Positions 1 through 64,000 of a stretch of DNA of 64,000 nt are shown here, piece after piece (position 1 is the first letter of the stretch; each line of letters opens with the position of its first letter). The translations under genes and the position numbers were made by a program. The stretch spans positions 36,620-100,619 of the IMG/VR virus record IMGVR_UViG_3300044769_000068. One strand, written 5' to 3'. This DNA comes from a virus. The notes beneath the pieces were generated by a model. That model worked only from the letters and a program-made list of their open reading frames with translations, made no database searches and was not told the origin of the DNA.

Positions 1-268
1 CCGAAACATTGAAATTCTCAATAGCAATCGGCTTTCCGCCTGGCGTAACAGGGTTTAGTTTCACATGGATCTTCTCTTCATTTGTGCAAGCTAGTTCTAA
101 CATAGCAGTACTCTCCTTTGACCACTTAAGCTTTGGCATTCCCACACTGTAGTTCCACGCTACATGATTGCAGAGTTTATGTACTTTGTGAGACGGAACG
201 CTATAGTAGTTGTTAACAATTGTTGCCGGGTGAATCGGACTACACTCAGCGTAGTTTTTATGTTTCAT
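1..268 (-). CDS. Hypothetical protein, runs off the window edge (MKHKNYAECSPIHP...)
   Basis: ATG at 268 preceded by GGAGG (276-280 on the minus strand); open frame to position 1; not in the ORF track. Confidence 0.6.
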   Translation of the reverse strand, partial: MKHKNYAECSPIHPATIVNNYYSVPSHKVHKLCNHVAWNYSVGMPKLKWSKESTAMLELACTNEEKIHVKLNPVTPGGKPIAIENFNVS

Positions 269-333
269 GATGCCACCTCCGCTTAGTGAATAAATTAAGT
301 CGATTCCCCCTCGGAAGTACGTTGTTAGAAAAA

Positions 334-1221
334 TTAGTTTCTTAGGGCAGTCCCGCAAACGCCACAGAATTCAAAGCTTGATTTCCACGTACGTCCGCAC
401 GTAGGACACACAAACTTTTCCCTTACAATCACAGGCTGCTGTACATAGGCTTTGTCTCTTGTCCCTTTCAATATGATAACTAATGAATGGACATTTGATT
501 CTAGTGCACTAGCATGAGCCGTCCCAAATTTCTGGAACGATTTAGAGCCTTCAACGGTGATACCTGCGTCGTTTGACAGAGAGCGTTTCAATAATCCTTC
601 TGGCTCTTCGCAGCGGAAAGTATCTGGGCCGTTCATTACAGCATTCATCGCATTTCCGACTTGCGACGTGAAACATGAAGACTTCGTCCCTCCACCTACA
701 GAATTAGACGCTGTGTAAGTTACGCCACCCAATGGCGCGCTAGTGTTCTGGACGCCGATCCAAAGGTTGTTTGGGCAACACCACGGACACATGCATCCCC
801 ATGGATGATTATTGTAATAATGATCGTGCTTATAGTTGTAGCGGATTTCCCTTACTTCTGGCAGAGGTTTTTCAAACTGCCAAGTGACTCGAATGATTCC
901 GTCGTCAATCTTGTCGCCTCTGAAATCACTTATTTGTTCGGTCTTTTCGATGAACTTGAATCTCCTACCTTCTGTGAGGCTCTCAACAAATCGTTCGATA
1001 TCAGCTGTATGGCCCGCTCGCATATAGAAACCACTTTCGCTGACTTTTCTGCCATCGATTTCGATGTGCACAACGGCGTTTCTTCCACCGAGATTCTTGA
1101 GTAGAAGCGAGTACTCTGAACCGAATGGAATAAAAACGGACGATTGGTTGTTTTGGATTTTCTCTCGGAGGATCTTCTTACCGACTTTTACAGAACACAC
1201 GAGTTTATTACTGTACATCAT
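334..1221 (-). CDS. Hypothetical protein with C-terminal zinc ribbon
   Basis: 295 aa ORF; CMCPWCC internal cluster and C-terminal CPTC...CGVC. Confidence 0.75.
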   Translation of the reverse strand: MMYSNKLVCSVKVGKKILREKIQNNQSSVFIPFGSEYSLLLKNLGGRNAVVHIEIDGRKVSESGFYMRAGHTADIERFVESLTEGRRFKFIEKTEQISDFRGDKIDDGIIRVTWQFEKPLPEVREIRYNYKHDHYYNNHPWGCMCPWCCPNNLWIGVQNTSAPLGGVTYTASNSVGGGTKSSCFTSQVGNAMNAVMNGPDTFRCEEPEGLLKRSLSNDAGITVEGSKSFQKFGTAHASALESNVHSLVIILKGTRDKAYVQQPVIVREKFVCPTCGRTWKSSFEFCGVCGTALRN

Positions 1222-1310
1222 GGCACGACCTTTCCCGGTATCTGACTAGTACCGTAGAGTTTAAAGTCAGATGGATTTTATGCAATTGTTTGTATGTAAA
1301 TTACCAAGAT

Positions 1311-1985
1311 TTAGTCATTTCTTATCCAGACAGCGTCTCCTTGATTGCCGCCTAAATAGAGCGGTATGTAATACATTTCTTTGAAATTGTAAAACTCCAA
1401 AAGATGCTTCACTTCGGCATACACGTGCTGATCTTTCCACACGGGCAACCACTCAACTTCAATGTGTATAGATTTCATAGCTCTTATTGCATCGCCAAAG
1501 CTAATGAGAACTTCCCAAGTAAACCCTTCTACATCTATTTTGACGAGATCTATTTCTGGTTCGTTGATGAGTTGCAAGAGCTGGACACCGTTTATAGCTA
1601 ACACATTGATCCAATTTATTGGATGTGGCGCGCCCCAATACTTAGAAATGAATTCAGTGTCGGCTGATAGAATAGAACTTGTTCCCACTATATGATCTGG
1701 AAATACTGTAGCGGGTATAGCATTGAATTTAATGACACCTGGCTGATTAGAGATAGCTAATTCAAAAGACCTGTATTGCGGAAAGTTTTTCACGATTTGT
1801 TTGAATGATTCGGGATGCGGCTCAACGATAAACATCTTGTTGTCGGGTATGTCGGCTAGTTTTTGCACTATTTCTGCATGGAGCGCATCTCTAGATCCAA
1901 TTTCTAGAAAGTTTTTTGGCGGCTCTTTGAAGCGCTCAAGATACGTCTTGTAATATTGTTCCATTATTTTATGTTCCCTTGCCAT
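1311..1985 (-). CDS. FkbM-family SAM-dependent methyltransferase
   Basis: FLEIGS, FIVEPHP, ELAIS, LVKIDVEG and IHIEV motifs in FkbM order. Confidence 0.85.
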   Translation of the reverse strand: MAREHKIMEQYYKTYLERFKEPPKNFLEIGSRDALHAEIVQKLADIPDNKMFIVEPHPESFKQIVKNFPQYRSFELAISNQPGVIKFNAIPATVFPDHIVGTSSILSADTEFISKYWGAPHPINWINVLAINGVQLLQLINEPEIDLVKIDVEGFTWEVLISFGDAIRAMKSIHIEVEWLPVWKDQHVYAEVKHLLEFYNFKEMYYIPLYLGGNQGDAVWIRND

Positions 1986-2617
1986 GGTTTGGGTGCGGTT
2001 GGGTCGATTGTAATATCGAACAATTCTGAGGTAAATGCTAAGTGATAGTTTTTAATCAGTTTTTTGATATAATCAGCCGGAACATTGCCGTCGTGCCAAT
2101 TTCCAGAATTATAAGCGTCTCCAGCTAATCCGATGAAGTTTACGTCGTTTGCTGTGCCGTCTTTGAATATCCTTCTGTTGAAAAATTTGACAACGGCAGT
2201 GATAGCGTATTCATCATTTCCGGCCTGACTGGGCGTAGGCGAGAAGCCCATTTCATAAAAACAAATGAACATTAGTTGGAAGCTGCTATATGAGCACGCA
2301 GCAGCGGATCCGTATTGTTCAACTAGCTCGAATTGCCTGCCTTTACAATATCGACCGCCTATATCATAAGCAGCTTCGTGTTTTGGCTTGTTGTTCTTTC
2401 CGCCAGATGATTCATTCAGACTGAACGCTCCTAGAAAAACCTGGGGATCGACTGGTTCAAGCGTGTCATCAACAACAAAAACTTGAGGGAACTTTAAGTA
2501 TACGGCGTTTCTTTTAATCAACTTTACTAATTCGGGCATTATAAGCTGAGACATAACTACCTCATTCGCCAAACATTTCGTCCGTCTCTTTCTTGGGCTT
2601 GCCATCTCCGAATCCAA
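1964..2617 (-). CDS. Lytic transglycosylase / lysozyme-fold protein (candidate endolysin)
   Basis: SLT-like motifs: NESSGG (catalytic Glu), SSFQLM (cf. GLMQLM) and AYNSG (cf. AYNAG). Confidence 0.65.
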   Translation of the reverse strand: MDSEMASPRKRRTKCLANEVVMSQLIMPELVKLIKRNAVYLKFPQVFVVDDTLEPVDPQVFLGAFSLNESSGGKNNKPKHEAAYDIGGRYCKGRQFELVEQYGSAAACSYSSFQLMFICFYEMGFSPTPSQAGNDEYAITAVVKFFNRRIFKDGTANDVNFIGLAGDAYNSGNWHDGNVPADYIKKLIKNYHLAFTSELFDITIDPTAPKPWQGNIK

Positions 2618-3962
2618 TTTCTGATAGATCTTCTATACTGAGATCATCTGATTCTTCGATTTTCATCCTTCGATAATCTATCTTGCAACCAATTTCTAGA
2701 CGAGCCTGTCCGCTTCTGTTTTTACCGACATATAATCGGAGTTTATTTCTTGTGAATTCTTCCTTCGTCTGTCTAGCTACAAGCACGAAATCCGCGATCA
2801 TAGCTTTCTCCCATGATTCAGATAAATTAGAGATATCTGACTCGGTCTTATCATATCCCGCGCGGTTAATCTGGGAGGCTGTCCAAACCGGGCACCCAAA
2901 CTCAGCTGCCAGAGCCTTCAATTGACGGTAGATAAGACCAAGGTCGGATCTGCGTTCAGCATTCTTTACAGACGACTTCATTAAGTCAGCATAATCCACT
3001 ATAATCAGGTCTGGCTTCTTACCACTAGACATAATCTTGCGTTTGATATAGAGGGAGAGCATGTCCTTAGTAAGGCATTCAGGCGGAAACTCTTTCAATA
3101 ACAAATGACTTTTGGGATTTGCCTCTATAAATTTTGTTACGTAACTATTGATGACGTCCGTCGGACTGTTGATAATATCAATAATCGGTTTGCCTGATAC
3201 AAGGCAATCGTATCTGGTCATAACTTCACTGGCTGTCATTTCAAGAGTAAAATGAAACACTGTTTTGCCTTGTAGTAGAGCCGCGTGACCGATATTGACT
3301 AAGAACAGCGATTTGCCGAAGCCTGGAGGAGCAGCAATGAAATAGAGTTTGTTCGGATATGCACCGCCAACACAAATATCATTAATCCTGTCTGAGAACG
3401 TCTTTATGATTTTGTGCGCGTTGACTAGTGTGCGATCCCGTTCTCTCTGAGCTACGTCATCTAGTTCCATCTCACCAAAGTCGGCCTCGAATGTTAGATC
3501 GTCAAGAAGTTTATAGATGTCAGACTTTATTACAGCGAGATCTTTCTCGTCCATGATACCGAGACTCATATTAGCATCGGCATTCTTGACAGAGGCTACG
3601 ATATGCTGAGCATTTTTGAGAAGGACAAAGCTTTCTAATTTTTCAATGAAATACTTGATGCAAGACATCTCATTTACTTCATTGGCTTCTCTGCGGACCA
3701 TGCCCTTCTCAATTATCTTTTCTAGCTTCTTGCCCCTAAACTTTTCAATGATATAGAACTTGTCTTTGTTGGTTAAACGATCTTTGATGGCTTCTACAAA
3801 TTCATCTTGCAATTCTGTATCGGCTAAAACTGGCTCGTCAAAGAAACGGAACTTTATGGCTTTTTCAAAAATGAATAGATTATACTCGTTTATAGATTCT
3901 AATAGAACGTTGACCAAATTGATGGTCATATCGTTACTAATAGTGATGTATTTTGTGATCAA
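2562..3962 (-). CDS. DnaB-like replicative helicase
   Basis: Walker A APPGFGKS, FTLEM, IIVDYADL, WTASQINR, GKNRSG; the stop overlaps the start of the next gene. Confidence 0.93.
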   Translation of the reverse strand: MITKYITISNDMTINLVNVLLESINEYNLFIFEKAIKFRFFDEPVLADTELQDEFVEAIKDRLTNKDKFYIIEKFRGKKLEKIIEKGMVRREANEVNEMSCIKYFIEKLESFVLLKNAQHIVASVKNADANMSLGIMDEKDLAVIKSDIYKLLDDLTFEADFGEMELDDVAQRERDRTLVNAHKIIKTFSDRINDICVGGAYPNKLYFIAAPPGFGKSLFLVNIGHAALLQGKTVFHFTLEMTASEVMTRYDCLVSGKPIIDIINSPTDVINSYVTKFIEANPKSHLLLKEFPPECLTKDMLSLYIKRKIMSSGKKPDLIIVDYADLMKSSVKNAERRSDLGLIYRQLKALAAEFGCPVWTASQINRAGYDKTESDISNLSESWEKAMIADFVLVARQTKEEFTRNKLRLYVGKNRSGQARLEIGCKIDYRRMKIEESDDLSIEDLSEIGFGDGKPKKETDEMFGE

Positions 3963-3978
3963 GTCTTCACCTCAAATA

Positions 3979-4049
3979 AATATTGGCAGGCTCGGAACGT
4001 TCTCGTTGATCCGATTTAATCTCCATGATAGGGGAGAACCTGCCATATT
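3979..4049 (-). ncRNA. Candidate structured intergenic RNA element upstream of the helicase
   Basis: Closing stem tggcag (3984-3989)/ctgcca (4040-4045) with two internal hairpins; see findings. Confidence 0.3.
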
Positions 4050-4050
4050 G

Positions 4051-4251
4051 CTAGTCTTTCAAGAAAGCTACTGCCAAACACGCGCCTCTAGACATGTTGA
4101 TGAAAAAAGGAAATCCGTCTTTTGTTCTGCCGTTGATCACTAAATTGGCGCTATTCGGAGTATCCTTTAGGTTGAGGGTTGTGTCGTCCTGTAAGTCTTC
4201 GATTACAACGGTCTTGTCTGGTTCGAATACGTTTGTGATTTTTATTTTCAT
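4051..4251 (-). CDS. Hypothetical protein
   Basis: 66 aa ORF with AAGGAG RBS, co-oriented with its neighbours. Confidence 0.7.
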   Translation of the reverse strand: MKIKITNVFEPDKTVVIEDLQDDTTLNLKDTPNSANLVINGRTKDGFPFFINMSRGACLAVAFLKD

Positions 4252-4291
4252 CGTATTCTCCTTTCGTGTTTACGTCTTTGCGACGTAATTG

Positions 4292-4990
4292 TTAGAACGG
4301 AATATCTTCGTCTAAGGAAACATCATTGAAAGCAGGCTTCCCAGCGCCTGAAGCCATCGCTCCCTGGTCGGGCGCATCTGCCGCGCCAGCAGCCGGAGCT
4401 CTGTGTGTAGAGCGACTGGCAGGATCTTCACCTGTTGCTTTTCCAGCAGCCTTGAGAGCTCTGTTTTCCTCGTAGATACGAGCATTTTCCTGCATGAAAG
4501 CCCAGGTGAAATGTGGCATCGTATTGACGATCCAGTAAGCCTCTTCCTCGGTGAGGGCAAAGGAAACTGAAGCGCTTTTGAGTGAGGAATAGAGCGTGAC
4601 GATAATCGTGTGGGCGAAGTTGTAAGGAGACTTTGCGTCGTCCTTGCCCTTATTCTCAACCCTCTTCAAGAAGAGGCTTGACTTCTTCTTCTCACCATTC
4701 ACTTCAAAATAGTGATCGATGGCATATCCGTCAGCAGGAACTGCTTTGCCTGCGTTGAGGATATTTTCTACGAACCGCTTGATTCGCAGACATTCTGTGT
4801 AGCCGAAAACCATGGAAAGCTTAAGGTCGTAATCGAACCTCTTTTCCACCGGGTTTCCATCAGGTCCCTTGAGCTGAGGTGCACATTCAATCTTGAACTT
4901 CGTTACGTCTTTGTAGGATCCAAGTTCGAATCTGAGACACGAGGTCTTGTGGTAAAATGTTTCTGAAACAATCGTCTTCGGTGTAGCCAT
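4292..4990 (-). CDS. Putative ssDNA-binding protein, Whirly/PC4-like fold, with SSB-type acidic tail
   Basis: CAPQ...RFDYDLKLSMVFGYTEC resembles the Whirly APA..R.YDW..K..F.LS..E pattern; second beta/alpha repeat ends FALTEEEA; C-terminus LDEDIPF. Confidence 0.55.
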   Translation of the reverse strand: MATPKTIVSETFYHKTSCLRFELGSYKDVTKFKIECAPQLKGPDGNPVEKRFDYDLKLSMVFGYTECLRIKRFVENILNAGKAVPADGYAIDHYFEVNGEKKKSSLFLKRVENKGKDDAKSPYNFAHTIIVTLYSSLKSASVSFALTEEEAYWIVNTMPHFTWAFMQENARIYEENRALKAAGKATGEDPASRSTHRAPAAGAADAPDQGAMASGAGKPAFNDVSLDEDIPF

Positions 4991-4992
4991 TG

Positions 4993-5148
4993 TTATTCTC
5001 CTTCTGGGTGTAGGTCTTTGTATTTACGACCACGTATGGTTAATTGTACAACGGATTGCGTATCGTCCAACGACGGTACCTTAATTATGTAGCCGTTCAC
5101 GTAAATGCCGATTGGAATCTCTACTTTCTCCTCTCCCTTTTTAACCAC
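4993..5148 (-). CDS. Small hypothetical protein (51 aa, MVKKGEEKVEIPIGIY...)
   Basis: GTG overlapping the upstream stop; fills the gap exactly; below the ORF-track cutoff. Confidence 0.55.
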   Translation of the reverse strand: MVKKGEEKVEIPIGIYVNGYIIKVPSLDDTQSVVQLTIRGRKYKDLHPEGE

Positions 5149-5977
5149 TTTTCGTAACATTTGTAGACTCCAATACTATATCTATCTTGCTTTTCTTTAT
5201 CTCGAATACTTTGGATCTCATTTTATCCAAATACTTGTTTCCTCTGTCTTTGTGTTTGGCCTTGTAGTATCTCTTGTCTGTTTTTACCTCTCTGTCTACG
5301 TCTTTTAGAAGAGCATGCGCAAACGGAAACACTTCGATCGCTATTCCTTGAAGCTTAAGTCCTGTTTTGTGCACTTCGACTATGTCTATAAGATACAATT
5401 CTTGAGCATGCAGCTTGCTGTTGAATTGAAACACTTTCTGCAGTTTTGTGTCGTCGATCTTTTGAGTTAAAGTCATTGCTGTGATTGAATCGCATAGCAT
5501 TATTTGCGCCGCATAAGCATTGCGGCATTTGATGGCTAAGAAATTCTTCACATGCTTGTTGAAACTATGCAGCGAAGCATTCTTGAATTCTTTTACATAC
5601 TCGAAGTTGACAACTCTTTTATCTCCGGGTTGTAATTCGCTTATTTTTACGAATGATAATTCTTCGTCCTTCTCTACGAGGATTTCTGTGTCGTCAGTAA
5701 ATAGGGCTGTAAGTCCTAATTCGTCTGTGATAGCGTACATGTCTCTGTAGCCAACACTTTGCATAGATTTTACATAGAGAGGAGTATGACGAGAGCTTAA
5801 GAGGGCTTCAGACGCTAATCTAGTATCAACTCTCTTGCCTTGTTTAAAGTGGTCCTCTTGTAAATTATAGAAATACTTATGAATATACTTCGCAACTTCT
5901 GTCGTTCTATATCTCGGCCCACCCCATCGAGCAGCATAGACAGATATAGTGTGCAGAAAGCTGAGAGGATGAACCAT
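5141..5977 (-). CDS. Hypothetical protein with degenerate Hint (intein-like) domain
   Basis: VGYRDMYAITDELG..FTDDTEILV...VKISELQPGD matches intein block B spacing; IDIVEVHKTG...IEV is block-F-like; catalytic Cys, His and Asn are absent. Confidence 0.55.
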   Translation of the reverse strand: MVHPLSFLHTISVYAARWGGPRYRTTEVAKYIHKYFYNLQEDHFKQGKRVDTRLASEALLSSRHTPLYVKSMQSVGYRDMYAITDELGLTALFTDDTEILVEKDEELSFVKISELQPGDKRVVNFEYVKEFKNASLHSFNKHVKNFLAIKCRNAYAAQIMLCDSITAMTLTQKIDDTKLQKVFQFNSKLHAQELYLIDIVEVHKTGLKLQGIAIEVFPFAHALLKDVDREVKTDKRYYKAKHKDRGNKYLDKMRSKVFEIKKSKIDIVLESTNVTKSG

Positions 5978-6294
5978 TAAAGCAGCCCTGTCCGGCCAAC
6001 AACTTTCCCGCCTTGCTTGGCTGTTGCTTTTCCTGTCGACTGGCCACCGACAATTCCCTGAGGGCCGCCCTGCTTATTGCTGTATTTTCTATAGGCTTTA
6101 GCTTTAATGCTGTTGTTCATGTTAATGCCGCCGGCAAAGTTTATGACTTGATCCTTCTTGTAGATTTTCTGGCCGCACAAGCATCTGCCGATGTCGTCTT
6201 CGTCATAAAGCTCTCTGTATTCGCTGAAAGTAAATATCGTCTCTTCTGATTTCTTGCATTTTGGGCATTTGAATTCGTAAATAGGCATTACCAT
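5977..6294 (-). CDS. FmdB-family zinc-ribbon protein
   Basis: MPIYEFKCPKC...CLCG signature. Confidence 0.8.
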   Translation of the reverse strand: MVMPIYEFKCPKCKKSEETIFTFSEYRELYDEDDIGRCLCGQKIYKKDQVINFAGGINMNNSIKAKAYRKYSNKQGGPQGIVGGQSTGKATAKQGGKVVGRTGLL

Positions 6295-8480
6295 CTCTCC
6301 ATTTCATTCATGTTTTGACCCTTATAAAGTTTGTAACTAAAGTTGGGTCGCAGTAACGTTTGTACATCTGTTTTGAAAACTTCATTCTGAATTAGTGTGG
6401 CTCCCTCTGCAATTATGTCTGGAACAGTGGCGAACACGCCAAATTCTACTTTGGCTGCATCAAGATGTTCATTCGGCACATTAAAGACAGCGGCGTCGAC
6501 ATTAAGGATACATTGCTTTATTTTCAGCTGTCTCGTATTTGCCAAGAATCTAAAGCAGTTCAATACCATAAGATCTGCAGTAGTAGATTGGAATGGAAAA
6601 TTGTGAGCGCTTAAGAACGACTTCCATAGGTTGTCTTTAGTAAGATCGTCCTCACTGAATCTCCGCTTTCTGAAGGATGTCGAGAAAACGCAAGCATTCT
6701 TTTCAAGGTAATCCTTCAGGTTGTTCTTATATTCTAACATCTTTCCATACTTATTATAGAATGCTACCTTATAGCTCTTCACATCTTCAACTCGCACACC
6801 TGCTTCGTTTGCAATAGTCGAATCGCCGGCCAGATTTAGCATGCTTAGAACAAACAGCTTAGCAATGTTTCTTTCCTTTTCGCCTATTTCTCCGCTAAAT
6901 AGTTCTTTTGCGAACCGCATGTAGAAGTCGCCATGTTCATTTAGATCGTTTATCATGTTTTCGTCTTGAACAATTAAAGCGGCTGATCTTAAATCGGCAG
7001 AGTCTAGATCAAGGTATACTAATGTATGCTCTGGATCGGCTTTAAAATGCACAGAACATTTTGAGCCAATTTTCATTCCGTTGAGGAAGGGTTTTCCGTA
7101 GTATAGTCGACCTGAAGTAGCCGAAAATACGAACAATTCAGGGTGCAACTTGCCGTCGCTTGAATCTTGGCACTTCTTTAAGGTGGGCTTTACAATGTTG
7201 TCTAGTTCCCATCCAGAACAAGCAGTTGATCCCTTTGCTAGTCCTTCGCAGTCAACAGTTATTCCATTCCATTCGCTTTCAAGCTTGACAGCCATTATTC
7301 TAGGGACTACTCTAGATGTGAATTTGGCAGCAATTGGGTCGAGCATAAGTTCTTCGTGCAACAATTCTGTAAGGGCATGTTCTCCAGCCGCATCGATAGC
7401 AGCATAAACTAAACTATTTGTGGCAGCTTCCATTATCTGTTCTATTGTATACGTTTTGTAGTTTTCAATGTAGTGGATGTACTTCATAACAAAAGAGTAT
7501 TGCGGGTAGTTAAGCAAGTCTCTAGAAGCAGCTTTAAGATTATAGCCCTCTACTTTTCTATTTTCTGATAAGGCATGAAGAAGCTGCATTCCATCCCATA
7601 TTCTATTGCACTTTAGGAATTCTTTGAAGTCTCTTCCATAGAAGTTGCACAACGAAAAGATGTCAAAGCCACAGTTCCAGGCAATAAATGTTTTGGGCTT
7701 TTCAAACAGATACTTTTCCCAGAGATCCTTTATTTCTTTGGCTTGTCCATTGGCAAGTCCGGCTACAAGACCCGGCAAGCTAAGATTGAACGCGTGGCCT
7801 ACGTTACCTTCAGTAGCCATTGAACCAATTCTTACGCTGTGCTTATTCTTGTCCCATATTTGCAAGCCATTTGTTTCTACGTCTATTGATACTCTAGTCC
7901 AATCGGGCAAGTCGAACATATTGTACAAATAAGCTTTAATTTCGTCGTAGTTGAAGTAAATCTTTGTCCGAGGTGAGAAGCCGTTTTCGACAACATCAAT
8001 TGGCCATTTGTGTCTTTCGGAGACGCTTTTCTGGAGATACGCTTCTCTTACTTCCGATTTGAAGTTGTTAGTGGCATCGACTAATGTTGTCATGAATGAT
8101 TCGAACGCTAGAAAAGTTTCTGGCTTAGACATTGTGAAGTCTATCGGTGGCATGAAAGCAATAAAGTAGTGCTTCTTGTCTCTACGAACGAAATACGAGA
8201 ACTTATGGACGTCCCTTTTAGGGTTGCCCGCCATCTTATCAAATTCGTCTATGTCTCTAAGGATGTGTTTGTATAGATTGCTGCCGAATACAATAAGGAT
8301 CTCGTCGTCCTTGATGTTGTAGCCTCTCATGGAGTCTACTCTATTAGCAACCTTAAGATTGATTTCTAGTTCTTTGTTCTTTTCTTTAATGTCCTTAAAG
8401 ATCTTAACTAGTTTTTCTAGATTCTCTTTCTTTTTAGCTGGCTCACATATAATTGTAATCATTCCTGAACCCGTTTGCAT
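6288..8480 (-). CDS. Family A DNA polymerase-like protein: degenerate UDG-like N-terminus, 3'-5' exonuclease, truncated polymerase domain
   Basis: ExoI IDVETNG, ExoII WNCGFD, ExoIII YAAID; TSGRL, DLDSADLR, RNIAK, NFPFQSTTAD and NVDA map to PolA motifs. Confidence 0.8.
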   Translation of the reverse strand: MQTGSGMITIICEPAKKKENLEKLVKIFKDIKEKNKELEINLKVANRVDSMRGYNIKDDEILIVFGSNLYKHILRDIDEFDKMAGNPKRDVHKFSYFVRRDKKHYFIAFMPPIDFTMSKPETFLAFESFMTTLVDATNNFKSEVREAYLQKSVSERHKWPIDVVENGFSPRTKIYFNYDEIKAYLYNMFDLPDWTRVSIDVETNGLQIWDKNKHSVRIGSMATEGNVGHAFNLSLPGLVAGLANGQAKEIKDLWEKYLFEKPKTFIAWNCGFDIFSLCNFYGRDFKEFLKCNRIWDGMQLLHALSENRKVEGYNLKAASRDLLNYPQYSFVMKYIHYIENYKTYTIEQIMEAATNSLVYAAIDAAGEHALTELLHEELMLDPIAAKFTSRVVPRIMAVKLESEWNGITVDCEGLAKGSTACSGWELDNIVKPTLKKCQDSSDGKLHPELFVFSATSGRLYYGKPFLNGMKIGSKCSVHFKADPEHTLVYLDLDSADLRSAALIVQDENMINDLNEHGDFYMRFAKELFSGEIGEKERNIAKLFVLSMLNLAGDSTIANEAGVRVEDVKSYKVAFYNKYGKMLEYKNNLKDYLEKNACVFSTSFRKRRFSEDDLTKDNLWKSFLSAHNFPFQSTTADLMVLNCFRFLANTRQLKIKQCILNVDAAVFNVPNEHLDAAKVEFGVFATVPDIIAEGATLIQNEVFKTDVQTLLRPNFSYKLYKGQNMNEMERW

Positions 8481-9510
8481 CTAAAACATGCACACTTTCA
8501 AAGTTATAGTTGAAATAGAAGTTTTGAATTTGATTAGTAAAGCCCTTCCCAAATAGCTTTATAGCGCTGTTTGGTCTGATCAAATCTATGAACACCCGCT
8601 GACAGTTGTCTATGTCGTAGGGTAGAATGACTATGTCTGATGATCGCATGTTAACGGTACAAAACATATCGATGCCTTTTGTCATATTTGTTCTAAAATT
8701 GACACCCATACTAGAAGTGCAGGAGCCCTGTGGCGGAACGATGTGAAACCTTCTAGACGTTAGTGGGTCTTCTCCATGGAATTTGATTTCGCTTTCTATC
8801 TTATAGAAGAGACTCGCAAACAAATAGCTATAGAAAGACTTGTAATTGTTGACGTCCATTTCGTATCGGGCTCTAGTTCCCTTTTCCAGCTTGGCCTTGC
8901 GAACGTAGTTTTCGGACTCTTCACATAGACTAGTATTCGTCATGTGCGAGATAGCGCTTTTGCAATCGGCTATTCTGACATTACGGAGTTCCTTGCCTGG
9001 GTAGCCAATGGATGACCCGAACGTCAAGACTAAACTCATCAAATTACGAACTTTATCGTGTATGTCGTATTTAACTATTTCATCAATCCACGTGGCAGCA
9101 TCGTCTACAAGAGTATCGATCCCTTTCGAGGTTGTATCCATCGGCTTAATGAATTTGATTGCACCCAGTTCGTTCTCTATTGCGTCTTTGTAGGCTCTAT
9201 TGACAGTCCGTATGTCAGATAGCTTATGCTCATCGTCACCCTCTTTATTGTATCTTTTCACGATTTCTTTGTCATCAGCATACAATATGATCATGGCGTT
9301 GTTGCACAAGAAATTTATGAGATCCTGCAACCATACAGCATCGTTGTATTCTTTTTCTCCACGAAGACAATTGTACATCATCCGAGTCATGATGCTTCTA
9401 TCGGACACAAAGTAGCGCTTGCTGTAGGGATACTTGTGTAGAAGGTTCTTTTGGAGGGTCGATTTACCCGTCTTGTCTCCGCCTTCTATGACTATGTTGG
9501 GAGTATACAT
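8443..9510 (-). CDS. dNMP kinase fused to a thymidylate-synthase-fold domain (dNMP hydroxymethylase/methylase-like)
   Basis: N-terminal IEGGDKTGKST and SDRS; C-terminal ELRNV, SRRF, GSCTSS, MRSSDIVILPYD and SVHV. Confidence 0.78.
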   Translation of the reverse strand: MYTPNIVIEGGDKTGKSTLQKNLLHKYPYSKRYFVSDRSIMTRMMYNCLRGEKEYNDAVWLQDLINFLCNNAMIILYADDKEIVKRYNKEGDDEHKLSDIRTVNRAYKDAIENELGAIKFIKPMDTTSKGIDTLVDDAATWIDEIVKYDIHDKVRNLMSLVLTFGSSIGYPGKELRNVRIADCKSAISHMTNTSLCEESENYVRKAKLEKGTRARYEMDVNNYKSFYSYLFASLFYKIESEIKFHGEDPLTSRRFHIVPPQGSCTSSMGVNFRTNMTKGIDMFCTVNMRSSDIVILPYDIDNCQRVFIDLIRPNSAIKLFGKGFTNQIQNFYFNYNFESVHVLDANGFRNDYNYM

Positions 9511-9511
9511 A

Positions 9512-12500
9512 TTACCTCGAGATCTTATCGATTAGTTTAAGTTGTCTCAGCTGATTGTAAGAATTGGAGCGCTGGAGTTTGCCGATATACAAATTGTTCG
9601 TATCCATTATATCAATTTTCTGATCGCCATCTTGTATTTCTTTATCACCCCAGTAGTAAACACGGGACATAGATGAAATTCCATCCGATAGCCCAACAAC
9701 GTAATACGGCTTGCCCTTCTTAGATTTCTTCTTTTCGACAGTAGAGATTCTGAAGACAGCAGCTAATTCACCCTCATTTTCAAGATCGACAACATCTTCA
9801 AGCATCCGCAACTTAAAGTCAGGATATTTCTCTTTGATACGATCTCGTTGGCCTACGAAATAGGTGACTTCTGTAAAACTGACATTCATGAGCTCTATCT
9901 CGTTGGCGATAATATCAGAGAGACTCCAAGACACTGGATCTTCCTTGTATTTTCTAATCTTGACGAATTCGTTATACATGTCTGCCCTAGATACTCCGCC
10001 CGCAATAGAATCCAAAGCTCCCGACTGGATAAGTGCAACGATAACTCTTTTGTTTTTGAGCTGCTTGTGATCCGAGTTAATAAAGTCATTAATTCCGGTG
10101 AAGGGTCTGCGTCGTATAATTTCTGCAGCAGCATCGGGAGTTATTCCTTTCACAAATGTTAGTCCGAATCTGATATTTCCATCTTTATCAATGGAGAATT
10201 CAAAGTCTGATTCGTTGACATCGACTGGTAGAATTTTAACCTTATCTCGTTTGATGAACTTTCCTTCTGATTCATAATAGATCGCACTAGTCTGGATGCG
10301 AGAGATATACTTTGCGATAGTTGATGTCCCATACTTGTCTTCTTTTGATCGAGCAGTGTTATTAAGCAGCGCAGTATAGAACTCTATTCCATAGTGAGCC
10401 TTAAGCCACAATTCGCGGAATGAAGTATACGTATATGAGTCAGAATGACTTTTGTTGAACGCATATCTTGAAAAGGCTCGGATTTGTTCCCAAAGCTCTT
10501 TTGCGACCTCCGCTGGCATCTTCTTGCTTGCGTTAGTAACGAACTTGTGTTCCCACGAGTCAACTCTTTTGAGTCTGGCAGTTTCGTATTTAGTTGACCT
10601 CTCATATTTTACGAGGTCTTTTCTTGACTTGTTGATTTCAATCGGATCAAATTCACCGAGCTCTTTGAAAAGGCGCATGAAGTCTTCTTGATAAACAACA
10701 ATGCCATAAGTGCCTTTGAGATAATCGGCGTAGCTTTCGTGTGTAAGATCACGCCAGTTTCCTGCGGCTTTTCTCTTTGCAAATTCAACGTTCATTCCCA
10801 TGTCCAGAGGTCCCGGGCGGATAATGGCGTTGATGGCTGAAAGATCGTCAAAGCATTCTGGCTTGACATCAAGAATAGTCTTAAGGGCTAGATTAGATTC
10901 AAACTGAAACACTCCAAAGAGATCTCCCTTTCTGGCTAAGGCGTACGCTTCTTTTGAGTCAATATCGATTTTATCCCAGTCAATGTCCACTTTGTGTCGG
11001 CTGTTAATAAGACGCACGGTGTCATTAACAACGGCCAAATTATTAAGTCCAAGTATATCAAACTTAACAAATCCTTGACCAGTAAGTTCATGATAGTCTC
11101 CACCTTCTGTGTTGGCTGTAACGATAAATTCTTTAGATCTGATAAGTGGGATCCAGTCGTAGATTGTGACTCCAGATACTACTACGCCTGCCGCGTGTCT
11201 ACCAGTTGCCTTGATAGAGTTGCGGAGACGCTTAAACAATGTTTCTACATTAGGATTCTGTTCAAAAAACTTCTTAACCTTTGGGAAGTGCGACAACAGA
11301 TAATCATACGGCATGTTGTCTAGTTGTTCTTTCTTTCCTTCGGTTGTGTAGATAGTAAATGGAAGATCTTTTGTTATCTCATTAACTGTCTGGTAGTCGA
11401 GGTTGTAGATTCGTGAGGCGTCTTTAATGCAACCTTTTACCTTGCCAATGTGATAGTTTCCAATCGTGGCTACCTTATCGGCGCCATATTTGTCCACAAG
11501 ATATTGCTTGACCTCGTCACGCACCGCGGGCGAAAAATCGATATCGACGTCTGGAAGGTCTTTTCTGCCTTCATCAAGAAACCGTTCAAACAACAAGCCA
11601 TGTTTAATCGGATCGACATCTGTGATTTCTAGCAAGTAGTTAATAAGAGAACCTGCCGCCGAACCTCTGCCTGCGCCTACTTCATAGCGACCAAATTTCT
11701 GTTTAGTCCACTTGATCATGTCTTCTAGAATGAGGAAGTAGTCTACGAAGCCTAATTTGATAATAATATCATACTCATGTCTGCAACGCTGGCGATATAC
11801 TTCATTTTTGCTGAAGCCTTTGACGACAAGAGCGTCCGCTACTTTCTGATACAAAACTCTTGCGGCGTCTTCATAAAGCTTAGGGATCTTGAGGCTTGTA
11901 TCTAGTTGGAAGCTGTCTACTTTTGAGAAGACTTCATACGATCCGTTTATGGCCGCAGCTACGGCTTCTTTTTCGTCTGCTGGAGGGTTATCTCCGAACC
12001 ATCGTCCTTCTTTCCAGTCCTTTATGATCTGATCGAACGTCTTAAGATAGAGGTCCTTTACAACAAACTCCCACAGCTTTTCGTTTTCATTGTCCGCCTG
12101 ATCCTCTTCTGACACTTCTTCCTCTGATGGTTCTTTTTCCTTTTCTTCTGTGTACGACTTCTTTGTTTGAAGCAACAGAATAGCTTCATGCACCTTCTGG
12201 TCGTTCGGATAGAGGTAGTGAGCGTCCGTTGTTACTATCGGAGTGACTCCCATCTCCTTTGCAATAGCCCAAAGTTTTGGATTCAATCTCCACTGATGAG
12301 AATAGTCCATCGACATCAGTTCGATGTAGAAATTGTCACCAAATTCGTCTTTGTACTTTTTCACGTATGCTCTGGCTTCGTCCATCTTATCATGTTCTAA
12401 TAGACGGTTGAGCTCTCCTCCCGCGCATGCAGTCGAAACTATAATGCCCTCTTTGTTTTCTGACAACAACTTAAAGTCGATAAGAGGGAACCGATAGAAC

Positions 12501-13495
12501 GATTCGATAAATGACAGCGAAGTGATTTTGAATAGGTTCTTAAGCCCTGTGTAGTTCTTGGCGATGAGAAGAATGTGATGTCTAGGATTGCCGTGAATCT
12601 TGCGTTGTTCAACTGCGCCGTCTTCTTTGCTACCAATGAATGGCATGAGAGCAGCTCTATCAGCAATCATGTATGCTTCAGTCCCAAAAATTGGCTTGAT
12701 GCCAACTTTTCTGGCGGCTTCGTATTGCTTAAAGAAAACGGAGATGTTGCCATGGTTGGTAAGCGATACAGCAGGCGATTTGTGTTTGAGAGCCCATATG
12801 ATATGTTCTTCCGCGGTTCCAATTCCATCTCGGATAGAAAATTCATTGTGGACATGCAAGTTTACGAAATTCTTGACTTTGATCTTTTTGATTAATTCTT
12901 TGAGATGCGAAAAGTTGTCGCTGGCACCTACGCCGCCCTTTCTAGCAAAGAACGAAGGATGATAGGCTCTAGCAATTGTGTAGTTCCCATTCTTGACAGG
13001 GCCTGCGTAATGATCGAAGGCCAATCCAAAGATGTTGGAAACTGTTTCGCCTAAACATATGATAAGTTCGGGATCGACTATTTCAAGTTCTCTTACGAAC
13101 TTTTGAGAGATGCAAGTAGGTAAAACCTTTAGATCGATTTTGTTGTCTTCAGTTGAGCACTTCTGAATATTTGTAATGTAAACTGTTTCGAAAGAAAGAC
13201 CTACTTCTGCTAGCATTTCTTTCATCATATCATAATGGTTGCTGTCTTCTGGCCCGAACACGTGATTGCCTCGGCGATTATGTGAAGGATTCATTCCTAC
13301 TAACATAACACGCGCTCGCGGATAGCCGCTGGGCTTAACGAACTCTTTATTACATTCTAATTTGAGAAGTGGGCAGGCTTGGCATTCAACCGACGAAGTG
13401 TCTTCTATTGCGTCAACTATGTCAGCAAAATTTGAATCAATTTCTATTGGTTGTACTGCGTAACTAACTCCCGATATTGCTATTGCTTTCGTCAT
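9512..13495 (-). CDS. dnaE: DNA polymerase III alpha subunit with N-terminal family-4 uracil-DNA-glycosylase-like domain
   Basis: PHP (HVHNEFS..DG, TDAHY), GRGSAAGSL, PDVDIDF, GRHAAGVV, KFDILGL, FNKSHS; N-terminal CQAC..ITNIQKC..C..YHPS. Confidence 0.95.
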   Translation of the reverse strand: MTKAIAISGVSYAVQPIEIDSNFADIVDAIEDTSSVECQACPLLKLECNKEFVKPSGYPRARVMLVGMNPSHNRRGNHVFGPEDSNHYDMMKEMLAEVGLSFETVYITNIQKCSTEDNKIDLKVLPTCISQKFVRELEIVDPELIICLGETVSNIFGLAFDHYAGPVKNGNYTIARAYHPSFFARKGGVGASDNFSHLKELIKKIKVKNFVNLHVHNEFSIRDGIGTAEEHIIWALKHKSPAVSLTNHGNISVFFKQYEAARKVGIKPIFGTEAYMIADRAALMPFIGSKEDGAVEQRKIHGNPRHHILLIAKNYTGLKNLFKITSLSFIESFYRFPLIDFKLLSENKEGIIVSTACAGGELNRLLEHDKMDEARAYVKKYKDEFGDNFYIELMSMDYSHQWRLNPKLWAIAKEMGVTPIVTTDAHYLYPNDQKVHEAILLLQTKKSYTEEKEKEPSEEEVSEEDQADNENEKLWEFVVKDLYLKTFDQIIKDWKEGRWFGDNPPADEKEAVAAAINGSYEVFSKVDSFQLDTSLKIPKLYEDAARVLYQKVADALVVKGFSKNEVYRQRCRHEYDIIIKLGFVDYFLILEDMIKWTKQKFGRYEVGAGRGSAAGSLINYLLEITDVDPIKHGLLFERFLDEGRKDLPDVDIDFSPAVRDEVKQYLVDKYGADKVATIGNYHIGKVKGCIKDASRIYNLDYQTVNEITKDLPFTIYTTEGKKEQLDNMPYDYLLSHFPKVKKFFEQNPNVETLFKRLRNSIKATGRHAAGVVVSGVTIYDWIPLIRSKEFIVTANTEGGDYHELTGQGFVKFDILGLNNLAVVNDTVRLINSRHKVDIDWDKIDIDSKEAYALARKGDLFGVFQFESNLALKTILDVKPECFDDLSAINAIIRPGPLDMGMNVEFAKRKAAGNWRDLTHESYADYLKGTYGIVVYQEDFMRLFKELGEFDPIEINKSRKDLVKYERSTKYETARLKRVDSWEHKFVTNASKKMPAEVAKELWEQIRAFSRYAFNKSHSDSYTYTSFRELWLKAHYGIEFYTALLNNTARSKEDKYGTSTIAKYISRIQTSAIYYESEGKFIKRDKVKILPVDVNESDFEFSIDKDGNIRFGLTFVKGITPDAAAEIIRRRPFTGINDFINSDHKQLKNKRVIVALIQSGALDSIAGGVSRADMYNEFVKIRKYKEDPVSWSLSDIIANEIELMNVSFTEVTYFVGQRDRIKEKYPDFKLRMLEDVVDLENEGELAAVFRISTVEKKKSKKGKPYYVVGLSDGISSMSRVYYWGDKEIQDGDQKIDIMDTNNLYIGKLQRSNSYNQLRQLKLIDKISR

Positions 13496-14504
13496 CTGTA
13501 ATTTCCTTTATGAATGAGATTGCTTCCTGTAGGTTGTCTACGGGCTTGCATTCCTCAACGCTTTGCCATCCGCCATCGATATCATATTTGTTCGTTTCGT
13601 TTCTTACGTAAATGTTGCATACGTTAGGACGTTCAGCGGTATTAATAAGATTATATACATTATCTTCGATAAAGTACACCTCTTTGTTATTGAATCGATC
13701 GAAAAAGTACTTTTTCTCACCGAGGTCTGTGAAATGAATCATGTCTACCCATTGACTCATTCCTCTGTTGAACAACCACTCAACCGTATACATATACAGA
13801 ATAGGGTAAGTTTTGACGGGTCTATTGGTGAGAAGAGATACTATCCCTTTTTTGTGACAAATACGAAGAAGGTCTCTTGCGTTATCTACAGCGGGCAAAA
13901 TCATTTTAAATCCACAAAGTCGATATTCTTCTTTGAGTTCTTTATAGAGGTCTATGTTAGCACTTCTCCACGTGCAAAAGTCTTGAAACGTCTCAAACTT
14001 TCCGATGCCAATTTTATCTCCAAACCACGTTCTATATGCAAGCCCAATATCAGCTAATACGCCATCTATATCGATAATGAAAGTATACTGAGCGCTCTTG
14101 AATTTGTCGCTGTTCATGAAAAGCCGCTGATTGAATTTCTGGTCTATAGTCTTGTTTTTCATGTTTATTTTGCGGACTAACTCATCATAACTGATGTCAA
14201 ATTCGTGACAGACATTGAACGCGTATTTCATAATGTCCACTACAGCGTCAGCCGCTTCTACTTTTTGTAGAAGAAGAGAGTTAGCTTTGTGCTCTTTTGA
14301 AGGGTCCCAATCGAGAGTGTTCATGACATCAGTAACGTTCTTGTTGATGCCGATGCAATAATCCTTTATTCTATCGACATGCGTCTTGTTAGCGTATTCT
14401 ACTTGATTTATTTTGTCGAAGAAAACTTTTTGAAGATCATACAGATTTTTCATTCTTCTTCCCATTAAACTTTCTTGTATAGTTGTGAGCCCAATGGATA
14501 ACAT
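13464..14504 (-). CDS. Dimeric dUTPase/dCTPase-like (all-alpha NTP pyrophosphatase) domain fused to a HAD 5'-nucleotidase-like domain; probable start 14453
   Basis: N-terminal LDW....H, AVVDIMKY, KN..IDQK; C-terminal IDIDGVLAD, LTNRP, FIEDN. Confidence 0.72.
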   Translation of the reverse strand: MLSIGLTTIQESLMGRRMKNLYDLQKVFFDKINQVEYANKTHVDRIKDYCIGINKNVTDVMNTLDWDPSKEHKANSLLLQKVEAADAVVDIMKYAFNVCHEFDISYDELVRKINMKNKTIDQKFNQRLFMNSDKFKSAQYTFIIDIDGVLADIGLAYRTWFGDKIGIGKFETFQDFCTWRSANIDLYKELKEEYRLCGFKMILPAVDNARDLLRICHKKGIVSLLTNRPVKTYPILYMYTVEWLFNRGMSQWVDMIHFTDLGEKKYFFDRFNNKEVYFIEDNVYNLINTAERPNVCNIYVRNETNKYDIDGGWQSVEECKPVDNLQEAISFIKEITDDESNSNIGS

Positions 14505-15393
14505 CCTCAGTCTTTATGGAGTGATTCATTTGAGCATAGCGTCCCACTAACTTTATAGAACCAAGCTCTCTAAGCTTCAAGCTTCTTGATATTTGAGTAG
14601 CTGTTTTGATGCTATCCAATACCCATTCTCCGTAGATAGCAAGAAACGCTTCTGGAGTTTTTGTTTCATACACCCATTTGTCTAGTTCTGGTACATACGT
14701 TTTGCGGTGCCAAGGATCAGTAACACTGTAAATGTAATCGAACTGTCCTCTGCCCTTTTCGTCAACAAGAAAGAAATTCATGAGGTCTGGAGTTGTTGAG
14801 ATCTTAACTGTCACAGAAGTGTTGGACAACATCCCAGTTAAAGCGGGCAAAGGAATAGTTGATATGATATTGTCTCCGTAGAAAACGTCTTTATCCGTTG
14901 TCACTTTTCTATGTGAGATGTTCTTTATGTTAGCTATTATAATATGGTTGCTATCAGATTTTCCTGCTAAATCCAAACAGCGCTTAAGAAGTGATTTGCC
15001 CAATGCTACTTGAGAAACTTCAAACGCTGTGAAACTAGACTTCCCACCGCCGGTTAAATGTGATGATTCTGTTCCATTAGTTCCGTGTGCTTTGAAGGCA
15101 TATTTGTTCTTAAAGTCGTCGGTGGCAAAATTGCGAACGTCGTCGTTAATCTTATAGCCGATGAAGACTTCTCTTGTTTTAGTAGGAAACCCTAACCTAC
15201 GAAGTAAGGCTTCAGTGTCCTTGTTTTGGTGCAGGAATCTAGGGCCAAGTGGAAACTTTGTGTTAGTCTGGCTTGCGATGTTGTTCGTTATCACAAGGTT
15301 TCTGGTTCTAGTTGATTCTGCAAGGTAATGAAAGACTGTTAGTCCGGCAATACCTGATCCAAGGATCACATTGTCGTAGTTAGGGTTGGCCAT
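14437..15393 (-). CDS. FAD-dependent oxidoreductase, UDP-galactopyranose-mutase-like architecture
   Basis: ILGSGIAG dinucleotide-binding motif, LGPRFLH, IISTIPL, C-terminal VGRYAQMNH. Confidence 0.75.
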   Translation of the reverse strand: MANPNYDNVILGSGIAGLTVFHYLAESTRTRNLVITNNIASQTNTKFPLGPRFLHQNKDTEALLRRLGFPTKTREVFIGYKINDDVRNFATDDFKNKYAFKAHGTNGTESSHLTGGGKSSFTAFEVSQVALGKSLLKRCLDLAGKSDSNHIIIANIKNISHRKVTTDKDVFYGDNIISTIPLPALTGMLSNTSVTVKISTTPDLMNFFLVDEKGRGQFDYIYSVTDPWHRKTYVPELDKWVYETKTPEAFLAIYGEWVLDSIKTATQISRSLKLRELGSIKLVGRYAQMNHSIKTEDVIHWAHNYTRKFNGKKNEKSV

Positions 15394-16466
15394 TATTTCC
15401 TCGCATCGAATGCGTTGTCACCAAAGATAGCAAACAACAGGTCGTCCACACTCTGGTAGGCGTTGTTAAGTATGAATTCCTCGTCGAATAGAGCTTTGTC
15501 TTTATTGCTCAATTTATCGTAATCATTTTCTCCGTATTTAATCCACTCTGTAGGTCCTGGCATCTTAAACCCATGCTCTGCAAGCTCTTCATAGCTAGAG
15601 CAGCTCACATTAAATTCTGAATATTGTTCTTTAGTCGGCCATCTGCCACAGCAAGCAAATAGTGAACTAAAGTATTTTGTCATTCCTTCGGGACCTTCGT
15701 GATAGATACATCTCTTTGCACCATCGCATGCAGGCCGCAAATAGTTTGCTAATAGGGGGAATTTCCGTCCCACAAGCTCTCGAAGAGCAATATGGAGAGC
15801 AACTATCGAGCTTTCCTCGCAAGCCATTAGTCTCCGGCTGCACTGGCCCTTCAAGGCGAGATAGTTCTGTGTAAAGACGTATGAGTGATTTACGCTCATC
15901 GGGAGGAAAGCTCTCCCACTCTGCCATGACCCCTGACCAATCGAGATCGCTGATTCGTATAGGTCTTTCGTTGCTCTTATCCATTTTTCTACCTCGTATG
16001 CGAAAGCCGCATCCGTTTCCATTCTTTTGCAAACGTCCGGGTAAAATAGGAAATCTGCATCAAGTTTGTTGTTATCTCTTGTTCCAATAGAGGCGAAGGC
16101 GGTTCCGATTCGGACTCTTGCATGCTGGTCAAAAGTATGTCGTGGTGTCCCATTAACTTCGAAAGTGAATTGGACAGCTTCAGCAGCTTGAGGTAGGGTG
16201 TTTCCTGTGAGGACTGCAAGTACGATGCGATATCTGTTCTCAGGAGTAAGTCGTTCCCATTTTCCAGTTGATCCGGTTTCATTGTCGCCCCACGTCGCTG
16301 CAGCCATCGAAGCGATTGCACGGTACGGATTCTTTGTGCAATCATTCATCGCAACATACAGCGCATCCAGTGAATTTTTCCAACTATATGTCTTCTTGGG
16401 AGCCTGAGATGGCAAGGTTCCCATTGCTTCTCTCATGTTGTCTACTTGATCTTTATAGTCACTCAT
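15393..16466 (-). CDS. Divergent ThyX-family flavoprotein
   Basis: FTFEVNGTPRHTFDQHARVRIGTAFASIGTRD, GRAFLP and SRRL align with the canonical ThyX at 18527; several catalytic positions differ. Confidence 0.75.
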   Translation of the reverse strand: MSDYKDQVDNMREAMGTLPSQAPKKTYSWKNSLDALYVAMNDCTKNPYRAIASMAAATWGDNETGSTGKWERLTPENRYRIVLAVLTGNTLPQAAEAVQFTFEVNGTPRHTFDQHARVRIGTAFASIGTRDNNKLDADFLFYPDVCKRMETDAAFAYEVEKWIRATKDLYESAISIGQGSWQSGRAFLPMSVNHSYVFTQNYLALKGQCSRRLMACEESSIVALHIALRELVGRKFPLLANYLRPACDGAKRCIYHEGPEGMTKYFSSLFACCGRWPTKEQYSEFNVSCSSYEELAEHGFKMPGPTEWIKYGENDYDKLSNKDKALFDEEFILNNAYQSVDDLLFAIFGDNAFDARK

Positions 16467-16821
16467 GCTTAGCTCCTAATCTTGCTGTAATGTATTCTTT
16501 AATTGGTATCCCTGTATTCGGCACTACTTGAACGCATCGGTCATCCCACAGCTCTATCATATCATAATCTTTTGTGGCTGTCACTTCAAGTTTAGGGAGT
16601 CCGTGTTTCGTAAGCCACGCATGAATTTCGGGAATTTGTGAATCGTCAAAGCCCGCTCGGGCAGTGAAGATCTTTACTTTGTTACCATTAGAAAGCCATT
16701 CTTTTACTCTTCGCATCATTTCAGGAATAGGCTTGCCAATTTTGCCATCACCCCAGCCGTGATATTCGGCTAAAGTACCATCAAGGTCTACGCCAATCCA
16801 GGCGATTCTTTCACTACTCAT
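16459..16821 (-). CDS. Small HAD-family phosphatase
   Basis: GVDLDGTLA, IFTAR and LWDDR motifs. Confidence 0.8.
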   Translation of the reverse strand: MSSERIAWIGVDLDGTLAEYHGWGDGKIGKPIPEMMRRVKEWLSNGNKVKIFTARAGFDDSQIPEIHAWLTKHGLPKLEVTATKDYDMIELWDDRCVQVVPNTGIPIKEYITARLGAKHE

Positions 16822-17054
16822 GTAACTTCCCCACGATCTTTATCTTTAAGATATTGATTTGACATTTCTCTGACTACTTTAATAGAAGAGCCCTTTGGTA
16901 CAATAACAGATTTATTGTTTGGAAATAAGCGCTTAAGCGATACGTGTGCGTTGTCCATTTCTTGCATCGTCAAGTCTCTGTCGATTTCTAGTACAACAAT
17001 GTCATTCGGCTCTAGAGAAATGATTTTAGCTTTTTCTACGTTGATATCTCTCAT
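16818..17054 (-). CDS. Hypothetical protein
   Basis: 78 aa ORF overlapping both neighbours by 4 nt. Confidence 0.7.
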   Translation of the reverse strand: MRDINVEKAKIISLEPNDIVVLEIDRDLTMQEMDNAHVSLKRLFPNNKSVIVPKGSSIKVVREMSNQYLKDKDRGEVT

Positions 17055-17707
17055 GTAAGTTCTCCCTGATCAACAATAACTCTAGCGACTTCTTTCTTTG
17101 AAAGATGCGACGTGTCGATAAAGAGGGTGTTCAATCCAAACAACTGAATAAATTCGATGTACTTATTTTCGATAGCTCTTTGTGCTTTCATTCTTTCTTC
17201 TACTGTCTCTGGTTCGGGAACAAAGCCTTTGCTATCTCTGATTCCGAATCCTTTGGCAACGTCCTTTTTAAGACGCTCTATAATTCTATTGCGTAAAACA
17301 TCGTCGTCTTTTACAATCAAAAGAAAGATCTTGTAGGGAAAGTTTGTTTTGAGAGCGCTAACGAATTCATGATAGATTTGTTTTGCATATAGTTCATTAT
17401 ATACCATTTCTGATAAGAAACAGCGATCTAATATGACTTTCTTATCTTTCACTGACATGAGATATTTCATACATGTCATGTGTGAGATTTGATAAACGAC
17501 GTCCCTAGGGATGTGAATCGATGGAATTGCACCTTCGATCTTTGCCCACGTTCCGTTTGTTGGCGGAGGGATATTATATTGGAAAGTGTAATGCTGCGAA
17601 TCGTTAAATCGTGGATGATAAAACGTGATGTAAGACTTCTTTTTCTTTAAGATTTCTAGCGTTGTTGTTTTGCCTACGTAATTTGCGCCTTCGATTATGT
17701 GCAGCAT
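17051..17707 (-). CDS. Thymidylate-kinase-like dNMP kinase
   Basis: IIEGANYVGKTT P-loop; ILDRCFLSEMVY. Confidence 0.82.
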   Translation of the reverse strand: MLHIIEGANYVGKTTTLEILKKKKSYITFYHPRFNDSQHYTFQYNIPPPTNGTWAKIEGAIPSIHIPRDVVYQISHMTCMKYLMSVKDKKVILDRCFLSEMVYNELYAKQIYHEFVSALKTNFPYKIFLLIVKDDDVLRNRIIERLKKDVAKGFGIRDSKGFVPEPETVEERMKAQRAIENKYIEFIQLFGLNTLFIDTSHLSKKEVARVIVDQGELT

Positions 17708-17720
17708 GCTATTCTCCCAT

Positions 17721-18188
17721 TCAAACTTGTATGTAGACGATTTCTACGCCCGCTTCACTGAAAAGTTCTTCGGCTAGTTTCGTTTGTTCTTTCCATCTTT
17801 CTGCGAAATCGTTGTTGATTTTGGGTGAAACAACCTTAAAAATTCCAGATTGAATAATATGGACGGCGCATCTTTCGCAAGATTGTCCGGGCCAATTGTA
17901 CAGCGTGTATCCGTCGAGCCTCTCTCTAGATGAAAGAATAGCATTCATTTCGCAATGGATAGTTCTCTTATATTTCTCTTCTCTATTGCTTAGAAGCTCT
18001 TCCCGATCTTTTATCGCCCTTGGAAATCCATTATATCCTACTGCGGCGACGGTTGAATCTGGCCGGACAATAACACACCCAGTTTTCGTCGACGGATCTT
18101 TTGACCAATTAGACACGTGTTCGGCTAGATAAAGAAATCGAACATGCTTTTTAGAAATGCTATTAATTGGGAAGATTTCTATGGTCAT
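17721..18188 (-). CDS. dCMP deaminase
   Basis: SKDPSTKTGCVI, GYNGFP, HCEMNAI and SCERC zinc motifs. Confidence 0.92.
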   Translation of the reverse strand: MTIEIFPINSISKKHVRFLYLAEHVSNWSKDPSTKTGCVIVRPDSTVAAVGYNGFPRAIKDREELLSNREEKYKRTIHCEMNAILSSRERLDGYTLYNWPGQSCERCAVHIIQSGIFKVVSPKINNDFAERWKEQTKLAEELFSEAGVEIVYIQV

Positions 18189-18190
18189 CG

Positions 18191-18523
18191 CTATTCCTTT
18201 AACATCATCTGTTCGACGGGCTCTTCAAATACTAGCTTTCGCATGTCTTCAAGATGATATTTAGTCGATCGAAGTTCTCCCTCAAGTTTGCCTTCTGGTA
18301 ATTTCTCTCCTTCTAGCATTTCCTTTAGCGCTGCTAGAAAGTCCTTTGAATCAATGTAATTGAAAGCGAACGTAGGTTCTCTGAACATTGAGCCTTCGGG
18401 AACTTCTTCGAATTCAAGAGCTGCTCTCTTTGCGACGAAGGTTTTCAGTCCCACTTGTTTGACGATTACAAAGTTCGACGTTCCTGTATAGTCTTGAAAT
18501 AGATACACTCTAAATGGGTTCAT
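18191..18523 (-). CDS. Hypothetical protein
   Basis: 110 aa ORF with RBS, within the operon. Confidence 0.75.
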   Translation of the reverse strand: MNPFRVYLFQDYTGTSNFVIVKQVGLKTFVAKRAALEFEEVPEGSMFREPTFAFNYIDSKDFLAALKEMLEGEKLPEGKLEGELRSTKYHLEDMRKLVFEEPVEQMMLKE

Positions 18524-18526
18524 GCT

Positions 18527-19153
18527 TTACTCCTCGAATTTAATGTCTGCAAATATGTTGGCGGCACCAATTCTCATCACTTGCTCCCACATCTCTTTTG
18601 CCATGTTTCTGATTTCCCATTGAGCGTGTTTAGAAGTCCTGAGTTTGAAGAAATGGCGGAGCTCTCTAAAATTCATTGTAATAATGATTTCGGAGCAACA
18701 CGCGTTGGGTAGAACAAATCTAGCATCTTCTCCCTTGACGCCCATCTTCAATAGTTCGTTATATGTATTCCAAGCGAATAACATGGCATTCTCAAACTTG
18801 GCTCTGGCCATTTGATTCTGGCTACTAACTCCGATGTTCTCTTTATTGTCTAAGATGCTTGGAGGCGTTACATAGTTGGGCTCTGATTCTTTGACATACC
18901 GCTGGCTTCTTTGCGAGTAACTAGCAATCCGATGCCTAACCAGCTGATGAGTAAGAGCTCTGGAAACCCCACCCACTCTATAAGTGACACTAGCATGCTC
19001 AAGAACAGATTCATGGCCGCTCCTTATTAGATGGTCTATGATGCGGACATGACTACCAGGGCTCTTCTTTTCAAACGAGTCGTAGCAGATTCTGGCAGCC
19101 TCTTCGATTAATAGTTCGGGCGCTGGTGTGAATGCAATGATTTCTACTTTCAT
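18527..19153 (-). CDS. thyX: Flavin-dependent thymidylate synthase
   Basis: GHESVLEH, SRALTHQLVRHRIASYSQRSQRY, ARFVLPN, AQWEIR. Confidence 0.96.
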   Translation of the reverse strand: MKVEIIAFTPAPELLIEEAARICYDSFEKKSPGSHVRIIDHLIRSGHESVLEHASVTYRVGGVSRALTHQLVRHRIASYSQRSQRYVKESEPNYVTPPSILDNKENIGVSSQNQMARAKFENAMLFAWNTYNELLKMGVKGEDARFVLPNACCSEIIITMNFRELRHFFKLRTSKHAQWEIRNMAKEMWEQVMRIGAANIFADIKFEE

Positions 19154-21441
19154 ATTGAACAGGCCGCTCCAGGAGGGCTAGATCCACAAACATTGCAGAT
19201 AAAGCACTTCCCGTCCTTTACCATAGAATTTTTAGCGTTACAATTGGGACATTCTTCGTCGGCTTCTTCTATTTCTTCCTCTTCTTCCTCTTCATTCTTG
19301 ATGAGTCCGATTTCAATGAGACAATCCCAGATGCATTCTTTCATGGCTGATAAGAAATGAGCGTATGTCTTGCCGCGATACATAAATTTCTCGTCCATCT
19401 CTACATAGTCCATGTCCTCGAGCTCCTGAAGGATTTCGAGCAGTTTCTCGAGGTTCTTTTCCTTATTGAACATAATAGAAAGAAGTCTGCAATACGGCAG
19501 CATGTTTTTGTAGAAATCAACATCTCTAGAGACAACAAACACTTGAGACACCTGGTTGTTGTTATAGGTTACATGGACGTGTGCGCTTGGAAGTCCCGAG
19601 CTTCTTTTGATTTGATAAGTAAAGCTTCTGCGTCTGTAGCCGTCTTCCCTTGTTTCAGGTCTAGCATCATCGTCAGTTAATATTGATTGAATGGTTCCTT
19701 CTCTAAACGTAGTGAGTCCTTTGATAGACATGTCTGACGTGACGACATCGAACATGAACTTTTTGAAGGAATCGAAATCCGTTCCTTCTGGGAAGTTAAT
19801 AGTTTTTGAGATGCTGTTATCGACATACTTCTGGATGGTATTCTGCATTCGCAAGTGGCCTTGAAGCGATACGTCTTTGGTGGTTTGAAAATAGTCAGGT
19901 CGTTCGCCGTAAATTTTATCAAATCCCGCTGACTTGAAATATTTGTAGGAATAGTCAAGTAAATCAAATTGTCGTGTAAGATTTCCTTGATCATCGCGCA
20001 TTCTCCTCTTCTGCTTCAATGAAAATATCGGTTCGATTCCTGACGATACATTATTCAATAGTAAGGAGATTGTTCCAGCAGGTTGACATGTTAGGATGGA
20101 ACAGTTTCTAATGCCGTGTTGTTCCATTTCCGCTTTAATCCCGTCTGGCAGACTTTTGATGAATTTTCCCGCCATAAACTTATCCCTATCGTATTTAGGG
20201 AAAGGGCTCTTTAATTTCGCCAATTCAATAGACGCTTCATACGCGGCGTTTCTGATCGTTTGCATTAAAACATCAACGAACGAAATAGCTTGATCAGAAT
20301 CGTACTTGATCTTTAGCATCGTTAACATGTCTGCTAATCCCGTGATGCCCAAACCAATTCGTCGATCGGCTATAGCTACCTTTTCGTTCTGCTTCAACGG
20401 ATAGTTGGTTACATCAAGAATTGTGTCTAGCATGTAGACTAGACTCTTAACTGTCTGCTTTAGCCCTTCGATATCGACTTCTTGACTTATGAATGGATTT
20501 TTGACGAATGTGGGAAGAACGACCATTCCGAGGTCACAACATCCCCACGCAGGTAAGGGTATCTCACCACAAGGATTGGTAGATTCGATTTTTTGGTAGT
20601 AATATGTATTGGACACTTCATTGACTCGGTCCTTGAAGAAAATTCCTGGTTCGTTATAGTCGTAAGCGTTGGCCACAAATTTTTCGAATACAATTCTTGC
20701 CTTAAGCTTTCCATAGACTTTTCCGTTATGCTTGAGTTCATAGTCTTTGTCCGCCTTTAGAGCGTCTATAAAGTCATTGGTGATGCCAATAGACACATTA
20801 AAATTAGTTAAGCCTGAGTTTTTCTTCGCGGTGATGAACTCTAATATGTCAGGGTGATTGACGTCAAGAATAGCAATGCCGGCGCCTCTACGGTTTCCTG
20901 CTGATTTCATGGTCGCGATCATACTATCCCACGTATCCATAAAAGAGAGGGGACCGGAGGCGGTTGAGTTTACGCCCTTGACGTGTGCGCCTTTAGGACG
21001 AATACTAGAAAAGTTAGTTCCAAATCCACCACCTGCCTGCTGAATCTTAGAGGCGGCTTCAAAGCTATCTCCGAGGATAGAGTCAATGGAGTCTTCAATT
21101 GGCACTACAAAGCAGTTGAGGGCTGTCAATTTGACGCATGGATTGCCCAACGCAAGCAGAGCTCTGCCGGCGACTATTCCCCTCCGCTCTGCCATTATTT
21201 TGTAGAATTCTTCTTCTATGGGATCTTGCAAGACTCTGTCGTTTATTCCTTTGACAAACCCTGCAGCTAATGCTTTAGCAACTCGCCTGAAAGCTTCAGA
21301 AGGTTCTGATTCTAGAGCCCTTGTGGAAGCCATAGGATCGTTCGATTGTGGCGCTTCTCTAACAGCGTACTTCTCAAGAAATATTTCTTTATTAAAATCG
21401 GGCAGAATTTCAGGCCCTTTCTTCATTTCAAGCTCTGTCAT
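19150..21441 (-). CDS. nrdJ: Class II (adenosylcobalamin-dependent) ribonucleotide reductase
   Basis: NCFV, GGGFG, RRGA, TNPCGE, QPAGTIS, DNSISKT and a C-terminal zinc ribbon; no beta subunit in the window. Confidence 0.88.
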   Translation of the reverse strand: MTELEMKKGPEILPDFNKEIFLEKYAVREAPQSNDPMASTRALESEPSEAFRRVAKALAAGFVKGINDRVLQDPIEEEFYKIMAERRGIVAGRALLALGNPCVKLTALNCFVVPIEDSIDSILGDSFEAASKIQQAGGGFGTNFSSIRPKGAHVKGVNSTASGPLSFMDTWDSMIATMKSAGNRRGAGIAILDVNHPDILEFITAKKNSGLTNFNVSIGITNDFIDALKADKDYELKHNGKVYGKLKARIVFEKFVANAYDYNEPGIFFKDRVNEVSNTYYYQKIESTNPCGEIPLPAWGCCDLGMVVLPTFVKNPFISQEVDIEGLKQTVKSLVYMLDTILDVTNYPLKQNEKVAIADRRIGLGITGLADMLTMLKIKYDSDQAISFVDVLMQTIRNAAYEASIELAKLKSPFPKYDRDKFMAGKFIKSLPDGIKAEMEQHGIRNCSILTCQPAGTISLLLNNVSSGIEPIFSLKQKRRMRDDQGNLTRQFDLLDYSYKYFKSAGFDKIYGERPDYFQTTKDVSLQGHLRMQNTIQKYVDNSISKTINFPEGTDFDSFKKFMFDVVTSDMSIKGLTTFREGTIQSILTDDDARPETREDGYRRRSFTYQIKRSSGLPSAHVHVTYNNNQVSQVFVVSRDVDFYKNMLPYCRLLSIMFNKEKNLEKLLEILQELEDMDYVEMDEKFMYRGKTYAHFLSAMKECIWDCLIEIGLIKNEEEEEEEIEEADEECPNCNAKNSMVKDGKCFICNVCGSSPPGAACSI

Positions 21442-21917
21442 TTAGTCACTCCGTCTGTTTTCTTCTTCTTCCAATCACGTTTCATAACTTCCTCAGCTGT
21501 GGAGAATAGAGCTTTCCCGAAATCAATGCCTGCGTGAGAACATAGTTGCATTAAATAAACTACTGTATCTGCTACTCCATCGGCTAAATCATCTAGGGCT
21601 TTTTCATCCATGCCAGCTTGATGGCGCCTTATTTTTTGCCGGGCTTTCAATACGACGTGAGCTACTTCTCCCACTTCTTCAGCGGCTCCCAACGCCATCC
21701 ATTCAATGCCGGTGTCGCGCTTCTTGAAGTTTTTCTGTTGCCAATCAAATAGCTGTTTCTGCAGTCTAGTAAGAGCTTTCACCGCGCACGTTGTATTCCT
21801 CTCTTCATCGTTGATCGGAAAGGCGTGCTTGGGCTTGGGAAAATTATTGCAGGACATTTGGCGTATTCTCACTTCCGGGCCCACCAGTTTCGACAGCTTT
21901 CTTTGCGTCTTCTTCAA
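21438..21917 (-). CDS. MazG-like nucleotide pyrophosphohydrolase (true start possibly 21857)
   Basis: EEVGEV...DGVADTVVYL pattern. Confidence 0.85.
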   Translation of the reverse strand: MKKTQRKLSKLVGPEVRIRQMSCNNFPKPKHAFPINDEERNTTCAVKALTRLQKQLFDWQQKNFKKRDTGIEWMALGAAEEVGEVAHVVLKARQKIRRHQAGMDEKALDDLADGVADTVVYLMQLCSHAGIDFGKALFSTAEEVMKRDWKKKKTDGVTK

Positions 21918-22236
21918 ATTTTTCCTTCATTCTAATCATTTCAGCTACTTCTTTTTGCATCTGTGTTTGCGCATTCTCAGCGAATGTCTTGAATCTTGCT
22001 TCTACGTCCTTTGCTTCTTCTTCTGTCTTGCCATTCTTAGCTTCATCAAGCAAGAAATTGACACGTACGGTTAGTCTTGTGATATCTTGAAGAAGAGCTG
22101 TATGCGACTGCCGCATATTCCCGTCTATGACCTGAAGTATCCTGTCAAGCTGTTTCATATTGTTCTGTAGAGTGACGATTGCTCTTTGCGTTTCTTGTTG
22201 AATCTGGAAATTCAACTTGTCAGCGCTCATTCCCAT
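21844..22236 (-). CDS. Hypothetical coiled-coil protein
   Basis: 130 aa, Q/E-rich heptads, GGAG RBS. Confidence 0.7.
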   Translation of the reverse strand: MGMSADKLNFQIQQETQRAIVTLQNNMKQLDRILQVIDGNMRQSHTALLQDITRLTVRVNFLLDEAKNGKTEEEAKDVEARFKTFAENAQTQMQKEVAEMIRMKEKFEEDAKKAVETGGPGSENTPNVLQ

Positions 22237-22237
22237 T

Positions 22238-23179
22238 TCATTCTCCTATTGCCATAGCATCTATGAATAGATTATGCGTAGGCTGCTTTTTATTGACTAT
22301 CTTAATTAGAGTCGGCTTGTCAGGTACAGCCGCTATATCTTCGCACGGCATATCTAACGGGTTGATGTATGATAGATTGATGTGTCCATAGGATTTTTGC
22401 ACCTTATTTACGAACGTTTCGATATGTTTTAACGTGACGTCTTTATCAAAGCAGAGGCAAACGTCTTTATGCGCAGTTTTGCCTCTAAGATACTCTGACA
22501 ATCCCGCATGTTTGCCCTTTCCGAATATGCAAACTGAGTCGTATCCGAATTGGGCAGCTTTCATTAAATTAAACATGGATTCGACAACTAATAGCGTGCT
22601 AGAGTTATTTTTCTCGTATGCATAGAACAACTTCATTTCTGGATCTGACTTTCTAATTACGTGCTTCTGTCTGTCAGGGGTCAAATCTAAAAACTTTCTA
22701 GCGTAATAAGCGTAATCATTAACCAGAACAACTATATAGCCGTAGTAATAATTCCACGGAGTTGTAATTGGCCACAGTTTAAAGTTTGACTTTAGAAACT
22801 TAATGTCGAAGCCTCTCGATACTAGATACAGTCTGGCTTCTTGTGCGACGTTTTCTTGCCGCTCACACTCTCTATCTTGCGGTGGCGTAAGTTTTGGGGC
22901 GTGCGTAGATACTTGATCTACAACAGCAATGCGGCCCTTTACCTCAAATCTTATTCTGTTGCGTCGTAAGAAATCACTTAGTCTGCCACGGTTGTCGCAC
23001 CTATAGCAATTATACGAGTCTTTGGCAAAGCTCAAGCCAAGATGATACTTTTTATCATTACACTTATTGCATCTGACGTTTATTTCTAAACGCGATTTCC
23101 AGTCTTTAGACGGATCGACCTGAAACTTCTGGCCAATTTCCCGTACTATATCTTTAATGTTTGTGTATTCCGCTTTCAT
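22238..23179 (-). CDS. DNA primase (zinc finger plus TOPRIM)
   Basis: CNKC...CYRC zinc motif; VVES and FDKD TOPRIM motifs. Confidence 0.8.
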   Translation of the reverse strand: MKAEYTNIKDIVREIGQKFQVDPSKDWKSRLEINVRCNKCNDKKYHLGLSFAKDSYNCYRCDNRGRLSDFLRRNRIRFEVKGRIAVVDQVSTHAPKLTPPQDRECERQENVAQEARLYLVSRGFDIKFLKSNFKLWPITTPWNYYYGYIVVLVNDYAYYARKFLDLTPDRQKHVIRKSDPEMKLFYAYEKNNSSTLLVVESMFNLMKAAQFGYDSVCIFGKGKHAGLSEYLRGKTAHKDVCLCFDKDVTLKHIETFVNKVQKSYGHINLSYINPLDMPCEDIAAVPDKPTLIKIVNKKQPTHNLFIDAMAIGE

Positions 23180-24921
23180 TCGATTCTTGAGAAGCCGTTT
23201 AGTCCTTTAGTTGCGGTAATTGTATGGTCGAACAAATACATCATATCATCAACTGACGAATGGTGACTAATGAAAATGCACATTGCATTGATGCTCACGG
23301 CGTATTGTTTGATAAACTCAATGACATATCTGCCACTTACATTGTCGAGATGGTCAAGAGCCTCGTCAACAATCAAGAACTTTAGGCGATTATTCTTGAA
23401 ATAAGTCATGGCGATATCAAGAAGCGATAGCACGATTACAATATCTACCTTCTGTTTTTCGCCACTAGATAGCTGGTCATATTTGAATTGTTCGCCATTT
23501 ATCGTGATTGCTTCGGTGATGTCAGAGTCGGTTATCACAAATTTGAACTGGAAGTCTTTATTGTAGAAGTTGTTTATGTACTTCTGCATGTTAGTATTGA
23601 GTACCTTCAAAAGGTCTCCTGCTAATGACATTCTAGTTTTAGACTTGGGCTCAAGCATTTCACGCCAAAACTCAGTCATATCAAACTTTGTTTTGGAATC
23701 TAGCCACTCCGTTTCCGCTAGCTCACACTTAGCTTTCACTTCTTCTACCTGACCGGCTGAAGACGTAATGTTACTGAATTTCTCAATGGTCTTTGTGTTG
23801 TTCTTGATCTGATACTTCTTTTCGTTTATGATACGCGTGCACTCGTTTGACTTCTCCACTGCAGTGTTGTACTGTTCGAATAAGGCTGAAGCCTTTAGGA
23901 TTCCAATTTCGTTTATTATGCTATTGAGTAGAGACGTAAACTCTTTGATCTTAGCGAGTTCGGCTGTAAGGATCTCGTCACGATTAGGCAGTCTTTGTCT
24001 GCATGTATGACATACTTCGTTCGTCTCATAATACTTGGCTCTCTTCTTGCTCTCGGCTAGCTGGTGCTCAAGCTTTGCCTTGGAGTCATTAGCGCCGCTA
24101 ATTTGCGTGTTCTTGCTTTCTATCTCTGGAAACAATGTTGAGACTACGCCACTAAAGCCTTCTCTCATCTTCTCGTCTAATACTATTTCTTGCTCCAGTC
24201 TTTTGTTGGCTGCTGTTAACAATTCGATGTTTTCATTAACATTCTTGGTAACACTCTCTTCTTGTTGCATCAGATTATCTAGAGCAGTTTTAAGTGCGTA
24301 ATATTCTCTATTGTTGTCGTCAAATACGGCTCTATCTTCTTTTGCCATGCCCTGAAGTGATGCGTAAATTTTAGACACAACGTTGAGATTGAGAACTCTT
24401 TCAAGAATGTCGATTTTGGCAGCGCTGCTACCCTTAACGAACTTGAAGAGCTCGGGATTCAATACGTTGTTGTTCACGAACACTTGATAGTTCATGCCAA
24501 TAATCTGTTCTATCTTAGACTGTATCTCTGTATTAGTCAAGTCGTTGGAGATACAGATGCCATTTTCGTACAGTGTTGTCTTAGAGAATGAGGGCGACTT
24601 GGAGCGCTGACGCTCTATTAAGTACTCGGCTTTTACAACGCCGTCGGTTGAATCGACGAATGTAAGCCCTACAAAAAGAGCTTTAGTAGATTTAGTTACG
24701 AGGTCGTCAAGATTAAGCTCTTTCTTAAGTGATCTGTAAAACAACGCTAAGACTATGCAGTCGACTAAAGTTGACTTGCCAGAGCCATTAGACGATCTAT
24801 CTTTCTCATCTATACCCTTAATTAATACAAGGTTGCCCTGGCGTTGAGTAAAATCTATTTCATGTCTTCCCTTGTATGAGTTGACATTTTCTATTACAAG
24901 CTTCTTTAGCTTAATTGACAT
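23176..24921 (-). CDS. SbcC/Rad50/T4 gp46-like recombination ATPase
   Basis: NGSGKST, central CHTC zinc hook, LSSGEKQ, IVDE. Confidence 0.93.
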   Translation of the reverse strand: MSIKLKKLVIENVNSYKGRHEIDFTQRQGNLVLIKGIDEKDRSSNGSGKSTLVDCIVLALFYRSLKKELNLDDLVTKSTKALFVGLTFVDSTDGVVKAEYLIERQRSKSPSFSKTTLYENGICISNDLTNTEIQSKIEQIIGMNYQVFVNNNVLNPELFKFVKGSSAAKIDILERVLNLNVVSKIYASLQGMAKEDRAVFDDNNREYYALKTALDNLMQQEESVTKNVNENIELLTAANKRLEQEIVLDEKMREGFSGVVSTLFPEIESKNTQISGANDSKAKLEHQLAESKKRAKYYETNEVCHTCRQRLPNRDEILTAELAKIKEFTSLLNSIINEIGILKASALFEQYNTAVEKSNECTRIINEKKYQIKNNTKTIEKFSNITSSAGQVEEVKAKCELAETEWLDSKTKFDMTEFWREMLEPKSKTRMSLAGDLLKVLNTNMQKYINNFYNKDFQFKFVITDSDITEAITINGEQFKYDQLSSGEKQKVDIVIVLSLLDIAMTYFKNNRLKFLIVDEALDHLDNVSGRYVIEFIKQYAVSINAMCIFISHHSSVDDMMYLFDHTITATKGLNGFSRIE

Positions 24922-26060
24922 ACGTTTTTCAACCTGCCTACAAATTTTTCTATTTCTTCAGGCGACTTATTCTTTGATTTCAAAAGCTCAGTCCCTTTTT
25001 CAATAATCAGATCGAATATGTTGATCTTATCTATTGACGACGTCATTATTTCCATCGCATTAAGTTCTTCTTCAGAATCAAGGCCTCTTGTTTCAAAGTC
25101 CGTAAACAGATCTTTATATTTATCTAGAAATTCACCGAGCTTCTTTTTGCCAGAGTCGCTGTTAAGCGAATAGATTGTAGCGTAGATATTAGTGAATGGA
25201 AACTTAGCTTTCTCGGTTTCTATGCGAGCTATCTTTCTTTCCAGACTTTCTGTTTTTTCAAGATTGAGCTTAAAGAACAGCGGGCAATAAGGATTTTCTA
25301 CGTACTTAATGTTGCAACCACTGGGTGATAGATCTAATACAGTCAAGCCTTTTCTTTCGGCTGAGTCTGAGAAGTTGTGATTAAGCACAGCTCCTACATA
25401 ATAGAAGTTGGATCCAATTTGACGTTTGAAGTGGATGTGGCCTGAAAATACTCCAGTATAGATGTCTAGATGTAAGTCATCATACGAATTGAATTGGCCT
25501 AATTGGTATGTGGATGAAATTAAGCCCTCATAAGCTTCTTTGATGTCTAAGTGACAGAATACATACGTATGAGTTTTAGAGCCCCGGAACTTTTCTGCAA
25601 GTGTAGCAAACGCATCTTTTAGTTTGTTCGGATCTCTAATATATGGCACAAATATAAAATGGGAGTTTATTTCTGACACAAACTTTACTTTGATGCTGCT
25701 CTTTATGAGCGTAACGCCACTTATGTTTTCTACCGTATCGACCGCTGAAGTTTCTTCGTTCCTATCATGATTGCCTTCTAGAACAACCATTGTCTTCGAC
25801 AATGTGTTTTGCGTTATATCGCTGAGAGCCTTTATAACTGCGTTGTATCTTTCTACATAGAAACGTAAGGCCTGATGGAACGTATCGCCCAGGTCGATAG
25901 CCATCATAGTGCCGGTAGTATTAGAGACGTCAGATATCCAAGAAAGGGTAGAATATAGTTCATCTATCCTTGAATATTCAACTGTCTTGAATTTTGACTG
26001 CCTTACATTGAAGTTATAGATATTGGCACAATGTAAATCGGCGAATAATAATATCTTCAC
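24906..26060 (-). CDS. SbcD/Mre11/T4 gp47-like nuclease
   Basis: ADLH, LGD, GNHD, FCH and GHIH metallophosphoesterase motifs. Confidence 0.92.
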   Translation of the reverse strand: MKILLFADLHCANIYNFNVRQSKFKTVEYSRIDELYSTLSWISDVSNTTGTMMAIDLGDTFHQALRFYVERYNAVIKALSDITQNTLSKTMVVLEGNHDRNEETSAVDTVENISGVTLIKSSIKVKFVSEINSHFIFVPYIRDPNKLKDAFATLAEKFRGSKTHTYVFCHLDIKEAYEGLISSTYQLGQFNSYDDLHLDIYTGVFSGHIHFKRQIGSNFYYVGAVLNHNFSDSAERKGLTVLDLSPSGCNIKYVENPYCPLFFKLNLEKTESLERKIARIETEKAKFPFTNIYATIYSLNSDSGKKKLGEFLDKYKDLFTDFETRGLDSEEELNAMEIMTSSIDKINIFDLIIEKGTELLKSKNKSPEEIEKFVGRLKNVCQLS

Positions 26061-27055
26061 TGAGTAGGCGGTGGTAGGAGCTTATTGAATGGTGTCATGA
26101 AATGGTCCATTTTGGCTAGAATTGTGTTGATGTTTTCTTTCACAAGTATTGACATAAAGTCCATTTTTGAGAACGAAGGTTTCATTTCTATAGCTGAATA
26201 GATAAGCTTTAGACTTTGAGGGCTGAAATCCATATCAATGAGATCAATCAGCTTGTAGTTAAGTTCTAGTAGTTCCTTCTGTCCTTCAAAATATTTACCG
26301 AATTTAGCCTTGGCTTCAGTAACGGTTTCGAGTGCTGCGTAAAACTCTTCTATATTAGTAGGACTTGTTACTCCAGCAGCTTTGAACATGTCGAACAGTT
26401 GCTGAAACTTCTTGTCGCCAAACAGCCTAACTCCTTTAATGTTGTCTGAAGAATCTCCTCTTATTGCTTTGTAAACACGATAGCTTGAAACTGCCAATCC
26501 CTTAATAGGAAACACTTCTTCCATGTTGCATTTAGCGACGTATTGCTTCTTGTGAGGATTAAAAATCTTGTAATTTTCGTTGTCAAGAAGCTGATAGAAG
26601 TCCTTATCATTAGACACAATAGTCGCTGTCTTACCTCTATTAACAAAGTGATGAGCCACAAATGAGATAAGACAATCGCCTTCTATTTGCTTGACGATAA
26701 CAAGTTTGATGGGAAGAGTCTTGAGAGCGTCTAATATGACATCTCTCTGTCTCTTTCTAGACTCAATCTCATTCATCTTGATTGTTAAGTCATAACCCGC
26801 AAGAGCACTGAGATCGATATCTCTGTTGGCCTTGTAGTCTTTAAAGAGAGCTTTCTTTCTTACGTCTCGCCCGAAGTCAAATACAATGTAGACTTCTTCT
26901 GGCTTTTCGTCGTCTACAAGCTTACGGAGGTGTTGAAGGAACACGTAAATAGCTGTAGTATCTTGACTTTTGGCATTTTGAAGAACTGTATCGGTCATAG
27001 AGAAGAAGGCTCTAACGAACAGGTTGGAGCCGTCGCATATTAATACGTCACTCAT
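26057..27055 (-). CDS. 5'-3' flap exonuclease (T4 RNase H-like)
   Basis: ICDGSNL, VFDFG, YKANR, EGDC, SNDKDFYQL, GDSSDNIKGV; start reassigned to ATG 27055 (TAATG overlap). Confidence 0.92.
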   Translation of the reverse strand: MSDVLICDGSNLFVRAFFSMTDTVLQNAKSQDTTAIYVFLQHLRKLVDDEKPEEVYIVFDFGRDVRKKALFKDYKANRDIDLSALAGYDLTIKMNEIESRKRQRDVILDALKTLPIKLVIVKQIEGDCLISFVAHHFVNRGKTATIVSNDKDFYQLLDNENYKIFNPHKKQYVAKCNMEEVFPIKGLAVSSYRVYKAIRGDSSDNIKGVRLFGDKKFQQLFDMFKAAGVTSPTNIEEFYAALETVTEAKAKFGKYFEGQKELLELNYKLIDLIDMDFSPQSLKLIYSAIEMKPSFSKMDFMSILVKENINTILAKMDHFMTPFNKLLPPPTQ

Positions 27056-27228
27056 TATGAATCGTCCCTTGCGCCGTATTTTTCCAAGAATCTTTCTATG
27101 TCCCACAGAGTTTCTATTGGAATACCCCACGAAGTATCAACAATGGCGTTCTCTTGTTTCCAACCTTTGTCACGAGTCTCCATAAGTAGTTCTACGGCTC
27201 TATGCAAAAAGTCTTTGTTGGTCTTCAT
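27055..27228 (-). CDS. Small hypothetical protein (57 aa, MKTNKDFLHRAVELL...)
   Basis: ATGA overlap with the sigma gene stop and TAATG overlap with the nuclease start; not in the ORF track. Confidence 0.65.
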   Translation of the reverse strand: MKTNKDFLHRAVELLMETRDKGWKQENAIVDTSWGIPIETLWDIERFLEKYGARDDS

Positions 27229-27851
27229 AGCTCCCCCGTGAATGCGGCGTAGATTCTATCGAGTACAAATCTAACTTTCTTTTTAGGAAATCCGATTTCT
27301 TTTTGCGTTTCTTTAATAAGATTCTCGTATAGAATTGCATCGCCATGAGCAATCTTTGCCTTGATGCTGTCCAGAATACTATTATAACATTCATCTTCTG
27401 GTAGATCAAGCGAGTCAGCAGTAAGTTTGCTCACAAAATCTCTTATCGACGACATGGCTTCAAAGCCATTGTCCGCGTCAGTTGACAATTCTAGATTTAC
27501 ATTCTCATCGTCTAAAGCTATTCTAGACGGGTCGTTTGAGTTCAACGACGTGTCCTTATAGTTGTTCTTCAGATACCAAAGCATCTTGTTCTTGGCTACG
27601 GCAGTAAAGCAGGAGAAAGCGTCCCCACGTTCTTTGTTCCATTTGGGTAGAACCTCTAATATCCCTACCCAAGCTTCTTGTGGCAAGTCATCGTTAATGA
27701 CATTGCTTCTGATGAGTTTGTATCTACTAATAATTCCGTTAATGAGCTTCTTGAATATGGGCTCTAACTCATCAACAATTGTTCTGTCACCGGTCTTCTG
27801 AAACTCAGTGATCTTTAGTTCAACAAAGTCGTTGTCGAAATATTGTTTCAC
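27225..27851 (-). CDS. Phage sigma-70-family factor (region 2 recognisable)
   Basis: DDLPQEAWVGILEVLPKWNKERGDAFSCF..VAKN matches the region 2.2-2.4 pattern. Confidence 0.78.
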   Translation of the reverse strand: MKQYFDNDFVELKITEFQKTGDRTIVDELEPIFKKLINGIISRYKLIRSNVINDDLPQEAWVGILEVLPKWNKERGDAFSCFTAVAKNKMLWYLKNNYKDTSLNSNDPSRIALDDENVNLELSTDADNGFEAMSSIRDFVSKLTADSLDLPEDECYNSILDSIKAKIAHGDAILYENLIKETQKEIGFPKKKVRFVLDRIYAAFTGEL

Positions 27852-28876
27852 GTTAATACATTAAAGATCCGATCTTTGTGCTCTTCAAACACCTGACCCC
27901 ATTCCTTCCGGTTAAATTTAATTATACCGGACTCATCGGCGCTTGTTATGTCTTTGTTTAAGTTGAGTTCGTTTGTTCTTCCCGTAGTGAGTCGCTTTTG
28001 TTCTTTGAGCATTTCGTACGTGGTGAGCGCTTCATCAAACGTTCCGGTTGAGTGATTGAAAATGAGACTGATTTCAAGAAGCGGAGTATACGCCTTGTTC
28101 TTGACGGTTTTGGCTTCAATCTTTTTACCGGTGATCCCGGCAGCCTCATCGATCTTTACAGTATTAGTCGCTTGTAATCTAATCCTCTGGATAGCAGCGT
28201 ACTTAGGTGCGTGGCCACCAGGAGAAGTATATTTTTCGCCAAATGACTGTCCCACATTCTCTCTAAGTTGGTTGACAATTAAGAGAGTAACCTGAGTATT
28301 CTGTAGAGGAATGGTAAGTTTGCGTAGACCCATTGAGTTAACACGTGCTCGGATAGCCATTTCTTTAGTGTATTCATCGCCCTCTTCCATTTCGCATTCT
28401 TTTTTGGCCGGTGTTTGTGCCAAGGAATCCCATATGATAAGTGCCGGCCCTTCCCAGGACTTGTCTTTTAGTTTAGACATGAGTACTTGGGCAATTGTGT
28501 CGTAAACATCTTCAAGACAACCCGGCTGATGATAAATCATTTCTTCCACATCGACGCCCAACATAGTAAGCCGAGCCATAGAAGTGGCAGCTTCAGTGTC
28601 TAAATAGACAACTGGCATGCCTCGCTTTTGAGCTTCGGCTGCTACCATCGCGGCTAATGTCGACTTACCGGACGCTTCTAGCCCAATGATTTCAACTACT
28701 CCGCCTACAATGATTCCACCACCAAGTATCTTGTCTAGAGGCATGAGTCCGGTCGAGATAAAATCAAACGCATCAATAGAAACTTGCTCTGCAGATCCAA
28801 AGATGGCTTCCCGCAATTTTATTAGACCGGGACTCTTCTTGCCGCCTGTCTCTTCTTTTCCAGCTTTAAGCTTCAT
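27848..28876 (-). CDS. recA: RecA/UvsX-like recombinase
   Basis: STG..PLDKILGGG, GLEASGKST, YLDTE, IWDSL, NQLR, PGG. Confidence 0.93.
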   Translation of the reverse strand: MKLKAGKEETGGKKSPGLIKLREAIFGSAEQVSIDAFDFISTGLMPLDKILGGGIIVGGVVEIIGLEASGKSTLAAMVAAEAQKRGMPVVYLDTEAATSMARLTMLGVDVEEMIYHQPGCLEDVYDTIAQVLMSKLKDKSWEGPALIIWDSLAQTPAKKECEMEEGDEYTKEMAIRARVNSMGLRKLTIPLQNTQVTLLIVNQLRENVGQSFGEKYTSPGGHAPKYAAIQRIRLQATNTVKIDEAAGITGKKIEAKTVKNKAYTPLLEISLIFNHSTGTFDEALTTYEMLKEQKRLTTGRTNELNLNKDITSADESGIIKFNRKEWGQVFEEHKDRIFNVLT

Positions 28877-28885
28877 ACGTTCTCC

Positions 28886-29734
28886 TTAAAATGGTACATC
28901 TTCATCTGGACCAGGGCCAACTTGCTCTTCAATAGGCTTGTTGCCACCAGTCCCCACATTCTTGAATCCATCGATATTAGCGGCCAGTTCTTCAGAGCGG
29001 CGATCCATATCTTCTTTGCGAGCTCTGTCTTTTTCGTGTGCAACGACTTCCGCGTTGTATCTTTTCAGCGCCGCGACAACCTTCTCAAGTGTTTCGTCGT
29101 CTGTGATAATTTGCTGTTCAATAAACATTGCCAGAGGCTTTTCGTGTACTGAAACAAGCACCTTCTTGAACCCTTCACTATCAGTCGGAATAGCTACTGA
29201 CTCATCAATCTCAATGTCGAACTTGCCTTCACTGTTAGTGAAGAGTTTGACTCGATGTCTGAAGGCGTCGATAAGATTCAAGTCCTTATCAGTCATAAGC
29301 TTCGACAGCTTGGCAGTGTAGATTTCATAGAGATAATCTTGAAACCAAGCGATCTTGATCTTCTTTTCATTGATGACGTAAGTCAGGAAGAATTTAGTTC
29401 CCACGGCTGTCTTGAAAACCGACTTGGGAACTCTATTTTCTTGCATCCATTTCTGGATAAGATTGCCATTTAATGTATTGATGCGTTCGGCTTTCATGCC
29501 ACCGTATTCTGACATGAACTTATATAGCCCAAAATGTGTGTTGAGTTCTTCGAAGGGATAGTCTATTTCGCATTCATCTTCTGCAAGGTTGATCGATATA
29601 ACCTTAGGCACAATGAAAAATTGGTACACGCCATTCTTCTTGAAACTGAGGTAGTCAACAGTTCCGTTGGCTGACGACCGTTCCATATTTTCTTTATGCG
29701 TTTGTTCAAAAGTCTCTTTAGTCTTGATTTTCAT
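28886..29734 (-). CDS. Putative gp32-like ssDNA-binding protein
   Basis: Adjacent to recA; NGVYQFFIVP N-terminal strand; acidic tail ending DEDVPF. Confidence 0.55.
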   Translation of the reverse strand: MKIKTKETFEQTHKENMERSSANGTVDYLSFKKNGVYQFFIVPKVISINLAEDECEIDYPFEELNTHFGLYKFMSEYGGMKAERINTLNGNLIQKWMQENRVPKSVFKTAVGTKFFLTYVINEKKIKIAWFQDYLYEIYTAKLSKLMTDKDLNLIDAFRHRVKLFTNSEGKFDIEIDESVAIPTDSEGFKKVLVSVHEKPLAMFIEQQIITDDETLEKVVAALKRYNAEVVAHEKDRARKEDMDRRSEELAANIDGFKNVGTGGNKPIEEQVGPGPDEDVPF

Positions 29735-29792
29735 TGCAATCCTCCATGCGAGATAATTTATTATACTACAACTTACATGCCTGAGACGTTAG

Positions 29793-30452
29793 CTACACAG
29801 TGATTTGGGAAATTATTTTCTTTTTAAGAGATTTGGCAAAAGTGTCATTCTCGAAACTGTCTATTTCTACAGTTGCGATATAGTTCATTCTACAAATCTT
29901 CTCCGTAGTAAAGGCTCTTTCAAGAATGTTGATGTCTCTCTTGGCATTGTTAGCGCTCAATACAAAGTAGGTCTTACCGCCAGAGGGCTCATCCTTTGTC
30001 GGCTTATCATTCTGGATAATAGGAACGATGCTGTTGAGAAGCTTCGTAGAATTGATTGTATAGAAAATGTAGGAGGGCTTGGCAGCACCGTCAACTCTTT
30101 TTCTATGTATTCTAATCGTATTGACGTTCTTTAGAAAGTCGGCTTCGAAGAGATTAGAAACGTCTATCTGCTTAGTCTTATCAACGCTAAAGATAGCCAC
30201 TATAGTCTCATTATCAACGACGTCAAAAGTGTCATCGAACTTCTCATTTTTGAGATCGAAAGTATAGAAGCGTTCTTTATCAATCTTATAGACAATAGCT
30301 TTTTCAGTTATGTTGTCTAGCTTAGACAAGAAATCCGCGATTTGTAAGCTGATGAAATTGCCGCTAAACTTGTTTTTCAAAGGCTTCAATGGGAAAAATA
30401 CAGCTATAAGTTTAGTGGTAGAGGTTTTTTCGGTTGATTGCTCTGCGACCAT
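29793..30452 (-). CDS. Hypothetical protein
   Basis: 219 aa ORF with GGAG RBS. Confidence 0.75.
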   Translation of the reverse strand: MVAEQSTEKTSTTKLIAVFFPLKPLKNKFSGNFISLQIADFLSKLDNITEKAIVYKIDKERFYTFDLKNEKFDDTFDVVDNETIVAIFSVDKTKQIDVSNLFEADFLKNVNTIRIHRKRVDGAAKPSYIFYTINSTKLLNSIVPIIQNDKPTKDEPSGGKTYFVLSANNAKRDINILERAFTTEKICRMNYIATVEIDSFENDTFAKSLKKKIISQITV

Positions 30453-31250
30453 TTACTTCTCCTTATTGCGGATATATTTATTCCATGCTGAAAGGTTTTC
30501 TCTTATAGTTCTAGGGTACAGCCAATCGATATCGATTATTTGAAATTTGGGCTGATCTGTTCGTCCTACGATATTGTCTAGCTTTTCGAATCTCGCTTCA
30601 ATGCCGGCTCTAACTTCAGGCGTATCGTATTCTGTGTGACAGAAATTGTTGAACTTCTCTTTGACTTTTTCGACACCGCCAAGCCAACCGAAATGATTTC
30701 CGCAATTAGAAAGATGATACGCATTAGCGTGGAAAGTTCCATCATTTCTATTAGGCCCAGTTCGCAAATAGCTCAAGCTGGGATTTTCACTATATATTCG
30801 TCCTGTTACTGCATACGGATGAGGGCATATGTAGCCCGGCTGCTGGACATTTATATAATAAAAGAACAGCCGCATATCTAGTCTTACTAATCCATGGCGC
30901 CGTGTTTCGGCTACTATTCTAGGGATATTCTCCCCGTTGATTATTTCGTCTATATCTGTTACTATAAGGACGTCATCATTTTCTATGTAGAATGGCCTTG
31001 CAGCAATATCACGTTGCCGTACTTCTTTATCCCATCGCCCCGGGCAATCAGCAAAGTCTTCTTCGTGCGCCACAATATACTTTACTTTGTTCCCGTATTT
31101 CCAAGCAGGGAAAGAGAGCGCTTTCGCTTTACCCGAATGAGTCACTTTAGACTCAACTACAACTATTCTGTCGACATACGGAGATTCTTCTTTTATCTTC
31201 AAATCGAGAAGATCTATTTCGTCGTAAAACATTGTCATGCTATAAATCAT
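30453..31250 (-). CDS. Glycosyltransferase family 17 (beta-1,4-GlcNAc transferase-like)
   Basis: FYDEIDLL, VDRIVVVES..THSGK.K, E..QR, VTDIDEI, HFGW. Confidence 0.85.
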   Translation of the reverse strand: MIYSMTMFYDEIDLLDLKIKEESPYVDRIVVVESKVTHSGKAKALSFPAWKYGNKVKYIVAHEEDFADCPGRWDKEVRQRDIAARPFYIENDDVLIVTDIDEIINGENIPRIVAETRRHGLVRLDMRLFFYYINVQQPGYICPHPYAVTGRIYSENPSLSYLRTGPNRNDGTFHANAYHLSNCGNHFGWLGGVEKVKEKFNNFCHTEYDTPEVRAGIEARFEKLDNIVGRTDQPKFQIIDIDWLYPRTIRENLSAWNKYIRNKEK

Positions 31251-31272
31251 ATCATACCTCTTTTTGTTTTAC

Positions 31273-32961
31273 TTATGGAAGGACACTTCCTGTCGGAAGC
31301 ATGGCACCAGCAGACGTAGTTCCGAAAGTGCTATAGTTTCCGCCGTAGTCGTCCAAATCAGATGATTCATCTCCCGCTTCTGAATCTCCGCCTTCCGCTT
31401 CTTCGTCGTCGTTTATGCCATTATCGTTTTCATCTTCTTCTTCACTGGGCTCTTCATCTCCGCCTCCGCCTTGCTCGGCTTGTGCTGCATCAGCTGCCAT
31501 CTTGGCTTGAGCATAGACAGGGTTGAGGATAATATCGCCCTGAGGAAGTTCTTTATAGCCGTACTGGGCTCTAAGTTCATTAACTGTCTTGAGGTATTCG
31601 ACTTCCTGTCTTTCAAGAGCAATCTTCTGAGATTCAATAAGGTCAGTGTAGCCGTAGAACGAAAATTCAAATTGATCATCTGTAAGCGGACCAACGACGT
31701 ATTTATTTATAGTGGCTTCAATGAATCTAAGCAACGGCACTAGGCCCTTGTCTTTCGAGAACTTAATTCTTTCAAGTGCTGAGCTATCATTAAGAGATCT
31801 TGACTGGCCAGAGACGCCACCCTTATTAGGGAAGTTGATTTCAACAGGGTCGATCTGATAAACACCGCAAATGACGTTTACAAGATATTCTAACCATCTA
31901 CCGAATTCCATGTCCCTATTTGACTGGCCCAAGTTGATCCAATCAATTCCGCCTTCGGAAGCAATAATAGGAGTCTTCCAAGCATTGGCAACTCCGGTTA
32001 TCTGGGCATGCCAAGCTCTACGGAAAGCGTCGAGCTCTTCTCTTGGTACATTGGCTCCCTTAACGTTAAGAATGCCTTTTGGAGTAGATCCTTGAGTGAA
32101 CCACCGCTTGTTATGCTCTTCACCATAGATCTGCGCAGAGATGTAGTTCAGAGCCATCTCTATTTCGGATATGCCATAACCATTGGCTTTTATGTCTGTT
32201 GTAGCATTACGAATAGCAAACGCCATTTCATCATAAGCGTAGGCCGTATAGAGATTGCCGTCAATGAATTGGACATAATAGATGCCCTTTTCAATCTTAG
32301 TCTTGGGATCGGCTAATCTTATGGTTCCCGCATCAACCGCGTAAATGGCCGAGGGCCTGCCGGTGTAAGGATCTTTTACAATTTCAAAACAAAGCTGGTC
32401 AAACGTCAGCGTGTCTCTTACTATCTTTCTGAGAAACGTTTGGAAGTTGTCTCTTTGAGGATCTCTTAATCTTGTAGTGGGCGTGCCGCAGTCGCCAATG
32501 AAATTAGTTAAGTCCATGACTTTCTTGATTTCATCTGGCGTGAGAGAAGGCACTTTCAGATTGGGATTAGCCTGCTTTTGTAGATATTGAAACTTCTTGT
32601 TCTTAGGATAGACAGTATAGCCTATTCTATCGTTTGGCATTATGTATGGCGTAGCAAACATAGCGCACTGATTAATTCGAGTGTTGATGATGGAGGCTAT
32701 GACGCCGTTTCTGTATGAGACTTTTCTTAGTAACTGATAGCTTAGAGCCCATGAAGCGTTCTTGGTTTTGAACTGTAGATAATCAAGAACAAATAGAGGG
32801 TCGTAAAACTTAGTTACTGGTGCCGGGTCTCTTGCATCTTGCTTGTCTAGAATCTTCCCACCTGAGAGCGCTACTTTTGTGGCTTTCTCTAGGGCTTCAT
32901 CGATCCCGCCGTTTACCATAGCGAGTTCTAGACTAACATCTGTTTTCTTTCTTCGTCCCAT
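31273..32961 (-). CDS. Portal protein
   Basis: IVRDTLTFDQ..FE, DAGTIR, GISEIE, FTQGSTPKGIL, RDMEF, DKGLVPLL; long acidic tail; follows terL. Confidence 0.92.
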   Translation of the reverse strand: MGRRKKTDVSLELAMVNGGIDEALEKATKVALSGGKILDKQDARDPAPVTKFYDPLFVLDYLQFKTKNASWALSYQLLRKVSYRNGVIASIINTRINQCAMFATPYIMPNDRIGYTVYPKNKKFQYLQKQANPNLKVPSLTPDEIKKVMDLTNFIGDCGTPTTRLRDPQRDNFQTFLRKIVRDTLTFDQLCFEIVKDPYTGRPSAIYAVDAGTIRLADPKTKIEKGIYYVQFIDGNLYTAYAYDEMAFAIRNATTDIKANGYGISEIEMALNYISAQIYGEEHNKRWFTQGSTPKGILNVKGANVPREELDAFRRAWHAQITGVANAWKTPIIASEGGIDWINLGQSNRDMEFGRWLEYLVNVICGVYQIDPVEINFPNKGGVSGQSRSLNDSSALERIKFSKDKGLVPLLRFIEATINKYVVGPLTDDQFEFSFYGYTDLIESQKIALERQEVEYLKTVNELRAQYGYKELPQGDIILNPVYAQAKMAADAAQAEQGGGGDEEPSEEEDENDNGINDDEEAEGGDSEAGDESSDLDDYGGNYSTFGTTSAGAMLPTGSVLP

Positions 32962-32965
32962 TTAA

Positions 32966-34750
32966 TTACTTCTCCGTTGTTATGTATTTCATCCAATCAA
33001 TAGTCTCGGGATCACCCACCGTGATATTGTGATCTAGTGGGTGCAAATAGTTGTCATCGTATAACAATTTTTGTCTATCGTAAACTGAGGGCTTTTGCTG
33101 CGTATCCGAAACACCAATCCCAAAGGCATCTTTATTAACAAATGAAAAGGACGAACTGTTTCTCTCATTCATTAAGACGAAACCGCCTACAGCAGCTGCA
33201 ATTATACTGTCATCGTGTTTTCCTTCGGAAGCCTGTGGTTTCCCGTTGGGACCGTAAACAAATGACAGCGCTTGATCGAGCCATGTCTTACTGTAAATTA
33301 CTAGCATATTGTTGCGAAGTGCTTCTGCGGCGGTGTCTAAGATAAGAGGCCGAGTAACACTGCTTGATACAAAACCTGGCTTACCATCTTTAGCAAAGTA
33401 AACACTCGGATATTTGTCAAGAATCTTAATTTGATCTTGTAAATAACCGTTTGTGGCCCAATAATTAAGCAGGTGCCCGTGGTTGTTTCTTTCTATAACT
33501 AGTTTTGGGAAGTTGTATTGAGCGCACATATGATACAACAACTTGTAGAATTTTGGCATAGTTAGCTTGTCGGCTATTTCAGCACAAAACTCCACAAATA
33601 TTGGATCTTTATTTAGTCGTAAGATGTATGCAGTTGAGTTGTCTGATTGCGGGTTGCCTTCTGCAGGGTCGGCACATGCTACGTACGTCTCTCCTTGTTT
33701 GAATTCTTTGTAGATAGTAATCTTGTCGTCCATTTGTTTCTTAGACCAACCTGGCTCTATGATGACGCCTTGGTTGTTCTTCTTATCCCAAGTCTTGCCT
33801 TGTTCGTTCCATAAAATTATCGACTTGATGATTTTGGCATCAAAGAACGGTCTACCAGATGAGATAAAGCAAGTAGCATCATCTTCTGGATATTCTTGGA
33901 CAAACTTGTCTTTCAGCGAGGCTTGCTTAGATCTTCTCCAAGCTATTTGCTCGTGAGAAAGATGATGAACGTTGATCATTAATTTTTCATCATCGGTAAG
34001 AGTCTCAATGATATATTGTTCTTCCGATTTTTCGAGCGGGTAAAAATACTCTGGATGATCGAACCATCTATAGAAGTGAGGATACGGAATCTGATTTAGT
34101 TTTCTATCTAGAGCGCTAGTATTCTTAGCGTTAGTATAGTCTGTATGGAAGTGGTTGTAGCCATTAGCCGTCGTTTCATAGATGATGATACCACTCTTAG
34201 GCACTGTTTCAAGCAACGAAGGCATTAATTCTTCAGGACGCTCCCAGAAAGCATATTCAGAAGCGTGCAACAAGTTAATAGTTGTGCCTCGGCCAAAGCC
34301 AACTGATCCAGCTGTACCAATGAAAATTTTGCTGCCGATGTCTTCAAACACAATTTCTCTCTTTGAAGAATATCTCTTAGCGGGTCTAATTTCATCGGGA
34401 AGCTTTTCATACATCAGCTTGGTGATTTCAAAGATTCTAGCAGTAGATTCGGCATCGTGAGCAATAATTGCAGCTGTAGTGTTCGGAACTAAAATACATT
34501 CCGTCAAGAACAAGGCGCATATTAATGTGGTGAAACCTAACTGGCGGGGCTTGAGGATGATATGCCTGTCTACACCTTCGTTGTTTAACTCGACGTACTT
34601 AGAATAGAACATCTTCTGAATAGGGTTGAATACGAAAGGGACGATATAGCGGTCTTTGTCCTTAATACTTATAAATGTTTCTATAAAGTATTGATGGTCG
34701 GAGAGCGCTTTCTGAACTATCTCGTCGGGATTCAATGCGGCTTCGTTCAT
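32966..34750 (-). CDS. terL: Terminase large subunit
   Basis: ILKPRQLGFTT, LHASE, ETTANG, DPAEG, ERNNHG and HDD. Confidence 0.93.
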   Translation of the reverse strand: MNEAALNPDEIVQKALSDHQYFIETFISIKDKDRYIVPFVFNPIQKMFYSKYVELNNEGVDRHIILKPRQLGFTTLICALFLTECILVPNTTAAIIAHDAESTARIFEITKLMYEKLPDEIRPAKRYSSKREIVFEDIGSKIFIGTAGSVGFGRGTTINLLHASEYAFWERPEELMPSLLETVPKSGIIIYETTANGYNHFHTDYTNAKNTSALDRKLNQIPYPHFYRWFDHPEYFYPLEKSEEQYIIETLTDDEKLMINVHHLSHEQIAWRRSKQASLKDKFVQEYPEDDATCFISSGRPFFDAKIIKSIILWNEQGKTWDKKNNQGVIIEPGWSKKQMDDKITIYKEFKQGETYVACADPAEGNPQSDNSTAYILRLNKDPIFVEFCAEIADKLTMPKFYKLLYHMCAQYNFPKLVIERNNHGHLLNYWATNGYLQDQIKILDKYPSVYFAKDGKPGFVSSSVTRPLILDTAAEALRNNMLVIYSKTWLDQALSFVYGPNGKPQASEGKHDDSIIAAAVGGFVLMNERNSSSFSFVNKDAFGIGVSDTQQKPSVYDRQKLLYDDNYLHPLDHNITVGDPETIDWMKYITTEK

Positions 34751-35124
34751 ATCAACATCAGCTTTCTACTTAATTTTACGGGATCATTAATCTCATGCTC
34801 CCAAATTATGATGACTCTCCATCCACACCGCTCAAAACGACTAATTCGTTGCATCGTTTTGTACAGCGGCTCGTTTTTGTGCCAATAATCACCGTACACT
34901 TCAACAACAAGTTTCCGAGTTTTATTAATGAAATCCGGTCTAAGGTTATCGATCTTGAAGGATCCGTCTCCGGTAAAAACAAAGGCTGAACCAAGAACTT
35001 GTTGTAGTTTCCGTTCCAAGCCGTTGGGCCCTGCTCTTCTAGGCCGTCTTTTGATTTGGCTGAGTTGACGTCTGGCTCGAAGAATCTTTTCAATGTCATA
35101 CTCGTACCTATAATCTTTAACCAC
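34747..35124 (-). CDS. Vsr/DUF559-like endonuclease
   Basis: RPDF, VVEVYGDYWH, GWRVIIIWEHE. Confidence 0.82.
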   Translation of the reverse strand: MVKDYRYEYDIEKILRARRQLSQIKRRPRRAGPNGLERKLQQVLGSAFVFTGDGSFKIDNLRPDFINKTRKLVVEVYGDYWHKNEPLYKTMQRISRFERCGWRVIIIWEHEINDPVKLSRKLMLI

Positions 35125-35728
35125 TTAAGCCTCTTGAGGCCCTCTGGTTGATGATCATTTGCGACAAAGTTACGGTGCCTCCGCCTGCTACGACTCCCGC
35201 TGCAGCCTCACCCAACGCTTTACCGAAACTTGGAGATGAAACTTTCTGATCTTCAAGAAGTCTAGCTGCGTGCTCTAATACAAGCGCGGCTGCGTTTAGC
35301 CGAGTTTTGTCTTCATCAGCATGGACAGTCAGTTCTGCTAGAGCGTCCATTGCTGAATCCACTTGTTTGAGAACTTTTGAGAGGATGAGGGTTTTCTGAT
35401 CTTCTGCTATGCGACGCTTGACATCAACGAACTCGTCTGATGTAACTATTTCTTTATATCTATTCTGAGAAATGTTCACAACTTTACATATAGTATCTTT
35501 TGTTTCACTGGAGAACTGGAGAGCGGCTACTTGCTCACAATGCGCGGCGAACTGATCATCTTCAAGTACTGCCACATCGCTTTGAGCGTCAAATTTGTCA
35601 ACTAAAGCTAGCTCGGGTGTCTTTTCTACAACTTCTGTCTTCTGTTGCACTAACTGATTAAGAGTATCTAGTGTGCCTCTTATCTTGCGAATGCTATCAT
35701 TCTGTTGCTTCCTAATATCATTGCCCAT
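35117..35728 (-). CDS. Putative terminase small subunit
   Basis: HTH-like segment followed by helices ending RLNAAALVL; sits upstream of terL. Confidence 0.45.
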   Translation of the reverse strand: MGNDIRKQQNDSIRKIRGTLDTLNQLVQQKTEVVEKTPELALVDKFDAQSDVAVLEDDQFAAHCEQVAALQFSSETKDTICKVVNISQNRYKEIVTSDEFVDVKRRIAEDQKTLILSKVLKQVDSAMDALAELTVHADEDKTRLNAAALVLEHAARLLEDQKVSSPSFGKALGEAAAGVVAGGGTVTLSQMIINQRASRGLSG

Positions 35729-35888
35729 TTTAAACCTCTTTAGTCGTAACCATTCAATTGATTCAGCTATTGGTTTTGGTTACCATCATCTCTATGAAGT
35801 CTTGAAACCATTATACACATTCGTACGTCTTCGAGTTAGTAGCTCGGAAAAATAGTTTTAGAGCTCTGTACGATTGATCGACAAATGA

Positions 35889-35895
35889 TAAATTA
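35889..35895 (-). promoter_or_regulatory. TAATTTA motif, candidate phage late-promoter element for the packaging operon
   Basis: The same heptamer occurs in sense orientation in several intergenic gaps (291, 1297, 36960, 47263, 49240). Confidence 0.4.
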
Positions 35896-35987
35896 GCTTG
35901 CAATCACGGATAAATCGAGGAATTTCTCTTAATATAGTACCTGTCTACGTGTTTTATTTGTTACATTTTACCGAAAGAAGGTGGACG

Positions 35988-36941
35988 ATGTCGGAAGAAC
36001 TCAATGACCTATTTTCTTTTTATATCGAAAACATCGAATTTAAAGAAGAACAGCTCGACAAAGCTTTCATTGATCAATACAAGCGCATCGACTTAGATAA
36101 GTCGACTGGTCGAATTGTTGCAGGTTACGCATCAACACCCGATTTAGATTCTGACGGAGAGACTATTGTTCAGAAGGGCTTAGACATATCATATTATCAG
36201 AAGTCTGGCTGGCTGAATTATATGCATAACAACAATCCGTCCCATGTAATCGGTATTCCTATTGAGTCTTATATTGATAGCAAGGGTTTCTACACAAAAG
36301 CGATGCTGCTTAATAACGATATGGCGAATGATGTTTGGAAACTCGAACAACAGCTCAAGTCTTTAGGCTATCCCCGTCACTTAGGTTTCTCGATAGAAGG
36401 CAAAGTAGTTGGCCGATCTGCCGTAAATAAATCAAAAATCATCAAGGCTAAAGTCACGAATGTTGCTATTACGCACATTCCCGTGAATACATTTGCGACG
36501 TTTGAAACAGTCTCGAAGTCTTTTGTTCCTCCGACTTACGACGAAGTGGTCGGCTATATAATGAAAGACCTCCCGTTAAAGAAAGACTTGGCGGCATTGA
36601 GTGCCTCACCCGGTCTCAATGCTGGTAGTAGTTTTGGAAGCGACAACTATACTGGTGGCGAAGTTTTGAGAACAGAGTCACTAGAAGGCGCAAATGCAAA
36701 CGCTTACAAAGGGAAAGCAGTCACAGGGAACGATAGAACGTCCGAACAAGAACTTGATGAACGTCTCAACTCAGCCTACCGTAGTGCTCACAAATCCCAT
36801 TCAGAATTAATAACTTTACTAAAGGCTGTCCACCCTGCAGCCTCTGAAAACTTGTTAGAAGAGATCACTAATCTCGTCTATAAGGCAAAGGGTATCGACA
36901 ATTTTATCAAAATAATTAGCGAATCAGAGGTATTAAAGTAA
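35988..36941 (+). CDS. Prohead maturation protease (HK97-type)
   Basis: AGYASTPDLDSDGE, NYMH, LGFSIEG, VAITHIPVN; start set at ATG 35988 behind GAAGGTGG. Confidence 0.88.
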   Translation: MSEELNDLFSFYIENIEFKEEQLDKAFIDQYKRIDLDKSTGRIVAGYASTPDLDSDGETIVQKGLDISYYQKSGWLNYMHNNNPSHVIGIPIESYIDSKGFYTKAMLLNNDMANDVWKLEQQLKSLGYPRHLGFSIEGKVVGRSAVNKSKIIKAKVTNVAITHIPVNTFATFETVSKSFVPPTYDEVVGYIMKDLPLKKDLAALSASPGLNAGSSFGSDNYTGGEVLRTESLEGANANAYKGKAVTGNDRTSEQELDERLNSAYRSAHKSHSELITLLKAVHPAASENLLEEITNLVYKAKGIDNFIKIISESEVLK

Positions 36942-36959
36942 AAACTCGTTGTTTTTTAC

Positions 36960-36966
36960 TAATTTA
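36960..36966 (+). promoter_or_regulatory. TAATTTA motif upstream of the scaffold/MCP genes
   Basis: Intergenic, about 27 nt before the ATG. Confidence 0.4.
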
Positions 36967-36992
36967 ATACTCGTTACACGGAGGAAAAGTGA

Positions 36993-37955
36993 ATGTCTCT
37001 TATTAAAGTGATGGAAGATCTTATCGCAAAAGCCCAGGGTTATGATACCAAGCACACGGGCTCTGGCGGTCCTGCTGAGGCGGTAGCACACTCAGTGCAG
37101 GGCGCTCCTTCGGGCGATGAAAGCAAGAAGGAAAAGAATGCGGCCAATTCTGGAACGCATATCAAGAGTGGCGGCACGCCTGGTTCAAGCAATCGACCTG
37201 AAGGCGGGGAAGATTTCAAGGACGGCGGAGCTGCTGAAGACGAAATTCAGACGCCTAAGGGTTCTGGTGGAAGGGCTCCTCAAGCTCGTCCCGGCACAAT
37301 TAAGCACGAAGGTGGTCAGGGTGGTGCAACACTCTCTGCCAAGTCTGAAGGCGAAGCCGATCTCGAAAAGGGATTCCCTCCTGCTGAAAAGAAGGATGAC
37401 GACAAGGGCTCCGACGAAAAGGGCGAATCAAAGGAAGATGAAAAGAAGGAACACGAAGGCGGAGATGACAAGGACGACAAGGATGAAAAGTCCGAGAAGT
37501 CAGTCGAGTCCGGTGAAGTTCTTCTTGATATCGATGAGTTCGCAACAGAAATTACAAAGTCAGTAACCGAAAAGGTTCTTGCTTTTATGGAAGAAAAGTT
37601 CGGCGAAACAGTTCAGAAATCAAAGGATTCAGAATACATCGAAGCAGGGTTGGCTAAGTCAATTGCCGCCACGCTTGATAGAGTTGAAGAACTCGAAAAG
37701 GCAGTTGTTAATGTAGCTAACGCTATGAATATTAGAAAGTCACTTCTCAAGTCATCTGACAACATCAAGGGAATTGACAACCCATCTCTTAACAAGACTT
37801 CTTTGACTAAGAGTGAGGTTTCTAGTAAGCTGCTCGACATGCAAATGTCCGGCCAGTTCGGTGTAGACACAAATATGGTTCTCAAATTTGACGGCACGGG
37901 CGATTACTCAGTACTGCCCCCAGTAGTCAAAAGCAAACTTGGCATAGAAGAATAA
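36993..37955 (+). CDS. Putative capsid scaffold protein
   Basis: Lies between protease and MCP; acidic and low-complexity with a coiled coil and many K[S/A] sites. Confidence 0.72.
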   Translation: MSLIKVMEDLIAKAQGYDTKHTGSGGPAEAVAHSVQGAPSGDESKKEKNAANSGTHIKSGGTPGSSNRPEGGEDFKDGGAAEDEIQTPKGSGGRAPQARPGTIKHEGGQGGATLSAKSEGEADLEKGFPPAEKKDDDKGSDEKGESKEDEKKEHEGGDDKDDKDEKSEKSVESGEVLLDIDEFATEITKSVTEKVLAFMEEKFGETVQKSKDSEYIEAGLAKSIAATLDRVEELEKAVVNVANAMNIRKSLLKSSDNIKGIDNPSLNKTSLTKSEVSSKLLDMQMSGQFGVDTNMVLKFDGTGDYSVLPPVVKSKLGIEE

Positions 37956-37982
37956 TAGTTCACTCAGGAGGAACGCTAAACA

Positions 37983-39446
37983 ATGGATGAAGTACAGGGT
38001 TTTGGATTAGGATCCATGCAGGATGTCCAGGCCATTAACAAGGCCGTTGACTCGTTGTATAACGCGGGCACGGGAACCGGTTTGGCAGCTGGAGCTTCTT
38101 TTGGTTCCGACAATTATGGTAGCACTGGTGCGCAGTCCCTCAGAGTTGAATCTCTGGACTCGTCACTCAAGGTTATCACGTTCACTGATAAGCACATCAA
38201 CTTCTGGAAAGACATTCCGAAGTCACCTGCTTATTCAACGGTTGAAGAATACAACCAGTTAACCTCTTACGGCTCGCAGACGGGCGGATTTGTTTCTGAA
38301 GGCGAATTGCCATATCAGACAAACTCCGACTACGCCAGACGAGCAGCTCTGGTCAAGTTCGTTGGAACGACCAGATCAGTAAGCCACCCATTAACCTTGG
38401 TCCGTACGATGGTTCCTGATGTTATTGCGCAGGAAAACTCAAATGGTATCATGTGGATGCTCCGCCAGATTGAAAATTCTCTCTTCTGGGGCAACGATGT
38501 GGGTCTTACGGGTGAATACGTGGAATGGGCGGGCCTTGATAAGCTTCTTGGCGTAGGTCCAAACACGACTTCCGGTACAGGCGCTGGTAACACCTTCGAC
38601 CTCCGCGGAACAACTTTCTCCTCAACTCCTTTCACGACAATCGTCAATGACTTGGCACAGACAGTAGTTGATAACTTCGGTTTCCCAACTGACATTTATC
38701 TTCCATTCCCTGTCCTTGCAAAGATCAACGAAGAGTTCGCTGGAACCGCTGCACAGAGAGTAATTCTCCCAACAGCCTCTGGTAATACTCAGGTCAACAT
38801 TAACATTGACGGCCTTATGACTCAGGCTGGTCGAGTTAATCTCAAGCCAACCTTCTTCTTGCAGAAGACAAGAGTAGTTCCTGGTGCCGGTGACGGCGCT
38901 GCTAAGGTTCTTAAGTCTGGCGCTCTTGCGGTCGGAGGTACTTCTGTCACTATGTCAGCTGCAGGTACTCCTACAACTGGCTACTCAGTGGCTGCTGGTG
39001 ACTATGAAGGATCAGTCACTTTCAGAAACAAGTATGGTGAATCCGGCTCCGTCGCTCAGGGCGGTGGTACAATCACCACAAGCGGAACTAACACTCTTAG
39101 ATTCGCTATCACAGCTCCTCCAACCGATGCAGAATTCGTAGACCTCTTCATCACTCAGGTCGACGACGCTGCTGGCGTGAAGTATTGGGTTCAGACAATG
39201 GCCCTTACTACAATAGCTGCAGGCCCAACTAACTACGATTACAATGGTATTCGTATGCCTAACACCTATACCTGCTTCATCGGCCAGATGACTCCTGACG
39301 TTCTTACCTTCCGTCAGTTGGCTCCGCTGGTAAAGATGGATCTAGCAACGATCGCTCCGGCTTACAAGTGGATGATCCTGCTCTACGGTGTTCCTGTTCT
39401 CTTCGCTCCTTTGAAGTGGACCAGAGTTATTAACGTAAAGTATTAA
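37983..39446 (+). CDS. Major capsid protein
   Basis: LRVESLDSSLK, STVEEYNQ, FVSEGELP, IENSLFWG, LAPLVKMDLA; Herelleviridae-like pattern; strong GGAGG RBS. Confidence 0.93.
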   Translation: MDEVQGFGLGSMQDVQAINKAVDSLYNAGTGTGLAAGASFGSDNYGSTGAQSLRVESLDSSLKVITFTDKHINFWKDIPKSPAYSTVEEYNQLTSYGSQTGGFVSEGELPYQTNSDYARRAALVKFVGTTRSVSHPLTLVRTMVPDVIAQENSNGIMWMLRQIENSLFWGNDVGLTGEYVEWAGLDKLLGVGPNTTSGTGAGNTFDLRGTTFSSTPFTTIVNDLAQTVVDNFGFPTDIYLPFPVLAKINEEFAGTAAQRVILPTASGNTQVNINIDGLMTQAGRVNLKPTFFLQKTRVVPGAGDGAAKVLKSGALAVGGTSVTMSAAGTPTTGYSVAAGDYEGSVTFRNKYGESGSVAQGGGTITTSGTNTLRFAITAPPTDAEFVDLFITQVDDAAGVKYWVQTMALTTIAAGPTNYDYNGIRMPNTYTCFIGQMTPDVLTFRQLAPLVKMDLATIAPAYKWMILLYGVPVLFAPLKWTRVINVKY

Positions 39447-39504
39447 TCCTACTTTACATAACAAGAACTGACAGCATAGTTACAAACAGCAACTGAATCA
39501 TTCG

Positions 39505-39544
39505 AGGGGTCTTAATGGCACTGCTGTTAAGACCCCTTTTTTCT
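39505..39544 (+). terminator. Rho-independent terminator after the MCP
   Basis: aggggtcttaa (39505-39515) / ttaagacccct (39527-39537) followed by a T-tract. Confidence 0.8.
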
Positions 39545-39569
39545 AGACTCGTAAAAAGGAGTTTCATAA

Positions 39570-39803
39570 ATGACTCTATATCCACAACCAGGGGACACAG
39601 TCGGCGTAGGCTATGTTATGTCGTCCTTTGTTAGAGGACCCGTCGGCCTGCAAGGATATTCAGGAGACAATTCTGGCTATTCTGGCATGCAGACTTCGGG
39701 CACATCAGGTTATGGCACCTCAGGTTACTCCGGATTTTCAGGTGCAACTGGTGCTTCTGGTTACTCTGGTGTTGACGGCTCTTCTGGCTACTCTGGCTTC
39801 TAA
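39570..39803 (+). CDS. Small collagen-like protein with G-x-S-G-Y-S repeats
   Basis: AAGGAG RBS; Gly at every third residue over most of the C-terminal half. Confidence 0.8.
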   Translation: MTLYPQPGDTVGVGYVMSSFVRGPVGLQGYSGDNSGYSGMQTSGTSGYGTSGYSGFSGATGASGYSGVDGSSGYSGF

Positions 39804-39831
39804 ACGTACGACTCAAATTTGGAGGATTTAA

Positions 39832-40068
39832 ATGGGACAATATCCAGCAGCGGGTGATTCGGTAGGGTACTCCTACACGTCCCCTCTTATAGGACCACGA
39901 GGCACTTCGGGCTATAGTGGTACTCTTGGTACAAGCGGTTACTCTGGAGGCATAGGCACGTCCGGCTATTCTGGTTCTGGTAGATCTGGATATTCTGGCG
40001 TAACTGGTGCAACCGGTACTTCCGGCTACTCCGGTACCGATGGTACTTCAGGTTACTCAGGCGTCTAA
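39832..40068 (+). CDS. Small collagen-like protein with G-T-S-G-Y-S repeats (paralog of 39570)
   Basis: GGAGG RBS; shared N-terminal YP.xGD(S/T)VG motif, then Gly-X-Y repeats. Confidence 0.82.
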   Translation: MGQYPAAGDSVGYSYTSPLIGPRGTSGYSGTLGTSGYSGGIGTSGYSGSGRSGYSGVTGATGTSGYSGTDGTSGYSGV

Positions 40069-40076
40069 TAATGTGA

Positions 40077-40100
40077 AGGGGCCCTCTTACGAGGGCCCCT
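40077..40100 (+). terminator. GC-rich hairpin (terminator or stabilising stem)
   Basis: aggggccctc-ttac-gagggcccct, a perfect 10 bp stem; weak U-tract. Confidence 0.55.
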
Positions 40101-40155
40101 CGCTTTAACCTGCGGCATTCTACTTGTCGCAATTTATTGCAAGGAGACAAGCAAT

Positions 40156-40515
40156 ATGGGAAACTATTTTAGAGTCGGGAATACAGTTGTAACACTAGAA
40201 GAAAAGATGCGTCTCACACCGGCGGACGTTAAGCGATACGAAGCGGATGCTGTAATTGCGGAAGCAAAGCGCCTCGAGAATATTCGCAGATCGCAAGGAA
40301 TTGCTGCTCCGAAAAGCGTTACTCTTGATGTGACTCCGGCTGCTGTCGCTGCTCGTAAGACAGCAATTGCAGCTGAAGAAGCTAAGCTTGTAGCTGAAAC
40401 AAAAGAAGTCGAAGTTGAGCTAGGGGAACCGGGTGCTAGTTTCTTGGCGGAAGGCGAAGAGACTTCAGACGTGCAGTCAAGAAGGGGCAGAAAACCTAAA
40501 CAAGCAACTGTATAA
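40156..40515 (+). CDS. Hypothetical protein
   Basis: AAGGAG RBS; basic C-terminus RRGRKPK. Confidence 0.8.
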   Translation: MGNYFRVGNTVVTLEEKMRLTPADVKRYEADAVIAEAKRLENIRRSQGIAAPKSVTLDVTPAAVAARKTAIAAEEAKLVAETKEVEVELGEPGASFLAEGEETSDVQSRRGRKPKQATV

Positions 40516-40552
40516 TTCAATTAAATAAACATAATGACATAGTTAGGAGCTA

Positions 40553-40942
40553 GTGATGGCTGATGTGACTGGGGCTCATACTACGTTTCATCCCGTAGTG
40601 TCTCAAAATACTGAATCGGTTCTAAGACATAGGGCTAGATTTCAAACTAGTTCAGGCAGCAAGATCAATTTGCCTCTCATTACTGGAACTAGATACATTA
40701 TATATTCAGCGTATACTGCTGGAAAGCAGCTTACAATTGGTATCTCTACTGACGGCACTAATTATGTCAGCGGCAAGACTTACTTCGATTTCTCTCAGGC
40801 AGCAGGCCCTGTTGACTTGACAAAATTCTTTTCTTCAACTCCCTTTACTCAATACACACCGCCAACAGCTACTGACGTTTATTTGCTCATCAAAACTGAT
40901 GCTGGCGAATTCACTGTTTCTATCGTTGAGTACAAAGTGTAA
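40553..40942 (+). CDS. Hypothetical (possibly virion) protein
   Basis: 129 aa, beta-rich composition, AGGAG RBS. Confidence 0.75.
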   Translation: MMADVTGAHTTFHPVVSQNTESVLRHRARFQTSSGSKINLPLITGTRYIIYSAYTAGKQLTIGISTDGTNYVSGKTYFDFSQAAGPVDLTKFFSSTPFTQYTPPTATDVYLLIKTDAGEFTVSIVEYKV

Positions 40943-41529
40943 TGGCTACCAAGGAAGAACTAAAAGAGGCGGTTTCTGAATCCCTCTTAGAGGCTCTTAA
41001 AGTTGCAGAAGAAAAACAAAAAGAAAGCGACGTTGTAACAAATTCAGGCCTTAATTGGGTTCTTAATCTATTAAATAAATTGATGCCTATGGCTCTCTTA
41101 GCGCTTATGGGATGGATAGCACTCACGATAGTTGACAATCAGAAAGATTTATTGGCAATGCGTCTTCAAGTTAATGCGATGGATAATACAATGAAAACCT
41201 TCATGGATAAAGACATGAGGAAGTCGGCTACAAGTGCGCTTCTTCATCACTCAACAACAGTCAATCCTTGCAGCGGCTGTCACACGCGAAATGGAGTAGT
41301 TGTTCACACACTAGCGTCTTTGCCAAACAAGTCTCTGATGCCCGGGGATCTGTTTGAAATTAAGTGCGGGTCCTGTCACACTCTTGATAGAGTTTTGGCG
41401 ACAAAGGGAACGCATGAGAAGTGGAAATCTGTTGTTAATGAAATGAGACAGAAGAACGCTAAATGGATTTCGCCTAGAGAGGCAATAATAATAGTTGATT
41501 ATATTGATCAATTAGAGAAGCATAAATAA
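40942..41529 (+). CDS. Membrane-anchored c-type cytochrome-like protein with two CxxCH motifs
   Basis: Hydrophobic segment LMPMALLALMGWIALTIV; CSGCH and CGSCH; LF..KC..CH.LDR...W..VV..M...I..Y cytochrome c pattern. Confidence 0.8.
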   Translation: MATKEELKEAVSESLLEALKVAEEKQKESDVVTNSGLNWVLNLLNKLMPMALLALMGWIALTIVDNQKDLLAMRLQVNAMDNTMKTFMDKDMRKSATSALLHHSTTVNPCSGCHTRNGVVVHTLASLPNKSLMPGDLFEIKCGSCHTLDRVLATKGTHEKWKSVVNEMRQKNAKWISPREAIIIVDYIDQLEKHK

Positions 41530-42278
41530 TGAAGATACAGAACCTGACTCCAGATTGGCTATTAGAAACATATCTTTATAGAATTCCCATTGAGTTCGAT
41601 AATGATAGACTTTCTAATTCAGCTATTCAGTTTTATATCGACTCTGCAATTAGCAGAGCTGAAATGTTACTCGATATCTCGATTAGAAAAAAGAGCATCG
41701 AAGCTGAAACGTATGACTATCGTTTGGAAGAATGGATGGCTGGTTTTGGATTTGTTGCGCTTAATACGCGTCCTGCTATTCGTGTGACTAAAATGTCATT
41801 GAATGTTATCACTAGTGAAATAGAGATTCCAGCGGAATGGATTCAACTTAAGAAGAAATCAGCACAAGTCAATTTGATTCCTTATTACGGTATGCTGGCT
41901 TCGCAGAATATTGCAAATCAAATATTGATATTTATGCCGATGTTGTCTGCTACTAGTTATGTGCCACAGATTTTGCGAATTTCATATGAAGCTGGCTATA
42001 ACGATACTGATGACGTTCCGGATCTATTAGCTCAGCTCATTGGTATGAACGCATCAATCGGAGTAATGAATGTTCTTGGTGAAATTGCTCTTGGAGGCCA
42101 AGCTGCTTTGGCTGGTTACTCTATTGGAATTGATGGATTATCTCAATCTGTCTCTACGACGCTGTCAGCAGAAAATCATGCTTACTCGGCTAGAGTTAGA
42201 GGTTATGAAAGAGAACAAGTTGAAATAGTTAAGGCTTTACGCCAGTACTACTACGGTCTACACCTAACGAGCTGCTAA
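41529..42278 (+). CDS. Head-tail adaptor / head completion protein
   Basis: AISRAEMLLDISI, ETYDY, IGIDGLSQS pattern; position after the MCP as in SPO1/Twort-like phages. Confidence 0.7.
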   Translation: MKIQNLTPDWLLETYLYRIPIEFDNDRLSNSAIQFYIDSAISRAEMLLDISIRKKSIEAETYDYRLEEWMAGFGFVALNTRPAIRVTKMSLNVITSEIEIPAEWIQLKKKSAQVNLIPYYGMLASQNIANQILIFMPMLSATSYVPQILRISYEAGYNDTDDVPDLLAQLIGMNASIGVMNVLGEIALGGQAALAGYSIGIDGLSQSVSTTLSAENHAYSARVRGYEREQVEIVKALRQYYYGLHLTSC

Positions 42279-43084
42279 TGACGACACCAACATATCCATC
42301 TGCAGCACGAGGCGGAGCTAGAGTTCCCTTTACGCCGCTAAAAATTGACTATAATACAAAAGGCGCAATAGATCTTATCAAGAAGTACGGCAGTAGATTT
42401 GATTGGTATAGTGCTCTTGTATGCCCCTGCACGCTAAAAAGTCAGCAGGTAGAGCTAAAATTCAGACAGCTTTCTTGCGGTCTATGCAATGGAACTGGTT
42501 GGACGTTTGTATTGAATAGCGAAATAAGAATCGTCCCTTCTTCGGCTAGAAGAGAAGAACAGACTCTTACATATAGAGTTGCTGGGCAAGGCTTGATGTC
42601 TAACATTTTTGTTAATTTAACATGTGAACCACAGTACAAGGTCAATATTAGAGACAGGGTAGTCTTTAAGGAGTCTGTAACTCATAGAAGTGAAGTCGTA
42701 TTCATGGATGTTGAGAAGACTTCGTATAAGCTCATTTCGCCTGCTATAGATCTTTTGCATGTAATAGATGAAACTGGGAAACACTACAATTCAACTAGCT
42801 ATTATACGGACGATCAAGGCGTCGTAATAGAAAGTCGAGACATAAGCGTTAATGCCGATGGAGAGATTTATTGGGTTGAAGGCAAGAGAAAGCCGCCTAA
42901 TGGGATGGCCTTCACTGTACTGTATAGCTTTTTCCCGGCTTACGACGTTATAACAGCCGCGCATGAAATTAGAGGGTTTGTGGCTGGCAAGCTTGCTGAA
43001 GAAGGCGGAGTGCAGGCTTGGGAAGACTTACCAAGATTTTTTACGGGAAAATTAGTAATTCCCGATGCGTATCTGTTTGGATAA
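42278..43084 (+). CDS. Neck / head closure protein
   Basis: CPC...CGLCNGTGW motif typical of this gene position in large myophages. Confidence 0.65.
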   Translation: MTTPTYPSAARGGARVPFTPLKIDYNTKGAIDLIKKYGSRFDWYSALVCPCTLKSQQVELKFRQLSCGLCNGTGWTFVLNSEIRIVPSSARREEQTLTYRVAGQGLMSNIFVNLTCEPQYKVNIRDRVVFKESVTHRSEVVFMDVEKTSYKLISPAIDLLHVIDETGKHYNSTSYYTDDQGVVIESRDISVNADGEIYWVEGKRKPPNGMAFTVLYSFFPAYDVITAAHEIRGFVAGKLAEEGGVQAWEDLPRFFTGKLVIPDAYLFG

Positions 43085-43108
43085 CGCTAATAGAAATAGG
43101 AGCTGAAC

Positions 43109-44848
43109 ATGGAGAATAGACGAGTAATGCCGGGACTATATAAGGGCTATCCTGAAAGTCTTAAGAAAAAGGACAGCGAGGAAAGGGATCACACAGATCC
43201 TATGCACAAGCCTGAAGCGGCAGAAAAGGCTAGAGAAAAGGCCGAGGCTGCTTCTGACGAAAAGAAGGAAAAGTCCTATTCTCAAGATGATGTTACCGTT
43301 GCTTATCTCCTTAAGGGCAGATCAAACGCTCAGGAGCTGTTCGACTTAGCAAAGGCGCCCGTTATCGGTGGGTCAATTTATGCTGGCAGAACGATGCCAA
43401 AGGATCTTTCGCCTTCTGAGGGCAAAGTTATCGCAGCTCAGACAGCAAAAAAGCCGGGCGGTCTTACTGGTGGGGCTTCAGAGGAATTGAAGTCTCGTGC
43501 AGCTAAAGAAAAGCAGACGATGATGGACACAGCACAGGCTAGACTTAGAGCTCAAACAGCTGCAGTCAAGTCAGAAGAACCATATTCATTGGATTTCTCA
43601 AAGTCTATTCTTGATAAGATGGGCTTAACAAAAGCTAAGAAAGAAACTAACGAATCAGGCGAGGAATTTCAAGATGGATCAGAAGACACTATTGGCGCAG
43701 AAGGACATGCGGCCACTGCTAGACCTATTGCGCATGAGGGCGGCGGTCAAGGGCCAGACCACCCTGGTACAAAAACTAAAAGAGCATCTCAAGAAGATGG
43801 AGATCTCCAAAAATCCGACAACCTAACTGACAATCTTCCAGAAGAATTTGAGGAAGGCATTGAAGACGCTGACACGATTCCTAATGAGGATGAAAAAGCG
43901 GCAGTTGAAGGTAAGAAGTCTTTTACTTACGACGAAATGAATGCTGCTATTCTTCTCAAGTCTTCTCCATTTGCTCAAGAGATCGTTGACTTGATTAAGG
44001 CTGCTAGAGATGAAGAAGCAGCTAGGGATTACAAATATAACGCTTGGCGGAAGAGATCGGATGTTCGTGCAGCCAAATGGAAGTCAGGAATAGACGCCAC
44101 CAAGAGAGCTGTCCAGCACTTCAAGAACAAGGCTGATCTGGCTGAGGAAGACGAAGCTGGAAAGTCTGAAGGCGAAGGCGATCTTGAAAAGTCTCACACA
44201 AGTAGAGTTGGAAACGCTTCTCCAACAAAGGGCGCGGCCGGAAGACATTTCGCCCGTGAGGCACGTGAAGACCAGAAGAAGGAGGATGCAAAGTATCGCA
44301 TTCCTCGACATGCCTCTGTTTTAGGTTCTGGGGGAGAAGTGACTAACGTTAGTGACAAGGTGATTCGTGTTCGTCCAGCTCAAGGTGGCACAGTAGGATC
44401 AGAAGCTAAGATTAAATCGGTCTGTGAATTGAACAACATTCTTGAGAAGGCGGTAGAAAAAAAGCCCAAATCAAGAGGCCCAGGTATAGATTACATATCT
44501 GAAAGCAAAATGAACAAGCCTAACGTTAAAGTAACAGGCGAAAAGATGCATGGTCGAGAGATTCCTGCTAATGCTGCTCATGAAAAAGAGCTTAAGGAAG
44601 CGTCTTTACATACTGAACTAGATTCACTTCTTGAGAAGGCTAGACGCCCATCGTGGGACCCTAAGCCCAAGCATGTCGATGAAGACAAAGAAGCGTTCCA
44701 TGCCGACTCCTTATCGGGAGATGCGGGATCAAGAGAGCATGAATACAAGCGTAAGCAAGAGTTAGCGGACAAATGGCAGGCTAAAAAGAATTCTCCAGAA
44801 TTCAGAACAGCCTCTAAGATAAAGGATGCCGACGAAGGCGACGATTAA
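43109..44848 (+). CDS. Low-complexity charged protein with repeated K[S/A] modules; putative internal head polyprotein
   Basis: 30-aa repeat KSYSQDDVTVAYLLKGRSNAQELFDLAKA / KSFTYDEMNAAILLKSSPFAQEIVDLIKA; motifs shared with the scaffold. Confidence 0.6.
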   Translation: MENRRVMPGLYKGYPESLKKKDSEERDHTDPMHKPEAAEKAREKAEAASDEKKEKSYSQDDVTVAYLLKGRSNAQELFDLAKAPVIGGSIYAGRTMPKDLSPSEGKVIAAQTAKKPGGLTGGASEELKSRAAKEKQTMMDTAQARLRAQTAAVKSEEPYSLDFSKSILDKMGLTKAKKETNESGEEFQDGSEDTIGAEGHAATARPIAHEGGGQGPDHPGTKTKRASQEDGDLQKSDNLTDNLPEEFEEGIEDADTIPNEDEKAAVEGKKSFTYDEMNAAILLKSSPFAQEIVDLIKAARDEEAARDYKYNAWRKRSDVRAAKWKSGIDATKRAVQHFKNKADLAEEDEAGKSEGEGDLEKSHTSRVGNASPTKGAAGRHFAREAREDQKKEDAKYRIPRHASVLGSGGEVTNVSDKVIRVRPAQGGTVGSEAKIKSVCELNNILEKAVEKKPKSRGPGIDYISESKMNKPNVKVTGEKMHGREIPANAAHEKELKEASLHTELDSLLEKARRPSWDPKPKHVDEDKEAFHADSLSGDAGSREHEYKRKQELADKWQAKKNSPEFRTASKIKDADEGDD

Positions 44849-44849
44849 T

Positions 44850-46544
44850 ATGGATCGACAGGAAATTGACGAACTAGTGGCCAAATCTACTCCCGAGTGG
44901 GCTGCTAAGAAAGTTGGCAGTGCTATTGGTAAGTTTGCTAAAGAAAACGTTCATAGAGTCCCTAAGGAGCGGAAAAACTTAGAACAGCCGCCACATAAGC
45001 CAAAGGATCCCGTTATACGACGCATGGCTGAGAGAGCACAGAAGGTCGGAGAGCACATGAGGAGCCATTATAAAATGAAGCCCGGTGAATTTGAAAAATA
45101 TCAGGGAATTGCTGACGCTGAAGCGCGTCGAACTTCTAAGTCCATTGACGAACAAACTTCAGAATATTTTGCTAAGTGTCATTCGCATGTTCTTGACGGG
45201 ATGACTGAAGACGAACTAAAGAATAAGAAGAAAGAAGCGCCCAAGGCTGACGGCCACGTCTTTGGTAGCGATCCGAATGACAAGCGTGGCTCTGATATGG
45301 AAATGGTGAAAAAGAAAGAGCCTGATGCTTACAAGTCTCTTGATGAAAGAACAGCTGATCTTCACAAGGCTGTTACGGGCAATAAGAAAGTCAAAACTGG
45401 CGATGTTGATCAGCACGACGATCATGTTCGTTCTACGGAGTCGTCAAAGATTGAGGGTGGCAAAAGAGTAGGCCCAGGCACCGATAGATTTACTCATACG
45501 TCTCACGATCCAGAAAAGGGCGAAGTAAAGATTACAACGTCTAATTGGAATAAGAAAACTCAAAAGTATGAACATGGAGAAACTACTCATCCGACACACG
45601 TACGCATGGGCAGCGGAACCGAAGCTAATCAAGATTTGCCTAAGAAGTCCTTGATTGCTACAGTGGATGAATTGCTCGAAAAGTCAGGCGTACGTCAGGT
45701 TCATAGAGTTAAGGATCAAGGCGCAGCCAGTAAAGTAAAGAAGATTGATCCTAAGACTCTTTCACACGACCGCCAGCAACAGCTTCTTAGCGGTTCAGCT
45801 GCTAAAGTAAAGGCTTATCGTGAAGAGGGCTACGTTCCAGATAAGGACGACACGCCTGAGGTTAGAGAGCAGGACAGAGATCCTTCGAACAAGTCTCTAA
45901 CATCTACGCTTGATGATTTGCTCAAGTCGATGTACGATATAGTGCATCACAAGCGATTCAGCAAGATGGATCCTGATGCTGGGATAAACAAAAAGAAGGA
46001 AGAAGCTATGGAAAGAGGCCCTTCAGACAAGGGCGACTACAAGCCCGGCTCTAAGACTTTCAACAACCCGCAGGATTCTCAGGATCCTAAGATTCGTTAT
46101 AAGTCTCTTGATGATAGAACATGCGATTTAGTGAAGTCGATCGACACGCAGCGGGCTAAAGAAATCAGGGACGCTGCTTTGACCGTTAGACTTTCACGAG
46201 AAGGAATATCGAGTGCTGCTTCTAAGATGGATGTTAAGCCAGAGGATGTTCATCGTGTCGAAACAAAACTTACAGGACTTCACGCTGCTAGAGAATCTTC
46301 CCTCAAGTCAGTTTGCGATATGTGGATTGGCGAAACGTCGATGATAAAAGGCCATACGATTCTTCCGGGCAATGCTGTGGGAGATTTAGCAAAAGACGAA
46401 CGCAAGCCGGGTGGTAGAACTCCAACTCTTCAGCAAACGGACGAGAAACAGAGAGAAGTAGAAACAGGCAGTATTTATCGCAGACAAAAAGCCGAAAAGA
46501 GAGTTAATGCTCTGAAAGAGGAACAGGCTTTCGGTAGCAAATAG
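44850..46544 (+). CDS. Low-complexity charged protein with six KS...K[S/A/G/C] linker repeats; putative internal head polyprotein
   Basis: KSIDEQTSEYFAKC, KSLDERTADLHKA, KSLIATVDELLEKS, KSLTSTLDDLLKS, KSLDDRTCDLVKS, KSVCDMWIGETSMIKG; start 44850 or 44826. Confidence 0.6.
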   Translation: MDRQEIDELVAKSTPEWAAKKVGSAIGKFAKENVHRVPKERKNLEQPPHKPKDPVIRRMAERAQKVGEHMRSHYKMKPGEFEKYQGIADAEARRTSKSIDEQTSEYFAKCHSHVLDGMTEDELKNKKKEAPKADGHVFGSDPNDKRGSDMEMVKKKEPDAYKSLDERTADLHKAVTGNKKVKTGDVDQHDDHVRSTESSKIEGGKRVGPGTDRFTHTSHDPEKGEVKITTSNWNKKTQKYEHGETTHPTHVRMGSGTEANQDLPKKSLIATVDELLEKSGVRQVHRVKDQGAASKVKKIDPKTLSHDRQQQLLSGSAAKVKAYREEGYVPDKDDTPEVREQDRDPSNKSLTSTLDDLLKSMYDIVHHKRFSKMDPDAGINKKKEEAMERGPSDKGDYKPGSKTFNNPQDSQDPKIRYKSLDDRTCDLVKSIDTQRAKEIRDAALTVRLSREGISSAASKMDVKPEDVHRVETKLTGLHAARESSLKSVCDMWIGETSMIKGHTILPGNAVGDLAKDERKPGGRTPTLQQTDEKQREVETGSIYRRQKAEKRVNALKEEQAFGSK

Positions 46545-46596
46545 CGTATCAGCTTCGCCACAGCATCGTTCAGTACGATCTAAATGAGGGCAATGA

Positions 46597-47244
46597 ATGT
46601 TCCCGTTTAACGAATATAAGTTACTTAAGATCATAAGATCTGCCTTTGATGCTCTAAAAGAATCAGGCAGCTCTTTCGATAAGACTTTCCAGTATCTTTT
46701 CGATGAGATGGATTTGAGTCTTGAGGAACGACAAGCCTTTAAAGACACGATAATCAACAATAAAATTGCATATCATACGACGTATGCTAATTTGCCGGTG
46801 AATACGCCAATTATTACATGCGTTATGGATCAAGAAGTCAACATTGAAAGTGAAAAGCCTATTGGTTACGAAATGGGTGAAAACTCTGTAACTGATGCGG
46901 CGGGCAATGTGATCGCAACCGATGAATTGGGCTATATAGAGATGGGAGCCTATTCAGTAAACGTCATTGCTAAGCAGATATTACTTGTAAGGCTTTTGGG
47001 AGCTTTCGTAAAGTTTATTTTTGAGAAATACGCATCAGCCAACGACGATATAATTGACTTGGACGTCAACGTGGACAGGTTTTCTCCCGATGCTGACTAT
47101 TTCCCAACTGATTCGTTCCACATACACATAACTCTTCGTTTTAGGTATGTTGAGACTTGGGATGAACTTACGTCTCCAATTGCCCAGATCTTCATGATGT
47201 CCTGTGGCACAGATTTCTGGCAAAATATCATGGGCGAAAATTGA
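46597..47244 (+). CDS. Putative tail completion/terminator protein
   Basis: Directly upstream of the sheath gene; alternating helix/strand pattern. Confidence 0.55.
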   Translation: MFPFNEYKLLKIIRSAFDALKESGSSFDKTFQYLFDEMDLSLEERQAFKDTIINNKIAYHTTYANLPVNTPIITCVMDQEVNIESEKPIGYEMGENSVTDAAGNVIATDELGYIEMGAYSVNVIAKQILLVRLLGAFVKFIFEKYASANDDIIDLDVNVDRFSPDADYFPTDSFHIHITLRFRYVETWDELTSPIAQIFMMSCGTDFWQNIMGEN

Positions 47245-47260
47245 AAAACGCCATAGATTT

Positions 47261-47273
47261 GTTAATTTATAAA
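47261..47273 (+). promoter_or_regulatory. GTTAATTTATAAA, candidate late promoter for the sheath gene
   Basis: An identical 13-mer occurs at 49238-49250. Confidence 0.5.
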
Positions 47274-47311
47274 AATGACATAGGTTTTTCTCTACTCTAT
47301 GTGATAGGAGA

Positions 47312-49198
47312 ATGTTAATGGGCGTATATTTCAATGGTAGATACTACATCAAGCCTCAGGTGGCAACTTACGTAGATGATAGTGCGTTGACACCGATTGG
47401 ACTTGTAGGCTCTAATGTAATAGGAATGATGGGTCCGGCTAAAGACGGTATCCCAAATCAGGCTTATCTCTTAACGTCCCTTAATGACGCCACTGACATT
47501 TTCGGTGAAGGACCTCTTGTCGACGGTGTTGCTATGGCGTTCAATGGCGGTGCTCAGTATATTTGGGCAACTCGTGTTGGTGGAACATACGATGGTGCTA
47601 CTCGTCTATTCACGGGCGCTCCTTCGCAAGCATTCTTTGAAACAGCCGATGGTACAGGTATCCCATTCAAGCTCCTTTCGAACGCTTACGGCACACAGGC
47701 TAATGGAATTTCAGTTACAACACACGCAACGGGATCTTCTGCTTCTGTTCGTGGTGTCACAGTCTCGGTTTCTGCCCAGGGAAACACAATTATGGGTGAA
47801 GGAATCTTCTACGACACTCTTAAGATTGCTGCCGGTGCTGGTTCTCCTGCATCTACCTCTTTTACGGTTGCTTCAGGCATCTTGACTATTACTGATGGCA
47901 CAAATACTGGGCCAACCATTGCTTTAGCTGGTGTCGCTTCTACAACTGATTTGGTCGAAAGAATCAAGGCTGACATGCAGTTGGCTACTCCTGGTGCGAT
48001 CGACGATACAAAGTTCACATTTACTGTTCTCAAGGAAGTTCCAGGGACGCAACTTGATGACGGCGCTGTAAGCGTTGCTACAGGAAACACAGATACGCTA
48101 CGTGCAGACGTCAAGGCTGTGTTCGATTGGATTAACGCCGGAGTTCAGCCATATGTGTACGCCGAAGATTCTGATGACATCTTTACAAGTACAGCTGTAA
48201 AAGATCTAGACCTTTTACGAACAGCGAATACTCCAGGTACGATATTCACATTCAACATGGCAGATGGAACTCTAGCTACTATAGGATCGATTGACTCAAC
48301 AACCTATACTGGTGTCCTTGCTGAAATCTACGAAGATCTTGATATCGATCTAGTAGTGCCAATTGTTGATGATTATCTTGGAGTCACAAACTCTGATGAT
48401 GCCGCTGCAATCTTTTCTGCTACTCTAAGTCATTGCAAGGCAATGAGCACAATCAAGTCCGAAGAAAGAATCGGCCTTGTGGGTTATCAGTTTGAAGCAG
48501 GAGTTTTGCCAGCCGGCACGACTTCTATCTCTGACGGCGATGCTGACCTTCTTGTTACTGACTTGAAGGCCAATGCCGCTACATTCAATTCTCCATACAT
48601 GGTTGTTTGCACTCCAAGACTAAAGGCTTTCGATACAAAGGGAATTCTTAAGCTCTTCAACGGTACGTATACTGCGGCTTATGTTGCAGGTCTTATTGCT
48701 TCATTCCCAGTGGGTGAGCCAATTACTAACAAGGACATCACGGGCATTCAGGGGCTTTCAACTTACTTCAAGAACAGACAAATTCTCCAATTGATTGACA
48801 ACGGAGTTTGCACAATAGAACGTGTAGGCGCAGCGCTTAAGGTTGTACAAGGCGTGACGTCTTGGATCTCGGACGACAACTTCAACAAGAAAGAAATCTC
48901 TGTCCGATTGGTGACCAACTACATCGCCAAGAATTGCAGAGAAAATTTGAAGCAATTTATCGGTAGAAAGAACTCTCTACAGATGCTTCAGATCATTAAG
49001 GGATCATTGGTGCAGGTTCTTAGAGAACTTGAAAACAATGAGATCATCGTTGGTACGCCAACTTATCCCGCTTATAGAAATCTTTCTTTGTCCGCTGATG
49101 GCGACGTTGTTCGTGTGTCTTTTGAATGCTCGCCAGTGCTTCCAATCAACTACATCTTGATCACTATTCACGCTACCGTGTTTCGTGCACAAATTTAA
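47312..49198 (+). CDS. Tail sheath protein
   Basis: GVYFNGRY..P, G.AKDG.P, PITNK, KVVQGVTS, EISVRLVTNY, PVLPINYILIT. Confidence 0.94.
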   Translation: MLMGVYFNGRYYIKPQVATYVDDSALTPIGLVGSNVIGMMGPAKDGIPNQAYLLTSLNDATDIFGEGPLVDGVAMAFNGGAQYIWATRVGGTYDGATRLFTGAPSQAFFETADGTGIPFKLLSNAYGTQANGISVTTHATGSSASVRGVTVSVSAQGNTIMGEGIFYDTLKIAAGAGSPASTSFTVASGILTITDGTNTGPTIALAGVASTTDLVERIKADMQLATPGAIDDTKFTFTVLKEVPGTQLDDGAVSVATGNTDTLRADVKAVFDWINAGVQPYVYAEDSDDIFTSTAVKDLDLLRTANTPGTIFTFNMADGTLATIGSIDSTTYTGVLAEIYEDLDIDLVVPIVDDYLGVTNSDDAAAIFSATLSHCKAMSTIKSEERIGLVGYQFEAGVLPAGTTSISDGDADLLVTDLKANAATFNSPYMVVCTPRLKAFDTKGILKLFNGTYTAAYVAGLIASFPVGEPITNKDITGIQGLSTYFKNRQILQLIDNGVCTIERVGAALKVVQGVTSWISDDNFNKKEISVRLVTNYIAKNCRENLKQFIGRKNSLQMLQIIKGSLVQVLRELENNEIIVGTPTYPAYRNLSLSADGDVVRVSFECSPVLPINYILITIHATVFRAQI

Positions 49199-49225
49199 TG
49201 TTGCATGAATTTTAATTGATAAAAA

Positions 49226-49263
49226 CCTTGCTCTTTGGTTAATTTATAAACTAGAGGGCAAGG
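49226..49263 (+). promoter_or_regulatory. RBS-sequestering hairpin with a promoter-like motif in the loop
   Basis: ccttgctcttt (49226-49236) pairs with agagggcaagg (49253-49263): 11 bp including 2 G-U; ATG at 49266. Confidence 0.65.
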
Positions 49264-49265
49264 TT

Positions 49266-50006
49266 ATGAATAATTGTAAATGCGGTAAGTGGCTTCATCC
49301 AAATAATAAAAGCGGCTTTTGTTTTGATTGTATGACAAACTCTACGTGCATTGTTTGTGGTGTGGTTATTGGTAAGACGGCGTGGCATCATACTAAAAAA
49401 TGTCGTAAATGTGCTCTTCGAGCAGCTGCTAAATTAAAGATACTTCCAGATGAATTTTGTTTAACGTGTGGCGAAAAAATAAAAACGAGAAATAGAGCTA
49501 AAACGAGGCTTTGTGTTTCGTGTTCAAATAAAGCGCAAGGATTTAAAAAACGTGGAAAAAATTTTGTATCTGCAGATCGCAGATGTAAATGCGGCGAGAA
49601 AATAGCTAGTTCATTATTGCAAAATAAATCGGGGAAATGCATGACTTGTTCTTCTGGTCTCCGTCAAAAGAAATATCATAATGGTTATTTTTGGTCGCTT
49701 AAGAACAATAAAGAAATTTATTTTGGATCTTCTTACGAATTAGCTGCGCTTAAAAAATTCGAAAAAGACGATCATATAATAAAATTTGATAGATGTCCAT
49801 ATAAAATTCCTTATGTTTTTGAAAATAAAAAGAAAAGATATTTTCCCGACTTTTTATTAAATAATTTGGAAATCGTTGAAGTAAAAGCAGCATGGGAACT
49901 AACAACGGAACAGATCTTGGCTAAGTTAAGAGCTGCTGAGCAATTCGTAAAGGAAAATAATATGAAATTTACTATTTTGACCGAAAGTCAATTGGAGGGC
50001 CTATAA
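49266..50006 (+). mobile_element. Free-standing putative homing endonuclease: Cys-rich zinc-binding repeats plus TnsA-like PD-(D/E)xK domain
   Basis: Eight CxC/CxxC pairs; GSSYE, IPY, YFPDF, IVEVK; visibly more AT-rich than its neighbours; inserted between sheath and tube. Confidence 0.75.
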
Positions 50007-50007
50007 C

Positions 50008-50445
50008 ATGGCAAAAGTCTACAGCGGCAACACGATAATGGTTGTTATTAAGAACAAACCCGTCGGGCTTCTTCAAGACATGACTGCTGATGAAGATTTT
50101 GCTCCGGAAGCTGCCTCTGGAATCGGTGATCCTAGAGTAGTTGAATGGGTGCCTACAATGTATAGAGTTTCTCTGACTGTGGCATCGATGTCACTAAAGA
50201 AAGATTCTCTATTCAATGTCGGTGTCTTCCCAGAAGGCATAGACAAGTATTTGGCAACCGAACCTTTCACGGTCGTTGTCATCGACAAGGTCTCTAAGCA
50301 AACAATTCGTCAATATAACAACTGTATCTTTTCACGAGGAACAGTCTCAGTTAGAAAGCATACGATCGTATCTCACAACTGCACACTGCTCGCAACTGAA
50401 GCTGTGGCTGGAGATGCAGCTGGATTCACTGAAACTGTAGCATAA
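50008..50445 (+). CDS. Tail tube protein
   Basis: VYSGNTIMV.IKNKPVG, GIGD...E.VP; position after the sheath. Confidence 0.85.
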   Translation: MAKVYSGNTIMVVIKNKPVGLLQDMTADEDFAPEAASGIGDPRVVEWVPTMYRVSLTVASMSLKKDSLFNVGVFPEGIDKYLATEPFTVVVIDKVSKQTIRQYNNCIFSRGTVSVRKHTIVSHNCTLLATEAVAGDAAGFTETVA

Positions 50446-50463
50446 TAAATAAAGAGGTGTAAA

Positions 50464-50793
50464 ATGGCTCAGAAAATTTCGCAGTATTTTACGTACAAAA
50501 TTGGTGAAAAAGAATACAAGATAAGATATAAAACGCCCAAAGTGGGAGAGCAGATAGCGATAGGTCAGGCATATGCAGCATTGAAGGCTGGATTCCCGAC
50601 ACTGGATGAAGTTGCTGATGTTTTGGCCTACGCTACTGCTACTCTTAGTGTTGTTATTATAGATCGCCCCGCCGACCTCATTTTCGAAGACATAGATGCG
50701 TCTGACTGGAAAACTCTCCGTCAAATGCTGACTGATTATCAATCATTTGCCTTTTTTCGTGACAAGGCTCCAGCAGAATCTACTCCGTCGTGA
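50464..50793 (+). CDS. Tail assembly chaperone (G-like)
   Basis: Lies between tube and tape measure; GAGG RBS. Confidence 0.72.
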   Translation: MAQKISQYFTYKIGEKEYKIRYKTPKVGEQIAIGQAYAALKAGFPTLDEVADVLAYATATLSVVIIDRPADLIFEDIDASDWKTLRQMLTDYQSFAFFRDKAPAESTPS

Positions 50794-51178
50794 GCTGACG
50801 GCAGAATCACGCAAAGATCCTGATGTTGGTGATGACGTAGAAGATTTTGCAATTAAGAAACTTCGAAAACAAGCAAAAAGAGAAATACGCGAAACGCTGT
50901 CTCGATTAATATATCGAGCGAAGTATAACCTCCCTCCTAATGACCCTCGTTTTCTCGATCTTACGGACGAAGATATCGTCTACGATTTGGTTCTTCAGTC
51001 CGAGTTCCGTAAATGGTCCGACGATACGCAGGAAGAAGAAACTGAAGACAATAAGACTATCTACAGAAACACTGAGGAATTTGAAAGCATCGCTAAGAGG
51101 CTTGAAAGAGGTGAGGATATAGACTTAGAATCAATGATGACTCCTGACGAAAACTGGGAAAAGGTAGATGGCTCCTAA
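50747..51178 (+). CDS. Tail assembly chaperone second ORF (T-like), probably expressed by +1 frameshift
   Basis: Overlaps the upstream ORF in the +1 frame; no in-frame ATG until near the end; no RBS for the TTG. Confidence 0.62.
   Translation: MPFFVTRLQQNLLRRELTAESRKDPDVGDDVEDFAIKKLRKQAKREIRETLSRLIYRAKYNLPPNDPRFLDLTDEDIVYDLVLQSEFRKWSDDTQEEETEDNKTIYRNTEEFESIAKRLERGEDIDLESMMTPDENWEKVDGS
50752..50760 (+). promoter_or_regulatory. Candidate +1 ribosomal frameshift site TTT TTT CGT
   Basis: Zero-frame GCC TTT TTT CGT; a +1 slip gives TTC GTG in the downstream ORF. Confidence 0.55.
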
Positions 51179-52895
51179 CGCTGACATTCAAGGATTAAGT
51201 AATCTTTTTAGGCAGTTCATGACGTCGCAAAGATCCGCGGGAACTACTGGAGGGATACATCCGTTTGGCCCTCCAGCTGGTGGCGACACTAAAGGCGATC
51301 TTCCATCTGATTGGATGGATGAATTAAGAGACATTACAAAGGGTCACACTGACGGTTTCAAAAAAGTAACTGAAGATCACACCAAAGGCTTTAAGAGCGT
51401 CGCTGATGAATTTTGGTCTAGAGGCATTAAAGCTGAATCACTCACGGCTCTTCCACAAGCGCTCATCCGCGAAACTCTAAAATACTCATTCTTCCAAGGT
51501 TATCAGATTCAAGGTGGAACTGCTGGCGATTCTGCTAGAGGAAGCCTCGAAAGACTGAATTCTGCGGGCAACATAATGGCGATTGCTGCAGGCACGCTAT
51601 TGACTGTTGCTACTGTGGCGTCTGGCGGTACATTGGGTGGCGCTGCTGCTTTGGGTGGCGCACTAACAGGCGGCATGATGGGAACTGGTATCGCTACTAG
51701 AATTGCTGCTGCTAGTAGGACAGCAAAAGATGTCACTGTGGAAGCTGAAGTAATAAAACAATTTCAGCAGTCTAGAGAAAGCAAGGTCTTACAATACGAA
51801 CAGTCGTTGATGATGCATTTGATGGGTGCTAGAACAGGTTCATACGCGGCTAATCTTGGCGTCGGCGGTCCTGTTATGGACAAAGACATGATTAAGCGCA
51901 CTCTATTGAGCGAACAAGAATTTACCGCAGCTTGGGCAGACGCAGCTCGTGCTGGTGGTGCCAAGGGCATGGACATGCTGTCGAAAGATATGAAAGGCAA
52001 AGGCACTATTGCAAGAATGTGGGAGCAGGGCTTGACGGGTCCCGATTTTGCTCAGACGATGGTGATGGCTGCTACTTCTGCTAGATATGGAATGGGTGCT
52101 GATCGCTTTGAGGGAATGACAAGAAGGACGGGATTGCAACCTTCAGAGTGGCTTGGCGCTGCCATGGGAGCTCAAACAAGGTATCATATGTTCGGTGCGA
52201 ATGTAGGAGCCAATTTGGCGTATGGCGTTGGCGGCACTGAATTGGGTAGAATGAACATGGGTGCCGGTATGGGATTCTTAGCTCAAATGGGTCAGGGTTC
52301 TGCAGGCCAGCAAGACGAAGCTGTTTCTATGTTGCAATACCGAAACTTTTTAGAGGCTAATCCTGGGTCTTCTTACCTTGATTTCGTCGAGGCTAAGAGA
52401 AATGGAGAGGCTGATCCTAGATGGCGCAGAGCAATGGGTGCTATGGCAGGCTCTGGTGCGGGTGGCGGTTGGGCAGGTTTAGCGGCCGCTACTCAGATGG
52501 GCATTGCACCTGGACAAGTGGGTAGGGCAGGGCAATTCTTGGCTCAAATGGAAAGAGGCGGAAACGCTGCTAGTGGTCAAACAGGCGTTCCACAGAATCT
52601 GGCAGGAATGAGAGACACTGTAGGCGAATCATTATCGCAAGTGTACAACTTAAACGAAAAACAAATGCTACTTCTTTCTGATAATGTTAAAGTTCTTGAT
52701 AGCGTAAACGAAAAAACCAATGAAGCAATCGATAAAATGAAGACGTATAATGACACTGTAATTTTGGGCACTGACAATATAAACAATCTAAACAAAAGCT
52801 TCTTCCAAATGATAGATAGCTGGGCTGAAAGAATGTACAAAGAATCGGGTAAAGGACCTGGCGGAGACACATTTACATCCGACATTAGTGGATAA
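51168..52895 (+). CDS. Tape measure protein
   Basis: G/A/M-rich helical protein directly after the chaperones. Confidence 0.75.
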   Translation: MAPNADIQGLSNLFRQFMTSQRSAGTTGGIHPFGPPAGGDTKGDLPSDWMDELRDITKGHTDGFKKVTEDHTKGFKSVADEFWSRGIKAESLTALPQALIRETLKYSFFQGYQIQGGTAGDSARGSLERLNSAGNIMAIAAGTLLTVATVASGGTLGGAAALGGALTGGMMGTGIATRIAAASRTAKDVTVEAEVIKQFQQSRESKVLQYEQSLMMHLMGARTGSYAANLGVGGPVMDKDMIKRTLLSEQEFTAAWADAARAGGAKGMDMLSKDMKGKGTIARMWEQGLTGPDFAQTMVMAATSARYGMGADRFEGMTRRTGLQPSEWLGAAMGAQTRYHMFGANVGANLAYGVGGTELGRMNMGAGMGFLAQMGQGSAGQQDEAVSMLQYRNFLEANPGSSYLDFVEAKRNGEADPRWRRAMGAMAGSGAGGGWAGLAAATQMGIAPGQVGRAGQFLAQMERGGNAASGQTGVPQNLAGMRDTVGESLSQVYNLNEKQMLLLSDNVKVLDSVNEKTNEAIDKMKTYNDTVILGTDNINNLNKSFFQMIDSWAERMYKESGKGPGGDTFTSDISG

Positions 52896-55156
52896 TGCAA
52901 CAGATACTTAAATTCAAAATAGAGCTATTCGACGTAAGAATGAAAACATCCATCACGGTAGTCGATGACACTAATCTTGTAAGCAACATCCAGATAAATA
53001 AGGGCATCACACTAGACAACACTGCTACGATAACATTTGCTAAAAGCAAAACATACAACCTACTTGATATGGAGAAGAGCTTAAAGCTCTATAACTATGT
53101 TAAAATAGAGCTTGATTTGCAAACGTATGATCCGCAAGGTGGCAATAAGTTTTGGTTCTCTGGTTTCATACAAAGCATAAACAAGTCTGCCAATTTTGGC
53201 ATGAGTCCGAACGCTACAGTTTCTATCACTGTAACCGACTATGCTAATTTGATGAAGACGACTTTTTATACTAAAAACCTTACGTTCCTTGAAATATTGA
53301 ATCAGGCTGTTCCGGAGTTTAGATTAGTAAATCTGTCAAAAGAATTAGGCGCTGATAGTGAAAAGTTGCTGACCGATTTCTACTCGCCCACTCAGCTCGG
53401 GTTCATTTTCTTTCTGTTTTTGTATTTCAAGTTTATGTACAGAATTTTGTATGAAACTGACGGAAGCACTAAAAAGACTGCCGCGCCTGATAGTAGAGAA
53501 ATCTTTAAGAAATTCAAAGTGTACATGCCCTTTGGATTCGAAATAGCGGGAAACAAGTCTATGCTAAATGGACAGGAGCAGACGCTAACGTTATACAAAC
53601 AACTTCAAGGCGTCGCTCTTGATTTGTTCAAGTATATTTATCCCGAGCCTATTTTTGAGTTCAATACTTTTGAGACGTATGACACTGTGATTTTAATGAT
53701 TAGGTTGACGCCGTTTATGAAGTTTGACAGGCCCTACAATTCGCCAACTGAAATTAGTGTCGGAGAACAAGATGTAGGAATGTTAGATACGTGGGCTACT
53801 ACCAGCGCTTCATCCCGAGGGGCATCTTTTTACGCAGATTCATATAACGTCATAGAGCGCTATGATTTTGGCTTCAATAGAATAAAGTCGTGCCGTGAGG
53901 CTCAGGGCGTTTCTCCCGCTACTCTATTAAGAGAGCATTTAGAAGAAACAAAAGCTAAAAAGCCAAAGAGAATTATCACGACGATTCAAAAAGCTATTGG
54001 AAAATCTAAAAACATAAACGTTGACGACTTGATTGCTAACAATGATGAAGCGGACGAAATCACAGATCTGTTTTACAATGAGCAACCAATTGACGCTAGA
54101 TTTTTAGAATCTATGGCTATGACTAGATCGGCAAGTTCAGTTGTTAATGTGATCTGGACTGTCCCGACGACAGATACAGCTATACTTAAAATGTCTGGTA
54201 GAGAAATGGTCTACGCATTTCTAGAAGAAAAGCTCACTAAGCTAGGCGGAGAAGATAAATTCGGCAGCTATTTGCTACAGCAATTCAACGAAGGATTTAA
54301 TCCCAACCCTGTCTTTTTGATGGACTACAAAAGCAAGCTTAGCGCTGGCGAGAACTTTGTATCAGGCGACATGAACTACTTTGGGTTTAGAGAATTTGAA
54401 ATAAAATGGAATTATCTATCGCTTCTTTATAATTCTATGAGCTATATTCTCAACAATATAGATAAAAAGGTTTTAGCAGAGGCAAGAAAACTAAGCGCAA
54501 ACACAACGCAGCAGAGAATTTTAGATAATGCTATGAGGAGATTGGCGGATCCTACTACTAGGTCGACTGAGGTTAAGGCCAATGGTAAAGTTGTTGATCT
54601 TAGAAGAAAATGGGCAGAGAATACGGAGATAACAACAACAGGATCTGTAAGAACATATCAACAAACATCTAGAACGTCTAAAAAGCCCTCTAATGATAAA
54701 CAAAAGCAGATAAACGACGCTGTAAACCAGCAACTCTTTAAAGATGCGCTTGAAAGATACAGCGAAGAAGCGGGCTTGGGCAAGCTAAATAAAACAAATA
54801 TTCAAAACGCTAAGACAGTCGTTGCATTGCTTGATTACGCTAGAAAAGCAGACGATCAATTAATGACAGGATTTGTGAGCAAACTAAATGGTGTCGTTGC
54901 TGAAGCATATAGAGAAAACGAACACCTATACGATTGCACAATCTCGAAGCCGATTGATTTGTCCGTTCTTCCGGGAATGATTGTCAAGTCTTCAAGCGAA
55001 AGTTTTAAAGCATCTTCTCCATTCTTTAAAGGATATGTTACTGCTATATCCCATGCAATTAATTTTGGGACTGCTACTATGAAGACGTCTATTAACATAT
55101 CTAGAACAGCGTCCGATGATTCGGGCATTGTGGGCGCCCCTGTAGGTCCGGATTAA
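52895..55156 (+). CDS. Putative baseplate hub protein
   Basis: Follows the tape measure; C-terminal PGMIV....GYVTAISH pattern typical of hub proteins. Confidence 0.6.
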   Translation: MQQILKFKIELFDVRMKTSITVVDDTNLVSNIQINKGITLDNTATITFAKSKTYNLLDMEKSLKLYNYVKIELDLQTYDPQGGNKFWFSGFIQSINKSANFGMSPNATVSITVTDYANLMKTTFYTKNLTFLEILNQAVPEFRLVNLSKELGADSEKLLTDFYSPTQLGFIFFLFLYFKFMYRILYETDGSTKKTAAPDSREIFKKFKVYMPFGFEIAGNKSMLNGQEQTLTLYKQLQGVALDLFKYIYPEPIFEFNTFETYDTVILMIRLTPFMKFDRPYNSPTEISVGEQDVGMLDTWATTSASSRGASFYADSYNVIERYDFGFNRIKSCREAQGVSPATLLREHLEETKAKKPKRIITTIQKAIGKSKNINVDDLIANNDEADEITDLFYNEQPIDARFLESMAMTRSASSVVNVIWTVPTTDTAILKMSGREMVYAFLEEKLTKLGGEDKFGSYLLQQFNEGFNPNPVFLMDYKSKLSAGENFVSGDMNYFGFREFEIKWNYLSLLYNSMSYILNNIDKKVLAEARKLSANTTQQRILDNAMRRLADPTTRSTEVKANGKVVDLRRKWAENTEITTTGSVRTYQQTSRTSKKPSNDKQKQINDAVNQQLFKDALERYSEEAGLGKLNKTNIQNAKTVVALLDYARKADDQLMTGFVSKLNGVVAEAYRENEHLYDCTISKPIDLSVLPGMIVKSSSESFKASSPFFKGYVTAISHAINFGTATMKTSINISRTASDDSGIVGAPVGPD

Positions 55157-56223
55157 TGAATAACTATCTATTAAACAAGAAGTCGACAGGTCCTAACCGC
55201 GGCGCTGTATATTTCGCCAAAGTGCTGAGATTTTATCCTACGACTAATACGGCTGATGCTGTAGAAGCTGTAGATGGCGGCCGGACATTTCCTAACTGTC
55301 CTATATTGTGTTCTGTCCCTGCAGGTTTTGCTTACGGAACGAGATATTATCCAACGCATGACGATCAAAATACAGAAGCTGAATACGTAAATTCTCCGGG
55401 AGACATTTATTGCGTTGCGATGTACGTTGAGAATGATTATAATAGTTGCGTTATTATCGGCTTCATGTTCCCAACGCAAACAACATTGTCAATAGCGGAA
55501 TACGGTTTGCATATATTTAGACACGAATCTGATGTTATATGGATGGTTCGTGGAGATGGAACAGTGCAGATCTACCATCCAAGCGGAAGCTTCATAAAGA
55601 TTGGCGATGACGATACTAATGAGGTAGATGCCTCAAGAGCTGATGGTGGGCTTTATCCTTCCAGCACAGACGATTTATACCTCAGGCCACCAGATGACTA
55701 TAATAAGGCTAAAACTTCTAATTTATTCATTAATTGGTATAAGGGCCAGAAAGTCAAGCTTGATTCTGATGGCAATATCGTAGCCAGCACAGAGGACGCT
55801 CAGGGAGCTGTAGTTTCTAGTCTGACAATGACCCCAGATGGCAAAGTCACCGTTTTCTCAACAGATCAGGTTAATGTGAATACGAAAGATATTAACGTTA
55901 CAGCGTCAGGCAATGTTGTGGCCAATGTCATAGGCAATGCTGATATTACAGTCGAAGGTGACGTAACTGCTAATGTGACTGGCGACGCGACTGCTAATGT
56001 GACGGGTGACGCTACGGTAACTGCCAATAAGTCCAATGTCAATGCTCTTACTTCAGTCAATGTTGTCGCTACAACTATTGCTAATATCACCGGAGGTACA
56101 GGAGTCAATATTACTGCCGTCACAGGGCCTATTGTGATTTCCGCTCCAACGAACAAAGTGCTCGTGCAAGGAACGCATCCGTCAGGCTACACTGCAACCA
56201 ATTTTGGCGTGTACTACAACTAG
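55156..56223 (+). CDS. Baseplate central spike (gp5/gpV-like)
   Basis: N-terminal OB-like segment, RHESD...HPSGS motif, C-terminal V/T/N/G beta-repeat. Confidence 0.8.
   Translation: MNNYLLNKKSTGPNRGAVYFAKVLRFYPTTNTADAVEAVDGGRTFPNCPILCSVPAGFAYGTRYYPTHDDQNTEAEYVNSPGDIYCVAMYVENDYNSCVIIGFMFPTQTTLSIAEYGLHIFRHESDVIWMVRGDGTVQIYHPSGSFIKIGDDDTNEVDASRADGGLYPSSTDDLYLRPPDDYNKAKTSNLFINWYKGQKVKLDSDGNIVASTEDAQGAVVSSLTMTPDGKVTVFSTDQVNVNTKDINVTASGNVVANVIGNADITVEGDVTANVTGDATANVTGDATVTANKSNVNALTSVNVVATTIANITGGTGVNITAVTGPIVISAPTNKVLVQGTHPSGYTATNFGVYYN
55957..56028 (+). repeat. 24-nt imperfect tandem repeat encoding (GD(V/A)TANVT)n beta-helix
   Basis: ggtgacgtaactgctaatgtgact / ggcgacgcgactgctaatgtgacg / ggtgacgctac... 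Confidence 0.75.
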
Positions 56224-56234
56224 AAAGAATTTAA

Positions 56235-58985
56235 ATGGCTATATTCAATCCAAATACTAGAAATCTCATAGTGCTTTCTGTGAAGCTGCGATCTGCTGCA
56301 GAGGAAATAGACTATTTGTTTCCTTTGAATCCCAACTCTCTTACTACGAATCAAGCAAGTAGGGTGAGCGCCACATTTACGTACGGGGCTAAAGTATTCC
56401 AGAATCTTGGAGCTGGGTTGAAGACTATTTCGATTGAAGGTCATACTGGATATCGAATGGATTACGCTAAATATGGAACTCGAGGATTCACAAGTGATCT
56501 AGCTTCTGGGGCAGAAGACTTAAGTGATAAGGCCAGCCCTCAGGCTGGTAAGAAGCACTGGCTAGATTTGTACGCATTGATTCAGTTGATAAAAGGCGAA
56601 AACAAGTTTATCCGAAAATTCGCGTCTATTTCTGACACTTTCTCCGTTGATAACATCGATAATATTGAGTCAGTAAAGCTAACAGTTCCCGATCAAGGCA
56701 TTACGTATGATGTCTTACTTCAAAATGACAGTTTCTTAAGAAATAGGGAGCAACCACACCTCTACAAGTACAAGCTTGATTTCATCGTAGTGCAGGAATT
56801 TATTGGCGCTCCACGTAAGCGTGAGGAAGTATCTATTGCTCGCCCTGATTTAGGCACGACTGTTAATTTCTGCAAGAAAATGGTAAACGATCTTAAGAGC
56901 ATAAAGGATGGGATCAAAAAAGCTGTCTATGCTATTCCCTTTGCCAAAGAGGCTTTTGATCTAGTAGAAGATGGCTTCGTTTTAGCTGAGCAGTCGACAA
57001 CGTATGCAAACTTTTTCATTACACAAGCGAACTCTGCTATTTCAGATCTTCGTCGTCTCGAAAGAATGACTGACGCGGTCAATAAGGTTTCGGCTAATGT
57101 TGGGCTAATTAAGGGCGTGGTTCTGCAGCTCAAGACTTTCTCTAGTCTCCAGGCGGCATTTTACGAACCATATGTTTCTTTAAAGCATCTTAAGTCACAA
57201 TTGAATTTGCTAAAAACAGCTATGCGTGGCGAGCAAGAGCAGCTAGCTTTTAACGTTAATCTTACAAGACTTGCTTCTATATCTGCGCCGGTTACTGTTG
57301 CTGCGAATAAAGCAACGGTGGCTCAGTTTCAGAAAGATATACGTCAATTAAGCAGAATCACATTCCCTCTTCCAGTAGATCGTGTTGAGGAAATAACAAC
57401 TGACGGTGTGACTAAAATAAACGTTTTCTTTAAGACAGCTCCGTCTTCTCTGGGCGTATCTGGCATGAAGATTTTTGTTGCTAATGATTTCGGAAGCGAA
57501 AACGATCTTGTCGAATCATTTAGCGATAGCAATTTAGTAATGTCGACGAACTATAATACTTCTGGCTTCTTGTACAATTTTGTAATCGAATACAACTATA
57601 CAACTTTTGAATCAATTGTTCAGCCAAGATACAAGAGCATTAAGAGAATATTGATTCAGAAGGGCGAAACGATTGAGACTATAGTAAAGAAATACGCCGC
57701 ATCAGAAGCCAATTATTCTCAATCATATCTTTCAGAGGTGGCTTATCTTAATAGAATAGAATATCCATATGTAGTGACTTCAGACAACCCTAATTTTGAG
57801 GCCTATTTTGGTTCATATGGATACAAGATATTCACTACAAGAGGAGAGTTCCTTAGATACATAAACAACATTGACACTACGATATACAACAGCGTAGATC
57901 TTCCTGTCTACGATGTGACGGACTCTCTTGCGTCAAACTATATTGATCTTGATGATCCAGCAAAATTCTTATTGCAACAGCAAGAGTTGATCGACCAGAT
58001 AAGAATAGAGCCAAACACGAAATTTTTTGTACTGCTGTTTAAAGAAACATATTCTAATAGATGCTACGCGCTATTTGGAATCTTTAACTCGACAAATGCG
58101 CTCCCGTATAAATTGTTCAACGCTGATTCCTATGTGATTTGCGCTCTAGAAAAGGGCAGATCTTACGATGTTGATAACAATGCTTTATTTGAGATATTGA
58201 GCCCGTATACTGCGACGGGTGACTTAGTTGAATATTATGGGCAAACTGCGTATTTTGAAACACTTACCGATACGCTGTTCAATAATTTAGTTTCTGTAAT
58301 AGATCAAATCTATATCGCGAATGTAGGTTCTTTCGTGCAAGTGGGTTCGTTCCCATTCACTCAAGACGACAAGACGTTCCTATCTGGTGATTTAGACAAT
58401 GCTAATTACGTTATTTTAACAAACTTTACAGCAGCTGGGGCGTTAGCTTACAGTGAATATTCAATCGCCGCTTTTAGCGTTTACAAGATATTGACAGATG
58501 GACAAGAAATTCTTCTTCCTTCTTTGGAGAATACATTCTTGCCGTTTACAGAAGCTTTTTCTAGAGAAGACACATACAAGGTTGATCTTGATGTAAGATT
58601 CCATTATCTTGATGATGTACATGTGTCTATTCTGCCTCGCCCTGATCTTGGCCCGGGCCCTAATGGATACGAGCAAGGCTATCTAGATTTCAGATTGATT
58701 AGCGGATTAGACAACATAAAGCAAGCTATTATGAATAGATTAGAATGCCCTCAGGGTGGACTAATTTTACATCGTGATTACGGTTTGCCTGTTTTACTTG
58801 GCAAGAAAAACACTCTTGAGCACCTCATACTGTTGAGGTACAATTTGTTCAATCAGCTCATGTCAGACTTGCGCGTAAGATCTGTAGACGATATGCAACT
58901 AAAGAGCGTAGCGGATTATATAAACGCTCAGGCATCTATTACGCTTGTTAATAACGATGAAACAATTGTTAAGACTACTCTATAA
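56235..58985 (+). CDS. Multidomain baseplate protein (tube-initiator-like N-terminus, LysM-like middle, gp25-like C-terminus)
   Basis: FPLNPNSL..ISIEGHTG; IQKGETIETIV..LNRIEYPY; SGLDNIKQAIMNRLECPQG...HRDYG. Confidence 0.68.
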   Translation: MAIFNPNTRNLIVLSVKLRSAAEEIDYLFPLNPNSLTTNQASRVSATFTYGAKVFQNLGAGLKTISIEGHTGYRMDYAKYGTRGFTSDLASGAEDLSDKASPQAGKKHWLDLYALIQLIKGENKFIRKFASISDTFSVDNIDNIESVKLTVPDQGITYDVLLQNDSFLRNREQPHLYKYKLDFIVVQEFIGAPRKREEVSIARPDLGTTVNFCKKMVNDLKSIKDGIKKAVYAIPFAKEAFDLVEDGFVLAEQSTTYANFFITQANSAISDLRRLERMTDAVNKVSANVGLIKGVVLQLKTFSSLQAAFYEPYVSLKHLKSQLNLLKTAMRGEQEQLAFNVNLTRLASISAPVTVAANKATVAQFQKDIRQLSRITFPLPVDRVEEITTDGVTKINVFFKTAPSSLGVSGMKIFVANDFGSENDLVESFSDSNLVMSTNYNTSGFLYNFVIEYNYTTFESIVQPRYKSIKRILIQKGETIETIVKKYAASEANYSQSYLSEVAYLNRIEYPYVVTSDNPNFEAYFGSYGYKIFTTRGEFLRYINNIDTTIYNSVDLPVYDVTDSLASNYIDLDDPAKFLLQQQELIDQIRIEPNTKFFVLLFKETYSNRCYALFGIFNSTNALPYKLFNADSYVICALEKGRSYDVDNNALFEILSPYTATGDLVEYYGQTAYFETLTDTLFNNLVSVIDQIYIANVGSFVQVGSFPFTQDDKTFLSGDLDNANYVILTNFTAAGALAYSEYSIAAFSVYKILTDGQEILLPSLENTFLPFTEAFSREDTYKVDLDVRFHYLDDVHVSILPRPDLGPGPNGYEQGYLDFRLISGLDNIKQAIMNRLECPQGGLILHRDYGLPVLLGKKNTLEHLILLRYNLFNQLMSDLRVRSVDDMQLKSVADYINAQASITLVNNDETIVKTTL

Positions 58986-58994
58986 GAGGATGAA

Positions 58995-60866
58995 ATGACT
59001 GTACAAATCAAGAACGCTGATACGATAAAGACTGACTTCATTAATTTTCTGCGGTCAGCTATAGAAGAGAATGGCGGTCCTAACGTCACTGACTATAACA
59101 TAGGCAGCGTTTTGAACGTCTTAGTGGAGGCGTTTTCAGATGTCCTCGAGAACTATTACTATGATCTCTTTCAAGTTACAAGAGATTCGTTGGAGAATAT
59201 TTACAACGGTTTCAACTTCTTTAAGCAGCCGGGCAAGAAAGCCTTAGTTGAGCTGGCGGTTTATATCGATGCGGATCCGGGCAATTTGGACGTTAATGTG
59301 TTTTCAATTCCTAGAGGCACTAAAATATCGACGGACGACGGTACGGTTGTCTTTGAAATTATTGACGACTATATTCAACCCACTCAAGTGTCCGGTTCGG
59401 GAGAATTCACAGGCAAGACAGAGTACTTTGCGCATGCGACATGCACTGAGACTGGTACAAGTGGCAACGTAGCTGCCAATGCATTGACAAAATTTGATTC
59501 TACTATCGTCAACATAAACGGGGTAGCTTATTGGATTAGACACTCCTCAGCTTCTGGTGGCGCCGATTCGGAATCAGAAGAAAATATGAAGCTGAGATTT
59601 CAGAAATATCTTATATCTCTTAGGAGAGGCACAAAAGAGTCTCTTGAATATGCTTTGGCAACAAACGCGGCTTTCTCAGGACTTATGTATTCTATAAGCG
59701 GTTTTAGATTCCTGTATTTAGTAAAGCAGCCGTATCAGTCTGTTGGTACAAATAATTATCCTGACGATTTGACTCTTTCTAATAAATTCTATCCGTCGTA
59801 CACCTTATTTACAAACGACGACTCGTTTAGTAGAGAGCCTTTTTATCTATATGTAGGCGCTGACGAAAAATTCTTTAATCTTCTGTTCTCGACGCAGACA
59901 GTGCCAGACGACCCTAATCCAGATGCTAACCCTGTTCAAGCGGCAGCCGATGGTCCTGCTGGCTATAAGATAATTGGAATCAATGCTCCTGATTACGCTG
60001 TGGGCAATCCGGGCGGCTATACTCCTGTGAACGGAGGCATAGAATATTACGACGTCATAACACAGACTTGGGAGCAATTGGACGTGTTAAACGTCACTTT
60101 GTCCGGCGTTGATTGGTACGAATTGATTCCTGAGCAATATTTGTCTTGGACGCTAGATACAACCAGATGGGGCAAGTATCAAATTAGAGATTATAACGCA
60201 TATTTCATAAGAATAAATATGCGAAAAGCCCATGCGGGTCAATTAAATCTAGACGTCTACAAGATTATGACGTATCCATTTCCTGGCTATATTGATGTCT
60301 ATTGCTTAAAGAACTATAGGGATTCAGTTACTACAGCGGATAAGACGCTGATTACAGAATCTATTGACAACTATAAAGCTGCGGGCGTAATAACTACCGT
60401 TTCGCCAGCCACAGTTGTTCAGATGCATCCAATGATTATTATACACACTAGTGATCTCACTAATTCGCTAATACCATCTGATATAGTAGACAACATTAGG
60501 GCAGATGTTATAGCGTTTTCTAACACAAAAAATATTAGTGCAGATTTTGTTAGAAATGAACTTTACGCATATTTGTATCAAAGGTATAATCAATACGGCA
60601 ATCTCTACATATATTACAGATATGATCCCTCTATATACGAGGACATAACCAACGAAGTGTTTAAAGAGGGGTTTAAAGATCAAGTTTTAGACGCGTCTAT
60701 AAATGAAAAGATTGACTTATTGCTGTCTGACATTTACGTCGTTCGCAATTTGAATGCTTTAGTCAACACATTTACTGACTACCAATACTATGATAGCGCT
60801 CCAAATTATAGTAATTACTATAAAGATCCTGGTGCATCTGCACTGGATACATTCACTGCTTACTAA
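58995..60866 (+). CDS. Baseplate J-like wedge protein
   Basis: DYNIGSV..LVEA, IPRGT, TGTSGNV, GGADSESEE...RF, KAAGV. Confidence 0.88.
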   Translation: MTVQIKNADTIKTDFINFLRSAIEENGGPNVTDYNIGSVLNVLVEAFSDVLENYYYDLFQVTRDSLENIYNGFNFFKQPGKKALVELAVYIDADPGNLDVNVFSIPRGTKISTDDGTVVFEIIDDYIQPTQVSGSGEFTGKTEYFAHATCTETGTSGNVAANALTKFDSTIVNINGVAYWIRHSSASGGADSESEENMKLRFQKYLISLRRGTKESLEYALATNAAFSGLMYSISGFRFLYLVKQPYQSVGTNNYPDDLTLSNKFYPSYTLFTNDDSFSREPFYLYVGADEKFFNLLFSTQTVPDDPNPDANPVQAAADGPAGYKIIGINAPDYAVGNPGGYTPVNGGIEYYDVITQTWEQLDVLNVTLSGVDWYELIPEQYLSWTLDTTRWGKYQIRDYNAYFIRINMRKAHAGQLNLDVYKIMTYPFPGYIDVYCLKNYRDSVTTADKTLITESIDNYKAAGVITTVSPATVVQMHPMIIIHTSDLTNSLIPSDIVDNIRADVIAFSNTKNISADFVRNELYAYLYQRYNQYGNLYIYYRYDPSIYEDITNEVFKEGFKDQVLDASINEKIDLLLSDIYVVRNLNALVNTFTDYQYYDSAPNYSNYYKDPGASALDTFTAY

Positions 60867-60878
60867 GAGAGGAATAAG

Positions 60879-62348
60879 ATGTCAACAACGGGCACTAAAG
60901 TATTTAGAGAAATAGCAGCGGCTAAACGGCCTTATTTATTTTTTGCCGATCAAGTGCGGGCAGTTGCTGGCGGTCAAGGATACATAAACAATTCTCTAGA
61001 AGGCACAGAGTGCGATGCTGATGATACGGGCACGGGACAGCTTGTTAAGAGTTTCGGCACTTTTTTCCCTAATTGGCATTTTTATGATTTTTCAGGCGGC
61101 GCCTCGACGGGAATCTCTGCGGTATCTATAGCAAATGGTGTTTGTACAGTAATTGCGACGGGAACAATAGCGGCGTACTCAGGCACTTTATCTGCGGGCG
61201 ATATCATTTCTATAAATGGTGTCACATGGGATACGACGCATCCATTCATAAACGGCGCGTGGGTTATAAAGTCTCTGACGACAACGAGTGTTTTGAACGA
61301 TACGATTACGTTTGAAATAGATTTCTTTGACACTATTGCTAATTATACTGGCTTGTTAGGCGGTTCTTTCATAATCGCGGGACCCACGTTTGAAATTAGG
61401 GATAACAGAGCTACTAGTGATGCTAAAGGAATGAGTTGCACGTCACTATTATTCACGCCTATGGAATGCTATAGAGTAAGTACACTTAGCCCGACGTATA
61501 AGAGAGTGCTCCCTTCAGACTTATACACAAGATTTAAGTTTCAAACAGGTTCGGCTGCAGTGCCGCAAGGCGGGATAAACTCTAATTTGTTCAGTTCAGA
61601 GCTCGCGGACACTTCTGGCAATCCTGTTAAGCCAATTTTGTGGGCATACTTTTTTGGATATAACAGCGAAGTTGTCCCTGGCAACATATTCGAGATTGTG
61701 TTTAATTCGTATGCGGTAGTATTGCGGCCTTCTGGTAGTGGTTCTAACTTAGAATTCGCAATTGTAAAGTTTAGCTGGGGCACAGATCCCGGTACTGCTA
61801 CAAATCTTACGTCTTTGACGCCTCAATTTGCTAAATACACTGTCCCGAATACCGCTCAAGGGACAGATCTGGGCTACTTGATCTCAACCAATCCTTCAAT
61901 TGGTACAGACAAAGTAACAGAGCTCGCGGTGTCAGACTCGTTTACTTATGACTCAGAGTTTCCCGCTAAGTTTAACTTGAAAATAACGATCAGAAAGCAC
62001 CTGTTGTCAGATTCAGTACTTGATGGCACTTATCTGGTTAATTTAATGATTAGTGATAATTATGAAGCTTTTGGTCCCGGCAAGCATTACGATACAGTAT
62101 TACATGCGTATATTACGAAACCAACGCCGTTGTACAGCGTGGTTACTGGCTCTTATCCACACGATGCTATGTTAATGCCAATGGTATATTTCAAGTTCGT
62201 CAATATAGATGCTAACTATGTTAACGCCGAATCGCCTTTCGCTAATCCGCCATATCCCGGATCAAGCAAGATTATTCAGGACAACTTGTTTTACAGACAA
62301 ATCAACTCTGCCGCGCTAAATACTGCAGGAAAATCATATCTTTATTAA
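60879..62348 (+). CDS. Hypothetical virion (baseplate/fibre) protein
   Basis: 489 aa, T/S/G/F-rich, within the baseplate cluster. Confidence 0.6.
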   Translation: MSTTGTKVFREIAAAKRPYLFFADQVRAVAGGQGYINNSLEGTECDADDTGTGQLVKSFGTFFPNWHFYDFSGGASTGISAVSIANGVCTVIATGTIAAYSGTLSAGDIISINGVTWDTTHPFINGAWVIKSLTTTSVLNDTITFEIDFFDTIANYTGLLGGSFIIAGPTFEIRDNRATSDAKGMSCTSLLFTPMECYRVSTLSPTYKRVLPSDLYTRFKFQTGSAAVPQGGINSNLFSSELADTSGNPVKPILWAYFFGYNSEVVPGNIFEIVFNSYAVVLRPSGSGSNLEFAIVKFSWGTDPGTATNLTSLTPQFAKYTVPNTAQGTDLGYLISTNPSIGTDKVTELAVSDSFTYDSEFPAKFNLKITIRKHLLSDSVLDGTYLVNLMISDNYEAFGPGKHYDTVLHAYITKPTPLYSVVTGSYPHDAMLMPMVYFKFVNIDANYVNAESPFANPPYPGSSKIIQDNLFYRQINSAALNTAGKSYLY

Positions 62349-62359
62349 GAGGTTATAAT

Positions 62360-63076
62360 ATGTCACAGCTATTTAAAAACAACGCAAAATCCAGACTGGC
62401 TAGTTCTATTGCGGCTGATGGGTTGTCATTTACAGTGACTACAGGCGAGGGAGATTTGTTCCCTGTAATGACTGCAGATGATCACCTTCTTGTGACGTTT
62501 GAGAACTCTTCCGGCGGCAAAGAAATAGTTAGGGTCAGTGCCAGATCAGGTGACGATTTTACTATTGCAGGTGACCCAATAGCTGCTGAGCTGCCAATAG
62601 CAGGCAGAGGCCGGGAAGGCACTGTTGCAAGAGGCTTTTCTGCCGAAGATTTAGTTGAGCTCAGATTAACTGCGGGCTTTATAGACGCTCTTAAAGAGGG
62701 CTCTATAGTGTTTGTTGTTGACGGTGGAGGGTCTGCTATCACGACTGGCTTGAAAGGTTGGATTGAGGCACCTTTTAGCGGGACCATAAAGAGTGCTAAA
62801 TTATTTGCCGATGAGATATCGGGTTCAGTAAGCGTCGACATTTATAAGTCTACTTACGACAACTATCCGTTTTCCGCTCCGGCCGACGTAGCCGAACTCA
62901 TATCAACGGGCTTAGATATATCTTCCGGCTATAAAGCTAGATTTAACGACTTAACAGCTACCGGCGCTAATTGGGTGCAACGCAATTTTCTTAAAGGCGA
63001 CATATTTATCTTTGATATCGCAGCTTGTTCTGGCTTTACAAAACTCACAGTGTCGTTGACGGTGGATAGATACTAA
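62360..63076 (+). CDS. Tail-fibre-associated structural protein
   Basis: FKNNA.S.L, EIVRV.AR.GD, RG.EGT pattern common at fibre N-termini. Confidence 0.6.
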   Translation: MSQLFKNNAKSRLASSIAADGLSFTVTTGEGDLFPVMTADDHLLVTFENSSGGKEIVRVSARSGDDFTIAGDPIAAELPIAGRGREGTVARGFSAEDLVELRLTAGFIDALKEGSIVFVVDGGGSAITTGLKGWIEAPFSGTIKSAKLFADEISGSVSVDIYKSTYDNYPFSAPADVAELISTGLDISSGYKARFNDLTATGANWVQRNFLKGDIFIFDIAACSGFTKLTVSLTVDRY

Positions 63077-63079
63077 GTC

Positions 63080-63403
63080 ATGTTTAATTTTCACGCAGTA
63101 AATACAGCCGAGGTAAATGCTACTTCTCAAGCGCCTGCGCCTCCTGTGTTGACTATAAATACTGCGGAAGACTCAAACTTGCTTTCATGGACGTCGCCAT
63201 ATTTTACTGATTTCTTTGCTATTTACTGGTCTAAGAAACCCTTTGCTAGTTCAGACGAGCGAGGAGTCAGGACTATTATAGAAAGCATTCCTTCTCCCGC
63301 TGACAACGCAGTTGAAGAAGTCTCATATACTCATGTAATACCTGCTTCATATAGTCTTTCAGTTCTTTATTACAGAGTAGACGCTTACAATAGGAACAGT
63401 TAA
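63080..63403 (+). CDS. Hypothetical protein (FnIII/Ig-like strand pattern)
   Basis: LSWT...AIYWS...YTH...YYRVDAYN. Confidence 0.6.
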   Translation: MFNFHAVNTAEVNATSQAPAPPVLTINTAEDSNLLSWTSPYFTDFFAIYWSKKPFASSDERGVRTIIESIPSPADNAVEEVSYTHVIPASYSLSVLYYRVDAYNRNS

Positions 63404-64000
63404 TGACTCTTTCAAATCAAGTCACAAACTATAACTTCAAGCTAGCTATCTATGAAGAGATTTATCAGAAGACTTTGGATGATCTTCTTCTTAGATTCAC
63501 GCCTGAAATTAGACGTCAGTATGAAGAGTCAGAGCTCTGGAAATCATTCGTAGAATCTCTAGCATCTGAATTAGCTCAAGGCAGATTCGAAATAAAAGAG
63601 GCTCTAAAGCAACTAAATGTTCAAAAAGCTATAGATGTCTTTTTGAACTTGTGGGACAGCATTACAGGTATTTCTAGGGCTAATGTGTTTAATCCAGTTA
63701 CGGGTGCGATGGAACTAGAAACAGATGAACAATATCGGCAGAGAATAGTAGACAATGTTTTCTGGGATAAAATTTCAAATCTAGCTTTGAAGAAGACAAT
63801 GCTTCTCAAGCTTGGCATCGACGCGGACGTATTGGACGCTGGAATGGACGCCACAAATTTCAAGACTATTCCTGAAAGATCTGTGTCTAAGCACTCTGCT
63901 AATCACGCACCAGTATTTTTGCCGGGCAAAACAGTAAACTTTTATAAGCTAGGCCCTAACGGTCAAGCGACAGTTGTTTCGGACGATGGTACTACGTTAA
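63403..64000 (+). CDS. Baseplate wedge protein (P2 gpI-like), truncated by the window end
   Basis: ATG overlapping TAA at 63403; open to the end; LNLWDSITGISR...ETDEQYRQRI motif; not in the ORF track. Confidence 0.78.
   Translation, partial: MTLSNQVTNYNFKLAIYEEIYQKTLDDLLLRFTPEIRRQYEESELWKSFVESLASELAQGRFEIKEALKQLNVQKAIDVFLNLWDSITGISRANVFNPVTGAMELETDEQYRQRIVDNVFWDKISNLALKKTMLLKLGIDADVLDAGMDATNFKTIPERSVSKHSANHAPVFLPGKTVNFYKLGPNGQATVVSDDGTTL

Follow-up and report, generated by a model that had tools for sequence, protein, structure and literature searches.

The window analysed here, 64,000 nucleotides of DNA from a large uncultured phage, carries on its minus strand (6288..8480) a gene for a PolA-like protein of 730 amino acids, as counted from M1 in the ORF list and its translation, with the stop codon at 6288-6290. 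To judge from the sequences of its relatives, the gene may start at M7 (8462), which is where these relatives start, instead of at M1 (8480). It belongs to a conserved module with the gene order DnaE - (kinase) - PolA-like - Zn-ribbon - orf278 - orf232 - DnaB. DnaE lies upstream of the PolA-like gene in 15/15 loci with enough upstream DNA, and the Zn-ribbon gene, orf278, orf232 and DnaB lie downstream in every locus that reaches that far.

In the window, the upstream end of this module is formed by a UDG-PHP-DnaE gene (9512..13495, minus strand), which, based on Pfam matches, PHP ligands and synteny, likely encodes the replicase; the fusion of a UDG domain to DnaE is found in part of the clade. 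A sequence-only reading of this DNA had placed the PolA-like gene beside a full DnaE. The DnaE, which is of the bacterial type, is indeed complete (PHP, core, fingers and HhH), but the two genes do not adjoin directly, as one gene, encoding a dNMP-kinase-like protein with an extra C-terminal domain (8443..9510, minus strand), lies between them and overlaps the start of the PolA-like gene. This kinase-like gene occurs in this position in only some relatives. Directly downstream, in the window as well as in relatives, a gene for a Zn-ribbon protein of 105 amino acids (5977..6294, minus strand) overlaps the PolA-like stop with its start by 7 nt, and the module ends with a DnaB-like helicase (2562..3962, minus strand; Pfam, synteny).

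Further replication genes are a stand-alone 5'-3' exonuclease/FEN (26057..27130, minus strand; Pfam 5_3_exonuc_N with 102.7 bits and 5_3_exonuc, phrog_107), a DnaG-like primase (22238..23179, minus strand; phrog_47 with E 3.4e-14 and a weak match to the DnaG Zn-ribbon) and an ATP-dependent ligase encoded in the same phage genome. The presence of the separate primase rules out a primase role for the PolA-like protein, and the record holds no Toprim_2 or Prim-Pol Pfam match. No PolB, DnaQ or second PolA was found in the 116-kb record, which is only about 71% complete, so that other polymerases could lie outside it.

Fold and thumb region

The ORF at 6288-8480 encodes a family-A polymerase of the Klenow fold. 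The protein passes the gathering cut-off of Pfam DNA_pol_A (89.6 bits versus 34.3), with a match confined to model positions 95-350 of 381 that leaves positions 1-94 unmatched. Its AlphaFold model (pLDDT 87.5) matches Klenow-type folds in Foldseek with E 3e-20, and in VIA structural alignments of residues 167-728 to Klenow, Bst and Taq polymerases it reaches Z 31-33 at an rmsd of 2.8-3.3 Å, with 482-509 residues aligned to 4dsj/1kfs. Four parts follow one another: an N-terminal alpha/beta domain (residues 1-165, 7986..8480, minus strand; model pLDDT 90), a 3'-5' exonuclease domain (residues 166-380, 7341..7985, minus strand), which aligns structurally to Klenow from residue 324 onward, a thumb stub of 32 residues (residues 411-442, 7155..7250, minus strand), delimited by alignment count, model helices and the Pfam gap, and a part comprising motif 2, fingers and palm (residues 446-730, 6291..7145, minus strand), assigned from alignments.

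Right-hand polymerases are considered to include a thumb as standard, and in a PolA a subdomain of about 100 residues is expected to separate the palm strand from motif 2. The PolA-like protein lacks it. From the spacing of GITVD and GKLHP, the sequence-only reading had estimated that only some 35 residues separate these motifs; with GITVD at 406-410 and GKLHP at 443-447, 32 residues lie between them. In a MAFFT alignment of the family and 70 representative PolAs as outgroup, anchored on G406, R458, D491, R537, K541 and D662 (each conserved in 70/70 of the outgroup), the segment from the palm G..D strand to motif 2 counts 30-33 residues in 39/39 family members versus 92-247 (median 106) in these 70 nearest PolAs, and the normal thumb that would have contradicted the earlier reading is thus not there. 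By this alignment count the shortening is far outside normal variation, with a loss of about 70 residues. The structure prediction, which the earlier reading had named as the way to confirm thumb loss, bears it out: instead of two long thumb helices, the model contains just two helices of 6 (411-416) and 16 residues (423-438). A thumb located elsewhere in the protein or an alignment artefact is ruled out, as the flanking anchor columns are conserved in 70/70; both are further ruled out by the start of the Pfam match at model position 95 and by about 95 Klenow residues that stay unmatched in the structural alignment.

Active sites

Both active sites were compared to those of Klenow, with equivalences taken from the MAFFT alignment with the 70 PolAs and from alignments to the Pol I of Taq and of Aquifex made with HMMER. 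The DEDDy exonuclease site is intact, as had been read from the sequence: Exo I (D200/E202), Exo II (N269/D273) and Exo III (Y359/D363) are kept in 39/39 members, the acidic Exo II position (D273) being D or E among relatives, and PF01612 is recorded for some homologues. The polymerase residues are R458 in motif 2, D491 in motif A, R537 and K541 in motif B and D662 in motif C, next to N627/Q631/D636 in motif 6. R458, D491, R537, K541, N627, D636 and D662 are invariant in 39/39 members. The invariance of both aspartates, the motif-B Arg and Lys and the motif-2 Arg argues that the protein still polymerises and is not a nuclease only.

The surroundings of these residues have changed. Motif A reads DLDSADLR at 491-498, with D491 equivalent to D705 and D496 to E710, and motif B keeps R537 and K541 and has lost its tyrosine (Y766 to N549, G767 to L550), both as noted earlier; the F762 equivalent is L545. 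The reading of motif C as NVDA (660-663, D662 being the D882 equivalent) also stands, but its alanine, at the E883 position, is ordinary, since the 70 nearest relatives carry S (32), E (22) or A (15) there. The unusual change in motif C is that of H881, which is H in 70/70 outgroup PolAs, to V, I or A (V661 in the window). Similarly, the Y766 position is Y in 68/70 outgroup PolAs. The crown group, to which the window belongs, carries N in place of Y766, L in place of F762, V in place of H881, D in place of E710 and N in place of Q677. The identities of H881, Y766 and Q677 are near-universal in the outgroup, and the replaced residues position the incoming nucleotide and the primer end in canonical PolAs; given these replacements, activity could be weak or differ in nature. 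In the deepest members, P0041 and P0042, motif A (SQ.E) and motif C (HDS) are both still canonical and the thumb is already short; Y766 is kept only in P0041 and H881 only in these two. The enzyme that lost the thumb therefore had a canonical active site.

Relatives, selection and the N-terminal domain

We found 38 full-length homologues of 723-739 amino acids, which form a clade known from metagenomes only, outside of which profile scores fall from 725 to 164 bits. A search of 50,697 deposited phage genomes yielded no close relatives, as only the fingers and palm gave matches, at 21-27% identity, to ordinary PolAs. In the tree the family comes out as monophyletic, its long stem measuring 1.3 substitutions per site, with a support of 0.29 for the sister node. 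The overall dN/dS of the gene is 0.028 and that of each domain lies between 0.02 and 0.04. The uniform length, the absence of stops and a dN/dS of 0.03 rule out a decaying pseudogene, an outcome that the sequence-only reading had named as fatal to its proposal. In the same loci, identity is 45-65% for the PolA-like protein versus 56-67% for DnaE; the gene is thus about as conserved as DnaE, which is more than might be expected of a mere helper.

By profile matching, the nearest sequence relatives of the family are mostly UDG-PolAs, as UDG-carrying entries make up 8/10 of the top ten and 15/20 of the top twenty matches, and the top BFVD matches are PolAs of N4-like phages and Herelleviridae. 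The N-terminal domain itself had been described as a degenerate UDG-like segment. The two stretches on which this description relied are present (ILIVFGS at 61-67, FIAFMPP at 106-112), but the UDG identity fared less well, as the sequence-profile test failed: Pfam gave no match to PF03167 at E up to 1, and hhalign of the family N-terminus to UDG domains gave a probability of 0.2%. The UDG motifs GE[AG]PG and HPS and the four Fe-S cysteines are absent (CEPAK at 12-16, MPP at 110-112, a single Cys in residues 1-165). In structure, the top Foldseek match of the domain is the family-4 UDG 4zbx (E 0.017, TM 0.39), and VIA gives Z 5.3 (1l9g) and 5.1 (2d3y) to UDGs, both lower than the top Z of 6.6, which is to MogA-like folds. 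The whole protein matches a UDG-PolA cluster of the Atlas with TM 0.75 over residues 3-730. The domain is probably a vestigial UDG-like domain without the catalytic motifs or Fe-S cysteines, its UDG ancestry being plausible from its position and relatives.

Possible role beside DnaE

That the PolA-like protein is the main replicase is very unlikely, because a complete DnaE is encoded in the same conserved module, the thumb is a stub and the nucleotide pocket is remodelled; on this point the present analysis agrees with the sequence-only reading. Because it is encoded beside DnaE and has lost about 70 thumb residues while keeping its proofreading and catalytic residues, it is probably a helper polymerase for short patches. 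Our preferred explanation, to which we give roughly an even chance, is that of a distributive, proofreading accessory polymerase, equivalent to the Klenow portion of a split Pol I, that serves a DnaE replisome. Among the options raised earlier, a distributive polymerase fits best, with the catalytic Asp residues, the motif-B Arg and Lys and the motif-2 Arg all invariant in the 39 members; ribo-tolerance and base selectivity, which were also raised, are guesses. With a 32-residue stub instead of a thumb, the enzyme would grip the primer-template weakly and add few nucleotides per binding event. In 1996, Minnick et al. reportedly found that deletion of the thumb tip of Klenow lowers DNA affinity and processivity. 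Such low-processivity synthesis would suit the filling of short gaps after primer removal and of repair patches, and not synthesis of genome length, and the PolA-like protein, the separate phage FEN and the ligase would together take care of lagging-strand maturation and repair. A partner, be it the Zn-ribbon protein, the N-terminal domain or a clamp, could restore processivity. Like the PolA-like protein, bacterial Pol I (Klenow) combines exonuclease and polymerase sites in the Klenow fold (Z 31), and coexistence with a DnaE replicase, DnaB, DnaG, FEN and ligase suggests the same division of labour as that of Pol I beside Pol III. Bacterial Pol I differs, however, in its full thumb, its canonical motifs and its fusion to a 5'-3' nuclease, whereas in the window phage the FEN is encoded separately and the thumb is absent.

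Alternatively, thumb loss might have shifted the balance between polymerase and exonuclease so that the protein is chiefly an editor, either a proofreader acting in trans for DnaE or an end-processing nuclease, with a polymerase domain that is mostly a DNA-binding platform. The invariant exonuclease residues (39/39 members), the constant linkage to DnaE and the failure to find a DnaQ-like epsilon subunit in the record are in line with this, and a report on T. brucei POLIB (PMC9731263) describes how thumb alterations can make the exonuclease dominant in a PolA. We nevertheless consider it unlikely. The trans-acting proofreader, one of the options proposed earlier, is weakened because the PHP domain of DnaE keeps 9/9 metal-ligand positions of the Taq and M. 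tuberculosis DnaE, from which it follows that DnaE probably edits for itself and has no obvious need for an editor in trans; moreover, a pure nuclease would not need the dNTP-binding R537 and K541 and both metal-binding Asp residues, which are invariant across 37-100% identity.

It is likewise improbable that the exchanges E710D, Q708S, F762L, Y766N and H881V adapt the enzyme to another substrate, i.e. ribonucleotides or a modified pyrimidine nucleotide produced by the neighbouring nucleotide-metabolism genes. Although the replaced residues all line the pocket for nucleotide and primer end and are fixed in the crown group, and although genes for two ThyX-like proteins, a dCMP deaminase and dNMP kinases also belong to the operon, the same remodelled pocket is present in L002 and L016, two loci without the UDG-DnaE fusion and without the kinase/C-terminal-domain gene. 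Pocket remodelling therefore does not track either of these genes. In addition, a genome modified as a whole would need to be copied by DnaE and not by the PolA-like enzyme.

A more speculative idea, for which we see only a small chance, is that the protein is an obligate subunit of a two-polymerase replisome, in which DnaE would serve as its docking site, or the Zn-ribbon protein or its former UDG domain as a substitute clamp, and in which the remodelled pocket would perform a step that DnaE cannot, such as primer extension, bypass of abasic or modified sites left by UDG-DnaE, or insertion of a non-canonical nucleotide. Quite unlikely is a true (co-)replicase that shares leading and lagging strands with DnaE, comparable to PolC and DnaE in Bacillus, its thumb grip being replaced by the N-terminal domain, the coupled Zn-ribbon protein, DnaE or a clamp. 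Loss of Y766 and H881 would be unusual in a high-fidelity replicase, even though the protein is as conserved as DnaE, is always encoded in the core replication module and has a strongly constrained N-terminal domain (dN/dS 0.02). The UDG domain of UDG-PolAs, located between the exonuclease and polymerase domains, has been proposed as a possible processivity module (PMC10201439), and the N-terminal domain of divPolA2 was likewise proposed to act as a thumb (PMC11348598). Finally, a catalytically dead remnant that only scaffolds the replisome, as the loss of several canonical pocket residues might suggest, is highly improbable, given that the metal- and phosphate-binding residues of both active sites are all invariant and that dN/dS is 0.02-0.04 in each domain.

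Comparison with other phage polymerases

Two thumb-truncated second PolAs have been described in phages, divPolA1 in Flavobacterium phage immuto-like phages and divPolA2 in barbaviruses (Yutin et al. 2024, PMC11348598). Like the PolA-like protein, divPolA1 is a divergent PolA that has a truncated thumb, keeps the palm catalytic residues and is encoded besides a regular polymerase. It occurs in phages of 155-190 kb, upstream of replication genes including DnaB, with a regular polymerase of the A, B or C family that is not adjoining but located elsewhere, next to GroES/GroEL. In contrast to the PolA-like protein with its intact exonuclease residues, divPolA1 (441 aa) has every exonuclease Asp replaced and has no N-terminal domain. 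Identity with divPolA1 is ruled out for the one sequence compared (MW353176 gene 1; BLASTP E 0.03, hhalign probability 2%). divPolA2, too, is a second PolA in which no thumb can be recognised; it has a globular N-terminal domain that was proposed to take the place of the thumb, and it was judged not to be the replicase. It is set apart, by its description, by the lack of an exonuclease domain, a variable gene neighbourhood, a PolB alongside and a resemblance to single-subunit RNA polymerases. The family described here is a third distinct case, and the first among them in which proofreading is intact and the position beside a DnaE is fixed. As a thumb-less clade that has kept both active sites under strong purifying selection, it offers a natural experiment on the purpose of the thumb and on the retooling of a polymerase after its displacement as replicase. 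Moreover, a PolA of this kind, small, distributive, able to proofread and altered in its nucleotide pocket, could be a practically useful enzyme.

The closest known proteins, both in sequence and among viral structures, are the UDG-PolA fusions of N4-like phages of cluster 17, SPO1/SP-10 and SP15-like phages such as YerA41 and phiLo (Czernecki 2023, PMC10201439; Missoury 2026, PMC13697223). They share with the PolA-like protein the order of N-terminal alpha/beta domain, DEDDy exonuclease and polymerase, and in the N4-like ones the UDG domain is likewise inactivated. Conversely, they are sole replicases of 800-1100 aa in which the thumb is full or enlarged and H881 and Y766 are canonical, whereas the PolA-like protein has the 32-residue stub, an N-terminus that does not match UDG profiles, a remodelled pocket and a DnaE alongside. 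We infer that it probably originated from a UDG-PolA, as used for replicase by SPO1-like and N4-like phages, that was demoted once DnaE took over. In SPO1-like phages, the part of the replicase would appear to have passed from a UDG-PolA to DnaE, and in some members to UDG-DnaE. The window phage also has an SPO1-like capsid, its capsid protein being about 40% identical to those of SPO1-like phages including SP-10, the replicase of which is a UDG-PolA (PMC10201439).

Truncation of the thumb

The PolA-like gene (6288-8480, minus strand) has a stop-free translation of 730 residues, in which every motif quoted by the earlier sequence-only reading was found where it had been placed. To assign Klenow and Taq equivalents, the protein was aligned with HMMER to Pol I enzymes of solved structure; in addition, 11 family members were aligned with MAFFT to an outgroup, the 70 PolA representatives that scored best in a library of 1.84 billion proteins. 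In the MAFFT alignment, the anchor columns G406, R458, D491, R537, K541 and D662 are identical in 70/70 outgroup proteins. In the family, 30-33 residues separate the D410 column of the palm strand from the G443 column, the Gly that precedes motif 2, compared to 92-247 (median 106) in the outgroup, and the Pfam DNA_pol_A match covers only model positions 95-350 of 381. An AlphaFold model (pLDDT 87.5, pTM 0.86) has just one 6-residue and one 16-residue helix at the thumb site; its superposition with the Klenow fragment (Z 31, rmsd 2.8 Å) covers about 508 residues (562 in the model, 601 in Klenow). Together these results bear out the thumb loss claimed earlier: the truncation is real and lies far outside ordinary variation.

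Active sites and N-terminal domain

All 39 family members retain the exonuclease residues D200, E202, D273 (D or E), Y359 and D363. At the polymerase site the family never varies in the Asp pair that binds metal (D491, D662), in R537 and K541, which bind the triphosphate, in R458 of motif 2 or in N627 and D636 of motif 6; Q631, equivalent to Q849, is conserved in most members. Residues that form the pocket around the incoming nucleotide and the primer end differ from those of the outgroup: in the window, Klenow Y766 is replaced by N (Y in 68/70 outgroup proteins), G767 by L (G in 65/70), F762 by L (F in 62/70), E710 by D (E in 68/70), Q708 by S (Q in 60/70) and Q677 by N (Q in 65/70), H881 is replaced by V, I or A (H in 70/70), and the SS following the motif-2 GRL is YY or LY in the family. 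The Ala at the E883 position, stressed by the sequence-only reading, is common among relatives (S 32, E 22, A 15 of 70). In the two deepest family members, P0041 (46% identity) and P0042 (37%), motif A still reads SQ.E and motif C HDS, both canonical; P0041 also retains the motif-B Tyr (Y766 equivalent), and in both the thumb stub is already 32-33 residues long. This indicates that thumb loss came first, while the active site was still an ordinary one, and that remodelling of the pocket followed.

The N-terminal domain is modelled (pLDDT 90) as a three-layer alpha/beta fold, for which the best Foldseek match is a weak one to a family-4 UDG (E 0.017, TM 0.39). In an exhaustive structural scan UDGs (Z 5.1-5.3) scored below generic MogA-like folds (Z 6.6), a profile-profile comparison with UDG domains was negative, and the domain contains no Fe-S cysteines, GE[AG]PG or HPS motifs. 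Its position and its relatives make it a probable UDG remnant; by profile search, 8 of the 10 and 15 of the 20 best outgroup proteins carry an N-terminal UDG domain. Its strong conservation implies some function.

Selection and family extent

The homologues form 38 clusters of 46-78% identity, all 723-739 aa long except for one fragment. With these uniform lengths, dN/dS values of 0.028 (pair L004/L005) and 0.07 (L007/L008), and constraint on each domain (N-terminal 0.02, exonuclease 0.02, fingers/palm 0.04), the gene is alive, not a decaying pseudogene. An exhaustive profile search gave full-length matches only in two 50%-identity representatives, beyond which the score falls from 725 to 164 bits, with every further match aligning only from residue ~434 on, past the missing thumb. 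No close relative was found among deposited phage genomes. Among viral structures, the best matches were PolAs of N4-like phages and Herelleviridae (880-1055 aa), and an Atlas UDG-PolA cluster superposes on residues 3-730 (TM 0.75). A quick tree recovers the family as monophyletic, with a long stem and no sister group singled out.

The phage and its replication module

The source is a tailed phage with portal, large terminase, major capsid protein and tail sheath genes; its IMG/VR record is linear, 116 kb long and an estimated 71% complete, and relatives' records reach 154-163 kb. The major capsid protein (37983-39446, plus strand) shares ~40% identity with those of SPO1-like (Herelleviridae) phages of Bacillus (SP-10 among them), Exiguobacterium and Lysinibacillus, which places this uncultured phage near that group despite its DnaE replicase instead of a UDG-PolA.

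Minus-strand genes between 1 and 35.7 kb make up a block for replication and nucleotide metabolism, encoding a DnaB-like helicase (2562-3962), the PolA-like protein, a dNMP-kinase-like fusion (8443-9510), UDG-PHP-DnaE (9512-13495), a DnaG-like primase (22238-23179) and a stand-alone 5'-3' exonuclease/FEN (26057-27130), next to two ThyX-like proteins, dCMP deaminase, a second kinase, ribonucleotide reductase, SbcCD and a UvsX-like recombinase. An ATP-dependent ligase is encoded elsewhere in the record; no PolB, DnaQ-like exonuclease or second PolA was found in the 116 kb (~71% complete).

DnaE lies upstream of the PolA-like gene in 15/15 loci with enough upstream DNA, either adjoining it or separated by the kinase gene, with or without an extra C-terminal domain. 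Downstream, the order Zn-ribbon protein, orf278, orf232, DnaB holds in all loci reaching far enough. The conserved Zn-ribbon gene (5977-6294, minus strand) overlaps the PolA-like stop by 7 nt, is translationally coupled to the PolA-like gene and lies directly downstream in all relatives. Its 105-aa product (CxxC...CxC, with a conserved Q.INF.G.INMN...RKYSNKAGGP segment) has no informative family match and is a candidate partner subunit. The 232-aa (4292-4990) and 278-aa (5141-5977) proteins, both on the minus strand and kept in every relative reaching there, have no Pfam or PHROG match and are parts of the replication module.

Proposed role and alternatives

The phage set is bacterial-style, with DnaE, DnaB, DnaG-like primase, FEN and ligase, and the PolA-like protein would take the slot left in it, that of the Klenow part of Pol I. 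We give a roughly even chance to this reading, in which it fills short gaps left by primer removal and in repair. Because mutations at the Klenow thumb tip reportedly have such effects, the stub thumb is predicted to give a weak DNA grip and distributive synthesis, which would be tolerable for gap filling and incompatible with copying ~160 kb.

An exonuclease-dominant editor seems unlikely given the conserved dNTP-binding residues and the intact PHP site in DnaE, where alignment with Taq and M. tuberculosis DnaE shows all nine metal-ligand positions conserved; PHP domains with such ligands are known as active proofreaders. A polymerase whose choice of sugar or base has changed, a reading at which the pocket changes hint, is similarly doubtful, as these changes do not track modification-type genes across relatives. 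That the protein is a true co-replicase, a partner standing in for the thumb, we regard as quite improbable. A dead scaffold is very improbable, since every catalytic residue of both sites is retained, which argues for a working polymerase-exonuclease.

The closest relatives of the gap-filling enzyme proposed here, the UDG-PolA fusions (PMC10201439; PMC13697223), have full thumbs and are sole replicases, whereas members of this family have a 30-33-residue stub and are encoded beside DnaE. Thumb-poor second PolAs in large phages are a known concept from two divergent types (Yutin et al. 2024, PMC11348598): in divPolA1 the thumb is truncated and the exonuclease dead, and divPolA2 lacks both thumb and exonuclease. 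No specific similarity to our protein is seen in the immuto-phage divPolA1 (441 aa), whose partner polymerase lies elsewhere. The family is thus a separate, apparently undescribed case, with intact proofreading residues, a vestigial N-terminal domain and fixed DnaE linkage as its own features.

Additional observations on neighbouring genes

The ThyX-family pair (15393-16466 and 18527-19153, minus strand) comprises a canonical (208 aa, Thy1 E 2e-69) and a longer divergent member (357 aa, Thy1 E 7.5e-12), adjoined by the dCMP deaminase and second thymidylate-kinase-like genes. The 8443-9510 product combines a dNMP-kinase-like N-terminal half with a ~200-residue C-terminal domain without Pfam match, present only in some relatives (L004, L005, L013, L018); in other relatives the kinase stands alone or the position is empty. 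The UDG-superfamily domain at the DnaE N-terminus (12881-13495, minus strand; Pfam UDG E 6e-13) has GMNPS as motif A, not GEAPG. Besides the window, only five relatives (L006, L007, L011, L013, L018) have this fusion, which is absent in deeper branches (L002, L016, L019); deeper relatives' DnaE is 1109-1125 aa long. In L013 (6724-8937) the DnaE match ends at residue 818, followed by ~2.2 kb before the kinase gene; as the remaining DnaE needs ~0.9 kb, this region may hold an intein, homing endonuclease or other insertion.

Follow-up and report, generated by a model that had tools for sequence, protein, structure and literature searches.

Which nucleotide does a phage act on with a protein that joins a kinase to a thymidylate synthase (TS)-like domain, and by which chemistry? 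The question is raised by P0001, a gene at positions 8443..9510 (minus strand) of the window, i.e., the whole stretch of 64,000 nucleotides that was analysed. It encodes 355 amino acids followed by a stop codon, and homologs with 69–74% identity begin at the same start. The start codon, ATG, lies one base past the stop codon of an upstream gene (9512..13495, minus strand) that encodes a DnaE-type polymerase carrying a UDG-like domain at its N-terminus; the two genes are adjacent in 47 of 49 loci. The 3′ end of P0001 overlaps by 38 nt the start of the downstream gene for a family A DNA polymerase, PolA (6288..8480, minus strand). To our knowledge, the known routes of pyrimidine modification begin with two separate proteins, a TS homolog and a kinase.

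The original prediction, made from the sequence, was that a P-loop kinase and a compact TS fold are combined in one chain. This architecture was confirmed at the level of the modelled structure: the AF2 model (pLDDT 90.8, pTM 0.89), Foldseek and VIA-align support a kinase joined to a compact TS-fold domain. Residues 1–148 (9067..9510; this and the other features within the gene are on the minus strand) were assigned as a YorR/Tmk-like P-loop dNMP kinase by VIA and by a family profile search against the PDB, and residues 149–355 (8446..9066) as the compact TS-fold domain by AF2, Foldseek, VIA, hhalign and HMMER against the PDB. The two strings quoted with the prediction, GSCTSS and MRSSDIVILPYD, were located at residues 262–267 and 288–299, respectively.

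P0001 belongs to a family of an unannotated enzyme carried by this uncultured phage and its mostly marine relatives, which number in the hundreds. The family comprises at least 384 sequence clusters, with four ESM Atlas clusters of about 560 members, and all its members are viral and labelled hypothetical. The fusion is kept as one ORF in 48 of 49 loci, and in the remaining one the domains are split into two adjacent ORFs. NDP-sugar epimerase genes are conserved beside the fusion genes of the marine relatives, which have a TK gene as well. A tblastn search with P0001 against 50,697 INPHARED phage records returned nothing at E 1e-3, megablast of the gene region against cultured phages found no match, and a marine member matched cultured phages only in short kinase-like stretches. 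Querying the ESM Atlas by sequence features gave no usable match, and a literature search for a kinase–TS fusion found no publication. The capsid protein of the phage is about 40% identical to that of Herelleviridae.

Structural comparison of the kinase domain by VIA yielded Z scores of 12.5 with YorR (SPbeta prophage of B. subtilis, PDB 2axp/3kb2) and 12.3 with S. aureus Tmk, and a 50-sequence profile of the kinase-domain family matched YorR (E 1e-16) and Tmk (E 1e-7) in the PDB. Deoxynucleoside kinases also appeared among the profile matches, and dAK was among the structural neighbours (VIA Z 12.0). With family models, P0001 gave a weak match to Pfam Thymidylate_kin (E 4.5e-4, 20.4 bits versus a gathering cut-off of 27), a score of 25.1 versus a cut-off of 83 with TIGR00041 of NCBIfam, and at most weak thymidylate-kinase matches in PHROGs. 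Three elements are shared with YorR and bacterial Tmk, Aquifex Tmk being among the aligned sequences: a P-loop of the EGxDxxGK(S/T)T type (GGDKTGKS, residues 10–17, 9460..9483), in which G10, D12, G15 and K16 are invariant and the Tmk-type loop Asp is kept; the invariant Asp37-Arg38 (9397..9402), aligned to the DR(Y/F) motif; and an LID-like R-x4-G-D (Arg86...Gly91-Asp92, 9235..9255) with an invariant R86, aligned to the KKRLRVRGDE segment of YorR, which carries the RxxxRGD pattern. The P-loop Asp in TMPK has a role in 3′-OH recognition. Unlike YorR and Tmk, the kinase domain of P0001 has only 148 aa, lacks the base-binding helices of Tmk and is fused to a TS fold. The Pfam match begins at profile position 81, so that the base-binding α2–α3 segment of Tmk, roughly 55 residues that separate the P-loop helix from the DR motif, is absent. 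For YorR itself, we know of no established substrate.

The best Foldseek matches of the TS-fold domain all belong to the TS superfamily, with the dCMP hydroxylase AfhB at the top (9iqu, E 4e-6). Superposition of residues 148–355 by VIA gave Z 13.0 with MilA (168 residues aligned), 12.7 with AfhB (175 of 217 aligned) and about 12 with TS (161 aligned), the rmsd of the TS superfamily matches being 3.0–3.4 over 161–175 aligned residues. The hhalign probability was 96% (E 3e-9), and identities to ThyA, gp42 and the SPO1 enzymes were 12–15% over about 100 alignable columns, too little for a reliable tree. Pfam, PHROGs and NCBIfam returned nothing for this domain; P0001, about 14% identical to T4 gp42, had no match to Pfam PF00303 even at E 10. 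PDB matches were obtained with 50-sequence domain profiles alone, a 5-sequence profile of P0001 returning none. In this HMMER search the domain profile matched T4 dCMP hydroxymethylase (dCH, gp42) with E 9.2e-6, AfhB with 2.8e-3 and E. coli TS with 0.2–0.3; by sequence, then, the closest solved relatives are T4 dCH followed by AfhB, and E. coli ThyA is not significant. With the family profile, the chain of the D179N mutant of T4 dCH scored 5 bits under the wild-type chain. The domain has 206 aa, versus 264 in ThyA, and about 155 in the marine relatives.

Residue conservation was counted in 84 family members that are otherwise about 20% identical. Five residues of the TS-fold domain, R253, C264, R289, S290 and D299, are invariant (84/84). 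Cys264 (8719..8721), the Cys of GSCTSS that had been regarded as probably catalytic, aligns with the nucleophile position, C146 of ThyA by hhalign and C148 of T4 dCH by HMMER. Ser252-Arg253-Arg254 (8749..8757; R254 in 81 of the 84) corresponds in the hhalign alignment to S125-R126-R127 of ThyA, a position that we take to be the phosphate-binding Arg pair given across the TS dimer. Likewise, hhalign places Arg289-Ser290-Ser291-Asp292 (8635..8646) on R166-S167-C168-D169 of ThyA. The D169 position is Asp292 in P0001 and its clade and Asn in 58 of the 84 relatives, Asp and Asn alternating among close relatives. His341 (8488..8490; His in 83/84) corresponds to ThyA H207, and Leu343, two residues on, replaces ThyA Y209 and T4 Y218. 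Tyr227 (8830..8832; Tyr in 81/84) is the probable counterpart of ThyA Y94 and T4 dCH Y96 in a low-confidence part of the hhalign alignment.

The base-specificity position is occupied by Asp299 (8614..8616), which is Asp in all 84 members. The prediction of an Asp at this place held in both alignments, since D299 corresponds to N177 of ThyA by hhalign and the family Asp column to D179 of T4 dCH by HMMER. The N177D replacement confers dCMP specificity (PMC13326640; PMC6400193). An Arg after the Cys strand is present in P0001 and in T4 gp42 and RB69 gp48, the two dCMP-specific phage enzymes compared, but absent in ThyA. Because the Asp is invariant and the solved structures closest in sequence belong to phage enzymes specific for dCMP and not to ThyA, a cytosine nucleotide is the best inference for the substrate of the TS-fold domain.

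The folate-binding region had been expected to be shorter than in ThyA, where its elements are E58, I79/W80/W83, F176 and the closure by Y209 and the C-terminus. At the sequence level it is indeed reduced: no equivalent of W80/W83 was found, a Leu stands at Y209, and with just 14 residues after H341 there is no C-terminal tail. The stretch leading from the first sheet to Tyr227 is shortened. In T4 dCH, THF is contacted by Tyr56, Glu60, Ile81/Trp82, Phe174, Tyr218 and Arg220 (PMC6400193). Y202 of P0001 may correspond to Tyr56, the Glu58/Glu60 position reads Ala206 in a low-confidence alignment and has no clear equivalent, A345 sits at the position of Arg220, and Asp292 keeps D169/D171. At L143/D145, the water-activating acid in T4, P0001 reads PPQG before S-C (Q261, G262), and the marine consensus in this region is DDSC. 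With the folate region so reduced, methylation, hydroxymethylation, flavin-dependent hydroxylation or other chemistry are all possible.

P0001 resembles T4 gp42 (PDB 1b5d, 6a9a) in its TS fold, SRR pair, Cys-Thr nucleophile motif, NMRS-D motif with Asp at D169/D171, Asp at D179 and S-x-H motif. The logic of the pathway would also be the same, the modification of dCMP being followed by a dedicated kinase. Unlike in T4, where the gp1 kinase is separate, the kinase of P0001 is fused and YorR/Tmk-like rather than gp1-like; the TS domain has 206 aa versus 246, and no equivalents of Trp82, Tyr218, Arg220 and Asp145 were found, that of Glu60 being uncertain. The same domain order, Tmk and then TS, occurs in a separate, viruses-only ESM Atlas cluster of 437-aa proteins, an independent case of such a fusion on which no publication was found; PF00303 is detected in 100% of its members, PF02223 in 39%, and the TM-scores to the P0001 model are 0.52/0.44. 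Unlike that of P0001, its TS domain is full length and Pfam-recognised.

We propose, with a rough probability of 0.55, that P0001 alters dCMP at C5 and then phosphorylates the modified nucleotide, which goes into DNA synthesis. In this scheme, the C-terminal domain would hold the 5′-phosphate of dCMP by Arg253/Arg254, probably contributed by the second subunit of a TS-like dimer, to which the conserved SRR motif points only indirectly, and by Arg289/Ser290; Asp299 would read and protonate N3/N4 of cytosine, and the attack of Cys264 on C6 would open C5 to the substituent. The YorR/Tmk-like kinase with ATP would then convert the 5-substituted dCMP, presumably no substrate for host kinases, into the diphosphate, and the modified diphosphate could supply the two phage polymerases whose genes flank P0001, DnaE and PolA. 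The DNA of phages with the fusion gene probably contains a modified cytosine, as judged from these sequence features. The coupling to a kinase fits published work on modified dCMP (PMC13326640): with TS homologs producing modified dCMP, a UV-visible modified-base peak appeared in plasmid DNA when a cognate dNMP kinase was co-expressed and not otherwise, expression alone giving no more than a mass-spectrometric trace, and the product of 5-hydroxy-dCMP synthases needed such a kinase for robust incorporation.

The gene neighbourhood includes further enzymes of nucleotide metabolism, all on the minus strand. A four-helix N-terminal domain fused to a 5′(3′)-deoxyribonucleotidase-like HAD domain (13464..14504; Z 16.0 to 3bwv and about 14.7 to human cdN/mdN) is kept in 26 of the 49 loci, and as a co-conserved pool-editing neighbour it fits the dCMP reading. 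A long divergent ThyX paralog (15393..16466) is co-conserved in 31 loci and directly adjoins the fusion gene in one subclade, and a dCMP deaminase lies near the fusion gene in 37, both counted within 10 kb of it. Tmk (17051–17707), separate from the fusion, dCMP deaminase (17721–18188) and canonical ThyX (18527–19153) make up a complete dTMP/dTDP route in the window (17051..19153). With a canonical ThyX encoded in the window and in each of the four large relatives tested, the fusion enzyme is not needed for dTMP; ThyX, Tmk and TK together cover dTMP synthesis without excluding thymine. In the 116-kb record (71% complete), a six-frame family search revealed no ThyA, and no PF00535 GT2 glycosyltransferase, trimeric dUTPase or DHFR was found. 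Two dCTPase candidates, 13464–14504 and the MazG-like 21438–21917, had no significant BLASTP similarity to T4 gp56.

As to the substituent on C5, our leading but tentative candidate is hydroxymethyl from CH2-THF, by analogy with T4 gp42; it is favoured because the pterin-contacting Asp (D292, corresponding to D169/D171) is kept. A less likely outcome is that the compact TS fold dispenses with classical folate use and places an undescribed C5 substituent on dCMP, maybe together with the long ThyX paralog. If so, a large, mostly marine uncultured clade of 150–240 kb DnaE-encoding myoviruses, along with this Herelleviridae-like phage, would have an unknown modified cytosine.

Somewhat less likely again is a flavin/O2-dependent 5-hydroxylase of the AfhB/RB69 gp48 type, whose 5-hydroxy-dCMP would be passed to the kinase and anchor later glycosylation. 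AfhB is the top Foldseek match with the largest aligned fraction. P0001 shares with AfhB (HY126, 9iqu/9iqc), RB69 gp48 and DLP3 gp80 a compact TS fold that ends in a short C-terminus, an Asp at N177 and the lack of a Tyr at Y209; the size, the short tail past the SAH motif and the residue at Y209 resemble RB69 gp48 in particular. Moreover, the 58 of 84 relatives with Asn at D169 in addition to Asp at N177 carry the signature of AfhB-type enzymes, N177D + D169N being the diagnostic pair of 5hodCMP synthases (PMC13326640), and NDP-sugar epimerases are conserved beside the marine genes. However, the diagnostic position is still Asp (Asp292) in P0001 and its clade, and the L143 position is not Glu and the kinase is fused, unlike in AfhB and RB69 gp48. 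In addition, AfhB scores lower than T4 dCH in HMMER, and the alternation of Asp and Asn in close relatives means that the signature may not transfer to the family.

It is improbable that the TS-fold domain has given up C5 transfer and instead provides the kinase with nucleotide binding or specificity, or acts as a regulatory sensor. Such a role would suit a kinase in which the base-binding segment of Tmk is missing, the fixed packing of the two domains suggested by a pTM of 0.89, and a TS fold that has largely lost its cofactor elements and shrunk to about 155 aa in marine versions. Yet retention of the nucleophile Cys and of the Tyr94 and His207 equivalents in 81–84 of 84 members at about 20% identity is hard to explain without catalysis, and if four Arg/Ser ligands hold the phosphate, it is not available for phosphoryl transfer.

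A still more doubtful possibility concerns the kinase, which might be an upstream deoxynucleoside kinase providing dCMP or might phosphorylate the new C5 substituent into a leaving group, as 5-HMUDKs such as M6 gp54, SP10 gp186 and ViI gp67 do on DNA. The acceptor site is undefined, dNK-family kinases are among the structural neighbours, and base-directed kinases occur in phage hypermodification pathways (PMC8989533); on the other hand, both the P-loop Asp and the DR motif, which are invariant, follow the Tmk pattern, 5-HMUDK phages showed no detectable similarity to P0001 by tblastn in the 50,697 INPHARED records, SP-10 among them, no match to Pfam HMUDK was found, and the marine relatives already encode TK. 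Finally, action on dUMP to give SPO1-like 5-hydroxymethyl-dUMP, or XP12-like methylation of dCMP followed by deamination of 5-methyl-dCMP to dTMP, is very unlikely: the capsid points to Herelleviridae, home of the 5-hmdU phages SPO1 and SP-10, and the gene set, including the frequent dCMP deaminase, resembles the SPO1 pathway of deaminase, nucleotidase, kinase and TS homolog (PMC8989533), but every family member compared has Asp at N177, canonical ThyX and Tmk in the window, ThyX in the four large relatives tested and TK in the marine ones are already present, and reductive methylation needs a closed folate pocket, which the domain seems to lack.

Modification of dCMP coupled to phosphorylation is the reading that we retain for P0001. 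Base modifications of phage DNA defeat restriction enzymes and other defences and are a source of biotechnology enzymes. The P0001 family joins both steps of such a route in one small protein, in which the TS fold is cut to 155–206 residues while the nucleophile and the Asp are kept. If active, the enzyme would provide a single-gene handle for modified dCDP in vivo, and would test how little of the TS scaffold C5 chemistry needs and which cofactor a minimal scaffold uses. Abundant ocean phages, as a large group, would then be likely to carry modified cytosine.

The fusion gene (8443-9510, minus strand, 355 aa) lies between two polymerase genes on the same strand: its ATG is one base past the stop codon of the gene for a DnaE-type polymerase (9512-13495), and its final 38 nt are shared with the start of the gene for a family A polymerase (PolA, 6288-8480). 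The P-loop GGDKTGKS occupies residues 10-17, and the two strings on which the original prediction of an NMP kinase joined to a compact TS-fold domain had drawn, GSCTSS and MRSSDIVILPYD, are present at residues 262-267 and 288-299, respectively. The curated libraries Pfam, PHROGs and NCBIfam recognised only a weak thymidylate kinase signal in the N-terminal third (PHROG 761, E 1.8e-7; TIGR00041, E 1.2e-5; Pfam thymidylate kinase, E 4.5e-4, under the Pfam cut-off), and residues 150-355 had no match in any of the three. The protein gave no PF00303 match, which sets it apart from a curated-family TS.

The AF2 model of the protein, based on an 84-sequence alignment, had a pLDDT of 90.8 and a pTM of 0.89. 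All top-ranked matches listed in a Foldseek search of this model against PDB were TS-superfamily chains, the first being AfhB (the dCMP hydroxylase of phage HY126; 9iqu, E 4e-6), T4 dCMP hydroxymethylase (dCH, gp42; 1b5d) and MilA. Alignment of residues 148-355 with VIA-align yielded Z 13.0 over 168 residues for MilA, Z 12.7 over 175 of 217 residues for AfhB, and Z of about 12 over 161 residues (rmsd 3.0) for many TS entries.

To map individual residues, E. coli ThyA, T4 gp42 and RB69 gp48 from annotated records were used as references. The C-domain family aligned to them with hhalign at a probability of 96% (E 3e-9), spanning ThyA residues 121-212 and placing S252-R253-R254 on ThyA S125-R126-R127, C264 on C146, R289-S290-S291-D292 on R166-S167-C168-D169, P297-Y298-D299 on P175-F176-N177, and H341 on H207. 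As an independent test, a 50-sequence C-domain profile was compared with all PDB sequences using HMMER; T4 dCH ranked first (E 9.2e-6), its D179N variant scored 5 bits lower (E 3.2e-4), AfhB was found at E 2.8e-3, and the match to E. coli TS was not significant (E 0.2-0.3). The drop in score with D179N indicates that the Asp column of the family sits on D179. Thus, both profile alignments place Asp299 at the N177/D179 position, as had been predicted; in the AF2 model it occupies the first turn of helix 296-310, right after the R-S strand, a modelled location that fits this equivalence.

The 84 sequences of the conservation set share about 20% identity with the query; in the TS-fold domain, R253, C264, R289, S290 and D299 are invariant among them, and R254, Y227 (by alignment probably the equivalent of ThyA Y94), R273, S339 and H341 are nearly so. 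The position equivalent to D169 is occupied by Asn in 58 sequences, Asp in 22, including the fusion protein, Glu in three and His in one. The D169N and N177D pair, the mark of flavin-dependent 5-hydroxy-dCMP synthases (PMC13326640), is present in most relatives and absent from the fusion protein of the window; lacking D169N, the latter does not qualify as a 5hodCMP synthase by this signature.

The domain is indeed short, with 206 residues versus 264 in ThyA, 246 in gp42 and 238 in gp48, and its marine versions comprise about 155 residues. Only 14 residues follow H341, and L343 and A345 occupy the positions of T4 dCH Tyr218 and Arg220, two pterin-contacting residues (PMC6400193). The stretch from the first sheet to Y227 is shortened, and no equivalent of W80/W83 (T4 Trp82) was found in it; Ala206 stands at the position of the conserved catalytic Glu58/Glu60, in a low-confidence part of the alignment. 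In T4 dCH, D145 is the acidic residue that activates water; the T4 D145 / L143 position holds Gln or Gly in the fusion protein and Asp in the marine consensus. No counterparts of D145 and of several THF contacts were found, so that the protein does not qualify as a T4-type dCH.

The kinase-domain profile matched YorR of the SPbeta prophage (E 1e-16) and Tmk (E 1e-7), and VIA-align of residues 1-148 gave Z 12.5 for YorR, 12.3 for S. aureus Tmk and 12.0 for M. mycoides deoxyadenosine kinase. Residues G10, D12, G15, K16, D37, R38 and R86 are invariant among the 84 sequences; D37-R38 aligned to the DR(Y/F) motif, and R86...G91-D92 to the LID-like segment. The base-binding helices of Tmk, a segment of about 55 residues, have no counterpart in the domain.

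The invariant nucleophile, phosphate ligands and Asp, the fusion to a Tmk-type kinase and the place between two polymerase genes point, with a probability of roughly 0.55, to an enzyme that makes a 5-substituted dCMP and phosphorylates its own product: the TS-fold domain would yield the 5-substituted dCMP, and the fused kinase would carry out the phosphorylation. As to the chemistry, folate-dependent hydroxymethylation is a tentative candidate in view of the retained D292 and the best match to T4 dCH; flavin-dependent hydroxylation, based on the similarity to AfhB and the compact size, is rather doubtful; and the remaining probability goes to a reaction undescribed so far, because no known signature fits in full. 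With the invariant residues on one side and the missing elements on the other, it is unlikely that the TS-fold domain is a non-catalytic module. A different role for the fused kinase, which keeps its P-loop residues and lacks the base-binding helices, appears slightly less probable still.

Four close homologs (69-74% identity) were found, together with 37 relatives when all 1.8 billion representatives were scanned with HMMER and at least 384 clusters in a profile search. The clusters consist mostly of proteins of 300-310 aa from marine metagenomes such as Tara, and none bears an informative name. Both domains are common to all these relatives. They are likewise present at all 49 loci compared, of which 43 came from IMG/VR and five were retrieved by protein identity, the window making up the total. 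At 48 loci they form a single ORF; at one locus, on a single IMG/VR contig, they form two adjacent, overlapping ORFs (L033:9983-10450 and L033:10438-11085), the result of a natural split, a frameshift or an error in sequencing. The gene was not found in any cultured phage of INPHARED, and a literature search revealed no publication that describes the family or a fusion of kinase and TS. Structural neighbours in the ESM Atlas fall into four all-viral clusters of 78, 228, 198 and 55 members, labelled hypothetical. A separate all-viral cluster comprises 437-aa proteins with thymidylate kinase joined to a full-length, Pfam-recognisable TS; this suggests either more than one origin of the kinase-TS fusion or descent of the present family from that cluster by reduction. 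The whole module has a 70%-identity relative (L002; NCBI GCA_016276955.3, contig JAEHJW030014998.1) on a 154-kb contig of a large multi-contig genome assembly; this contig probably stems from a phage whose DNA was assembled together with that genome.

The window covers the module for replication and nucleotide metabolism in a myovirus, for which capsid, sheath, portal and terminase genes were found; the IMG/VR record is 116 kb long and 71% complete. Since its major capsid protein (37983-39446, plus strand) shares about 38-42% identity with its counterparts in Herelleviridae (relatives of SPO1, SP-10 and CP-51), phages noted for replacement of thymidine and for hypermodification, the phage is, on capsid sequence, assigned as a distant relative of this family, although it encodes DnaE and PolA in place of the SPO1-type polymerase set. 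Genes for DnaB helicase, PolA, DnaE, a small HAD phosphatase, RNR, a MazG-like protein, a long ThyX paralog, a separate Tmk (17051-17707), dCMP deaminase, canonical ThyX (18527-19153) and a deoxyribonucleotidase-like fusion share the strand of the fusion gene. In the DnaE-type polymerase (1327 aa), a UDG-family domain forms the N-terminal part, as judged from a Pfam PF03167 match in a 70%-identity relative (L001:6013-9999); the DnaE proteins of marine relatives (about 1170-1190 aa) had no UDG match. At a distance of no more than 10 kb from the fusion gene, DnaE was encoded at 47 of the 49 loci, dCMP deaminase at 37, thymidine kinase at 35, the ThyX paralog at 31, an NDP-sugar epimerase at 30, the deoxyribonucleotidase fusion at 26 and a nucleoside deoxyribosyltransferase-like protein at 25, co-occurrence that on its own says little about a functional link, since all these phages belong to a single lineage in which gene order is conserved.

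The long divergent ThyX paralog (window 15393-16466, minus strand; L042:10929-11927, L014:10972-11790 and L003:2997-3992 in three relatives; 315-357 aa) is a conserved family accompanying the kinase/TS-fold gene, directly downstream of it in one subclade. Its canonical SQRSQRY segment is replaced by AAQCTGDR, with a conserved Cys, in marine versions and by ASIGTRD in the window, where RHR is also changed to RVR, and it has a C-terminal extension of about 120 aa. The neighbouring 346-aa protein (13464-14504, minus strand; conserved at 26 of 49 loci; AF2 pLDDT 85.7) begins with four long helices (residues 1-135), which may constitute an all-alpha domain similar to NTP pyrophosphatases, and continues with a HAD domain resembling 5'(3')-deoxyribonucleotidases (residues 137-338; VIA Z 16.0 with 3bwv, about 14.7 with human cdN/mdN). 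BLASTP gave no significant match to T4 gp56 dCTPase (E 0.27). The protein may serve to clear dNTP/dNMP pools. A 318-aa protein (14437-15393, minus strand), labelled UGM-like in an earlier reading, is common to only nine of the 49 loci and had no meaningful match in Pfam, PHROGs or NCBIfam.

Four large relatives (176-240 kb, one complete) each encode both canonical ThyX and the ThyX paralog, and ThyA is absent from all four. The canonical ThyX of the window and of these four relatives shows that thymidylate can be made in these phages without the fusion enzyme. A dUMP-directed route, or thymidylate formation via 5-methyl-dCMP, is very improbable; the invariant Asp and the presence of canonical ThyX, Tmk and TK genes speak against it.

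Co-expression of the cognate kinase has been reported to be needed for a UV-visible peak of the modified base in vivo, only a mass-spectrometric trace being obtained without it (PMC13326640). As a producer and kinase of 5-substituted dCMP, the fusion enzyme would by analogy resemble the dCMP-modifying TS homologs that are known from phages in combination with a dNMP kinase, and may be a one-chain counterpart of T4 gp42 and gp1, or of RB69 gp48 and gp159.

Follow-up and report, generated by a model that had tools for sequence, protein, structure and literature searches.

UDG domains on phage polymerases of the SPO1 type are well established (PMC10201439, PMC13697223), as the earlier note on this DNA had stated. 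In the T-modified phages, both SPO1-like phages and the SP15-like YerA41 and phiLo, an N-terminal UDG is joined to a replicative family A polymerase (PolA), where it lies between the exonuclease and polymerase domains (PMC13697223, PMC10201439). The SP15-like UDG-PolA removes dU from the template in front of the fork but leaves a 5-substituted dT in place (PMC13697223). Motif A of the phiLo and YerA41 enzymes is of the Glu type (E53), and nucleotide-modification genes based on a ThyA-type hydroxymethylase lie nearby. A polymerase-fused UDG is also able to lose its catalytic residues, as in the N4-like UDG-PolA (cluster 17), and a processivity role has been proposed for inactive UDG-PolA domains (Czernecki et al.).

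The window, that is, the whole stretch of 64,000 nucleotides of viral DNA that was analysed, encodes a protein, P0001, that likewise carries an N-terminal UDG and a replicative polymerase in the same polypeptide, with nucleotide-modification genes nearby. The logic proposed for both is the same: the unmodified base would be removed at replication and the modified base spared. In contrast to the SPO1/SP15-like enzymes, P0001 does not combine a family A polymerase with the catalytic Glu and His of the UDG. Its polymerase is a C-family DnaE with a PHP domain, its UDG abuts the PHP domain, its motif A is of the Asn type (GMNPS), and the accompanying cassette is ThyX-like based.

The fused gene and its UDG domain

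The gene and the features of its first domain are as follows.

9512..13495, minus strand: whole gene of the UDG-DnaE fusion P0001, 1327 aa (ORF list and translation; Pfam, PHROG and NCBIfam domain matches)
12881..13495, minus strand: N-terminal Fe-S UDG-fold domain, residues 1-205 (Pfam UDG, E 6e-13; AF2; 20-sequence alignment A1)
13373..13384, minus strand: C38-x2-C41 (C38-Q-A-C41), first two Fe-S cluster Cys, aligned to the CxxC of 1ui0, 4zbx and 1vk2
13274..13297, minus strand: motif A of the Asn type, G67-M-N69-P-S71-H-N-R74, residues 67-74, aligned to family-4 GE(A/G)PG and Mug GINPG
13256..13258, minus strand: F80 of the invariant F80-G81 pair (V/I-F-G motif), which the HMMER alignments put one column away from the Phe in 'PFVG' of family 4
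13157..13177, minus strand: I107-T-N109-I-Q-K-C113, holding the TN-motif Asn and the third cluster Cys, aligned to ITNIVKC of 1ui0
13112..13114, minus strand: C128, the fourth cluster Cys, aligned to a Cys of 1ui0
12953..12964, minus strand: motif B, Y178-H179-P-S181, aligned to the HPS of 1vk2 and the NPS of Mug

The gene is a single unbroken ORF in which the UDG-fold domain is followed by a complete C-family DnaE. Its start codon is backed by orthologues, which conserve the N-terminus (MTK..I.I), and the fusion is kept in at least 24 metagenomic orthologues and several deeper lineages. Pfam recognizes UDG at residues 58-203 and PHP at 213-395, followed by DNA_pol3_alpha, finger and HHH_6. 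The earlier note had read GMNPSHNR, ITN, YHPS, four Cys and TNHG from the sequence. This reading was correct: translation of the window coordinates puts each motif in its place, and all are conserved in the 24 or more orthologues. Among 50,697 phage records searched with tblastn, no UDG-DnaE fusion was found; the top DnaE match begins at residue 209, and the UDG matches have at most 32% identity. Literature searches within a limited collection gave nothing relevant on a fusion of UDG with DnaE or on a UDG motif reading 'NPS'.

The domain belongs to the UDG superfamily. It scores 49.5 bits against PF03167 (cut-off 24.3), and its AF2 model (pLDDT 84) has the alpha/beta UDG fold, with the family-4 UDG 1ui1/1ui0 as closest Foldseek matches (E 6e-12, TM 0.67-0.74). 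Residues 1-30 form a beta-hairpin/helix extension specific to the clade. All four Cys (C38, C41, C113, C128) land on Cys of T. thermophilus 1ui0, and the first three also match Cys of 4zbx and 1vk2. As in family 4, they are the predicted ligands of a putative 4Fe-4S cluster, and F80 would be the base-stacking Phe. N69, P70, S71, R74, F80, T108, N109, H179 and the four Cys are invariant in the 20 orthologues of A1, as are K112 and P180. Since these orthologues share just 50-67% identity in the UDG domain, the motifs are not due to chance. In a 41-sequence alignment of the wider clade (A3), the four Cys, T108, N109, K112 and the His of motif B are likewise invariant.

Family 4, represented by 1ui0, T. 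maritima 1vk2 and S. tokodaii 4zbx, is the best match in both fold and sequence, and it shares the four cluster Cys, xTNxxKC, the conserved Phe and the HPS of motif B. The assignment to family 4 in the earlier note holds to this extent, but motif A, as that note had seen, and the score with the curated family model depart from it. GMNPS falls on GEAPG/GEGPG of the solved family-4 enzymes in HMMER alignments, so that the catalytic Glu of GE(A/G)PG is replaced, with Met at position 2, kept in all orthologues, and Asn at position 3. The domain reaches 48.0 bits with the family-4 (UdgA) model TIGR00758, whose cut-off is 125.3, and the N-terminal extension and the DnaE fusion are further differences.

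GMNPS is the signature of a whole clade of Asn-type Fe-S UDGs and not a decayed family-4 site. This large, previously undescribed, unnamed and metagenome-only set of Fe-S UDG-fold proteins is marked by [GAS]xNPSxxR and includes free-standing proteins as well as fusions with DnaE or PolA. The xNPS sequences group apart from the GExPG types in a quick tree with weak deep support. In A3, whose 41 diverse members include standalone proteins of 170-200 aa, the C, N, P, K, C and H of the motifs are invariant or nearly so. The 'altered base pocket' proposed previously is thus not a family-4 pocket, but it is a clade-wide signature rather than a one-off alteration.

An Asn at position 3 of motif A is also found in family 2 (Mug/TDG, GINPG) and family 3 (SMUG1, GMNPG; PMC4787834). 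GMNPS agrees with the SMUG1 motif at four of five positions, the last residue being Ser here and followed by a conserved Arg. In E. coli Mug, the residue that aligns with N69 is the catalytic Asn (hhalign probability 77%, E 2e-5), in a profile alignment that covers the GINPG Asn plus motif B. However, Mug/TDG and SMUG1 have no Fe-S cluster, whereas the cluster Cys are present here, and they are farther off in fold and sequence (Foldseek E ~1e-5 for TDG against 6e-12 for family 4). The nearest relatives of the domain are family 4, UdgX and family 5, which sets it apart from families 2 and 3.

Neighbouring genes, loss of the domain and proposed function

Four neighbours of the fusion gene bear on its role.

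13464..14504, minus strand: X346, a co-varying neighbour whose distant-locus homologues are fusions of dUTPase_2 with HAD/NT5C
14437..15393, minus strand: X318, member of a conserved trio, with a weak FAD/NAD Rossmann signature
15393..16466, minus strand: long ThyX-like enzyme, 357 aa (Pfam Thy1, E 7.5e-12), marker gene of the module that accompanies the Asn-type UDG (co-occurrence surveys)
8443..9510, minus strand: K355, kinase-like, between DnaE and PolA, missing from UDG-less relatives

The Asn-type UDG clade adjoins the long ThyX-like gene, the dUTPase_2-HAD protein and the FAD-like protein. In a survey seeded with the UDG, the ThyX-like gene was present at at least 12 and X346 at at least 14 of about 17 distinct loci, which cover DnaE-fused, DnaE-adjacent, PolA-fused, PolA-adjacent and PolB contexts. 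In the reverse survey, 72 loci seeded with the ThyX-like gene contained 36 UDG ORFs, 33 of them with Asn at position 3 of motif A, and every UDG there is of the Asn type or a Ser/Cys derivative. About half of these loci show no UDG within 10 kb. The control for the Glu type consists of two absences: Glu was found at position 2 in none of the 36 ORFs, and the long ThyX-like gene in none of the 50,697 GenBank phage records, among them those of Bacillus phages CP-51 and JL, in which the UDG domain matches an annotated DNA polymerase gene. The association of this UDG clade, fused or free-standing, with modification genes is real; the earlier note had suggested a survey of UDG-DnaE fusions against such genes. 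The phage record also holds possible repair partners, namely a FEN-like 5'-3' exonuclease, a PolA-like polymerase and an ATP ligase. A canonical ThyX is encoded as well, so the DNA of this phage probably still admits thymine.

The history of the fusion was traced through DnaE. An IMG/VR scan with the DnaE core as a single-protein query found nothing, and an alignment query was needed. In the DnaE tree, a UDG-less clade joins the main fused clade with a support of 0.998, and the outgroups are all fused (support 1.0 and 0.991). Monophyly of the main fused clade has a support of just 0.12, so the claim is limited to a UDG-less clade lying inside a set of fused lineages. The UDG-less clade also lacks the ThyX-like gene, X346 and K355, a co-loss that amounts to one evolutionary event only. 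A PolA-like gene follows DnaE throughout, in the UDG-less relatives as well. In a related mid clade (P0179-P0182, P0026, P0071) the fused UDG decays, as in the N4-like UDG-PolA, through replacement of the Asn by Ser or Cys and loss of motifs, and in P0179 and P0181 it is almost wholly eroded. Some loci with a decayed UDG, such as L088, still carry the cassette, which is therefore not strictly dependent on a fused active UDG. In a large group of uncultured phages the fusion is the ancestral state, and identifiable sub-lineages have lost it or show its decay.

Since this type of UDG travels with nucleotide-modifying genes, the replicase-borne domain probably polices which pyrimidine base enters the phage DNA. 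On balance, we favour an intact phage replicative DnaE with a replisome-tethered, Asn-type Fe-S glycosylase for a wrong uracil-ring base. The domain keeps the family-4 scaffold (the cluster Cys, a conserved Phe, the Asn of TN and the His of HPS), with the family-4 catalytic Glu at position 2 swapped for an Asn at position 3, as in Mug/TDG and SMUG1. It would flip out, and probably excise, a uracil-ring base that is 'wrong' for the phage. Plain uracil would be the likeliest target and a 5-substituted uracil the alternative, while the base made by the ThyX-like, dUTPase_2-HAD, flavoprotein and kinase cassette would be spared. Surveillance may be coupled to replication, as for the SP15-like UDG-PolA. 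The domain architecture, its conservation, the clade to which the domain belongs, the linked genes, the co-loss and the complete set of PHP ligands are established here; catalysis, the substrate and the DNA strand that would be scanned are what we infer. Asn-type UDGs are slow enzymes, and with the family-4 Glu absent the glycosylase activity might be weak or nil. In addition, the geometry of the PolA fusions is not simply transferable, as the UDG of P0001 is joined to DnaE at its PHP end.

The missing Glu also raises the alternative of a module without catalytic activity that serves DNA binding, processivity or base sensing and holds or reads DNA without cutting it. Parallels exist in the decayed UDG of the N4-like PolA and in poxvirus D4/E4, and the proposal of Czernecki et al. 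could extend to this case. Furthermore, the junction of about five residues to the PHP domain suggests a fixed structural role, and in the mid clade the domain decays while the polymerase persists. Unlike the N4-like enzymes, however, the clade of the window holds every pocket residue invariant, and the same residues are conserved in free-standing proteins of 170-200 aa, which are not polymerase domains. Together with the Asn at the place of the Mug catalytic Asn, this makes a non-catalytic module unlikely, if still credible.

It is distinctly unlikely that the fusion represents ordinary uracil repair attached to a replicase, with neighbours of the kind usually found in phage replication modules and no functional link to modification. 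Although such modules often include UDG, ThyX, dCMP deaminase and RNR genes, and the co-loss counts as one event, the trio of long ThyX-like gene, X346 and X318 recurs with DnaE, PolA and PolB partners alike. Ordinary repair also fits poorly with the lack of Glu-type UDGs at the ThyX-like loci and the lack of the ThyX-like gene in the GenBank phages, CP-51 and JL included.

The DnaE polymerase and its PHP site

The remaining features belong to the polymerase.

12206..12868, minus strand: PHP domain with nine metal ligands (alignments to Taq, Mtb and Gka polymerases)
12749..12760, minus strand: T-N247-H-G, residues 246-249, lineage variant of TDHG in which H248, but not N247, is a metal ligand
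9983..11812, minus strand: polymerase core (palm/fingers 562-972) and HhH (1085-1171) (Pfam; motif positions)

P0001 has the architecture of a C-family DnaE, with a TIGR00594 score of 660.9 (cut-off 434). PDVDIDF at 648 and KFDILG at 811, which we take to hold the catalytic Asp triad, are invariant in alignment A2. Because every equivalog model scores under its cut-off, P0001 is not an orthologue of bacterial DnaE1. Compared with DnaE1 enzymes whose PHP exonuclease is active (M. tuberculosis 5lew, T. aquaticus 2hpi), it has about 30% identity and shares the nine PHP ligands, the palm Asp motifs, the fingers and HhH, but it has TNH for TDH, bears the N-terminal UDG and is phage-encoded.

The PHP domain begins about five residues past the last UDG helix. 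A PHP site consists of nine metal-binding residues: five His, one Cys and just three acidic residues (PMC5636811). Alignment to 2hpi and 5lew indicates that all nine are intact in P0001 (H214, H216, D223, H248, E273, H307, C357, D424, H426). The three acidic ligands correspond to D223, E273 and D424, and N247 is therefore not a ligand. As far as alignment can tell, P0001 has the PHP residues of an exonuclease-competent DnaE.

In the earlier note, the replacement of Asp by Asn in TDHG was proposed to weaken the PHP exonuclease, and with it proofreading, a loss for which the exonuclease of the PolA-like neighbour could compensate. The Asp of TDH is indeed widely conserved (78 of 125 sampled DnaEs), and the PolA-like gene invariably follows DnaE. 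However, the ligand signature HHD-HEHCDH is present in 124 of the 125, TNH occurs in 45, many of them without a UDG domain, and the UDG-DnaE P0029 has TDH. With its ligands intact, the PHP site is not shown to be weakened, which leaves complementation without a basis; the PolA-like gene is also kept by UDG-less relatives, and no 3'-5' exonuclease domain was detected in its product by Pfam or PDB sequence searches. A compensated loss of proofreading is thus very unlikely.

There is also a more far-reaching version of the policing hypothesis, to which we give only a small likelihood. The Asn-type Fe-S UDG could be a new family that enforces or protects a ThyX-like-derived phage pyrimidine, with PHP processing abasic sites in cis. 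Such an enzyme would excise the canonical base or a precursor, which could be uracil, thymine or a 5-substituted uracil refractory to host Ung, and in DnaE fusions the Endo IV-like PHP site next to it would handle the abasic site. A single polypeptide would then act as a glycosylase, process AP sites, proofread and synthesize DNA.

A suicide protein of the UdgX kind, which forms covalent cross-links with AP-DNA, is extremely improbable and was rejected: although UdgX structures are the second-best fold matches, P0001 has neither the KRRIH R-loop insertion with its nucleophilic His, nor any His between C113 and C128, nor GEQPG with the motif A Glu that activates UdgX H109, and its score with the NCBIfam UdgX model TIGR03914 is 30.5, far under the cut-off of 190.

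In conclusion, uracil surveillance by a polymerase-tethered domain had until now been demonstrated for phage polymerases of family A alone, and the same idea appears here to be built on a C-family DnaE with a different catalytic motif. The unnamed, metagenome-only glycosylase clade marks a widespread module of long ThyX-like enzyme, dUTPase_2-HAD protein and flavoprotein that is carried by no GenBank phage record, and it is for this reason a practical handle on a probably new DNA base modification. The clade may also yield a glycosylase of unusual specificity that would be useful for modified-base mapping.

Architecture and motif A of the UDG-DnaE protein

The protein P0001 carries a UDG domain in front of the PHP and polymerase domains of a DnaE.

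Features of the UDG-DnaE protein P0001 (domain limits from Pfam)
9512-13495, (-): UDG-DnaE P0001, 1327 aa, from ORF translation
Residues 58-203: UDG domain
Residues 213-395: PHP domain
Residues 562-816: DNA_pol3_alpha
Residues 819-972: finger domain
Residues 1085-1171: HHH_6

The PHROGs match for P0001 is a phage DNA polymerase (E 4.5e-253). Among the NCBIfam models, it scores 661 bits against the C-family superfamily model TIGR00594 (cut-off 434) and is under the cut-off in all bacterial equivalog models. It is also the sole UDG-superfamily match in the IMG/VR virus record that contains the window, which is 116 kb long and estimated to be 71% complete. All of the UDG-DnaE motifs listed by the earlier note are present, and translation confirms their positions as C38-x2-C41, GMNPSHNR 67-74, ITN 107-109, C113, C128, YHPS 178-181 and TNHG 246-249. 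The last UDG helix (196-204) is followed, with nearly no linker, by the first PHP strand (FVNLHVH, from 210). The same fusion is found in about 24 metagenomic orthologues, whose UDG domains share just 50-67% identity with that of P0001. All of them share N69, P70, S71, R74, F80, G81, T108, N109, K112, H179, P180, the four Cys and TNHGN without variation. Judged from these sequences, the motifs are conserved rather than accidental. No UDG-DnaE fusion was detected in 50,697 GenBank phage records, and no description of one was found in the literature searched.

In HMMER alignments with the solved family-4 UDGs 4zbx, 1ui0 and 1vk2, the GEAPG/GEGPG columns correspond to GMNPS of P0001, and all four Cys of P0001 lie opposite Cys of 1ui0. 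The AF2 model of residues 1-212 (pLDDT 84) has its best structural match in family-4 UDGs (E 6e-12), with UdgX, family 5 and TDG as the next matches. Published forms of motif A are GINPG in family 2, GMNPG in family 3 and GE(A/G)PG in family 4 (PMC4787834). An exhaustive phmmer search returned 1462 relatives of the P0001 UDG at E <= 0.001, and the majority of the best 150 of these possess [GAS]-x-N-P-[SA]-x-x-R, not GE(A/G)PG, together with four Cys, xTNxxKCS and HPS. Most of these Asn-type relatives are standalone proteins of 170-230 aa, including P0092, whose motif A reads FIGMNPSHNR. The ten Asn-type representatives examined, with their cluster members, are of metagenomic origin only; no accession was found for the ten, and 'uracil-DNA glycosylase family 4' is the sole source name of any meaning. 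A quick ML tree, weakly supported at its deep nodes, largely separates the xNPS UDGs from the Glu-type enzymes (motif A GE(A/G)PG). When a 41-member clade profile was aligned with E. coli Mug, the clade Asn fell opposite the Asn of GINPG (hhalign prob 77%, E 2e-5) and HPS opposite NPS of Mug.

Based on the phmmer relatives, the motif tables and the Mug alignment, the UDG of P0001 appears to combine a family-4-like Fe-S scaffold, in which GE(A/G)PG is replaced by GMNPS, with a Mug/SMUG-type Asn in motif A. This Asn is a feature of the clade, not a lesion. The altered base pocket proposed earlier is upheld as a difference from family 4. Stacking on a uracil ring and reading it presumably fall to the Phe, the TN Asn and the HPS His, all of which are kept, and a 2,4-dioxopyrimidine substrate is therefore expected. 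An unlikely rival reading of the domain is a UdgX-like cross-linker: in UdgX, the motif A Glu serves to activate the nucleophile or, when H109 is replaced, the water that attacks (PMC10359453), and P0001 lacks this Glu.

The PHP domain and the PolA-like neighbour

The metal ligands of the PHP site are one Cys, five His and three acidic residues (Asp/Glu), and mutation of D23 or D226 abolishes activity (PMC5636811). Alignment to the Taq, M. tuberculosis and Geobacillus polymerases places the nine ligand positions of P0001 at H214, H216, D223, H248, E273, H307, C357, D424 and H426. Since D223, E273 and D424 fill the three acidic positions, N247 of TNHG is, by this alignment, no ligand. The full nine-ligand signature is present in 124 of the 125 DnaEs sampled, which read TDH in 78 cases and TNH in 45. 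Many TNH DnaEs are without a UDG, and the UDG-DnaE P0029 has TDH. Given the ligand alignment and these counts, the suggestion that the Asp-to-Asn change weakens the PHP domain is unsupported. The rival explanation of PHP compensation, by which the PolA-like neighbour would complement the PHP with its exonuclease, fares no better: the PolA-like gene is also conserved next to UDG-less DnaEs, and its exonuclease domain was undetected by sequence.

The gene module around UDG-DnaE

The gene order in the window and its relatives is RNR, ThyX, dCMP deaminase, Tmk, ThyX-like (357 aa), X318, X346, UDG-DnaE, K355, PolA-like and DnaB.

X346 and its homologues
13464-14504, (-): X346, no Pfam match of its own
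L003:7386-8291 and L004:1265-2248: distant X346 homologues

By tblastn over all fetched loci, the ThyX-like gene, X318, X346 and K355 occur at every UDG-fused locus with a long enough flank. The UDG-less clade (L005, L006/L011, L012/L017 and L024) is without the UDG, ThyX-like, X346 and K355 genes and keeps the remaining synteny. These loci, from a sister clade of phages, form a natural minus-cassette comparison set, with the RNR to DnaE-PolA-DnaB synteny and a DnaE of 1109-1128 aa. The co-loss of the UDG with ThyX-like, X346 and K355 is one event.

Two IMG/VR surveys extend this comparison. The first, seeded with the UDG clade, found a ThyX-like homologue in at least 12 and X346 in at least 14 of some 17 distinct loci that do not belong to the main fused clade. 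The polymerase partner at these loci is variable: DnaE fused or adjacent, PolA fused or adjacent, or PolB. The second, seeded with the ThyX-like protein, yielded 72 loci, of which nearly all carry X346 and X318. About half have no UDG within 10 kb. Some loci, such as L088, retain the cassette beside a decayed UDG. The 36 UDG ORFs at the 72 loci have Asn at position 3 in 33 cases and Glu at position 2 in none, and all score higher with the Asn-type than with the Glu-type HMM. The ThyX-like protein has no match in any GenBank phage record at E <= 1e-10. The proposed link of the UDG domain to modification genes is borne out by tblastn and both surveys, with three caveats: the ThyX-like loci that show no nearby UDG, the cassettes kept beside decayed UDGs, and the co-loss being a single event.

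Distant X346 homologues (26% identical), beside distant UDG-DnaE genes, are fusions of dUTPase_2 (all-alpha, MazG-like) with a HAD/NT5C 5'-nucleotidase, which would suit clearing of the canonical dNTP/dNMP pool. X318 weakly matches an FAD/NAD Rossmann signature.

Several other genes were observed. A 120-aa ORF adjoining the ThyX-like gene (16459-16821, (-)) matches PHROGs annotated as phosphoheptose isomerase (E 7e-12) and polynucleotide kinase (9e-8). A glycosyltransferase family 17-like protein (30453-31250, (-), E 3.4e-12), which could target DNA or the cell envelope, is encoded in the stretch from the replication block to the portal/terminase genes. A small DUF559/REase_MTES_1575-like endonuclease ORF (34747-35124, (-)) directly adjoins the large terminase gene. 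Among the relatives, a PolB-type phage (L055:11354-15226) has an Asn-type UDG, a ThyX-like gene 50% identical to that of the window and a 159-aa Thymidylat_synt fragment. P0022, a standalone Asn-type UDG (L054:9151-11238), has a TAGT (PF20691) gene and a DUF5131 gene as its neighbours in place of the ThyX-like trio, which may represent a different modification context.

Fusion, loss and possible function of the UDG domain

Asn-type UDGs are also fused to DnaE in other lineages (P0023, P0025, P0026, P0027, P0029 and P0071) and stand at the C-terminus of PolA in P0055 and P0113. One subclade of the UDG tree holds all DnaE-fused domains (SH-aLRT 84). In the DnaE tree, the main fused clade groups with the UDG-less clade P0174-P0178 (1109-1128 aa) with support of 0.998. 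Every outgroup of the two carries the fusion (supports 1.0 and 0.991), and the lack of a UDG is therefore a secondary loss. In the 'mid' DnaE clade, the fused domain is decaying, with Asn changed to Ser/Cys, P0179 without motif A and the domain of P0181 nearly gone, which recalls the UDG decay in N4-like PolA (PMC10201439).

N-terminal UDG remnants at differing stages of decay (LSPS, motif A absent or almost nothing) are seen in this related DnaE clade, in P0179, P0180, P0181 and P0182 and at L088, L090 and L095, and the ThyX-like cassette is still near some of these loci. In several relatives, inteins (Hint/intein-splicing domain matches) break DnaE and the ThyX-like gene (L003:14253-15698; L062:14807-16795; P0029, P0184, P0200; the 1643-aa DnaE of the P0270 contig). 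At L075:7861-11330 and L079:7766-14616, a UDG-like ORF has on either side an ORF matching a portion of DnaE, which appears to be split around it.

Among systems studied by experiment, the SP15-like UDG-PolA is the nearest. Its N-terminal UDG cuts dU out of the template before it reaches the active site and spares 5-substituted dT; dA is used to bypass the AP site, and repair is completed by a phage PolX and ligase (PMC13697223). By analogy, the DnaE-borne glycosylase would excise a uracil-ring base that the phage does not want as its DNA is copied, and would tolerate the product of the ThyX-like cassette. Rival readings of the UDG domain are that it is an inert sensor or processivity module, or that it serves generic uracil repair. 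Repair genes in the phage record are a FEN-like 5'-3' exonuclease, a PolA-like polymerase and an ATP-dependent DNA ligase (G000:C1:14199-14741, outside the window); Endo IV, Exo III and trimeric dUTPase have no match in this 116-kb, 71% complete record. For a glycosylase acting during replication, in-cis AP-site processing by the PHP site is conceivable, if speculative, since that site resembles Endo IV (PMC5636811).

Overall, the modification-gene link and a pocket unlike family 4 stand from the earlier interpretation, and the PHP idea does not. A polymerase-fused UDG as such is already known; what is new here is the C-family polymerase partner, the Asn-type Fe-S UDG clade and the associated gene module.
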